Virus record (IMG/VR): IMGVR_UViG_3300033559_000068
Location: 1-29,513 of that record
Strand: one strand, 5' to 3'
From: a virus
Taxonomy: Duplodnaviria > Caudoviricetes
DNA length: 29,513 nucleotides
Position numbers and translations under genes: made by a program. How positions within the stretch are numbered: the first letter of the stretch is position 1; the number at the start of each line of letters is the position of its first letter. Below the pieces are notes generated by a model. The model searched no databases. It was not told the origin of the DNA and saw nothing but the letters and a program-made list of their open reading frames with translations. This document shows positions 1-29,513 of the stretch, in pieces.

Positions 1-22
1 CAAAAAAAGTTTGAAAAAATGC

Positions 23-51
23 TTGAATCGAAAAACGAAGACTGGTACAAG
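23..51 (+). promoter_or_regulatory. Candidate sigma70-type promoter for the early operon
   Basis: TTGAAT (23-28), 17-bp spacer, TG-n-TACAAG (43-51), with an A-tract-rich upstream segment; precedes the + strand gene run. Confidence 0.4.
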
Positions 52-120
52 CACTCTTATGAACGTGATTCCACACATGCAGATTTCAACTCAAGAAAAA
101 CCGGAGAAGAATCTACTATC

Positions 121-149
121 ACGTCGCATAATATATATTATTGTCAACT
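121..149. other. dif-like XerC/XerD recombination site
   Basis: ACGTCGCATAA-TATATA-TTATTGTCAACT resembles E. coli dif GGTGCGCATAA-TGTATA-TTATGTTAAAT; the XerD arm carries one extra T. Confidence 0.5.
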
Positions 150-267
150 GTTATGCGGGGGTGGGCACTAGGGGTTGTGGTTTTTATGGCTGGCTTGCGT
201 TTCTTGACACTATAATCGTTTGTGGCACAAAGGCTGTTTGCAACGCTTCCGAAAAGGGGGTGTTGTG

Positions 268-615
268 ATGGCTGTTTTTGCTAAATCTTTGTCGTCGTAT
301 TACCGGCAGTGTGCTACTGCCACTATTAACTTTGTCGCGGGTGAGTATTGCGCCCGGATCGCTACCGAGGACGGCTGGTACATTGAACCGCCGTCCTCTT
401 CTTTTTTGCCGGAGCTTATCCGGCAGATCCGTCTCTGGGCAGGAAATGATTATGACGTGGCGGTTATCGAGGATTTCGATAATGCCGGGCTGTCTCCAAG
501 GGGGATGCAGCGGGCGTCCAAGGCGAAGAATCCACGGCAGACGGTGCGGGAGATGCAGCGGCGGGATGATGCGGAGGCGCGGGCCAGGAGGGTGAAGGGG
601 GTGCAGAATGGATGA
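268..615 (+). CDS. Hypothetical phage early protein
   Basis: ORF 220..615; ATG at 268 follows GGGGGTGTTGTG; stop overlaps the next gene. Confidence 0.6.
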   Translation: MAVFAKSLSSYYRQCATATINFVAGEYCARIATEDGWYIEPPSSSFLPELIRQIRLWAGNDYDVAVIEDFDNAGLSPRGMQRASKAKNPRQTVREMQRRDDAEARARRVKGVQNG

Positions 616-814
616 TTTGAAGGCGAGGCGGCGCAGGGCGTTTAGGATGCGGTTGGCGGAACTGGGCATTTCGGGGAGCGAGGCGGCGACGCTGGCGGGG
701 CTGTCGAAGTCGTATTTCTCGCAGATTCAAAACGGGGTGTATGCGTGTTCGGATAAATGCGCACAGCGGGTGGCGGAGGTGTTGCAGAAGGAGCGGTCGG
801 AGTTGTTTATCTAG
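608..814 (+). CDS. Cro/XRE-family helix-turn-helix regulator
   Basis: 68 aa; LAELGISGSEAATLAGLSKSYFSQIQNG fits the XRE HTH pattern; second gene of the early operon. Confidence 0.8.
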   Translation: MDDLKARRRRAFRMRLAELGISGSEAATLAGLSKSYFSQIQNGVYACSDKCAQRVAEVLQKERSELFI

Positions 815-830
815 GCTGACGAGGGGAGAT

Positions 831-854
831 GGCGGACACGAGGCCCGCCCGTAC
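831..854. repeat. REP-like palindrome family B (GGCGGACACGAGGCCCGCCCSTAC)
   Basis: Near-identical copies at 1679-1702 and 10529-10552; variants at 2450-2473 and 14910-14934. Confidence 0.75.
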
Positions 855-871
855 AAAGAAGGGGGTGTGTG

Positions 872-1114
872 ATGAATGCGGGTGAAATGGCGGCAGTGGT
901 GAACGAGTTGTTTGACACGGAGATGAAGGGCATTTCGGGGTTGCGGTCGGCTGCTTACCGGAAGGGGTTTTTCCAGGGGCTTCTTTCGGTGGCGGATTCC
1001 GAGGACTTCTGTTGTCCGTTGGCGATGGGGTCCGCCAAGGCGGATGCGTGGTCCTTCGGGTTCTGGGATGGGCAGCGGTCTATGAAGATTGATATGACCA
1101 CGCGCGGGCTCTAG
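872..1114 (+). CDS. Hypothetical protein
   Basis: ORF 869..1114; preceded by AAGAAGGGGGTGTGTGATG. Confidence 0.65.
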   Translation: MNAGEMAAVVNELFDTEMKGISGLRSAAYRKGFFQGLLSVADSEDFCCPLAMGSAKADAWSFGFWDGQRSMKIDMTTRGL

Positions 1115-1138
1115 TGGTGGGCGAGGGGGCGAGGGGAT

Positions 1139-1161
1139 GGCGAAAGATTTTTCGCCCTTAC
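1139..1161. repeat. REP-like palindrome family A (GGGCGAAAGATTTTTCGCCCTTAC)
   Basis: One of 8 copies in the window. Confidence 0.8.
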
Positions 1162-1176
1162 GAATGGGGGTGTGTG

Positions 1177-1443
1177 ATGGATTTGCGGCTGGTGGTGATT
1201 GAGTTGGCTTTGTCGGCCCCGGCTGCCCGGCTGGAGGCGGCGCGGCGGGCGTTGAGGCGGGATGCGCAGGCTCCGGGGGTCACTGTGACGGTGGCGGAGG
1301 CGGCGCGGATCCTGGGGGTGAGTCGGGAGACGTGCTACCGGTATCTGGAGCGGGGCCTGCTTTCGCGGGTGCCTGCCACGAATCGGTTGCGGCGGTCGCA
1401 GGTGCTGGCTCTGGCCGGGGATGGCGGGAAGGGGGCGGAATGA
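1177..1443 (+). CDS. Excisionase-like (HTH_17/MerR-type) DNA-binding protein
   Basis: VTVAEAARILGVSRETCYRYLERGLL motif; start reassigned to ATG 1177 after the GGGGGTGTGTG module. Confidence 0.75.
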   Translation: MDLRLVVIELALSAPAARLEAARRALRRDAQAPGVTVTVAEAARILGVSRETCYRYLERGLLSRVPATNRLRRSQVLALAGDGGKGAE

Positions 1444-1718
1444 TCTCGGCGAAGGCTGCTCGGGGGTTGGTGGAGGATGTGCGGCGTTTGCGGGGGATGT
1501 TGGAGGATGCCAGGGAGGAGGCGTTGCTTATGGAGGTGATGCTTGAGGTGGCGGTGAGCAAGTACCGGGAGAAGACGGCGGCGACCCGGCGGAAGGCTTG
1601 GGTGACGCGGCGGCGTAAGGCGGCTGAACGGGCGGCTTTGCAGCCGGGGTTGGTGGGGCTGGTGGCGGAGAAGGAAGGGGCGGACACGAGGCCCGCCCGT
1701 ACTGCGGGAGGTGTGTGA
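1440..1718 (+). CDS. Hypothetical protein
   Basis: ATGA overlap with the upstream stop; in frame with ORF 1332..1718. Confidence 0.6.
   Translation: MISAKAARGLVEDVRRLRGMLEDAREEALLMEVMLEVAVSKYREKTAATRRKAWVTRRRKAAERAALQPGLVGLVAEKEGADTRPARTAGGV
1679..1702. repeat. REP-like palindrome family B
   Basis: GGCGGACACGAGGCCCGCCCGTAC, identical to 831-854. Confidence 0.75.
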
Positions 1719-2008
1719 TGGTGCGGCAGTTGGACATTGATTGGGATGTGTGTGCGCGGAAGTCTCGGGGGAATGCGGAGAGGGCCGAGGCGAACGCGAA
1801 GGCGGCTGGGGGCAAGCGGGATGCGCGGCTGGCTGTGCTGGCGTTGATCCGGCAGGCGCAGGGCGAGGGGATGACGTGCAAGGAGGTGGCCGCGCGGTTG
1901 GGCAAGTGGATGAATGCGGTGTCGGGGCGGTTCTCGGAGTTGAAGGCTCTGGGGATTGTCCGGCAGGCGGGGCGGCGCGAGGGTTGCGGGGTGTATGTGG
2001 GTGTGTAG
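1715..2008 (+). CDS. Winged-helix DNA-binding protein
   Basis: GMTCKEVAARLGKWMNAVSGRFSELKALGIV wHTH pattern. Confidence 0.7.
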   Translation: MMVRQLDIDWDVCARKSRGNAERAEANAKAAGGKRDARLAVLALIRQAQGEGMTCKEVAARLGKWMNAVSGRFSELKALGIVRQAGRREGCGVYVGV

Positions 2009-2014
2009 GGGAAG

Positions 2015-2038
2015 GGGCGAAAGATTTTTCGCCCATAC
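2015..2038. repeat. REP-like palindrome family A
   Basis: GGGCGAAAGATTTTTCGCCCATAC, intergenic. Confidence 0.8.
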
Positions 2039-2061
2039 AAAGAAGGAAAGGTGTGTGTGTG

Positions 2062-2370
2062 ATGGCGGCTAATGTGAAGTTGGGGTTCTTTGGGCGGATT
2101 AAGAAGGCGTTTGTGTTGGGGTCGCGGGAGTATCGGCGGCTGGCGGCGATCTGTGACGGGGAGATTGTGGCGATGGGCAGGCTGCGGCGGGATCTGGAGG
2201 CGCGGGAAGCGGAGCTTGTGCATTTGCGGGGCTTGCTGGATGAGGCGGACAAGCTGCTGGCGGGGGATGTGGGGGAGGTGTGCGAGTTGCTGGATGCCGG
2301 TTGTGAGTTGCGGGATGCGCGGCGGGACAAGGATGATTTAGGGAGGGCCATGGGCTATGTGTACTGTTAG
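2062..2370 (+). CDS. Hypothetical coiled-coil protein
   Basis: 3' part of ORF 1741..2370; ATG 2062 follows AAGGAAAGGTGTGTGTGTG. Confidence 0.6.
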   Translation: MAANVKLGFFGRIKKAFVLGSREYRRLAAICDGEIVAMGRLRRDLEAREAELVHLRGLLDEADKLLAGDVGEVCELLDAGCELRDARRDKDDLGRAMGYVYC

Positions 2371-2449
2371 GCGGTGGTCGGTGGGGCGGCGGGAGCGGCC
2401 GGGGATTCTGCTGCTGGGGTGGTTGCGGCGGGTGGCGGGGAGAAAGGCG

Positions 2450-2473
2450 GGGCGGGCTGCTGCCCGCCCGTAC
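2450..2473. repeat. REP-like palindrome, family B variant
   Basis: GGGCGGGC-TGCT-GCCCGCCC-GTAC followed by an RBS/start module. Confidence 0.6.
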
Positions 2474-2494
2474 AAAGGAGGAAAGGGGTGTGTG

Positions 2495-3031
2495 ATGGGG
2501 TGGTGTTATAGCTTTGATGAGGAGCGGTTCGAGGGGGAGTTTGATTCGGCGGCGGATGCGGCAGCAGAGGCGTTTGCTGTTGATGAAGATGCGTATAGGT
2601 GCTGGGTGGGCGATGTGGCGAAGCTGGAGGAGGTGATGGGGCCGCAATTTGTCGGGGATGAGGTGTGGAAGATGCTTTCGACACGGTGTTATGAGGAGGT
2701 GGGGGATTTCTACGATGGTTTCCGGCTGTCGAATGAGCAGCGGCGCGACCTGGGGATGCTGGTGCTTGCCTGGGTGGTGCGGGAAGGTGGCTTCAAGTGC
2801 TATGCCGTGAAAAATGTGCGGCGGGTGGTTTCGGCGCGTAGCGAGGCCTGCAAGCATTTGTGCAGCTTGTGCCGCAAGGACTTTGCCGTGTGTGACGCCA
2901 CGGTGAAGGTGTTCGGGGTTGATGTTGATTCGTGCGCCGTGGGTGAGGAGGCGGATGCGGTTGTGGGGTGTGATGGGTTTGTTCCCGGCTGGGACGGCGG
3001 GGCCGCTTTGGAGGCTGGGGAGGGGATTTGA
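2495..3031 (+). CDS. Hypothetical phage protein with Cys-rich C-terminal domain
   Basis: ATG 2495 in frame with ORF 2357..3031; WCYSFDEERFEGEFDS N-terminus; C-terminal Cys cluster. Confidence 0.7.
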   Translation: MGWCYSFDEERFEGEFDSAADAAAEAFAVDEDAYRCWVGDVAKLEEVMGPQFVGDEVWKMLSTRCYEEVGDFYDGFRLSNEQRRDLGMLVLAWVVREGGFKCYAVKNVRRVVSARSEACKHLCSLCRKDFAVCDATVKVFGVDVDSCAVGEEADAVVGCDGFVPGWDGGAALEAGEGI

Positions 3032-3042
3032 GCCGGGCTATT

Positions 3043-3067
3043 CCGGCGTGAACGCCGGGGGCAGGAC
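3043..3067. repeat. Palindromic repeat family C (CCGGCGTGAACGCCGGGGGCAGGAC)
   Basis: Exact copy at 6962-6986; degenerate copy at 4728-4752. Confidence 0.7.
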
Positions 3068-3079
3068 GGGGGGTGTGTG

Positions 3080-3127
3080 ATGCGGGTGATTGAGTGGGCG
3101 AACGCAGAAAGTGAGGCTTTGACATGA
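3080..3127 (+). CDS. 15-aa leader peptide reading into attC (MRVIEWANAESEALT)
   Basis: Starts at the phage GGGGGGTGTGTGATG module; its TGA overlaps ATG 3124 inside the attC site. Confidence 0.45.
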   Translation: MRVIEWANAESEALT

Positions 3128-3163
3128 GTGCAGCGAATGTCAATAGCCACTGCCTTGTTCGGT
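3097..3163 (-). mobile_element. attC site of cassette 4, with a 3-nt deletion in one arm
   Basis: Minus strand: ACCGAAC-AAGGC-AGT[G]GCT[A]TTGACAT...ATGTCAA-AGCCTC-ACT-TTCTGC-GTTCGCC. Confidence 0.75.
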
Positions 3164-3522
3164 TTTCTGATGACTGGCACAGGCTGGCGTTGTTGAAGAT
3201 GCGACAACTCCAAGACGATGGAATGACGTGTGCCGAGATCGTGCTGGAGCATCCTGTCAAAGGCACGGCGCACATTGATCGGTGGGGAAAGGTGACGTGG
3301 GACGATAAACAGGGGCATGAGGTAAAAAAAATTGAAGCGTATCAGCAGAGAGTGATTGAAGAGAAACAGGTGCTCGACGAGAAGATCGAGAAGCTGTCGG
3401 CGTTCATCGGCACCGAACGGTACTGTGCTTTGCCAGAAGCGGAGCAGGTGCGCATGGATAGGCAGTTGATCGCAATGGGCGAATACTCGGCCATCTTGGG
3501 TGAACGAATCGCCGCGTTTTGA
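3124..3522 (+). CDS. Cassette protein; C-terminal half resembles the crAss001_48-like small phage family
   Basis: YQQRVIEEKQVLDEKIEKLSAF...MGEYSAILGERIAAF recognised from memory; start codon lies inside the attC. Confidence 0.7.
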   Translation: MSAANVNSHCLVRFSDDWHRLALLKMRQLQDDGMTCAEIVLEHPVKGTAHIDRWGKVTWDDKQGHEVKKIEAYQQRVIEEKQVLDEKIEKLSAFIGTERYCALPEAEQVRMDRQLIAMGEYSAILGERIAAF

Positions 3523-3543
3523 ACAACGGGCCGGAAAGGAAAA

Positions 3544-3879
3544 ATGAGTGAGTTATTTAAACTGAAAAAAGAGCAGCGGCGGGCATTTCTGCGATTGAAA
3601 CGAGCACACGCGGATTGCCTGAACCTTGGTATTGAGTTCTACAACAACTATGGGTATGTCGGTGCTGTCGATCCGAAAAAATTCGAGAGGGATTTTTACA
3701 ACGACAAGCTTAGTCCGGGCGCAATTGAAGACGCGGGCCAAAACAGCGAGAACGAGTTTCGTCTAGAGTGCAGCGAATGGTGCGACGATATGCATTATTT
3801 TCATCCCAAACCCAACGCCCCCGCTGACCTTCCGGCGGTAGCCGATACGGCCCGGCGGGATGTTGGAGGTGCTCAATGA
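3544..3879 (+). CDS. Hypothetical cassette protein; C-terminus encoded by attC
   Basis: RBS AAAGGA; ends PNAPADLPAVADTARRDVGGAQ, the translation of attC 3810-3868. Confidence 0.75.
   Translation: MSELFKLKKEQRRAFLRLKRAHADCLNLGIEFYNNYGYVGAVDPKKFERDFYNDKLSPGAIEDAGQNSENEFRLECSEWCDDMHYFHPKPNAPADLPAVADTARRDVGGAQ
3810..3868 (-). mobile_element. attC site of cassette 3 (59 bp)
   Basis: Minus strand: CTCCAAC-ATCCC-GCC[G]GGCCGT[A]TCGGC-TACC-GCCGG-AAGGTC-AGC-GGGGGC-GTTGGGT; homologous to 4446-4504. Confidence 0.8.
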
Positions 3880-4085
3880 TTTTGGGGAGACAGGCCCGAG
3901 AGCCCGGAGTATCCGGGACGACCTACTGGATAGGCCGCGAAAGCGGTCGAAGGTGTGATGGCCCGAATGAGGGGCCGGACTGCTGCGCCTTGTGCGTGGT
4001 GCCAGAAGCGGACTCCGTGCAAATCGGATCATCGGGAAGTCTCCCCTCCAACACGGAGCGTCATGCTCCGAGCGGAGCGAGGTAG
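3876..4085 (+). CDS. Small hypothetical cassette protein
   Basis: ATGA coupling to the upstream gene; TAG stop inside attC 4046-4105. Confidence 0.5.
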   Translation: MILGRQAREPGVSGTTYWIGRESGRRCDGPNEGPDCCALCVVPEADSVQIGSSGSLPSNTERHAPSGAR

Positions 4086-4105
4086 CATGGACGCTTTTGT
4101 TGTGC
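4046..4105 (-). mobile_element. attC site of cassette 2 (60 bp), canonical
   Basis: Minus strand: GCACAAC-AAAAG-CGT[C]CATGCT[A]CC-TCGCTCCGCTC-GG-AGCATG-ACG-CTCCGT-GTTGGAG; extrahelical C and A at the canonical positions. Confidence 0.88.
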
Positions 4106-4716
4106 TTCGGATTCAGGACGCGGACGGGCGGGGGCCGTGGAAACCCGGTTTCTCGCGCCAGTGGGTTGAGGACAGGCCCGACCACGAGGACCTGCCGCCG
4201 TGGTTCGTGGAGTTCGGCCGCGTGGACAAGTTGGCGCTGGTGGGAGAGCACGTCGGAAGCGGATGCCGGACACTGGAACAACTGCGCCGGTGGTTCAGCC
4301 CGACCGAGTACGCGACGCTGCGCCGGTTCGGGTATCGGGCCGTGCGGATGGCGGTGGGGCGACTGCTGGCCGAGTCGGACAGGCAATGCTTCTTCGGGCG
4401 GGCGCGACCGCTGCGCGAAGACGTTGAGCCGGTGGAACTGTATGAGCACAACGCCCCTGCTGACCTTCCGGCGGTAGCCGGTAAGGTCCGGCGTGATGTT
4501 GGGCAGATCAACCCTGACGAACGCATTACCGTCGAGGGCGTGGAGATTTTGCGTTACACGGAGGGTTGCGATGGCACGATATTCGACCATGCAGCAGCAG
4601 GCGGACCGCCGACGCGATGTATCAGATGCGACCGATGGACATCTTTATCGCCGTATTGCCCACGATGCATTGCTGTTGATCTGAAACTGCCCAACAGTTT
4701 TATTGGACAGATTTGA
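4087..4716 (+). CDS. Two-cassette fusion protein (hypothetical domain, attC-encoded linker, CxxC..CxxC domain)
   Basis: ATG 4087 inside attC after GGAGCGAGG; reads through attC 4446-4504 (HNAPADLPAVAGKVRRDVGQ); CIRC...CPRC near the C-terminus. Confidence 0.7.
   Translation: MDAFVVLRIQDADGRGPWKPGFSRQWVEDRPDHEDLPPWFVEFGRVDKLALVGEHVGSGCRTLEQLRRWFSPTEYATLRRFGYRAVRMAVGRLLAESDRQCFFGRARPLREDVEPVELYEHNAPADLPAVAGKVRRDVGQINPDERITVEGVEILRYTEGCDGTIFDHAAAGGPPTRCIRCDRWTSLSPYCPRCIAVDLKLPNSFIGQI
4446..4504 (-). mobile_element. attC site of cassette 1 (59 bp)
   Basis: Minus strand: GCCCAAC-ATCAC-GCC[G]GACCTT[A]CCGGC-TACC-GCCGG-AAGGTC-AGC-AGGGGC-GTTGTGC; same geometry as attC(aadA7). Confidence 0.88.
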
Positions 4717-4727
4717 TCCATCTAATA
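4689..4727 (-). mobile_element. attI-like primary recombination site
   Basis: Minus strand ...CAAATCTGTCCAATAAAACTG|TTGGGC; AT-rich, no attC hairpin, at the head of the array; resembles the attI1 end CCCTAAAACAAAG|TT. Confidence 0.5.
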
Positions 4728-4744
4728 CCGCTGTGAACAGCGGC

Positions 4745-4778
4745 GGCAGGACGAGGTAAAGGGGGTGTGTGATGGCGG
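4745..4778 (+). repeat. 34-bp direct repeat, copy 1
   Basis: GGCAGGACGAGGTAAAGGGGGTGTGTGATGGCGG, identical at 5302-5335. Confidence 0.85.
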
Positions 4779-4849
4779 AGGGGCGGCAATGAAGGGCTTG
4801 TCTCAATAGGTGAGATAATTGAACGGGGTGTTTTGTGAGGGCAGCCAGG

Positions 4850-5001
4850 AGAAATCGCAAGCTGGTGAGAAAACGGGTGCCAAAAGAGGCCGCGCTGGAA
4901 ACGGCAGTAATCCCGACAGGTAAGCGGAGAAATCCGATGACTCGGCACCAATGCGGGGGTAGCGTCCCGCCCCTCACGTTTTCTACACCGCTTTGTTCGC
5001 A
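4850..5001 (-). mobile_element. Probable decayed long attC site
   Basis: Minus-strand start GCGAAC-AAAGC-GGTGTAGAAAACG matches + strand AAGCTGGTGAGAAAACG at about 4859-4875; the distal R box is disrupted. Confidence 0.4.
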
Positions 5002-5041
5002 GGAGCGTAAACATGAATGAGCAACAGTTAAATGATTATTT

Positions 5042-5329
5042 ATGACGGTATTAACGAATATCGAAGTGATGCCAATGGGGGATGGTCATGTTGTGCGGCT
5101 TATTGCTGAAAAGTCGGGCAAGAAATTGCGCATAGATATACCGATACCGTTTGGAATGATTTCAGACAAGTACCAGGTATTAGCGAAATTCAGGGATCTA
5201 TATGCGATGCATAACGCCAGCGTAAGCATTCCCCGGTCGACGAGCGGGGCTGGAGAAGCGCAAGGCGGCAATGCAGGAGCAAATGGCGTTGTTGTGAGGC
5301 GGGCAGGACGAGGTAAAGGGGGTGTGTGA
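5042..5329 (+). CDS. Hypothetical protein (AT-richer, cassette-like)
   Basis: 95-aa ORF; C-terminus HNASVSIPRS reads through an attC-like half-site at 5209. Confidence 0.6.
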   Translation: MTVLTNIEVMPMGDGHVVRLIAEKSGKKLRIDIPIPFGMISDKYQVLAKFRDLYAMHNASVSIPRSTSGAGEAQGGNAGANGVVVRRAGRGKGGV

Positions 5330-5335
5330 TGGCGG
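5302..5335 (+). repeat. 34-bp direct repeat, copy 2
   Basis: Identical to 4745-4778. Confidence 0.85.
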
Positions 5336-5538
5336 GGGAGTGTGTGGCGGATGCTAGGGGGCAGGTGTTGCGGTGTTTGGTTTGTGGCGAGGAGGTGCCT
5401 ATGCCGATGGGGATGGTGCGCTGGTTCGCGGGGGTGTGCCGGGCGTTTGAGTTGGCGCATAGGGGGTGTGACGGGCGCAAGGGGAAGACGGGGTTTGCGA
5501 AGTGCGCGGGGGGGGAGGGGAAGGGGGCGGAGTTATGA
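5326..5538 (+). CDS. Small Zn-finger-like hypothetical protein
   Basis: CLVCG...HRGC; start module present. Confidence 0.6.
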   Translation: MMAGECVADARGQVLRCLVCGEEVPMPMGMVRWFAGVCRAFELAHRGCDGRKGKTGFAKCAGGEGKGAEL

Positions 5539-5759
5539 GGCAGGTTGATTTCGAGCATGATGTTGGCGACGAGGTGATGATGGTGTTTGCCAGTGAGGTC
5601 ACGGGGCATGTGACGGCTCTTAAACTGGAGGCGTGCGGTCGGCAGTATCGCGTTGCATGGTGGCAGGACGGATGCAGGCGTGAGGATTGGCTGCTGGCGT
5701 GGGAGATCAAGGGGGCGAAGCCTGGTGCCAGTGTTGATTCAGTTGTGCTGGGCGAATGA
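5535..5759 (+). CDS. Hypothetical small protein (possibly SH3-like)
   Basis: ATGA coupling; FEHDVGDEV...YRVAWW; stop codon lies inside a family A repeat. Confidence 0.6.
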   Translation: MRQVDFEHDVGDEVMMVFASEVTGHVTALKLEACGRQYRVAWWQDGCRREDWLLAWEIKGAKPGASVDSVVLGE

Positions 5760-5773
5760 TTTTTCGCCCTTAC
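5750..5773. repeat. REP-like palindrome family A
   Basis: GGGCGAATGATTTTTCGCCCTTAC. Confidence 0.75.
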
Positions 5774-5786
5774 TACAAGGGGGTGT

Positions 5787-6905
5787 GTGATGGGGTTTGA
5801 TTCGGGGGCGGTTTCGTTTGTGATGGCGGGTTGTGAGATGGATGTGCGGGGGTTCCTGGCGAAGGCGGCTGGCGAGGTGGTGCCTGATATGGCGGCGGTT
5901 GCCTGTATGCCGGTGTTCGGCTGGGCCGGTCCTCGGCATTTGATGGACCGGGATGTGGGCGAGGGTAATTGTGTGGTGGATGGGCGGTTTGTGTGGATGA
6001 ACCGGGTGGCGGCGCAACGGGCGTTCCCGGCTTCGCGGATGCGGGCTGAAATCGCGCTTGAGGAGGCGGCGGAGATGGCGGCGCGGGGGGTGCGTTTCTT
6101 GCGCAAGGGGGAGCGTAAGGAGATCCGGGACGAGGTGGAGCTTCGTTTGCTGAAGGATGCGCCGGTGGGCTTGAAGGGGATTTCGTTTGTGTGTTGTGTG
6201 AAGGAGCGGGTTCTTTTTACGGATGCGACGAGCGATAACCGTTTTGACCGGCTGTATGGCGCGATGGTGCAGCGGGCTCGTGATGCTGACCTGGATTCGG
6301 TTCCCCCGGTGCAGATGGGGGCTTGGATGACGCCGGATATTGCGGCGCGGCGGATGGGGGTGCAGGTGGTGGATTTGAAACCGTTGGTGTTTTCGTTCCA
6401 CGCGATGCAGCCGGCGGAGATGTTTTCGTTTGCTCTGGGGCGGGAGTTCCTGACCTGGCTTTTGATGGTGGCGGAGGTGGGCTCTACGTTCGACGGCTGG
6501 GGGGTGTTCCTGGAGGGGCCGCTGGTGTTCGCTGGTGGCGTTGATGCGGTGGAGGTGACGGTGGATGCGGATTCGCCGACGGGGGCGGACGAGGCGCAGA
6601 GTGCGCTTGAGCATGGGCGGCTTTTGCGGTCGGCGCGGGTGCATCTGGCGCATGGCGAGGATGTTTTCTCGTTTGTGGTGGATGCGGATAACTGGGTGTT
6701 CCGGTGGACGGCGTTGAAGGTTGAGGACTCTGGGTTTGATGCGGGGGAACGGCTGGCGGCGCGGGTGGAGAAGCTGCTGTTGTTGCGGGAGGGGTGGCTG
6801 CTGCTGTTCAAGGTTTTTCTGGAGTTGCGGCGGGATCGGGCGGAGGAGTTGGCGAAGGCTGCGCAGGAGTGGTGCCTGGAGCGGGTGATGGCGAGGAAGG
6901 TGTAG
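5787..6905 (+). CDS. rdgC: RdgC-like recombination-associated protein
   Basis: 372 aa; FGW...ERKEIRDEVELRLL and LGREFLTWL...EGPLVF segments resemble RdgC-like proteins; typical early-region position. Confidence 0.65.
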   Translation: MMGFDSGAVSFVMAGCEMDVRGFLAKAAGEVVPDMAAVACMPVFGWAGPRHLMDRDVGEGNCVVDGRFVWMNRVAAQRAFPASRMRAEIALEEAAEMAARGVRFLRKGERKEIRDEVELRLLKDAPVGLKGISFVCCVKERVLFTDATSDNRFDRLYGAMVQRARDADLDSVPPVQMGAWMTPDIAARRMGVQVVDLKPLVFSFHAMQPAEMFSFALGREFLTWLLMVAEVGSTFDGWGVFLEGPLVFAGGVDAVEVTVDADSPTGADEAQSALEHGRLLRSARVHLAHGEDVFSFVVDADNWVFRWTALKVEDSGFDAGERLAARVEKLLLLREGWLLLFKVFLELRRDRAEELAKAAQEWCLERVMARKV

Positions 6906-6960
6906 AAGGCGTTTGGCGGCAAGGATGTGACGGTGACGGTGGTGAAGGGGTGAGGGGGTG

Positions 6961-6986
6961 CCCGGCGTGAACGCCGGGGGCAGGAC
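6961..6986. repeat. Palindromic repeat family C
   Basis: CCCGGCGTGAACGCCGGGGGCAGGAC. Confidence 0.7.
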
Positions 6987-7174
6987 TTGGGAGTGATTTT
7001 TTCTGTGGTGGCCGATGTCGAATGGCATTCGTCTTAAACCGACTGGCCGGGTGGTCAGTGCTGCTACAGAGAATTAAATCCGGGGGCGTGTGCTTCCGGT
7101 CGGTGTGGCGTGGCGGGCTGGATTTTCAACGACCCTCACCCGCTGCGCCATGCCGTGTGTTTCTGGAGGGGGGA

Positions 7175-7198
7175 GGGCGAAAGATTTTTCGCCCTTAC
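7175..7198. repeat. REP-like palindrome family A
   Basis: Exact consensus, immediately before the start module. Confidence 0.8.
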
Positions 7199-7210
7199 TG
7201 GGGGTGTGTG

Positions 7211-8065
7211 ATGCGGGCTACGGGTGAGCGAGTGGGGGCGGGGATGTGGTGGGATCGGGCTTGGTCGCTGGTTGAGGGGTGTGCCCAGGTTTCCACCGGG
7301 TGTGCGCATTGTTGGAGTGCGGCGGCTTCGGCTATGCGCTGCAAGCAGGGCGGGGCGGGCGGGGAGCGGTACGCGGGCCTTGTGGATGGCGAGGGGTTAT
7401 TTAATGGGGTTTCGCGGTTTATGGCGGGCGATCTGTCGAAACCTCTGTCGGTGCGCAAGGGGCAGGTGTGGGCGGTCTGGAATGATTTGTTTTATGAGCA
7501 TGTTGAGGATTGTGACATCGCGGCGGCTTTCGGGGTGATGGGGGCTTGTTCGCGGCATTTGTTTGTGGTGTGTACGAAGCGGGCGGATGTGATGCGTAAT
7601 TTTTTCGCGCGGTTTTCGCCTCCCCAGTGCCGGGCGGCGGCGCGGGAGCGGTTGGGGGGAGGCTTTTCGATGCGGGCGGATTCGCTTTTTGATTCGGTGC
7701 CCCGGTGGCCCCTCCCGAATGTGGTTTTGATGGTGAGCGCGGAGGATGCCCCGCGTGCGCGTGAGCGCGTGCCTTTCCTTATAGAGACGCCAGCGGCGTT
7801 CCGGGCGGTGTCTTGCGAGCCTCTTTTGGGGGCGGTTGACCTGGGCGAATGGATCGGGCGGCTGGATTGGGTGATTGCGGGTTGCGAGAGCGGGTGGAAC
7901 CGGCGGTTTTCGCGGGTGGAGTGGTTCGAGTCGCTGCGGGACCAGTGTGCGGCGGCAGGCACGGCCTTCTTCCTTAAACAGATTGAGGTGGGGATGAAGG
8001 TGTGGCCGATGCCGAGGCTGGCCGGGCGGTTCCATGATGATTTTCCGAGTGTGCGCCGTGGGTGA
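7211..8065 (+). CDS. Phage Gp37/Gp68 (DUF5131) family protein
   Basis: GCAQVSTGCAHCW, DLFYE, TKR, WPLPNV, SCEPLLG, WVIAGCESG and FFLKQ motifs; start reassigned to ATG 7211. Confidence 0.9.
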   Translation: MRATGERVGAGMWWDRAWSLVEGCAQVSTGCAHCWSAAASAMRCKQGGAGGERYAGLVDGEGLFNGVSRFMAGDLSKPLSVRKGQVWAVWNDLFYEHVEDCDIAAAFGVMGACSRHLFVVCTKRADVMRNFFARFSPPQCRAAARERLGGGFSMRADSLFDSVPRWPLPNVVLMVSAEDAPRARERVPFLIETPAAFRAVSCEPLLGAVDLGEWIGRLDWVIAGCESGWNRRFSRVEWFESLRDQCAAAGTAFFLKQIEVGMKVWPMPRLAGRFHDDFPSVRRG

Positions 8066-9173
8066 TAATCAGTATAAGGGGTGGCATTTTTACCTTTTCG
8101 ACCACACTTGGCTGTTCGGGCATCCGACGTACCGGCTGATGGATATTGTTGACAAGGGGGTTTTGTTCGAGCTGGTGAATCAGGCTGCGCAGTCTCGGCA
8201 GGAGGCCGGGATTGATGACGGGTGTATCTCGGTGGGGACTGCAACCCGCGCGAAGAAGGCGCAGGTTGCGAAGTGGCTGGGGGAGACCAAGGGGCTTACG
8301 GCCCGGTCGGCGTTGGCCTCCCTGGAGCGGCTGGCCGAGGCGGGGCTTATCGTGATCCGGCGTAGCGGGGTGGTGTGTCTGGCGCGGTGGGCGGAGATGC
8401 AGGTGGCGGCTCCGAGTGATGAGGCCGCGAGGAAGCGCAAGAGCCGGGAGTCGCGGGCGATGGATTTGTTTTTGCAGGTGCTGGGCGATAAGCGCAACGA
8501 GTATGTGGCGCGTGAGTATATTGAAATGAGGCTGAAACAGTGCGTATCTGGCGGTTCAATTTTTGCCAAGAAGTTTTTGGAGCGTTCCGTCGCCCAGGGC
8601 TTTTTGCGAAAGGTGGACGAGGATTCGTTCTTTGTCGAGGTGGTTGGTCATGCAGGCGGCTTGTCCGTAAGTCACTGCAAGCGCGTGGATTCCGATTCCA
8701 CGGCCAGGGATTCCGGCTCCCTGCCTCCCCCTTCGATTTCGAGCTTCGAGGGAGTGACTAGCCACACGTCGGAACGTGTGACTAGTCACCATATCGAAAT
8801 CGAAAAGGATATGAATATATCATCGAAACATCGGAATGTTTCTTCGAGCGTTCCGAGGATTTCGAGCGGGGGAGGCAGGGAGCCGGAATCCCAATGCTGT
8901 TCGGTCAGCAGGGAGGAGGTCTTTTCTCGTCCACCGCTGGATGTGGCGGATTCGCTGGTGGGGTTCCGGGGGGCGTATGACCGCAACGGCTTTGCGGCGA
9001 AGCTGCGGGAATTGCAGGGGGCGTTCGGCGAGCATGAGGGGACGGCGAAGTTCCGGCAGGCGATGGAGTCGCTGCGGAGTGATTTGAGCGAGCCGAGGTG
9101 TCCGATTCGGATGCCGGAGCGGGTTTTGCACTCGAAGCTGAATAAGTTTCTGGAGGGGGCTGGGAAGGGGTGA
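8058..9173 (+). CDS. Phage replication initiator / replisome organizer-like protein
   Basis: N-terminal wHTH-like region ending WAEMQ...AARKRKSRE; repeat-containing linker VTSHTSERVTSHHIEIEKD; GTG start overlapping the upstream stop. Confidence 0.65.
   Translation: MGDNQYKGWHFYLFDHTWLFGHPTYRLMDIVDKGVLFELVNQAAQSRQEAGIDDGCISVGTATRAKKAQVAKWLGETKGLTARSALASLERLAEAGLIVIRRSGVVCLARWAEMQVAAPSDEAARKRKSRESRAMDLFLQVLGDKRNEYVAREYIEMRLKQCVSGGSIFAKKFLERSVAQGFLRKVDEDSFFVEVVGHAGGLSVSHCKRVDSDSTARDSGSLPPPSISSFEGVTSHTSERVTSHHIEIEKDMNISSKHRNVSSSVPRISSGGGREPESQCCSVSREEVFSRPPLDVADSLVGFRGAYDRNGFAAKLRELQGAFGEHEGTAKFRQAMESLRSDLSEPRCPIRMPERVLHSKLNKFLEGAGKG
8707..8892. other. Putative replication origin inside the initiator gene
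   Basis: Perfect 25-bp inverted repeat (8707-8731 / 8868-8892) enclosing GTGACTAGCCAC, GTGACTAGTCAC and an AT-rich stretch. Confidence 0.6.
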
Positions 9174-9194
9174 AGGACTGGGCTTGAACTGGGC

Positions 9195-9218
9195 GGGCGA
9201 AAGATTTTTCGCCCTTAC
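9195..9218. repeat. REP-like palindrome family A
   Basis: Exact consensus, intergenic. Confidence 0.8.
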
Positions 9219-9237
9219 GGAAGGGGGGTGTGTGGTG

Positions 9238-9555
9238 ATGGTGCGGATTACGGAGCGGTTGGTGGCGGAGGAGGCGGCGGTTGAGGCGGTGCGGGTGTGC
9301 CCGAAGTGCCGGAGGGCGATCTACCGGGGGGCGGCGGACCATGCCGAGGGGTGCCTGGCGCGGGCTACGGTGCTGGCGCGGTTTGAGCCGTCGTGTTGCG
9401 GCGGGGGTGTGTGCATGACGAATCTGGAGTGGTGCCAGACGCTGGCGGCGGAGCTTTCGGCGTGTGGGATTGTGGCAGCGGTGCGGCGTGAGTCCGCTCT
9501 TTGCTGGGTGAATCGGGAAGTGGCGCGGGGGGTGAAAGGGGAGGTGGACGAGTAA
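9238..9555 (+). CDS. Hypothetical protein with CxxC motif
   Basis: ATG 9238 after the start module; TAATG coupling to the next gene. Confidence 0.55.
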   Translation: MVRITERLVAEEAAVEAVRVCPKCRRAIYRGAADHAEGCLARATVLARFEPSCCGGGVCMTNLEWCQTLAAELSACGIVAAVRRESALCWVNREVARGVKGEVDE

Positions 9556-10583
9556 TGAAGTGTTTTTATCATCGTGGGGATTTTGACGGGAAGTGTGCGG
9601 GGGCGATTGTGAAGCTGCGGCATCCCAGGTGCGAGATGATCGGGCTGGAGTATGGGGAGCCGTTTCCGTGGGATCTAGTGCAGCCGTTTGGAGGCGTTGT
9701 CGGTTCGGGGCCATCGGGAAACAGTGCAATCAACGAGGCTTGCAAACAAACGGTTGTGATGGTGGATTTCTCGCTACAGCCCTTCGAGGATATGATACGG
9801 CTGGCGAAAATGACAAAGCTGACGTGGATCGACCACCACAAGACGGCCATCGAGGAGCGCAACCGGGCGATGGCGGTGAATTCGTTTGTTCGCGAGGCTC
9901 CGCCAATGGAGTCGTTTATTCCGCTGTTTGCACGGGGCGTGCAGGAGGTCGGGCAGGCGGCGTGTGAGTTGACGTTCCGGTATTTGTGCCCTGGCATGGA
10001 GATGCCGGTGGCGGTGCGGCTTTTGGGCCGGTATGATGTGTGGGACATCCAGAATGCGGCGGTGCTGGCCTTCCAGTACGGGATGCGGGCGCAAGGCGAG
10101 TGGCACCCTTCCGATGTGACGGCCTGGCAGATGCTGTTCGATGATCCTGGGATGGTGCGGGACATTATCGAGAAGGGCTCGGCGGTGCTGGATTATGAGC
10201 GGGCGCAGAGTGCGGCGTATATGCGGGAGTTTGGTTTTGTGGGGGACATTCTACCGCCGAAGAGTATGTTGAAAATCACGGCTCTGTGTGTGAATCTAGG
10301 GCGAGTGTCGAGCATGACATTTTCCAGTGCTGATCCCTCGGTTTTGCTGTTTTGCGGATATGCGCAGTTGCCGGATGGGCGGTGGCGGGTGAGTCTGCGG
10401 CGAACGGATGGGTCAACGGTTGATTGCGGGGCGATTGCCAAGGCGTTCGGGGGCGGGGGCCATGCCGGGGCGGCTGGGTTTGTGGCTGATGATCTGGATT
10501 GGATGCAGCGAGTGGACGCGGGGGAGATGGCGGACACGAGGCCCGCCCCTACTGCCGCTATGTGCAAGGAGGTGGTGGCATGA
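9555..10583 (+). CDS. DHH-family phosphoesterase (DHH/DHHA1)
   Basis: HRGDFDG, VDFS, IDHHKT and GGGGHAGAAGF motifs. Confidence 0.9.
   Translation: MKCFYHRGDFDGKCAGAIVKLRHPRCEMIGLEYGEPFPWDLVQPFGGVVGSGPSGNSAINEACKQTVVMVDFSLQPFEDMIRLAKMTKLTWIDHHKTAIEERNRAMAVNSFVREAPPMESFIPLFARGVQEVGQAACELTFRYLCPGMEMPVAVRLLGRYDVWDIQNAAVLAFQYGMRAQGEWHPSDVTAWQMLFDDPGMVRDIIEKGSAVLDYERAQSAAYMREFGFVGDILPPKSMLKITALCVNLGRVSSMTFSSADPSVLLFCGYAQLPDGRWRVSLRRTDGSTVDCGAIAKAFGGGGHAGAAGFVADDLDWMQRVDAGEMADTRPAPTAAMCKEVVA
10529..10552. repeat. REP-like palindrome family B in the 3' end of the DHH gene
   Basis: GGGGAGATGGCGGACACGAGGCCCGCCC shared with 823-850. Confidence 0.75.
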
Positions 10584-11248
10584 AGGGGGGATTTCCTAAG
10601 CAGCCCACGCCTCTGCGTGGGGGCGCGGCGCGGGAACCGCTACCCGTGCGAGCGCGTGCAGGCGCGAAAGCAGACTCCAAAGCAGGGGCGGCTAAGGTGG
10701 CGGCCTCTCGCCCGAAGAAAGTGCCGCAATCTGTCGGTGCGTTCGCGGGGGAGGCGGGGCGTCCAACGGCTTATTCTGCCCGCGTTCGGGACGCGATCTG
10801 CCAGGCGGTGACCGAGGGGAAGCATTGGCGGCAGATTGAGCGGGAGGGGCTCGCTACGCAGTATGAGCTTGCGACCTGGCTGCGGACTATCCCCGAGTTC
10901 CATGAGCATTATTCGCGTGCCAGGGAGGCGCGGGCGGAATCGCTGGTGGCGGAGATTGACGAGATTCTGGATGAACTGAAGAACGGATCCAAGGCGCAAT
11001 GGGATGATCCGTTGGTACAGCAGGCGTATCAGTCGTTCTGGCTTGCCTCTGCGCGGATGCGGCTTGATACGTTGAGGTGGCAGGTCTCGTGCTATTTCCC
11101 GAAGTGCTACGGGACGAAGGTGCAGGTTGAGGCGCGGCATGAGGCGGCGAGCGCGGTGCAGTATGATTATTCGAGACTGTCGCTCTCGCAGGCTAAGAAG
11201 CTGCGTGAATTGATGGAGATTTGCAGGGTGAAGCATGAAACGGACTGA
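10580..11248 (+). CDS. terS: Terminase small subunit (Sf6 gp1-like)
   Basis: GRPTAYS...ICQAVTEG, YSRARE, RLDTLRW...PKCYG; directly upstream of terL; RBS AAGGAGG. Confidence 0.8.
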   Translation: MKGGFPKQPTPLRGGAAREPLPVRARAGAKADSKAGAAKVAASRPKKVPQSVGAFAGEAGRPTAYSARVRDAICQAVTEGKHWRQIEREGLATQYELATWLRTIPEFHEHYSRAREARAESLVAEIDEILDELKNGSKAQWDDPLVQQAYQSFWLASARMRLDTLRWQVSCYFPKCYGTKVQVEARHEAASAVQYDYSRLSLSQAKKLRELMEICRVKHETD

Positions 11249-12779
11249 CGCCCTTGCTCAAATGCCGGATCTGGACATGGATAGTGTGCTGGCTTCGATC
11301 TGCCAGCGCGATTTCTATGAGTTTGTGCGGATGTTCTGGGGCGTGGTGGTGAAGGAGCCCGCCGTGTGGAACTGGCATATCCGGTTTTTGTGCGACGAGT
11401 TGCAGGCGGCGGCGGAGCGGGTTATTCGGCGAGAACCGAAGGCGTATGACCTGCTGATCAATGTGCCGCCGGGATCGAGTAAGAGTACGATCTGTTCGCA
11501 GATGTTCCCGGCCTGGTGCTGGATTAGTGATCCGACGCTTAGGTTCATCGGGGCTTCCTATGCCCATGAGGTTGCGCTTGAGCAGGCGGAGTATCAGCGG
11601 ACCATTGTGCAGAGCGAGCTTTATCAGCGGCTGTTCCCCCAGGTGCGGATGCACGCTTCGCGGAATGCGAGGCACAATTACCGGACGACGGCGGGCGGCC
11701 AGCGGTATTCGGTGGGCACGGGGGGCAGTGTGACGGGTGTTCATGCGCATATTCTTTTGCCGGATGATCCGATCAACCCGAAGGAGGCGAGCAGCAAGGT
11801 TGACTTGCGGACGGCGAACCGGTGGATGTCTGAAACGCTTTCCTCGCGCAAGGTGGACCGGGCGATTTCGCTGACGATCATGATTATGCAGCGGCTTGAC
11901 GATAATGACCCTTCCGGCTACTGGCAGCGGACCCGGCCAGGGGAAATCCGGCATATCTGTCTGCCCGCAGAGGAAAGCAATGACATTCGCCCCATTGAAC
12001 TGCGCTCGATGTACAAGGACGGGCTGATGGATCCGGTGCGTATGTCGCGGCGCGTGCTGGAATCGGCAAAGCTGGAACTGGGTTCGTTCGGGTATTCGGG
12101 GCAGATGATGCAGCGGCCTGTCCCGGAGGAGGGCGGCATCCTGAAGAAGGGCTGGTTCAAGTGTGTCTCGATGGATGATGTGCTGGGGCTGGCGCGTCAG
12201 TGGTTGCCGGGGGCGGTGGCGTGGAGCTTCGCGGCGGACCTGGCTTATACGGCCAAGGAGATCAACGACCCGAGCGGAATCATCGCCTATGGCCGGATCG
12301 GGCCGTATGTGGTGATCCGCAACGCGGCGCGGTTCCGGCTGGAGCAACCGGAGCTTGAACGGCGGCTTCCGGTGTGGACGATGGAGAACGGCTATTCGGA
12401 GCGGTCCCTGCTGGTGATTGAACCGAAGGCGAACGGGCTTTCGACGGTGCAGAACCTACGGGCACGTACCAAGCTGAATGTGATCGCGGGGAAGGCTCCG
12501 ACGAAGGACAAGGTTTCGCGGATCCGGGATGCGGCCCCGCTGATCGAATCCGGGCGGGTGCTGCTGGTAGATGGGGACTGGGTGGAGATGTTCCTGGACG
12601 AGGTTTGCACGTTCCCCTTTGCGACGCATGACGAGTTCCCGGACTGTCTCTCGATTGCGCTGGACCGGGAAAGCCGGGCAGGGCTTGGCGGGGAATCGAT
12701 TGAGCGCGGTGTTGACGGTTTTGGCGAGCGCACAACGCCCCAGCGCAATGCTGCGGATGTGTGGGGCGCGTTGGTGTAG
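11235..12779 (+). CDS. terL: Terminase large subunit
   Basis: Walker A INVPPGSSKST, Walker B ILLPDDP, IMQRL, nuclease motifs IEPKANG and HDEFPD. Confidence 0.95.
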   Translation: MKRTDALAQMPDLDMDSVLASICQRDFYEFVRMFWGVVVKEPAVWNWHIRFLCDELQAAAERVIRREPKAYDLLINVPPGSSKSTICSQMFPAWCWISDPTLRFIGASYAHEVALEQAEYQRTIVQSELYQRLFPQVRMHASRNARHNYRTTAGGQRYSVGTGGSVTGVHAHILLPDDPINPKEASSKVDLRTANRWMSETLSSRKVDRAISLTIMIMQRLDDNDPSGYWQRTRPGEIRHICLPAEESNDIRPIELRSMYKDGLMDPVRMSRRVLESAKLELGSFGYSGQMMQRPVPEEGGILKKGWFKCVSMDDVLGLARQWLPGAVAWSFAADLAYTAKEINDPSGIIAYGRIGPYVVIRNAARFRLEQPELERRLPVWTMENGYSERSLLVIEPKANGLSTVQNLRARTKLNVIAGKAPTKDKVSRIRDAAPLIESGRVLLVDGDWVEMFLDEVCTFPFATHDEFPDCLSIALDRESRAGLGGESIERGVDGFGERTTPQRNAADVWGALV

Positions 12780-12893
12780 CCTTTTACAAGCGGCTATACT
12801 GTAGCGGCTTGTGACGTTTTTTTTATTTTCTTACCCTATTTCCATAGATTTCCCGTTTTTTGGCGTCATATTCTGGTCTCACGGAGGACCATT
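12780..12893 (+). promoter_or_regulatory. T-rich intergenic region, likely a late promoter or terminator zone
   Basis: Marked AT/T-rich gap between terL and portal; RBS GGAGG before GTG 12894; no clean consensus promoter seen. Confidence 0.35.
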
Positions 12894-14981
12894 GTGGGAC
12901 TGATCAACATTCAGACAAACGCCGACCTTGAACGCAGGGATGCCGAGCGCAGTGCGCTGGCGGACGCCGAACGCGCCGCCATGACGCCTCAAATGCTATC
13001 TATCGCTGCGCATATCCGTTCGCAGTATGCGGCGGCGCGGCAACACAAGGATACCTATGTGACGCCCCGGTTGCTGGCTTGCAGGCGGCAGAAGGCGGGC
13101 GAGTATGACCCGGCCACCCTCGCTAAGATTTCGGCGGCTGGCGGGTGCCAGGACTTCTTCAACATTTCCGAGACGAAGACCGATGCCCTGGAAGCGTGGA
13201 TCTCCGACGCGGTGAACACGGGCGTGGAAATCCCGTTTGCGCTGCTCCCGACGCCGGTGCCTGACCTGCCCGAGGATCGCAAGGCGGCGATTGTGGACGA
13301 GACGACGCGGGCCTTTGCGGAGGCGATGCAGGCGGGGTTCACGGTTTCGCCCAAGGATGTGTATGAAGCTGCCTCTAATGCGTTCGATATGGCGCAGGAA
13401 GAGCAGTATCAGCAGGCACGGGCCCGTGCCGAGGCGATGGAGCAGAAGATGCGCGATCAGATGGTCGAGGGCGGTTTCTCCGAAGCCTTTGACGAGTGCA
13501 TACGGGATTATGCGATGTACCCGACCTGCATCCTGAAGGGGCCGGTGCTGACGCGGCGGAAGGTTCTCAAGTGGGTGGATGGCGCGGCCAAGGTGGTTGA
13601 CGAGGTTCAGCATGTGTGGCAGCGGATTGACCCGTTCAAGGCGTTTCCGTCCCCGAATGTCGCGAATGCGCAGGAGGGTTCTTTCTGCGAGGTGATGCAG
13701 ATGGAGATTTCGACCTTGCAGGCGCAGAAGGGGAATCCGGGATGGAATGGCGGGCAGATTGATGCCGTTCTGGCGGCACCGGCCTCTTCGCTTTCGCTTG
13801 AACAGAGCGATTCGTTTTCGGATCAAGCCTTGATGGAATCCCGCGATACGATGATCAATGCCGGTGCGGCGATGTCGCAGGTGTGGGCGGTGGAGTTCTG
13901 GGGCAAGGTGACGGGCGTGATGCTGCTGGAGTGGGGCTTGAAGGCGAAGGCGAATGATGAACCGATAAACCCTCTGCATTATTACGATGTGCAGGCGGTG
14001 CTTGTTGGCTCGTATGTGGTCCGGTGCATCCTGGCCCCGCATCCGTTGGGGCGTAGGCCGTACCATACGGCGTCGTTCGTTGAGGTCTCGGGCTCGATCT
14101 GGGGACGATCGATGCTGGAGAAGATGGCCGATGCCCAGCGCGGCTACAATAACACTTCCCGGCAGATGATGAATGCCCAGGCGGAAGCCTCGCGGGTTCG
14201 CTCGATCATTGATGCCGATGCCCTTGACCCGAAGGTTTCAAAGGACGATTACCCCGGCAAGGTTTGGATTTACAACGGCAACCGGATGAACGGCGGCCCG
14301 GCCACACGTAAGCCGGTGGAATACTGGCAAGCCTCGCTGAATGTGGGGCAGTACCTCAAGACGCTGGAGCATTTCGAGCTTGCGGCGGATAACAGGACGC
14401 TGGTCCCGAGGTACATTCACGGCGATCAGAATGTTCCTGGCGCGGGGAAGACGGCCAGCGGGCTTTCGATGCTGATGTCGGCGAGTCACAAGGGAATCAA
14501 GCGGAGCCTGGGGAATATCGACCGGGGCATGATCCGTTCAACGGTGAAGGATCTCTACGACCACAATCTTGTGTATCTGCCCGATGCGGATTGGTCGCAT
14601 GTGAAGGGGGATGCCCGGATCGAGGCGCGGGGCGCGTTGCACCTGATCCAGAAGGAAACGGCAATGGCCCGGCGTGAGAATTTCTTGCAGACGACGAACA
14701 ACCCTACCGATATGGCAATCATTGGCGCGGAGGGGCGGGCAGAGGTCTTGCGGGCGGTGGCGGCGGAGTTGTCGCTTTCGACGGCGGAGATTGTCCCGGA
14801 CAAGTCGGTGTTGCAGCGGCGGGCGAGGGAGATGCTCAAGCAGCAGCAGTTGCAAGATGAGGCGGCGTTGGCTGGGGGTGGGGAAGGGGCGCAAGGGGCG
14901 GGGGATGGAGGGCGGACACAAGGACCGCCCCAACCGGAAGGGACGCAAGGGGCTCAAGGGACACAAGGGGGGGTGGTGTAA
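12894..14981 (+). CDS. Portal protein
   Basis: 695 aa after terL; GRRPY, GSIWGRS and GKTASGLSMLMSA segments resemble podovirus portals. Confidence 0.85.
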   Translation: MGLINIQTNADLERRDAERSALADAERAAMTPQMLSIAAHIRSQYAAARQHKDTYVTPRLLACRRQKAGEYDPATLAKISAAGGCQDFFNISETKTDALEAWISDAVNTGVEIPFALLPTPVPDLPEDRKAAIVDETTRAFAEAMQAGFTVSPKDVYEAASNAFDMAQEEQYQQARARAEAMEQKMRDQMVEGGFSEAFDECIRDYAMYPTCILKGPVLTRRKVLKWVDGAAKVVDEVQHVWQRIDPFKAFPSPNVANAQEGSFCEVMQMEISTLQAQKGNPGWNGGQIDAVLAAPASSLSLEQSDSFSDQALMESRDTMINAGAAMSQVWAVEFWGKVTGVMLLEWGLKAKANDEPINPLHYYDVQAVLVGSYVVRCILAPHPLGRRPYHTASFVEVSGSIWGRSMLEKMADAQRGYNNTSRQMMNAQAEASRVRSIIDADALDPKVSKDDYPGKVWIYNGNRMNGGPATRKPVEYWQASLNVGQYLKTLEHFELAADNRTLVPRYIHGDQNVPGAGKTASGLSMLMSASHKGIKRSLGNIDRGMIRSTVKDLYDHNLVYLPDADWSHVKGDARIEARGALHLIQKETAMARRENFLQTTNNPTDMAIIGAEGRAEVLRAVAAELSLSTAEIVPDKSVLQRRAREMLKQQQLQDEAALAGGGEGAQGAGDGGRTQGPPQPEGTQGAQGTQGGVV

Positions 14982-15205
14982 TGGCTAGTTATGAACGGAA
15001 GTTGCGGCGGGCGGGGGTGCAGCGGGCCGATGGGAATGCGCGGCGGTTGTTCCAGGTGGCTCTCTCGAAGATGCAGGTTCTTGAGGCGTCTTTCTGTGCC
15101 ACGTTGAATGATTTGCTGTTCGGGCGTCGGCTGGCGATTGCGGCGCGGCTTTTGGTGCGGCGGATGCGGCCCTCGATGCCTCCGCCGGTTGAGGAGGCTG
15201 CATGA
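14981..15205 (+). CDS. Hypothetical protein
   Basis: TAATG coupling to portal; ATGA coupling downstream. Confidence 0.55.
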   Translation: MASYERKLRRAGVQRADGNARRLFQVALSKMQVLEASFCATLNDLLFGRRLAIAARLLVRRMRPSMPPPVEEAA

Positions 15206-15537
15206 TCGCGGTGAATGAGTTTGATGTTGAGGCGGTGGCGACCCTGAAGGAGCAGCGGCCTGGCGAGTTTGAACGGCTGTTGTGTCTGATTGGCGAGAAT
15301 AGCGCCATCGACCACAAGGCGGCGACGGCGCGGGGGGCGAGCGCGGCGCGTGAGGAGAATTGCGGGCGGGCGCAGGTGTGGGGCGAGCTTTATGCGTTCC
15401 TGGCCGAGGTTTCGGAGCGGTGGGAGCATATCCAGCGGCAACGCAAGGCGGGCGCGGTGCATGGTGCATCGGCGTGGGCTAACCAACAGCAGTACAGCGG
15501 CCCCTACGAGGAACCACTGAACCATGGGCCATTTTGA
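15202..15537 (+). CDS. Hypothetical head-region protein
   Basis: RBS GAGGAGG; small gene between portal and scaffold. Confidence 0.6.
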   Translation: MIAVNEFDVEAVATLKEQRPGEFERLLCLIGENSAIDHKAATARGASAAREENCGRAQVWGELYAFLAEVSERWEHIQRQRKAGAVHGASAWANQQQYSGPYEEPLNHGPF

Positions 15538-15666
15538 TGATTTGCGCGGGATGCCGGATGGAGGCCCGCATACAAAACGAGGATGAATCAGGCGCAGACC
15601 GGCGGCACGGCCCTCTCGGGGATACCGTTAAACGCGACATGGCGCGACTAAGGAAGGGTAGAGAAC

Positions 15667-16731
15667 ATGGCACTTGACGCGAATGAACACATACCGAGCA
15701 GGCTGAAGGCAGAGGAAGCAGCGGCGGAAGCGGCGTATCTGGCGGAGATCGGAGATACAGCGGCACCGGCGGCGGCTCCCGCAGGCAATGCAGCAGCGAC
15801 CACGGACGGGCAGACCGGCCAGCCGACAGAGGGCGTTAAACCTTCTGGCGAGACGACCGGGACAGACACGACGGCGGGCGTTGATGATGCGGATGCCATT
15901 CTTTCAGCAGCAGCCACGGCAGATACGACACCAGCGACGGCAGATACCGCCCATGATGGCGACCTAACCGCACGGATGTCCCAGGCCGAGGCACGGGCAC
16001 AGCAGGCAGAACAGCAGTACCGCACGCTTCTTGGCAAGTACAACGCCGAGGTTCCGAGGGCGCAACACCGGATTTCTGAACTGGAAACCGAGGTTGCGAC
16101 ATTGAAGGCGGGCGGCACCGGCACCACGGGAACGGCGGCGGCTACCAAGCCAAAGGCGACCCCGGCGCAGGCTGATGATGACATTTCCCAGGAGGATGTT
16201 GATCTGTTCGGGGAAGACCTTATCAAGAATCAGCGCAAGGTGGCGCGGGCTGAATATCGACGGCTGGCTGAGGAAGACGACGCCAAACGGCGACAGGAGA
16301 CGTACTACCGCGACCTTACGGCGTTGGTTCCCGATATTGTGGCGATCAACGCTTCTGACGAGTTCAAGGCGTTCTGCCAGTCGGTCGAGCCGAATAGCGG
16401 CTTGATGTGGCAGATGATCCTTGGCGATGCAGAAGGCGAGCTGAACGCTGGCCGTATCGCGCATGTGTTTGATGTGTTCAAGTCGAGAGGCAGGGGGACA
16501 ACCCCAGCAGCGAAGGTGAGCCCGGCGGCTACCTCCGCGATTGATGCCCAGGTGATGCCGTCCACCGCTCCGTCCCCCGCCCCCAACGGGCAGCGGGTGT
16601 ACACGCGCGCTGAATACAATCGCCTGATGGATAATGTCGCGAAGGGCCATTACGGGCTCGGGAGTGAGAAGGCAAGGAAGATCGAGGCCGAGCTGGACAG
16701 GGCGTGGAGCGAAGAACGGGTCAGGTATTGA
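15667..16731 (+). CDS. Capsid scaffolding protein (putative)
   Basis: Low-complexity acidic N-terminus, coiled coil QYRTLLGKYNAEVPR, C-terminal IEAELDRAWSEERVRY; immediately before the capsid gene. Confidence 0.75.
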   Translation: MALDANEHIPSRLKAEEAAAEAAYLAEIGDTAAPAAAPAGNAAATTDGQTGQPTEGVKPSGETTGTDTTAGVDDADAILSAAATADTTPATADTAHDGDLTARMSQAEARAQQAEQQYRTLLGKYNAEVPRAQHRISELETEVATLKAGGTGTTGTAAATKPKATPAQADDDISQEDVDLFGEDLIKNQRKVARAEYRRLAEEDDAKRRQETYYRDLTALVPDIVAINASDEFKAFCQSVEPNSGLMWQMILGDAEGELNAGRIAHVFDVFKSRGRGTTPAAKVSPAATSAIDAQVMPSTAPSPAPNGQRVYTRAEYNRLMDNVAKGHYGLGSEKARKIEAELDRAWSEERVRY

Positions 16732-16791
16732 CACCGTTCTCGTTCAAAGGTGCGCACTGCGAGGCGAGGATAACAATAACGAGGTGATGAA

Positions 16792-17721
16792 ATGGCGTTT
16801 CCAGTAGCAGCAGATGAGAAGAGTCATAGCGGGACGATGATCCCGACTATCTGGGAAAAGAAGTTCCTCAAGTTCTTTTACTTGAGTACGGCGTTGGCTG
16901 CGATCAGCAACACGGATTATGAGGGGGAAATCAAGGCGCATGGCGATAAGGTCGAGGTGAATTATCTCCAGGGCGGTGAATCCCATGAGTATGTGAAGGG
17001 TAAGAAGCTGGTCTATACGGAGCTTGAGAGCGCAACTCGCACGCTTCTGATCGACCGTGGCCGGTCGTTCCAGTTCCCGGCGGATTACATTGACAAGTCG
17101 CAGGCGATGAAGAGCCTCGATTACGTCAACAAGTGGTCCGAACATCTGGCGCAGATCACCAAGCGCGATATTGAACACATCGTGCTTTCGGAGATTTTCT
17201 CCGAGGTGGATGCCGCCAATGCCGGGGCGAATGCCGGGGCTGACACGGCGGATTACAACCTGGGCTCGGCGGGTGCCCCGAAGGCGTTGGTGAAGACCGA
17301 CATCATCGACGACATTGTGAACTGGGGTGACGTGCTGGATCAGCAGAACATCCCGGACGATGGGCGGTGGCTGGTGCTGCCGACCTGGGCGGCGGCGCTC
17401 ATCAAGAAGTCCGAACTGCGGGATGCCTCGATCACGGGCGACAATCAGAGCGTGCTGCGCAACGGGCGCATCGGCATGATCGACCGTTTCGAGATCTTCT
17501 CCAGCCGCAATCTGCTCCAGGTGACTGACAGTAGCGGAAAGAAGGCATGGAACGCGATGGCCGGGCACAAGTCGGCAATTACGTTCGCAACGCAGTTGAC
17601 CGCTACGGAGCGGATGAAGAACCCGGATACGTTCGGGGAGCTGATCCGTTCGCTTCAGTCGTTTGGTTTCGCGGTGATGCAGCCGTCGGCGTTGGAACAC
17701 CTGTATATCAGCCGGTCCTAA
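16792..17721 (+). CDS. Major capsid protein
   Basis: 309 aa; IPTIW, ISNTDYEGEI...GDKV, LDQQNIPDDGRWLV, NGRIGMIDRFEI, FGELIRSL motifs. Confidence 0.9.
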   Translation: MAFPVAADEKSHSGTMIPTIWEKKFLKFFYLSTALAAISNTDYEGEIKAHGDKVEVNYLQGGESHEYVKGKKLVYTELESATRTLLIDRGRSFQFPADYIDKSQAMKSLDYVNKWSEHLAQITKRDIEHIVLSEIFSEVDAANAGANAGADTADYNLGSAGAPKALVKTDIIDDIVNWGDVLDQQNIPDDGRWLVLPTWAAALIKKSELRDASITGDNQSVLRNGRIGMIDRFEIFSSRNLLQVTDSSGKKAWNAMAGHKSAITFATQLTATERMKNPDTFGELIRSLQSFGFAVMQPSALEHLYISRS

Positions 17722-17737
17722 GCGGTTTGGCTGGTTT

Positions 17738-17770
17738 CCCCTCCCGCTGGCCGGGTGCTGGCGGGCAGGG
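17738..17770 (+). terminator. GC hairpin after the capsid gene
   Basis: CCCGCTGGC-CGGGT-GCTGGCGGG stem; no U-tract. Confidence 0.35.
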
Positions 17771-17828
17771 GTTCGGGTGTGATGGGATGGGGCGCGATTA
17801 GGATTAGGATTACGAAAGGTGGTTGAAT

Positions 17829-18275
17829 ATGGCTATCAAGAATTTGGTGACGAATACGACGGCGAAGAATGTCTCGGTGTATGCCGAGCGTCCTACGCAG
17901 ATCGTGAAGAGGGTACTGGATACCGGCGCGGTGAACATGGCTATTAACGATGTGGCGGTGCTGTTCTGCATCCCGCCGAGGCATCGGCTGGCGAATCTGC
18001 GGCTTGAGGTGACGAAGGTCGAGGGCGCGGCGGCGACGGTGGATGTCGGCCCGTTCTCGGATGCTGGCACCACCGCAGTGGATGCCGACGGGCTGATTGA
18101 CGGGGCTGACGTGAATGCGCTGACCCATGCTCACAGTGTGACCGGAGCGGGGCTTCTGGCGGCCAAGGGTGTTTGTACCGGTGCAACCGCACAGTACATC
18201 TGCCTGACGGCAATGGCGGCCCTGGACGCGGCGATTATCGAGGCACAGGCGGAATTGATCCCGTACAACCTCTAA
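17829..18275 (+). CDS. Putative capsid decoration / virion protein
   Basis: About 150 aa, beta-rich, directly after the major capsid gene; RBS AAAGGTGG. Confidence 0.6.
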   Translation: MAIKNLVTNTTAKNVSVYAERPTQIVKRVLDTGAVNMAINDVAVLFCIPPRHRLANLRLEVTKVEGAAATVDVGPFSDAGTTAVDADGLIDGADVNALTHAHSVTGAGLLAAKGVCTGATAQYICLTAMAALDAAIIEAQAELIPYNL

Positions 18276-18289
18276 ACAATTAACACACC

Positions 18290-18360
18290 CGCCGGGGGCC
18301 GTCCACTGGGTGACACACACACCCACCCGGATGGACGGACCCCGGCACTTTATCCATTTT
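18290..18360 (+). terminator. Long hairpin followed by T-rich sequence
   Basis: GCCGGGG-CCGTCCA-CTGGGTG pairs with CACCCGG-TGGACGG-CCCCGGC, then ACTTTATCCATTTT. Confidence 0.5.
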
Positions 18361-18420
18361 CTGACAGGTTCCAAGCGATTTTCACAATAAAAACAACAGC
18401 AAAACGAAAGGTTCAGTATC

Positions 18421-19098
18421 ATGCGTTCAATCAAGGTTCTCAAACGGGTGGCAGACGGACGTATCTTCACCTATGCCCCGGAACTGGATGTTCTGGTGCG
18501 GCGCGGTATTCATCGGTTGATCGAGCAGCGGATTGACGACAACGGCACGGTGGTTGACGAGATCGACCTTACCCGGCTGGATGATGACAATTCGGAAGTT
18601 GCGCTGCGCGAGGCTATCGCCCGCAAGTGGCCCCACCTGGTGGACCTGATCGACCGGCCCGAGGTGGCGCGGTTGGCGTCTAGGCAGGCCAAGGCCGAAG
18701 ACAACGCCGAGGGAGTCCCTTTCGCCGAGAGCAAGATTCTGAATATGCCCGGCGTGGAATCGGTAGGCGCAGGGATCCCGGATTATACCGATGAAATCCC
18801 CGATGCACCGGAAATGCCAGCAGCCAAGCCATCCCCGAAGGCGAAGGCGAAACCCAAGGCGAAGGCGGAGCCGGTTGTGGATGCCGAGCCGGTGCCCGTG
18901 GATCCGGCTGTTTCCGAGATGGAAGCGAAGGTCTCGGCGTTTGCGGATGCGATGCGCAAGGCTCCATCGCGGGAGTTTAAGATTGCGAAGGCGGCGGAGT
19001 TCGGTGTCGTGGTCGAGGATGGCCCCGCCGGTACGATGGTTGCCGAGGCGGTTGAGAAGTATTCGGCGATGCTGGCCAAGGGGCAGGCAGGAGCGTAA
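18421..19098 (+). CDS. Hypothetical virion-region protein with Pro/Lys/Ala-rich linker
   Basis: 225-aa ORF between capsid and adaptor genes. Confidence 0.7.
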   Translation: MRSIKVLKRVADGRIFTYAPELDVLVRRGIHRLIEQRIDDNGTVVDEIDLTRLDDDNSEVALREAIARKWPHLVDLIDRPEVARLASRQAKAEDNAEGVPFAESKILNMPGVESVGAGIPDYTDEIPDAPEMPAAKPSPKAKAKPKAKAEPVVDAEPVPVDPAVSEMEAKVSAFADAMRKAPSREFKIAKAAEFGVVVEDGPAGTMVAEAVEKYSAMLAKGQAGA

Positions 19099-19101
19099 GC
19101 G

Positions 19102-19683
19102 ATGGCGTCCTTGTATGATCTCTCGTCCCAGGTGGCCCCGTTCGTGGTGGATTGTCCCGACGGGGTGCAGAAGTGGGCGCTGCGACAGGCGGCCTGCCGC
19201 TTCCTGGCGGATTCCCACCTCTGGCGCGTCTCGCTCTCGCACACGGTGAGTGGCGAGGAGGTGCTTGCGGTGGGTATCAATGAGTTCTCGGGGATGCCGG
19301 TCAATACGTTCGTGGCCTCGTGCCTCTCGCTGACGGTGGACGGCTGCAATTACATTTCCGGGTGGGCGTTCGCAGGGGATGTGCTGGAGTTGGAACTGGC
19401 TCCAAAGGCTGGCGCGGTGCTGAAACTGGACGTTGTGCTGGGCGGGGCTTCTTCGCTCTCGGCGATCCCGATGCCGATTCTGGCTCGCTATGGCGGGGCG
19501 ATTGCGGATCTGGCGTTGTTCCTGATCCAGTCGCAGGTTAGCAGGCCCTATTCGAGCCCGGAGGGGGCGGCGCAGGCGTTGGCGCGGTATGGGGCGCAGA
19601 TGCACGCGGCCAACGTGGAACGGCTGACGGGTGGACGTTCCGGGGATGCGGTGCTGACAACGGCGATACCGGAGTATTTCTAA
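19102..19683 (+). CDS. Head-tail adaptor-like protein
   Basis: VVDCPD...ALRQAACRFLADSHLWR N-terminus, RPYSSPEGA C-terminus; position in the gene order. Confidence 0.65.
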   Translation: MASLYDLSSQVAPFVVDCPDGVQKWALRQAACRFLADSHLWRVSLSHTVSGEEVLAVGINEFSGMPVNTFVASCLSLTVDGCNYISGWAFAGDVLELELAPKAGAVLKLDVVLGGASSLSAIPMPILARYGGAIADLALFLIQSQVSRPYSSPEGAAQALARYGAQMHAANVERLTGGRSGDAVLTTAIPEYF

Positions 19684-19698
19684 CGAGGAGGCGGGTTC

Positions 19699-20355
19699 AT
19701 GCAGGCAAGCGAGATTCTTTTACCGGCCCGGCGGGAGTTGCAGGACGAGTTCGGCGGGAAGTGGCCGGATTCGGTGCTGTTCGCCTATATCGCCGACGGG
19801 CTGGCGGAGATGCTCAAGCTGCGGCCTGATCTGCTGCTTTCGGTCTCGGGCACGATGGAAAGCGATTTCGGCAGCGAGTTCGGCACGGAGTTTGTGCGGA
19901 CCCGCAACGGGCACCTTGAAATCTGGGACAGCGGCCTGGAGAAGTGGGTGGCCGTCGCGTTCGAGAATGGTTCCCTGGTGGCGATGGATGGCGAGCAGGC
20001 CCCCGAGGGGGCAGATGTGTTTGTGAGATTGCGTAGCGGGCGGCTGGAAATCCGTGATAGCGGGCTGGACCGGTGGATTGCCGTCTCGTTTGTGAATGGT
20101 GCCCTGGTTCCCCTTCTGCCCGATGCGGCGGATGATTACATTTCCGGGGTTTCCTCGCTCTCGGGCGGTAGTTCTGTGCTATCCGGGGATTCGATGTTGC
20201 CGATTGATGACCATGCGCTTGTGGCTCCGCTGGTCTCGTATGTGGTCTATCGGTCGAAACAGCAGTATGCCGCCGATGCTACGGCGCAGGCGGCGGCGTT
20301 GGTGCATTATCAAGCCTACCGGCAGCGGCTGGGCGTGGACAACAGGAGGGCGTGA
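19699..20355 (+). CDS. Adaptor-like protein (DUF6682-like) with internal 30-aa duplication
   Basis: ARRELQD...WPDSVLFAYIADGLAEMLKLRPD and LVSYVVYR...HYQAY termini. Confidence 0.6.
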   Translation: MQASEILLPARRELQDEFGGKWPDSVLFAYIADGLAEMLKLRPDLLLSVSGTMESDFGSEFGTEFVRTRNGHLEIWDSGLEKWVAVAFENGSLVAMDGEQAPEGADVFVRLRSGRLEIRDSGLDRWIAVSFVNGALVPLLPDAADDYISGVSSLSGGSSVLSGDSMLPIDDHALVAPLVSYVVYRSKQQYAADATAQAAALVHYQAYRQRLGVDNRRA

Positions 20356-20358
20356 GTT

Positions 20359-21978
20359 ATGAAGATGTTGCGGGTTCTGGCGGTTGGTGCGGTTGCGGTG
20401 GCCTTGCTGGTGTTGGTGCTGGCCGGATCGGTCTTCGGGCAGTCGGGTTATACGGTGCTCGGCAAGAGTGTGATGGTGGGCACCAATGGCGTGGTGAACC
20501 TGCCCGCCGGGTTCTGGACGAATAACCTTGCCCCCAGTGAGGTCGTGGTTTCGCAGGATGCACAGGGCCGCCTTGTGCTTGGGCTTGACAATGCCGTACT
20601 GCGTTCGGGGACCGTGGAGGCTTGGACGTTCGCGGGGGGCTCCTATGCACAGGCGGGAGTGGTGGCAACCTCCCCCGTGCTTACCGGCGGCGTGGCGCGG
20701 TGCGAGGCGACGGTTCAGGGTGCCTTTGCGGGGGCTTGGGAGATGTCTACCGGCACCGGCGATGTGTGGACGGCGTTCGAGCCGACCACGAATGCAGCGG
20801 CAGTGCGGCTGCTGTTAACGAATGACCGTCCGCTTTTTCTTATCGTAGAAGAAGGGGCTCTGGATACGACGGTATCCGGCGTGGCCGTGTTCTCGTGGGT
20901 GCGACCGCATGTGGTGGGCGGTGTGGATGACCTGTCCGGGAAGTCGCTGCGGGTGGATGATCCGGTGGACGGGCGCGACGCGGTGAACCTGCAAACGCTG
21001 AATGCGGCGATGGATGCGGCGGCCCAGTCGCTGGGTAGCTCGCTGGTTGCGCTGACGAATGATGTGACCTTCAAGGAAAAGGTGTTTATCGGCTCGGTGT
21101 GGTCGCTGGATTCTGGGACAAACCTTGATCTTGTGGTTTCGTCGGGCGGGCTTCCGGTGTTGTGGTTCTCGCAGGGCGCGGGTTCGATGCTGCTGCATAT
21201 CGCCTCGCTTTCCGTGGCCGGGGGACAGGTGACGGCGATGGTCTCGACCAATGGCGTGTCCTCAAGACCGATGTTGCAGTATTCCGCCCCGCCCTCTGCG
21301 GCGACAGGCTGGAAGTGGATCTGGACGCCACTTGCCGCGGTTGATGAGTCGTGGCCCTCTGTGGAGACTAACGCCTACCGGATTGCGGCGACACTGCCTG
21401 ATCCCACGGCGCGTAGCGGCTTCTTCCGGGCCGTGCAGGAAAGCGCAGAGACGACGATGACGCTCGCCGGGCACTTTGTTCCGGCGGTTACTAATGCGTT
21501 CGACCTGGGGACGGCGGAGAAGCCGTGGCGTTCGCTTTACCTGGATGGGAATACGCTGCATATCGGTGGCTTCCCTATAAGCGTGGATGCCAGCAGCGGC
21601 TCGCTGACCTTTGGCGGGGTGGTGGTGGCGAGTACGAACCAGCCGACTAACTCGCTGCTGACGCCCGATGCGTTGTCGGCCATGTTCTCGAACTCGATTG
21701 CCTCGACGGTGGATCTATTTGCGCAGACGCCGAGCGTACCCGCCTACCAGTATGTGACGATCCCGACAAACGGCCTTGACCCGAATACCAATGTGCTGGT
21801 GGCGATTCCCGAGCCGACCTACTGGACGACGAATGCCACCGGGGAGTATGTGCAGACGAATGTGTATGTGCCCCTGCCTCCGATTGCCTCGCTGCCTACC
21901 AATTTCCCTCCGCTTGTGCCGCTTTCCAATGTTGTTTTTAACCTGACTGAAACGAATGGATGGGGTGATGATGAATAA
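20359..21978 (+). CDS. Tail-fibre-like protein with signal-peptide-like N-terminus
   Basis: MKMLR plus hydrophobic stretch; DDPVDGRDAVNL and FVPAVTNAFDLGTAEKPWRSLY tail-fibre-type motifs; many TN dipeptides. Confidence 0.6.
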   Translation: MKMLRVLAVGAVAVALLVLVLAGSVFGQSGYTVLGKSVMVGTNGVVNLPAGFWTNNLAPSEVVVSQDAQGRLVLGLDNAVLRSGTVEAWTFAGGSYAQAGVVATSPVLTGGVARCEATVQGAFAGAWEMSTGTGDVWTAFEPTTNAAAVRLLLTNDRPLFLIVEEGALDTTVSGVAVFSWVRPHVVGGVDDLSGKSLRVDDPVDGRDAVNLQTLNAAMDAAAQSLGSSLVALTNDVTFKEKVFIGSVWSLDSGTNLDLVVSSGGLPVLWFSQGAGSMLLHIASLSVAGGQVTAMVSTNGVSSRPMLQYSAPPSAATGWKWIWTPLAAVDESWPSVETNAYRIAATLPDPTARSGFFRAVQESAETTMTLAGHFVPAVTNAFDLGTAEKPWRSLYLDGNTLHIGGFPISVDASSGSLTFGGVVVASTNQPTNSLLTPDALSAMFSNSIASTVDLFAQTPSVPAYQYVTIPTNGLDPNTNVLVAIPEPTYWTTNATGEYVQTNVYVPLPPIASLPTNFPPLVPLSNVVFNLTETNGWGDDE

Positions 21979-24900
21979 GATTGTATGTAATGCCGTGGTT
22001 GCTGCCTGCGTGATGCTGCTGGGTGGGCTCCTTTGTCTTGTGGTGAACGCTGCGCAACAGCAACTTCCAGCAGAGCCTGATATTGCTTGGTCGGACTTTA
22101 TTGCTGCGGTAGGGTCTAGAGATCCAATGAATGCGAACCATGTCCTTGAATACTATACCTGGGCGATTAGACAAGATAATGCGTGGTTTGAGCAGTGTGT
22201 CGCGATCAGCGTGGATAACCGCTTTGATGCGTGGAGTACCAACGGCGTATCTGCACAAACGAACATGACAGAGTTTGTCGCGCAATACGAGGCATTCAAA
22301 CTGGAAGTGAATGCCAGCATTCGCCAAACCGACAGCAATGTTTCTGTTAACAACGGCAGAGTACAGGTATTGCGGTATGATGTGAATCAACTCCAGAACG
22401 ATGTAACAGACACCCGAAACTCCGTGCAGCAACTTATGACGGAAACCATGGACAGCCAGAACGCTTTGATGCAGATGCTTGAGCAGAGAGTCAACGAACT
22501 GGCCGCCAGGGATATCAGCATCGGTACGGATGTGTGTAGGATGATTGACCAGTTGCGGAGGCGGCATACTTCGGCTTTTAATTTCGTGAATGCGCGGATT
22601 GATGAGCTGACCAATTCGCCGCTTTCGAGCGTGGTTGAAGCGGGCACGAATGCGACGTTCCTTTCGGTGGCATCGGCGGTGGATCAGATTGTTTCCACGA
22701 ATGGGATGACGGTTTCCACGAATGCCGGGCAGACGCGGTACACGGTGACGCTGGATCATACCGCGTTGCCGTATCCGGTGGTCTCGGGCACGGGTTCGCT
22801 GGTGAAGGTGGTGGCGACGCCGGGCGAGGAGGATACGCAGCCGACGACGTATGAGGTGGGGCTGGATCCTTCCGTTCTGGAGATGAATGCGGAATTGCCG
22901 CTGATCGCGGTGCCCGCCTCGACGAATGCGGCGGATGCATGGAAGTTCTCGCTTTCGCTGGATACGAACTGGCTGGCGAGTGTGCCCACGAATGTGACCA
23001 GTCCCGTGCAGGTGGCCGGTACGGCCGGTGCAACTGTGACGCCAAGCGAGATCACGGTGAACGGCTCGACTGGGACGCTTTACACGGTGAGTGTCAGCAC
23101 GGGCTGGCTGGGGGGATGGATCGGGACGAACATTGTTGATGATGTTGGTGTTGAAAGCGTGAGTGTTGACGGGACGAACCCGATTTATGTGGTTGACGGG
23201 GGCGGTGCAGACAACCCGACGTTTATGGTGGGGTTCAATACGAACTGGCTAGCGGCGTATCTTTCGGGGGGTTATCTGCTTTCGGCGGTTGACTCCATGG
23301 ATCTTGGTGTTCTGCCTGATGGGACCGCCGTTTTGAACAATCCCGCCGGAATTAGCCCGGCGCTGGTTATTCCGAGCGTTATCAACGGGGTTGCTGTGAC
23401 GGAAATCCCTGATGGCTTTCTGGAGTTGAACCAAACGATCACCTCTGTTTCTGGTGCGAACATCATAAACATTAGTGCAAGTGCCTTTTCGGGCTGCGAA
23501 AACCTGGTCTCTGTTTCATTCCCGAACGCGCGGACTGTTGGAGCCGACGCTTTTCGCAGATGTTTCAATCTGGCGACGGTGGACCTCCCGGAGGCTACTG
23601 TTATAGGGGCATCTTGTTTCTTCGACAACGCTGTGTTAAGTTCCGTTAATATTCCCGCCGTAAAAACATTGGGGTCATATGCGTTTAGTTCATGCAGCAG
23701 TCTTAAGTCTATCGCACTTCCATCCGTTACATCAATCGGTGAAGGTGCGTTCTTAAATTGCTGGATTCTGGATGAAGTCCTCTGGGGGGCGACCAATGCC
23801 CCGGCGGAGCAATCGAGCACGTTCGCCGGAGGCTGGCCCGGGGGGTCCAACTATGTTACGAATCCGACGGCCACCGGATGGGGTACTACCTTTGGCGGTA
23901 AGCCCGTGGTGCGCTTACCGTATGCTTTACAAGCACCGTTGACGGTGCAGGGCACGAATGTGATGGACCGGTTCGCCGGTTTAGCGGTGTCTTCCGTGGT
24001 GGCGACGCAGGTGTGGGACCGGGCACAGTATCCGCTGGCGCTTACGAATGCGGCGGCGTTCGCGACGGCGGAGCAGGGTGCGCTTGCCGACACGGCGTTG
24101 CAGGCCGAGACCGACACCCTGCAGACCATAACCGACCGGGGCGCGACCACGACCAACACCATCACGGCAGGGGCGTATTATGTTGGATCAACCAACATAG
24201 GGGCTTACGCAACGACGGCTTATGGCTGGGGGAATCATGCGACCAATGGGTATGCGCTGACCAGTGATAACTCTGTCACCTGGCCAGCGGCGGTCAATGT
24301 GGCGGGGCCGACGTGGACGATTGACTACACGAACCTGATGCAGCGGGTGAATTTCACGGGCACCATCACGAACATGGTCTTCCAGACGTTGACCAATGCA
24401 CAAAAGCGCTTAGTGGAAGTGTGGATCAGTAATGCTAAATCGAACACTTACTCGCCCGATGGCCTGTGGGTGCGTGAACCGTCATGGACGAAACAGAATG
24501 TTCATGCGGTGATCTCGTGGTCGCTGGGCGGCGTCTCGGCAAGCATGGATAAGGAGATGTCATTGGATGGCCCCACGCAGGCAGGGTACATCAACGTGAC
24601 GTCTGACGCGACGGGCCTTCTGTGGAGTACCAACGGCATGAATGGCATGTATGCAGACAATACCTACACCCTGATAACCTGGTTTAACGCAACGGAATTC
24701 GCTAGCGGAAACGTGCTTATGGAGATGAGACGCGTCGGTGCCGGGGCCGACGGGTATGACTTTTATACCTATGGAACATCCGGTAGTAATCTGCTTCTTT
24801 GCTGGAGACCATTTGGCGACGCTTTAGGTGTTGCTGGGACTTTCACAAATCTGCTAAATGGAAGCTGGCACATGATTGCGTGCGTATTTAACGACGCTTC

Positions 24901-25243
24901 TAACTACCGCCTATATAACGATGGAAAATTAGCACACACCCTTGTGGCGTCTTTAAACATAGCCTCTCTCCCGCCTAGGCAAGTGTATATTACAAGGCGG
25001 CCTGAGCCTGATGGCAAGACGGCTACAGCCAAACAGGGGCCGTCCTTCTTCTATTCCCGCGCAATGTCAGCGTCTGAGCTTGCAGCGATACACTCGCAAG
25101 GACCAACGTATATCCACCCTGCTGATGCTGACCTTATGGCGGCGTACTACTTATCGGAAGGCAGCGGGACAAACACTGTCAATAGCGTCAATGGTCTGTC
25201 GTCTGGGCAGATTTTAGGTGGGGCTACATGGGGATCGCTTTAA
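21968..25243 (+). CDS. Large mosaic adhesin/tail-fibre-like protein: signal peptide, coiled coil, BspA-type LRR (LRR_5), C-terminal LamG/ConA-like domain
   Basis: IxxxAFxxCxxLxxVxxP repeats at about 23340-23790; ATAEQGALADTALQ; WHMIACVF...LYNDGK and FYSRAMSASEL LamG-like motifs. Confidence 0.75.
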   Translation: MMNKIVCNAVVAACVMLLGGLLCLVVNAAQQQLPAEPDIAWSDFIAAVGSRDPMNANHVLEYYTWAIRQDNAWFEQCVAISVDNRFDAWSTNGVSAQTNMTEFVAQYEAFKLEVNASIRQTDSNVSVNNGRVQVLRYDVNQLQNDVTDTRNSVQQLMTETMDSQNALMQMLEQRVNELAARDISIGTDVCRMIDQLRRRHTSAFNFVNARIDELTNSPLSSVVEAGTNATFLSVASAVDQIVSTNGMTVSTNAGQTRYTVTLDHTALPYPVVSGTGSLVKVVATPGEEDTQPTTYEVGLDPSVLEMNAELPLIAVPASTNAADAWKFSLSLDTNWLASVPTNVTSPVQVAGTAGATVTPSEITVNGSTGTLYTVSVSTGWLGGWIGTNIVDDVGVESVSVDGTNPIYVVDGGGADNPTFMVGFNTNWLAAYLSGGYLLSAVDSMDLGVLPDGTAVLNNPAGISPALVIPSVINGVAVTEIPDGFLELNQTITSVSGANIINISASAFSGCENLVSVSFPNARTVGADAFRRCFNLATVDLPEATVIGASCFFDNAVLSSVNIPAVKTLGSYAFSSCSSLKSIALPSVTSIGEGAFLNCWILDEVLWGATNAPAEQSSTFAGGWPGGSNYVTNPTATGWGTTFGGKPVVRLPYALQAPLTVQGTNVMDRFAGLAVSSVVATQVWDRAQYPLALTNAAAFATAEQGALADTALQAETDTLQTITDRGATTTNTITAGAYYVGSTNIGAYATTAYGWGNHATNGYALTSDNSVTWPAAVNVAGPTWTIDYTNLMQRVNFTGTITNMVFQTLTNAQKRLVEVWISNAKSNTYSPDGLWVREPSWTKQNVHAVISWSLGGVSASMDKEMSLDGPTQAGYINVTSDATGLLWSTNGMNGMYADNTYTLITWFNATEFASGNVLMEMRRVGAGADGYDFYTYGTSGSNLLLCWRPFGDALGVAGTFTNLLNGSWHMIACVFNDASNYRLYNDGKLAHTLVASLNIASLPPRQVYITRRPEPDGKTATAKQGPSFFYSRAMSASELAAIHSQGPTYIHPADADLMAAYYLSEGSGTNTVNSVNGLSSGQILGGATWGSL

Positions 25244-25256
25244 AGGAGGTCTGAAG

Positions 25257-25358
25257 ATGACACAGGTTAAAAATGGGTTGCTTGCGGTTCTGGAAGTGGT
25301 TCTGGTCGTTGGCTTAGTGGTTGGCGTTCTTATCGAGTGGGCGATTACGCGCGACTAA
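25257..25358 (+). CDS. 33-aa single-TM peptide (not in the ORF track)
   Basis: RBS AAGGAGG; MTQVKNGLLAVLEVVLVVGLVVGVLIEWAITRD; fills the intergenic gap. Confidence 0.6.
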   Translation: MTQVKNGLLAVLEVVLVVGLVVGVLIEWAITRD

Positions 25359-25370
25359 AGGAGGGTTATT

Positions 25371-25943
25371 ATGTTCGTTAGACTCAAGGATGGTGTAAAG
25401 GTTTGGGAAGGCGACGAGCTGCCTAACCGGATTCTTGATCGGCCAGATGTGCGCAACTACCCGTTGCGTGATGATCTGCACGTACTGGATGGGTTTTATC
25501 CGGCTTCGCTGGTGACGGTTCCTGCCGGGTACGTCCTGCAAAATGAAACTTGGACAGTTGAGAACGGCGTTGCGGTGCAGGACGGCGACCTTCTTACCGA
25601 TGCGGAGGCAGCAGAGTTTGCTGCTAATGCGGCGGCGTTGGCCATTGATCCCGTCGTGGCCGAGAAGTATGCGGCTTTCCACACGCAATGTGCGGCGGCG
25701 ATTGGGGCGGCGATGGCAGCCGGGGCGACCGTGCCGGCGAAGATTTCCTACGAGACGCTGAATGCGATGCTTGATGTGCTTTGCGAGAATCCGGCGACTG
25801 CATCCTTGCAGGATTGGCTGCGGCTGTCGGTGCGACTGGGTAATTCGTGGTCTGCCCTGGTGGTTGCCGATGGCGGCAATTCGGCGATGACGTATGATCG
25901 CATGCCGATTCTTGAGCGGCGGCGGTTGATGGATGGGGCGTAG
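25371..25943 (+). CDS. Hypothetical protein (possible fibre-associated chaperone)
   Basis: RBS AAGGAGG; follows the fibre-like gene. Confidence 0.65.
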   Translation: MFVRLKDGVKVWEGDELPNRILDRPDVRNYPLRDDLHVLDGFYPASLVTVPAGYVLQNETWTVENGVAVQDGDLLTDAEAAEFAANAAALAIDPVVAEKYAAFHTQCAAAIGAAMAAGATVPAKISYETLNAMLDVLCENPATASLQDWLRLSVRLGNSWSALVVADGGNSAMTYDRMPILERRRLMDGA

Positions 25944-25991
25944 GGAATGGGGAGAACTCACACGAAGGCACGAAGACACGAAGGGGGACTT

Positions 25992-26615
25992 ATGAAGCGG
26001 ATGGTTTGGGTATGGGCGATGGGGGCGAAAATGGGGGCGAAATATCTTTCGCCCTTACTGGCGGCGGTGATGGTGCTGGCGGGCTGTTCGGCGGTGAAGC
26101 CTTTGGTGGATGCCGGTTTGGATGCGCGGGCGGCTTATGAGCAGCAGAAGGCGGACGAGAAGGCGGAGAAAGAGCGGTTGCGGCTGGCCGAGGAGCAGGC
26201 GGCGCGGGATCGCGTAGCGGCGGAGGCGGCTGCCAAGGAGGAAGAGGAAGCGAAGCTACGGGCGCAGTATGCCGCCGGGCCGAATACGCTGGAGCATGGG
26301 CGCAGGGGCTTTTTGTGGAAACCGAAGAGTGACAATGACGGCTTTCCCGTGGTGATTATTCCCCCTAGGTTCTCGCACAAGACGCGGCTTGTGATGGTTG
26401 ACGGGCAGCGGTTCAAGGTCTCCGGGAAACCGGCGAATGGATACAGGGAGCATTACCGGATGCGTCGGCATTTCCCCGCGGGGGTGCCCGTCACGGTGGT
26501 GGCCGAGGCGAGCGATGGCGAGGGCGGGCCGGTGTATCGCTGGACATGGGTCGTGGCGGATCCTTCCGTTCGTAATGACTCCAACATCACACCGAGCATG
26601 GAGCGTGTGCAGTGA
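25992..26615 (+). CDS. Putative lipoprotein
   Basis: Lipobox LAGC after a hydrophobic stretch; coiled coil followed by a beta domain. Confidence 0.7.
   Translation: MKRMVWVWAMGAKMGAKYLSPLLAAVMVLAGCSAVKPLVDAGLDARAAYEQQKADEKAEKERLRLAEEQAARDRVAAEAAAKEEEEAKLRAQYAAGPNTLEHGRRGFLWKPKSDNDGFPVVIIPPRFSHKTRLVMVDGQRFKVSGKPANGYREHYRMRRHFPAGVPVTVVAEASDGEGGPVYRWTWVVADPSVRNDSNITPSMERVQ
26035..26058. repeat. REP-like palindrome family A, in frame inside the signal peptide
   Basis: GGGCGAAATATCTTTCGCCCTTAC encodes GAKYLSPL. Confidence 0.7.
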
Positions 26616-26905
26616 CGAAGGTTCTGGATGCCGTCCTGGAGGCGATTACCCACTGGCGGGACCAGCGGAAGCGGCGGAAGCTGGAGGACGAGGCGAGGCG
26701 TAAGGAGGCTGCTATTGAGCGTGCAAGGGAGTTTCTCAAGGACCATAACGCATGGGTGGATGATTTTAACGAGCGCAACCGGATTCTGGCCAGCAACCCG
26801 GAAGCGGCGGAGTTGATGCGGTTGATTCGGGCGTTGGAGGGCCGGGCGATCCGGGGTGCAGGGGAACCGGCGCAGGATCAGGATGCGGGGGAGGGTAAGG
26901 CATGA
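26612..26905 (+). CDS. Hypothetical protein
   Basis: GTGA/ATGA overlaps at both ends. Confidence 0.6.
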   Translation: MTKVLDAVLEAITHWRDQRKRRKLEDEARRKEAAIERAREFLKDHNAWVDDFNERNRILASNPEAAELMRLIRALEGRAIRGAGEPAQDQDAGEGKA

Positions 26906-27447
26906 GCGGGACGGCGGTATCCGGGGAGGCGACGGATGGGTCGGTAGGGGCGAAAAATCTTTCGCCCTTACTGGGCATGGTGCCGATGGCGCATGGGTTT
27001 TATTGTTTTCGTGAGGGGCGGTGGGTGCTTTCGGCGGATGTGGCGATTCGGCGGTATGCGACATCGCGCATGGCGGTGTTGCTGGAGGCTGTGGCGTACC
27101 GCTGCAAGGACGGGCGCGAGGTGATGGCCCCGGTGGGGATGCGGTTCGATGGGGGCAGCAAGCCCGCCGTGACCTGGCCGATCTTCGGGAATCCCTGGGG
27201 GGCGTATCTGGCGGCTTACACGATCCATGACCGTCAGTGCGCGATGGTTGAACAGCGGATTTCCGAGGGCGCGGTTGATCTGAAGGAGGCGCGGAAGCAG
27301 CGCAAGCAGGCCGACAAGGATTTCAAGGAGGGGCTGGAGTGGATTATGCGGTTCCTGCATGAGGATGATGCCGGGGACCGGCTGATTAACCGGCTGAAGT
27401 TCAAGGCGGTGCGGTTGCACGCGTGGTGGACGTTGCGGACTCGGTGA
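26902..27447 (+). CDS. DUF1353-like protein
   Basis: APVGMRFDGGSKP...YLAAYTIHD...ADKDFKE...AVRL pattern. Confidence 0.7.
   Translation: MSGTAVSGEATDGSVGAKNLSPLLGMVPMAHGFYCFREGRWVLSADVAIRRYATSRMAVLLEAVAYRCKDGREVMAPVGMRFDGGSKPAVTWPIFGNPWGAYLAAYTIHDRQCAMVEQRISEGAVDLKEARKQRKQADKDFKEGLEWIMRFLHEDDAGDRLINRLKFKAVRLHAWWTLRTR
26944..26971. repeat. Full-length GTAG-type REP-like element, family A
   Basis: GTAGGGGCGAAAAATCTTTCGCCCTTAC, in frame (VGAKNLSPL). Confidence 0.8.
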
Positions 27448-27497
27448 TAAGGGGCGAGGGTGTTGGCGCGGCAGGCGCGGGTTTGACGCGCGGGGAG

Positions 27498-27521
27498 GGG
27501 CGAAAGATTTTTCGCCCTTAC
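27498..27521. repeat. REP-like palindrome family A
   Basis: Exact consensus, intergenic. Confidence 0.8.
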
Positions 27522-27568
27522 TCTGGATGCGGATACGGGGACGGATGACATACACAGGGGGCGGCGAT

Positions 27569-28030
27569 ATGGGCATGACGGCGTTTGAGAGTGATATGCG
27601 GGCGATGGTGGCGGAGGCGGATATGTCGGAGGCGAAACGGACGCTGGCTCTGGCGTATGTGCGAGATACCGGAAAGCTGGCGAATGGTTCGCGCGGATCC
27701 CTTGAGGCCGTGTGTGATGCGCTTGTTTCGCAGACGCCCCTTTTTCTGGAGATGTATCTGGCAAAGAATCAGAGCGCGGCGGATGTTGACGCGGCGATTT
27801 CGCGGCATCTGGCAGATTGCATGAGTCGGCATGTGGCGGAGGCGACCACGGTTGCACCGGTGATCGAGCATCGGCGCGGGCAGGGTGGCGATGGTCCCAT
27901 GGGGTTGAATTGGCGGCGGTTGGCGCATGACACGATTTCGCGGGCAACGTGGCCGAGTGCGGCGATTATCCTGGGCGCGATGTATCAGGATACGGTTTGC
28001 AAGATCGTGGAAAGGTGGTTGATGAAATGA
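27569..28030 (+). CDS. Hypothetical protein with hydrophobic C-terminus
   Basis: ORF 27527..28030; exact start uncertain; ATGA coupling downstream. Confidence 0.6.
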   Translation: MGMTAFESDMRAMVAEADMSEAKRTLALAYVRDTGKLANGSRGSLEAVCDALVSQTPLFLEMYLAKNQSAADVDAAISRHLADCMSRHVAEATTVAPVIEHRRGQGGDGPMGLNWRRLAHDTISRATWPSAAIILGAMYQDTVCKIVERWLMK

Positions 28031-28671
28031 AGTATTCGGCAATCGTGGATAGCGTGAAGGGGGCTCTGGGGCTTTCCAGTGCGGATGATGCGCGGCTCTT
28101 GCGGGAGTTGAACCTGCTGCGGGCGGATATTGCGGGCCATACGGATTGGCACTTCCTGCGGCGGGTGGATGTGGCGACCTATGCGGCTGGCACGGCCCAT
28201 GTGCTGGATGGTGCGGGGTGCCTGGGCGTGAAGGCAGTCATCGGGACCGGCGGGCTGGTTTATTATCACGGCACGGCGGGGATGCTCCCGACCGGCACGG
28301 GCTTACGGTTCTGGTGCTGGGCGATTCCCGCGGCGGATGAGGTGTTTTCGCGGGCGATACGGCTTTTTGATAAGCAGGGCGTTGAGGTGGTCTCGGAGGC
28401 GGGGTTGACGGTGCTTTACTGGGTGGCCCCGGCGGAGCTTACGGCGCAGACGCTCGCGACGACGGAGGTTGAGTTTCCCGGTAATGCGCCATTCCTGGCC
28501 GGTCTGCATGGGCGGTGGCTGCGGTATCAGGAATTGAAGGCGGAGCAGGCCGGTCCCTTTGAACAGCAGTTTGCGGCGGAATTGGCGGAAATGGCGAAGC
28601 GCAACCCGACCGGGGCACAGCCTCCCGCTTTTATGCGCGGGGGGACGCTGTATTCGACGGCGGATCGGTAG
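28027..28671 (+). CDS. Adaptor / tail tubular-like virion protein (putative)
   Basis: MKYSAIVDSVK...LNLLRADIAGHTDWHFLR N-terminus and helical C-terminus resemble phage adaptors. Confidence 0.55.
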   Translation: MKYSAIVDSVKGALGLSSADDARLLRELNLLRADIAGHTDWHFLRRVDVATYAAGTAHVLDGAGCLGVKAVIGTGGLVYYHGTAGMLPTGTGLRFWCWAIPAADEVFSRAIRLFDKQGVEVVSEAGLTVLYWVAPAELTAQTLATTEVEFPGNAPFLAGLHGRWLRYQELKAEQAGPFEQQFAAELAEMAKRNPTGAQPPAFMRGGTLYSTADR

Positions 28672-28681
28672 GGGATGGGGA

Positions 28682-28721
28682 AGACTGCAGACTACAGACT
28701 GCAGACTAGAGACTGAAGACT
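28682..28721. repeat. Heptamer tandem repeat (AGACTRN)
   Basis: agactgc agactac agactgc agactag agactga agact. Confidence 0.8.
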
Positions 28722-28737
28722 TTTTTGGGGATGACCG

Positions 28738-29513
28738 ATGAATTATTCTGATGGAGAGATGGCACCGCATTTGCTGATGGCGCGGTCGCACCGGTTCGAT
28801 ATGCAGACGGCCCCGACGACGGGCGATGCGGAGATGACGGTGTTCTGGGAGGTCTCGCACAACAAGGTGGCCGAGGCGGTCTCTTTTCTGGATCGGTTCT
28901 CGTGTGGCGATAACTATGTGGCGGCTCCCTCCGTGCAAACCCGGTTGATTGTGAATCCGGTGGTGGATAACGAGGCGTTTTCGGGAAACTGGCGCGTGGT
29001 GAAAAATTGGTTTGACCCCCAGCTTTCCGGCAAGGTGATGCAGACGCGGCGGCGCGGGTATGTGACGACGCTCCTGGATGGGTCCGGCAATGTGAACTGG
29101 AGCGAGGCTCTTTTGGTTAGCGGGCATGATCATCTGGTGTTTGGCGGACAGACGGATGATTATGTGGTGCTTCAATGGCGAAACCTGGCTCCCGGCAGCG
29201 GGCCTGCCCTGGCGGCGCAGTTGGTGGGGAAGGGGGCGGGGACTTCCCCGGACTTCTGGACGGTCTCGTATGGCTCGACCTCGCTGGGGACCGGCTGGCG
29301 GCTGCTTCCCCCGCACCATGAGACGGCGCAGGATGGGAGTGTTTCGGTTTCGGTGGCCTTTGCCAAGCTGGGCGTGACGGTGACGAGCTACAGCAATATC
29401 GGTAGCTTGCGCCCGACCTCTACCGTGCAGGAGGCTTGCACCGAGGATGCTCTTGCGGCCAGGGTGGCGGCACTGAAGGCGACGGCGGGCGTTACGGATG
29501 TTTCCGCCTCGCG
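28738..29513 (+). CDS. Hypothetical virion protein, truncated at window end
   Basis: Open frame from ATG 28738 (MNYSDGEMAPHLLMARSHRFD...) with no stop seen before 29513. Confidence 0.7.
   Translation, partial: MNYSDGEMAPHLLMARSHRFDMQTAPTTGDAEMTVFWEVSHNKVAEAVSFLDRFSCGDNYVAAPSVQTRLIVNPVVDNEAFSGNWRVVKNWFDPQLSGKVMQTRRRGYVTTLLDGSGNVNWSEALLVSGHDHLVFGGQTDDYVVLQWRNLAPGSGPALAAQLVGKGAGTSPDFWTVSYGSTSLGTGWRLLPPHHETAQDGSVSVSVAFAKLGVTVTSYSNIGSLRPTSTVQEACTEDALAARVAALKATAGVTDVSAS

Follow-up and report, generated by a model that had tools for sequence, protein, structure and literature searches.

An integron-type cassette array of inverted gene polarity with a likely attI site in a phage early operon

Embedded among the early genes of the phage described here is an array with true integron cassette anatomy, inverted in polarity with respect to the phage genes. 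The original prediction, made from the DNA letters and their open reading frames (ORFs), had proposed integron cassette anatomy of inverted polarity, and this is borne out by the geometry of the sites, the paired cassette ends and the matches to an attC model, together with phage-type cargo that has homologues. The reading that we favour, and consider fairly probable, is that of an integron-type array of four cassettes in the phage early operon, ending in a likely attI, with its identifiable genes on the attC bottom strand and an integron integrase (IntI) likely to be supplied by the host. Clusters of attC sites in phages are known; the reversed gene polarity and the likely attI set this one apart, and no description of such an arrangement was found.

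Setting of the array

The window, by which we mean the whole stretch of DNA analysed (29,513 bases), is identical with record IMGVR_UViG_3300033559_000068, the completeness of which was put at 43%. Early genes on the plus strand come first, followed by the terminase, the portal and the major head genes. The backbone has a strong G skew that drops between about 3100 and 5300, which marks this region as acquired. Flanking the array are two backbone repeats:

3036–3082, plus strand: left backbone repeat, a short hairpin and a recurring ribosome-binding motif ending in ATG (family D2)
4722–4781, plus strand: right backbone repeat (families D2 and D13), overlapping the last box of the end site, site E

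The phage's ribosome-binding motif found in the left repeat also precedes many early genes, and the right repeat occurs without site E in another phage record. One locus (L090) was discarded as a relative of the array, as it has the backbone repeats in common and nothing else. The phage is also rich in other short intergenic hairpin repeats.

The attC sites

Four attC sites are present in the array, all with the minus strand as their top strand:

3097–3163, minus strand: attC A, the outermost site, one arm being 3 nt short (16.3 bits; crossover at 3103)
3810–3868, minus strand: attC B, 91% identical to attC D (22.3 bits; crossover at 3816)
4046–4105, minus strand: attC C, containing the stop codon of ORF 2 (4083–4085) and the ATG of ORF 3 (4087) (31.6 bits; crossover at 4052)
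4446–4504, minus strand: attC D, of a family common to other phages and host-class chromosomes (30.9 bits; crossover at 4452)

A scan of all 29,513 bases with a geometry rule (AAC-5-3-[base]-6-[A]-stem-6-3-6-GTT) returned three sites (3814–3864, 4050–4101 and 4450–4500), the top strand being the minus strand in each. Dinucleotide shuffles of positions 3001–4800 contained no site in 486 of 500 cases and one site in the other 14, and 40 shuffles of the whole window gave a mean of 0.28 sites, with a maximum of 2. The anatomy of an attC site, comprising core triplets, arms and two extrahelical bases at set spacing, is complete in three sites and is present with a 3-nt deletion in the fourth. On the bottom strand the first extrahelical base is a G in site C and a C in sites B and D, and the second is a T in all three; G:T counts per strand are too few to bear on polarity.

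As a stand-in for IntegronFinder, a covariance model was trained on 15 attC sites of 52–57 bases, out of 25 that adjoin intI in bacterial genomes. At E ≤ 5 this model, which is not fully independent of the scan as its training sites were chosen by the same geometry rule, gave five matches in the window, of which the four attC sites on the minus strand rank top and the fifth, located elsewhere, scores 8.2 bits. The prediction of four sites in these positions and in this orientation is upheld by both searches, with three sites found by geometry and four by the model, and the minus-strand covariance matches that had been anticipated were obtained at every site with this bacterial model. The shortened arm of attC A had also been noticed correctly: lake contigs of the same family have A-type sites with the full-length arm (with a loose end after 3148). 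A further candidate, site F (5213–5293), gave no model match and was excluded from the array.

Cassettes and their paired ends

Delimited by the crossover points are four cassettes, with pairing counted over the six free positions at each end:

3103–3815, unstranded: cassette 1, 713 bp, with two ORFs; ends pair at 5 of 6 positions
3816–4051, unstranded: cassette 2, 236 bp; ends pair at 5 of 6 positions
4052–4451, unstranded: cassette 3, 400 bp; ends pair at 5 of 6 positions
4452–4694, unstranded: cassette 4, 243 bp, adjoining the end site; ends pair at 6 of 6 positions

Over the four cassettes, 21 of 24 free positions outside the fixed triplet are paired (5, 5, 5 and 6 of 6; binomial P = 2e-10), confirming the complementary ends described in the original prediction. 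Lower values were obtained in both controls, namely 1–4 of 6 for 12 non-cognate end pairs and 1–3 of 6 for the two ends within one site. Because cognate cassette ends pair and the ends of one site do not, the sites are chimeras of the adjoining cassettes, the outcome expected of circle insertion at G|TT under the rules given in the parts of PMC5027507 and PMC4792948 drawn on here.

Cargo genes

Crossing and partly built from the attC sites is a series of plus-strand reading frames:

3080–3127, plus strand: leader ORF of 15 codons that begins in the backbone and extends into attC A, with a stop that overlaps the ATG at 3124
3124–3522, plus strand: ORF 1a, 132 aa, starting within attC A, its C-terminal part corresponding to crAss001_48 / phrog_774
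3544–3879, plus strand: ORF 1b, 111 aa, running across attC B, its stop overlapping the ATG at 3876
3876–4085, plus strand: ORF 2, a candidate of 69 aa in cassette 2, without a family match
4087–4716, plus strand: ORF 3, with a Y00F-like domain in its first 120 aa, crossing attC D and cassette 4 and ending within site E

ORF 1a matches PF21825 (E = 4e-18) and phrog_774 (E = 4e-17) and has 14 homologues of 56–87% identity. It is left in frame by the 3-nt deletion in attC A, and the overlap of the leader stop with the ATG at 3124 may have a role in translational coupling. A single homologue was found for ORF 1b (67%); its tail is free of attC, and it differs from the window protein from the point where the latter enters attC B. 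The stop of ORF 2 lies one base ahead of the ATG of ORF 3 at 4087, inside attC C. ORF 3 has relatives at 8 viral loci (43–75%) and a match to phrog_1106 (E = 0.001); its atlas match is the T4 Y00F family (PF26820, score 0.95), with recognition below the reliable range. At the six distinct loci inspected, the ORF 3 gene has no flanking attC and ends a few codons later. Cargo of phage-family appearance had been predicted, and the crAss001_48 gene (PF21825, phrog_774) and the Y00F-like gene with its viral relatives are of this kind. In the annotated phage collection the array has no DNA match and cassette 3 has no protein match.

The canonical gene polarity, in which genes lie on the top strand and are read from Pc, was not found: three homology-backed genes are on the attC bottom strand. 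For these three the earlier claim that all credible ORFs run opposite to attC holds; it goes further than the data for cassettes 2 and 4. Cassette 2 gave no family match on either strand and no homologue that would fix its strand, and the cysteine-rich plus-strand frame of cassette 4 has no homologue and weak atlas leads. A longest-ORF test, ambiguous in its outcome, favours the plus strand in two of the four cassettes, minus-strand ORFs of similar length being present in cassettes 2 and 3.

The end site

At the right end of the array, where position 4695 had been listed as a mere boundary, a further site was newly recognised:

4693–4727, minus strand: site E, reading on the plus strand AAC, 5 nt, a 6-bp box, 15 nt and the inverted 6-bp box (crossover at 4695)

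Sites of the same type lie downstream of inverted attC sites in a transposable-type phage record (L001/L011, located via the common D-type attC), in a phage (L012), in a short phage-like contig (L017) and in a prophage-like contig from a genome of the phylum Verrucomicrobiota (L029). E-type sites also occur in three contigs that do not look like phage (L014, L016 and L020), where the neighbouring genes, in a by-eye reading, are on the normal strand, minus. Site E was aligned with sites upstream of intI in eight bacterial loci and in phage G004. Common to the eight bacterial sites and the E-type site are the AAC, a spacer of 4 bases and a box of the TATT type, and the G004 site, between the array and IntI, has the 4-6-15-6 spacing of E-type sites. 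The layout also matches that of the last 13 bases of the Shewanella attI, as quoted in the part of PMC9892861 available to us. A motif search for attI gave nine forward matches and one reverse match, the motif having been drawn by eye from the same loci that were counted. In 30 bacterial intI loci there was no exact 6-15-6 E-type site, and none was found adjoining an intact intI. Matches to the end-site pattern at L010, L013 and L015, which are AT-rich and without an array, were set aside as likely chance, as were three matches with 2 mismatches, from a search that gave 5 matches, spread over 4 of 401 genomes, and 8 in the control.

At 5 nt, the spacer of site E exceeds that of the 16 other sites in the alignment by one base. 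Four mat runs contain a second E-like copy, in which a spacer of this length goes with a different first cassette, so a site with the long spacer is not necessarily dead. Judged by its recurrence after inverted attC sites and its alignment with intI-adjacent sites, site E is likely to be an attI, the docking site for cassettes.

Polarity in bacterial controls and in related systems

As a control for polarity, 20 stretches upstream of intI in bacterial genomes were analysed. Nine of these stretches contained attC sites, 25 in all, every one of them directed away from intI, and the longest ORF lies on the attC top strand in 19 of 19 intervals from 5 arrays.

With at least two same-strand attC sites within 4 kb and no neighbouring intI, the window contains what the accessible text of PMC4889954 defines as a CALIN. 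Bacterial CALINs are likewise attC clusters without a neighbouring intI, about half of them in genomes with IntI elsewhere (Cury et al. 2016, PMC4889954, in the portion consulted); the window differs from them in the attI-like site that is kept, in its location in a phage early operon and in its reversed gene polarity. Seventeen phage CALINs have been reported, and for 5 of the 6 sites tested IntI1 brought about recombination with attI1 (Qi et al. 2023, PMC9892861, as far as its available text goes). Those of TJE1 (Tetrasphaera), PH101, P12002L and ctTUS972 (MW202573) are, in the same text, integrase-free attC clusters with small cargo, like the one described here. Unlike in the window, the genes of TJE1 are in line with the attC top strand, and the available portion of PMC9892861 reports neither an inversion of genes with respect to the sites nor an attI in the clusters of virulent phages. 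In MW202573 the genes are on the plus strand and three of the four model matches in the cluster are on the minus strand (2069, 2619 and 3399), with one weak match on the plus strand. The inverted layout therefore already exists in a published record, and the portion of the PMC9892861 text to hand does not remark on it. In a search of the literature, mostly outside subscription journals, inverted phage arrays equipped with an attI were not found described.

Sedentary chromosomal integrons of the Verrucomicrobiota class to which genome G342 belongs have the same attC geometry, the same attI-proximal motif and paired ends, and one loop family is common to both. In the window, by contrast, the bottom-strand genes are read toward the likely attI by the phage operon, no intI is present beside it, the cargo is of phage families, and ORFs begin inside attC and cross it.

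Turnover and exchange of cassettes

Two near-identical contigs (L018 and L019) carry the same four cassettes. Eight runs were examined as contigs, in which rare variants drop out, and one of these runs (X1) may be the window's own source; in none of the eight was there a single-cassette skip at 3103, 3816, 4052 or 4452. The precise loss of single cassettes that had been anticipated in reads or relatives was thus absent from all 8 runs and from L018 and L019. Contigs of three runs (X3, X5 and X6) skip the whole array, from 3069 to 4825, at a 7-base microhomology (side lengths of 30, 51 and 21 bases); this boundary is not a crossover. Rejected as cassette loss were the joints 2572–5747, 3067–5750 and 4753–5244, in which repeats are involved, and the joint 3835–4478, in which two similar sites are joined with 9 other letters between them.

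Parts of the array do recur in other surroundings. Site D was found with other flanks in four mat runs. In a lake run of another study, ORF 1b is present over 3540–3816 with 20 differences and the match ends at the crossover 3816; the same run has the interior of cassette 2 (3898–4036, 1 difference), part of ORF 3 (5 differences), an A-type site whose arm is complete, and site C between different flanks. Lake run X8, in which the backbone is without coverage, was kept out of the evidence. In all, different flanks were seen around three site types and one cargo gene, the change falling at the triplet, and to judge from these junctions parts of the array are exchanged across phages at the AAC triplet. 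Viral scans with ORF 1b and with a degenerate pattern for sites B and D gave no match, and the sole locus returned by the C-type pattern scan (L105) is not an attC. Turnover of the window array is probably low today, because site A has lost 3 nt and site E has a 5-nt spacer.

Source of the integrase

In the window there is no match to the tyrosine recombinase family (PF00589), no tblastn match with IntI below E 0.9 and no intI next to the likely attI. The prediction that the array has no integrase therefore stands for this contig and, at 43% completeness, does not extend to the whole phage genome.

Of 201 genomes from the class of G342 (Verrucomicrobiota), 110 have an IntI that scores above the cut-off; in the G342 draft genome itself, which holds the closest prophage-like array, no IntI scores above it. 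Of 301 host-class genomes, 3 have D-type attC sites with the same 14-nt loop next to metabolic genes of the host, in normal polarity (in G521 the site is truncated by the contig end), and one has the family inverted, in the prophage-like contig L029; the family is also inverted in phage records L001 and L103. As IntI is common in this class and the families of attC and end site are present there, the host is a plausible source of IntI, the link to this host class being built on shared short sites and not on host prediction.

The same anatomy could have been produced by the phage's own enzyme, with intI since deleted or located in the unsequenced part and the array moving, or being lost, as a block between the backbone repeats. 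In phage G004 an inverted array of five cassettes, the ends of which pair at 6, 5, 4, 6 and 6 of 6 positions, is immediately followed by a complete IntI (456.9 bits against a cut-off of 265), and provirus G503 has a near-identical attI, other cassettes (6, 6 and 5 of 6) and a 61-aa stub of intI; an inverted array can thus arise by loss of a phage intI. The backbone repeat directly after site E lies where intI would sit, and the degenerate site A, the 5-nt spacer of site E, the unchanged array in L018 and L019 and the whole-array skip in three runs fit the same explanation. At four loci with different cassettes (L011, L012, L017 and L029), however, ordinary phage genes directly follow the E-type site with no trace of intI, so several independent clean losses would be needed. 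The second E-like copy, in which the 5-nt spacer is combined with another first cassette in four runs, and the near-identical cargo in the lake sample, which points to recent exchange, also speak against it. An apparent intI stub beside the E-type site of L020 was a by-eye call, for which tblastn gave no match. The supply of IntI in trans by a host or helper, as first proposed, is therefore plausible for the host (110 of 201 genomes), with an intI of the phage's own, as in G004 and as the stub in G503, a live alternative that we consider rather unlikely.

Other explanations of the inverted layout

Very unlikely, in our view, is the insertion of a block of host cassettes backwards, or a rare recombination of the top strand, the plus-strand ORFs then being shadows. 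Such an event would agree with the use of the D-type attC family by host cassettes and with the comparable length of the minus-strand ORFs of cassettes 2 and 3, and top-strand recombination is known, at low frequency, from the part of PMC5027507 consulted. Either event would keep each gene in line with the top strand of its own attC, whereas the homology-backed genes of the window are on the bottom strand, and the cargo consists of phage families that occur free of attC in other phages. None of 11 minus-strand ORFs matches PHROGs, and in 301 host-class genomes the cassette 3 protein has one weak, broken match. For cassettes 1 and 3 the reading as a reversed block is contradicted.

Least probable of all is a role of the hairpins as terminators, RNA-processing signals or REP-like repeats, unconnected with recombination. 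Short intergenic hairpin repeats are numerous elsewhere in the phage and ORFs cross the sites, but pairing is across cassettes and not within sites, the extrahelical positions are fixed, the attC model matches, the flanks change at the AAC triplet, the array has no match in Rfam, and a promoter and terminator scan of 2900–5400 gave matches at chance level, with no terminator-like match at the attC sites.

Discussion

Under the favoured reading, that of a phage array with a likely attI and a likely host-supplied IntI, circular cassettes would be inserted singly at site E, with cassette 4, at the right, the newest and cassette 1, at the left, the oldest. The phage early transcript would run across the array toward attI and, since it would read the cassettes, no integron Pc promoter would be needed. 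Start codons and stops would be supplied to the plus-strand genes by the attC sites. Because the polarity is reversed, a host cassette taken up at the phage attI would lie antisense to the phage transcript, and a phage cassette in a host integron would likewise be in antisense orientation to Pc. The integrase acting on the array would be supplied in trans, most likely by the host. This insulation, the order of insertion and the supply in trans are steps that we infer.

We propose more tentatively that the array may belong to a mirror-image system, in which phages with their own attI use host IntI and host attC families, native genes are made into reversed-polarity cassettes, and the phage and host pools, though served by one enzyme, are mutually silent. 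In the making of such cassettes the native 3′ tail would be replaced at the AAC triplet, and the start and stop signals would be built into the attC.

The cargo genes exist elsewhere as plain phage genes with different tails, which bears on the origin of cassettes. How cassettes arise is, to our knowledge, an open question in the field. If the mirror-image reading is true, pairs of one gene with and without cassette form would be a direct handle on cassette making. The sites are short and suited to the standard attC × attI assay.

Integrons are usually treated as bacterial devices. Many chromosomal integron cassettes encode anti-phage defence, according to the part of a recent preprint drawn on here (bioRxiv 10.1101/2024.07.02.601686). 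With a docking site of its own and reversed polarity, a phage array would imply that the same recombinase also diversifies phages, while polarity would keep the gene pools of phage and host apart.

Inverted integrons in other phages

Assembled in one phage record (G004; L021 / L033, G004:C1:2428–3369) are a serine recombinase, a complete IntI, an attI site and five inverted cassettes. The IntI has the same direction as the phage genes, and the record is a complete mirror-image integron. The attI of a provirus (G503, locus L091) is near-identical to that of G004, its cassettes are different, and its intI is interrupted by other sequence after about 57 codons. Inverted polarity also appears to characterize a published phage CALIN, an attC cluster lacking integrase (MW202573; L107, 2069–3750).

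Common to two transposable-type phages, L001 (3750–4880) and L029 (1019–1535), is a small cysteine-rich backbone gene. In one phage the array precedes this gene and in the other it follows the gene; attI and array therefore occupy different backbone positions in the two. L001 also contains two truncated attC halves.

Among bacterial integrases, many IntI of the Verrucomicrobiota class of genome G342 are extended considerably at the N terminus, ahead of the part that matches TIGR02249 (L075, L080, L083 and L086), with open frames of 420–580 residues compared with the 315 positions of the model.

The region right of the array

Located at 4774–5301 of the window is another module of low G skew, flanked by two 37-bp repeats. 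Two features were noted in it:

5042–5329, ORF of 95 residues
5213–5293, degenerate attC-like stretch

The attC-like stretch received no score from the covariance model of bacterial attC sites. Part of the module is matched by a lake contig, with a 2-base gap. In contigs that skip the array, a 51-base piece (4825–4875) is followed by different sequence, the start of which resembles an attC bottom strand.

Farther along, 21956–25243 encodes a virion-region protein of 1,095 residues with BspA-type leucine-rich repeats (PF13306).

Hairpin repeats of the phage backbone

Preceding many genes (1139–7207 and onward) are short hairpin repeats of three families, followed by one recurring ribosome-binding motif:

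831, 1139, 1679, 2016, 3036, 4722, 5751, 6962 and 7176 (examples), hairpin repeat with ribosome-binding motif

These repeats, which are similar to REP-type repeats, are also present in another phage record (L090). Contig joints are frequently located on them, suggesting a second route for the swapping of gene modules, bounded by repeats.

Follow-up and report, generated by a model that had tools for sequence, protein, structure and literature searches.

An inverted array of attC-type cassettes in the early region of a phage: in-frame entry at AAC and probable exchange of C-terminal tails

The stretch of DNA analysed here, called the window, is the whole 29,513-nt Caudoviricetes record IMGVR_UViG_3300033559_000068, which is about 43% complete. 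In the early region of this phage four hairpins were found that, on sequence criteria, are confirmed as attC-type sites in inverted orientation. They probably delimit an inverted array of four cassettes in which each site is entered in frame at an AAC triplet, read as Asn, and in which shuffling, likely by an integrase of the host, swaps the C-terminal tails of the genes and keeps their translational coupling, protein fusions being likely a by-product. This reading is built on what the DNA itself displays: the inverted register of the sites, the complementarity of the cassette ends, the same gene bearing different tails, the frame bias at the junctions and the rarity of fusions.

Genes for terminase, portal and capsid are found from about 10.5 kb on, and the DNA upstream of this point contains small HTH, RdgC-like and DUF5131 genes. 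The array (3080–4735) is placed among these early genes, in a stretch whose GC skew is 0.16–0.24 versus 0.42–0.49 on both flanks. Metagenome runs containing the array stretch are labelled as microbial mat metagenome; no RNA runs with it were present among the matches listed. An Rfam search of positions 1–10000 gave 0 matches, a promoter scan found 1 promoter versus 1.1 expected, which is the chance level, and the result of a terminator scan was also at chance level. The start motif GGGGGTGTGTGATG occurs 9 times in the window. Further palindromic repeats stand ahead of genes in this phage. The elements of the array, with putative crossover points, are the following:

3080–3127, plus strand: leader ORF of 15 aa, beginning at a GGGGGTGTGTGATG motif; its in-frame AAC at 3101–3103 is the entry to site 1
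3097–3163, minus strand: attC-type site 1, with degenerate L boxes, containing the start codon of ORF 3124; putative crossover 3102/3103
3103–3815, minus strand: cassette A, made of site 1 and ORFs 3124 and 3544; end boxes match at 6/7
3124–3522, plus strand: ORF 3124, 132 aa, its first residues encoded by site 1; crAss001_48-related domain at residues 71–130
3544–3879, plus strand: ORF 3544, 111 aa, without a stop of its own; ATGA overlap with ORF 3876
3810–3868, minus strand: attC-type site 2, with the AAC frame free of stops and 51 nt from AAC to GTT; putative crossover 3815/3816
3816–4051, minus strand: cassette B, made of site 2 and ORF 3876; end boxes match at 7/7
3876–4085, plus strand: ORF 3876, 69 aa, its TAG (4083–4085) provided by site 3; weak coding status
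4046–4105, minus strand: attC-type site 3, with a perfect L-box register and C as the extra base; putative crossover 4051/4052
4052–4451, minus strand: cassette C, made of site 3 and a T4 Y00F-like domain (PF26820); end boxes match at 7/7
4087–4716, plus strand: ORF 4087, a 209-aa frame open across the site at 4446–4504
4446–4504, minus strand: attC-type site 4, of the family of site 2 and stop-free in frame; putative crossover 4451/4452
4452–4694, minus strand: cassette D, made of site 4 and a CxxC..CxxC domain; end boxes match at 7/7
4689–4735, minus strand: terminal site, with AAC at 4693 and no closing GTT, providing the last six codons and the stop of ORF 4087

The register of an attC site consists of a core, 5 bases, an 8-base L'' box with an extra base, a 7-base L' box, 5–6 bases and a second core, and a canonical cassette has its gene on the top strand, with the attC of the cassette after the gene. 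The sites of the window were scored in this register on both strands. The attC architecture (R''-L''-L'-R', AAC/GTT cores and the extra L'' base) was clear in the sites at 4046 and 4446, weak in that at 3810 and degenerate in that at 3097. The minus-strand register scored higher in all four, with a clear preference at 4046 (7.0 versus 5.5 on the plus strand) and 4446 (6.5 versus 4.0) and a weak one at 3810 (5.5 versus 4.5) and 3097 (4.5 versus 3.0). Compared with shuffled sequences, the four hairpins gave z values of −2.5 (site 1) to −3.4 (site 3) when folded as RNA and of −1.7 to −3.6 when folded as DNA, on both strands. Since the genes are on the plus strand and the sites on the minus strand, it is the bottom strand of the sites that carries the genes; the canonical layout is absent from the window, each gene being downstream of its own site. 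Owing to this inversion, the cassette is composed of the site followed by the gene, a gene shares its cassette with the site that precedes it, and the G^TT crossover of the top strand would read AA^C on the gene strand. The ends of the cassettes were consistent with these limits, as the box after a site was complementary to the box before the next one at 7/7 positions in three of the four cassettes and at 6/7 in the fourth. The last of these end-box matches pointed to a fifth, terminal site at AAC 4693, which was absent from the original prediction, as was the inverted orientation. The segment 5209–5294 was rejected as a full site (scores 2.5/2.0, z −0.9). As in CALINs, which consist of at least two adjacent attC sites with no intI close by, four sites lie within 1.4 kb and no integrase is present in the 29.5 kb; the intI gene beside the array that defines a complete integron was not found in the contig.

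All the coordinates of the original prediction were right, namely the ATGA overlaps at 3124 and 3876, the TAG at 4083, the ATG at 4087 and the open frame across 4446. The stop of the leader overlaps the start of ORF 3124, which matches PF21825 (E 3.9e-18) and phrog_774. ORF 3544, for which no Pfam or PHROG family was matched, obtains its 22 C-terminal residues from site 2 and the leader of cassette B. ORF 3876 showed a negative composition score in all six frames, and an Atlas search with it gave no usable match. Its TAG ends one base ahead of ATG 4087, and the stem of site 3 carries this stop, a Shine-Dalgarno-like stretch (GGAG/GAGG) and the ATG, which is paired in the RNA fold. ORF 4087 is composed of the Y00F-like domain, a 17-residue linker encoded by the site, a Zn-ribbon domain and a tail encoded by the terminal site. 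Sites 2 and 4 are 91% identical over 54 nt, and this explains the peptide NAPADLPAVA..RRDVG already noticed as common to ORFs 3544 and 4087. ORF 3955 (253 aa, across three cassettes) was set aside because near-identical homologues all begin at the position of 4087. In the mechanism that we propose, a site and its leader would together form a portable 5' module, terminating the gene before it and coupling that gene to the one after it. As the hairpin would hide the start on the mRNA, the module would allow the terminating ribosome to re-initiate; this coupling would matter since the mRNA hairpin is predicted to pair ATG 4087.

A metagenome scan with the site family of the window listed 14 loci, four of which were the window's own phage (at least 99%). 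In L026, L027, L030, L033 and L037 the gene layout is that of the window and the site is entered at an in-frame AAC, and L028 and L035 have the cassette order of the window with their frames intact. L024/L031 and L036 are canonical arrays; in each, a single cassette bears this site family, and the small gene inside it is inverted. Scanning viral sequences with patterns built on the site families of the window gave no match. A pattern derived from a different family of sites in L027 gave 122 viral loci in 22 of the 64 parts of the collection, and a third one gave 8; another 15 viral pattern hits, with no site at the match, were discarded as chance. The genome scan yielded four loci, corresponding to one array (L040), one lone candidate site (L041) and two matches without a site, and the pattern scan of cultured phages only chance hits.

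With a home-made strict attC detector, which gave 0 hits in 144,683 shuffled bases, 185 distinct sites were identified in viral contigs. Strand and frame of the genes were called by a crude amino-acid score trained on the genes of the window and of TJE1, leaving 50 of the 185 sites uncalled, and the genes were inverted at 122 of the 135 called sites. The chromosomal array of the Opitutaceae locus L040 is canonical at 7/7 called of its 8 sites. End boxes were perfect in 54 of the 79 neighbour pairs of the viral loci, compared with 5.5 when partners were shuffled and 13/79 within a site.

The frame in which genes enter the sites was then analysed. Among 118 clustered genes, 47 of the 51 read-ins were in the frame in which AAC encodes Asn. 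The expectation from a null matched on the preceding bases and on codon usage, the latter taken from 214 genes of these loci, is 27.4–28.7, and 0 of 500,000 simulations reached 47/51; subsamples agreed, with 33/37 and 21/23 in frame. Codon usage alone places AAC in frame in 43–65% of cases in phage genes and so explains part, not all, of the bias; were chance alone to place 80% of capture-type AAC in frame, against the 43–65% measured, the test would weaken to P 0.016. Genes in this frame were read into the site in 49 of 54 cases, whereas, of the 68 genes in either of the remaining frames, 64 end at the site or ahead of it. Concerning the fate of the 49 in-frame read-ins, 42 stop inside the site, 5 at most 60 bases after it and 1 further on, and 1 is fused; a looser count gave 2 fused out of 33. 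The expectation that the sites would be depleted of plus-strand stops was contradicted, as in-frame stops were present in 127 of 168 distinct site bodies versus 102.7 ± 5.1 in shuffled ones (100 and 84 in the other frames), although these sites were sampled by pattern from related families and the 168 bodies are not independent units. A gene without a stop would be kept mainly if its entry site, and the sites arriving later, offer that frame a prompt stop. On the downstream side no frame preference at GTT was detected in two samples (32/31/25 and 17/26/18), and the idea that downstream genes are frame-locked there was abandoned. Start codons inside the site, at 3/88 and 5/61, are a family-specific trait. 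Two sites of TJE1 are in canonical orientation and nevertheless entered in frame at AAC, so inversion alone does not explain the frame rule, which may stem from the way cassettes are formed and not from selection acting later.

These data also bear on whether the array is a neutral relic, that is, cassettes captured from a host integron or from another phage and now decaying, with overlaps arising by chance from GC-rich sites and codon usage. In agreement with decay, degeneracy is seen in the sites at 3097 and 4689, a start kept in the protein P0001 has been lost from cassette D, ORF 3876 scores poorly, AAC is in frame in 43–65% of cases already in phage genes, and there is an allele without the array whose joint (3069 to 4825) is off the crossover point. 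However, the frame bias exceeds the codon-usage null, genes in the Asn frame read in (49/54) while the others stop before or at the site (64/68), a possible start overlaps 6 of the 9 stops of the site 4 family, and frames are intact in L028 and L035. We consider this explanation quite unlikely.

The exchange of tails was best seen in cassette C. In 8 viral loci (6 distinct genes) its Y00F-like domain is encoded by an ordinary gene, which is mostly about 120 aa long and has no site at either end, and the cassette form is trimmed a few codons inside both natural ends. Among the best 120 of 179 homologues the end could be located in 117; in these best 120, Asn occupied the third tail position in 24 of the 81 with a tail of at least 3 residues, versus at most 3 elsewhere, partly through shared descent. 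The seven closest versions of cassette C (P0003, P0004, P0005 and P0133–P0136) all have a window-like start and all have different tails, of 8–23 residues, which begin with Asn in 6/7; the exception among read-ins of this cluster is P0136, with Thr at the junction. When the window is included, the type of head is constant in 8/8 near-identical versions and the tails differ in 8/8. Similarly, the body of cassette B recurs in P0139 with another tail, the divergence beginning exactly at Asn, one gene is present twice in L027 with two different tails, and L057 and L163 are a further tail-swap pair with a fixed head. The breakpoints were located at the core at protein level in the P records and at DNA level in L027. 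Since heads are constant and tails change, the putative crossover is fixed at AAC and swapping of N-termini is rejected. The earlier proposal that cassettes carry stop-less genes drawing C-terminal residues from the neighbouring site is borne out by the same cassette having different tails, while the claim that reordering creates new termini holds for C-termini and not for N-termini, given the 8/8 heads of the same type and the lack of frame preference at GTT. At the level of sequence, the swapping of C-terminal tails and the supply of stops by the sites are well supported, whereas N-terminal swapping is not.

Tail variation could also be produced if the hairpins were RNA or REP-like elements of the phage and homologous recombination took place between these repeats. 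The palindromic repeats that precede other genes of this phage, the good folding of the sites as RNA and the lack of IntI in the contig would fit this. However, repeats of that kind do not account for the extra L'' base in register, for the end complementarity across cassettes, for the switch of tails precisely at AAC where the site sequences are unrelated or for the same site family inside canonical cassette arrays, and this possibility appears highly improbable.

The fusion in ORF 4087 is real in the DNA and its 209-aa product is predicted. The C-terminal half is a real small family with four invariant cysteines, of 81–102 aa when alone, for which a search of the viral collection found no viral locus. 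Cassette D retains all four cysteines and has no ATG before its domain; P0001 has Met at the position where the window has Gln. Without a start of its own here, cassette D would be expressed only through read-through from cassette C. In P0001 the Zn-ribbon cassette (88% identical) is joined downstream, through a linker of the site 1 type read in frame, to another domain. The linker of the window lies between other domains in P0002 and P0127, twice in the latter, both of them retrieved by searching with the linker. The proposed search for the NAPADLPAVA linker and for the cassette domains with other partners was thus positive, and the homologues of the 4087 protein are not always colinear, since both halves were found alone or with other partners. 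One more fusion was present in L046.

An alternative is a recombinase-driven system for domain shuffling, where selection would keep stop-free sites as linkers and cassettes without a start would be protein modules. It would account for the recurrence of fusions in the window, P0001, P0002, P0127 and L046, and for cassette D keeping its four cysteines without its own start; moreover, designed attC linkers are functional peptide linkers according to the available text of PMC7439510. The site 4 family was in frame and stop-free from AAC to GTT in 10/10 distinct contexts. However, a stop appears 2–11 codons after GTT in 9 of these 10 contexts, overlapping a possible start in 6 of them, and the only domain fusion (1/10) is that of the window's site at 4446. 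Fusion was also infrequent among in-frame read-ins (1/49, or 2/33 in the looser count) and among near-identical copies of cassette C (1/8, the window's copy), and each fusion protein is a singleton cluster or comes from a single phage, P0002 and P0127 having been found by the linker search itself. Only 1 of 960 candidates, in a weak search, was a homologue of more than 210 aa and its N-terminal extension was unrelated. In addition, in-frame stops are enriched in the sites and downstream genes show no frame preference. All these results make this alternative unlikely, and domain fusion as the purpose of the array, as originally proposed, was not upheld. Within the tail-exchange reading, a fusion would arise when a stop-free site precedes a leader without an in-frame stop, and fusion is likely a rare by-product of stop-free sites.

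The original prediction also regarded the system as driven by a recombinase, and none is encoded in the contig: a PF00589 (tyrosine recombinase) search of the 29.5 kb, about 43% of the genome, gave no match, and no intI was beside the array. A tyrosine recombinase was present in 7 of the 49 sampled records and in 2 of the 9 near-complete ones; none of the 7 recombinase fragments of sampled phages reached the IntI cut-off, this result referring to fragments only. The provirus record L118 has an IntI-like piece near its array, and the genome with the canonical array L040 has two IntI matches above the cut-off. An IntI of the host acting in trans is likely the simplest source, in line with these low recombinase counts and with the inverted cassette present in each of the canonical arrays L024/L031 and L036, and a recombinase of the phage itself may be encoded beyond the 43% covered. 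Five of six phage attC sites tested recombined with attI1 by IntI1, according to the available text of PMC9892861.

At the ends of the arrays the partner box of the last cassette was sought, and many of the 36 candidates had TAG nine bases after AAC. When the motif AAC-N6-TAGRC was counted first, 17 copies were found downstream of arrays in 94,678 bases versus 1 upstream in 101,260, and 1 on opposite strands of both sides combined. Ten of the 17 half-sites match the start box of the last cassette at 7/7, and a closing GTT near the best inverted copy is absent from 14 of 16. Of the genes ahead of these 17 half-sites, 7 enter them, in every case in frame, and 8 end before reaching them; of the remaining two, one was assigned to the opposite strand and one had no call. 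The motif is conserved across unrelated phages, mostly with no intI in the record. We infer that these half-sites are attI-like entry sites: new cassettes would enter there, at the 3' end of the array, and the in-frame stop would end the newest gene. The terminal site of the window is a variant that does not fit AAC-N6-TAG, with an 8-base spacer, TGGAC and a stop that comes six codons later, and its sequence forms a hairpin when folded (z −3.6); it may be a candidate attI-like primary site or a decayed attC. In contigs of runs X3–X6 other upstream DNA is joined to the same terminal site. In X3, X5 and X6 there are contigs that lack the array and run from 3069 directly into 4825, sharing 7 bases, with a short side of 30, 51 and 21 bases, respectively, and away from the core; this joint may come from a related phage or a repeat. 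No joints at crossover points were found in the contigs of 7 runs.

Several parts of this picture are known, as far as the available texts of the sources tell: CALINs of phages, coupling ORFs of attI1 and attC, one natural read-through fusion and designed attC linkers. Phage CALINs are attC clusters without integrase in phage genomes (Qi et al., 2023, PMC9892861), and the window resembles them in this respect; antisense genes as a rule, in-frame read-in and fusion, all present in the window, are absent from the available text of that work. The ORF-11, ORF-17 and ORF-18 of attI1 and the short ORFs of attC are translationally coupled to the next gene (PMC8876359) and, in the text available, share with the window a frame that crosses the crossover and a stop provided by the incoming cassette; however, those of attI1 are a short platform leader for top-strand genes, while in the window cargo genes of the bottom strand are involved at every junction. 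In the natural protein gcuF1-blaOXA-28, translation crosses the boundary between two cassettes, and excision abolishes the fusion (Hocquet et al., 2012, PMC3375312). Like ORF 4087 its frame spans the boundary, but it is an isolated example from a canonical class 1 integron. The majority of the other fused class 1 cassettes have lost attC, in the text seen of PMC8876359, while the window has intact sites read through in a fixed frame. Synthetic attC sequences can code for functional peptide linkers without losing the ability to recombine (Nivina et al., 2020, PMC7439510, in part); they are laboratory designs of which the window would be a natural counterpart. Finally, in attI and attG insertion is targeted to a GTT core that lacks a full hairpin (available text of PMC9892861; attG preprint 10.1101/2022.09.11.507474), and the terminal site of the window resembles the A-rich end of a Shewanella attI quoted in the former. 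The array-end motif differs from what these texts describe in its in-frame stop on the gene strand and its presence in unrelated phages, mostly without intI. By title and start of abstract, with subscription journals mostly outside the search, no report was found of inverted in-frame phage cassettes or of the array-end motif. What appears to be new here is that arrays often close in a conserved attI-like half-site with an in-frame TAG.

A broader reading, tentative and in our opinion doubtful, is an integrase-less inverted phage integron, with attI-like entry, cassettes of trimmed genes, sites specialised as terminators, couplers or stop-free linkers, and a borrowed host integrase that would build new multi-domain phage proteins, expressed and selected, and would pass such cassettes on to the chromosomal integrons of hosts.

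Integron cassettes are taught as a gene followed by a site and read from the promoter of the platform. The arrays described here suggest that phages use integron sites in reverse within operons of their own and that entry at the crossover follows a rule of reading frame. The first making of integron cassettes is, to our knowledge, an open question, and it becomes testable with a Y00F-like gene known both as an ordinary gene and as a trimmed cassette. Likewise, inverted cassettes of the phage type in canonical arrays point to a route of exchange between phages and hosts, and the array-end half-site is a concrete target for assays and for finding more arrays. A natural domain-shuffling machine is unsupported by the frequency of fusions; nevertheless, the fusions present in DNA could seed new proteins.

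Inverted cassettes, whose gene lies on the bottom strand downstream of its own site, were also encountered within arrays of the canonical orientation, and canonically oriented sites were present in the phage TJE1 (L042). The coordinates of the loci L024, L031 and L036 refer to sequences oriented with the search pattern on the plus strand.

L024:737–925, single inverted phage-type cassette in an otherwise canonical array (same cassette in L031)
L036:2255–2445, single inverted phage-type cassette in an otherwise canonical array
L042:248–289 and 1020–1071, canonically oriented sites of TJE1

The L024 junction was found on a contig in the metagenome runs X2–X4, in which the window occurs too. Despite the canonical sites of TJE1, AAC is entered in frame by both orf1 and orf2, which stop within the site.

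At array ends, the half-site AAC-N6-TAGRC was conserved in 17 loci among L045–L119, and a few copies were followed downstream by an inverted GTCTA. In addition, an IntI-like fragment (L118:3024–3329; 39% over 102 aa) lies next to an array in a provirus record. In the window, the following ORF was considered.

5042–5329, ORF entering AAC 5213 in frame and reading through the stretch beyond

This stretch has a site-like beginning, but it passed neither the register test nor the fold test. This region is possibly a broken fifth cassette.

Contigs from three runs joined position 3069 to 4825, a joint from which the entire array is absent and whose position is not a recombination core. A direct repeat of 37 bp (4745–4781 and 5302–5338) encloses 4782–5301; L035, which keeps the cassette order of the window, has 24 extra bases inserted at the second copy, and an X6 contig carries a different 131 bases between 4753 and 5244.

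The cassette block lacks the very strong G-rich skew (up to 0.49) of the coding strand of the native early genes (1–9000). Elsewhere, amid structural genes, 21956–25243 encodes a protein of 1095 aa, in which BspA-type leucine-rich repeats occupy residues 502–602.

Finally, short REP-like palindromes of three families are spread over 831–14930 and 26035–27520, with these grouped starts.

2015, 5750, 7175, 9195 and 27498, REP-like palindromes
26035 and 26948, REP-like palindromes
831, 1679, 10529 and 14911, REP-like palindromes
3043, 4728 and 6962, REP-like palindromes

The majority of the early copies lie directly 5' of the start motif GGGGGTGTGTG(A/G)TG (nine occurrences in the window), and the array itself is bracketed by REP-like palindromes, which may be sites of exchange between related phages.
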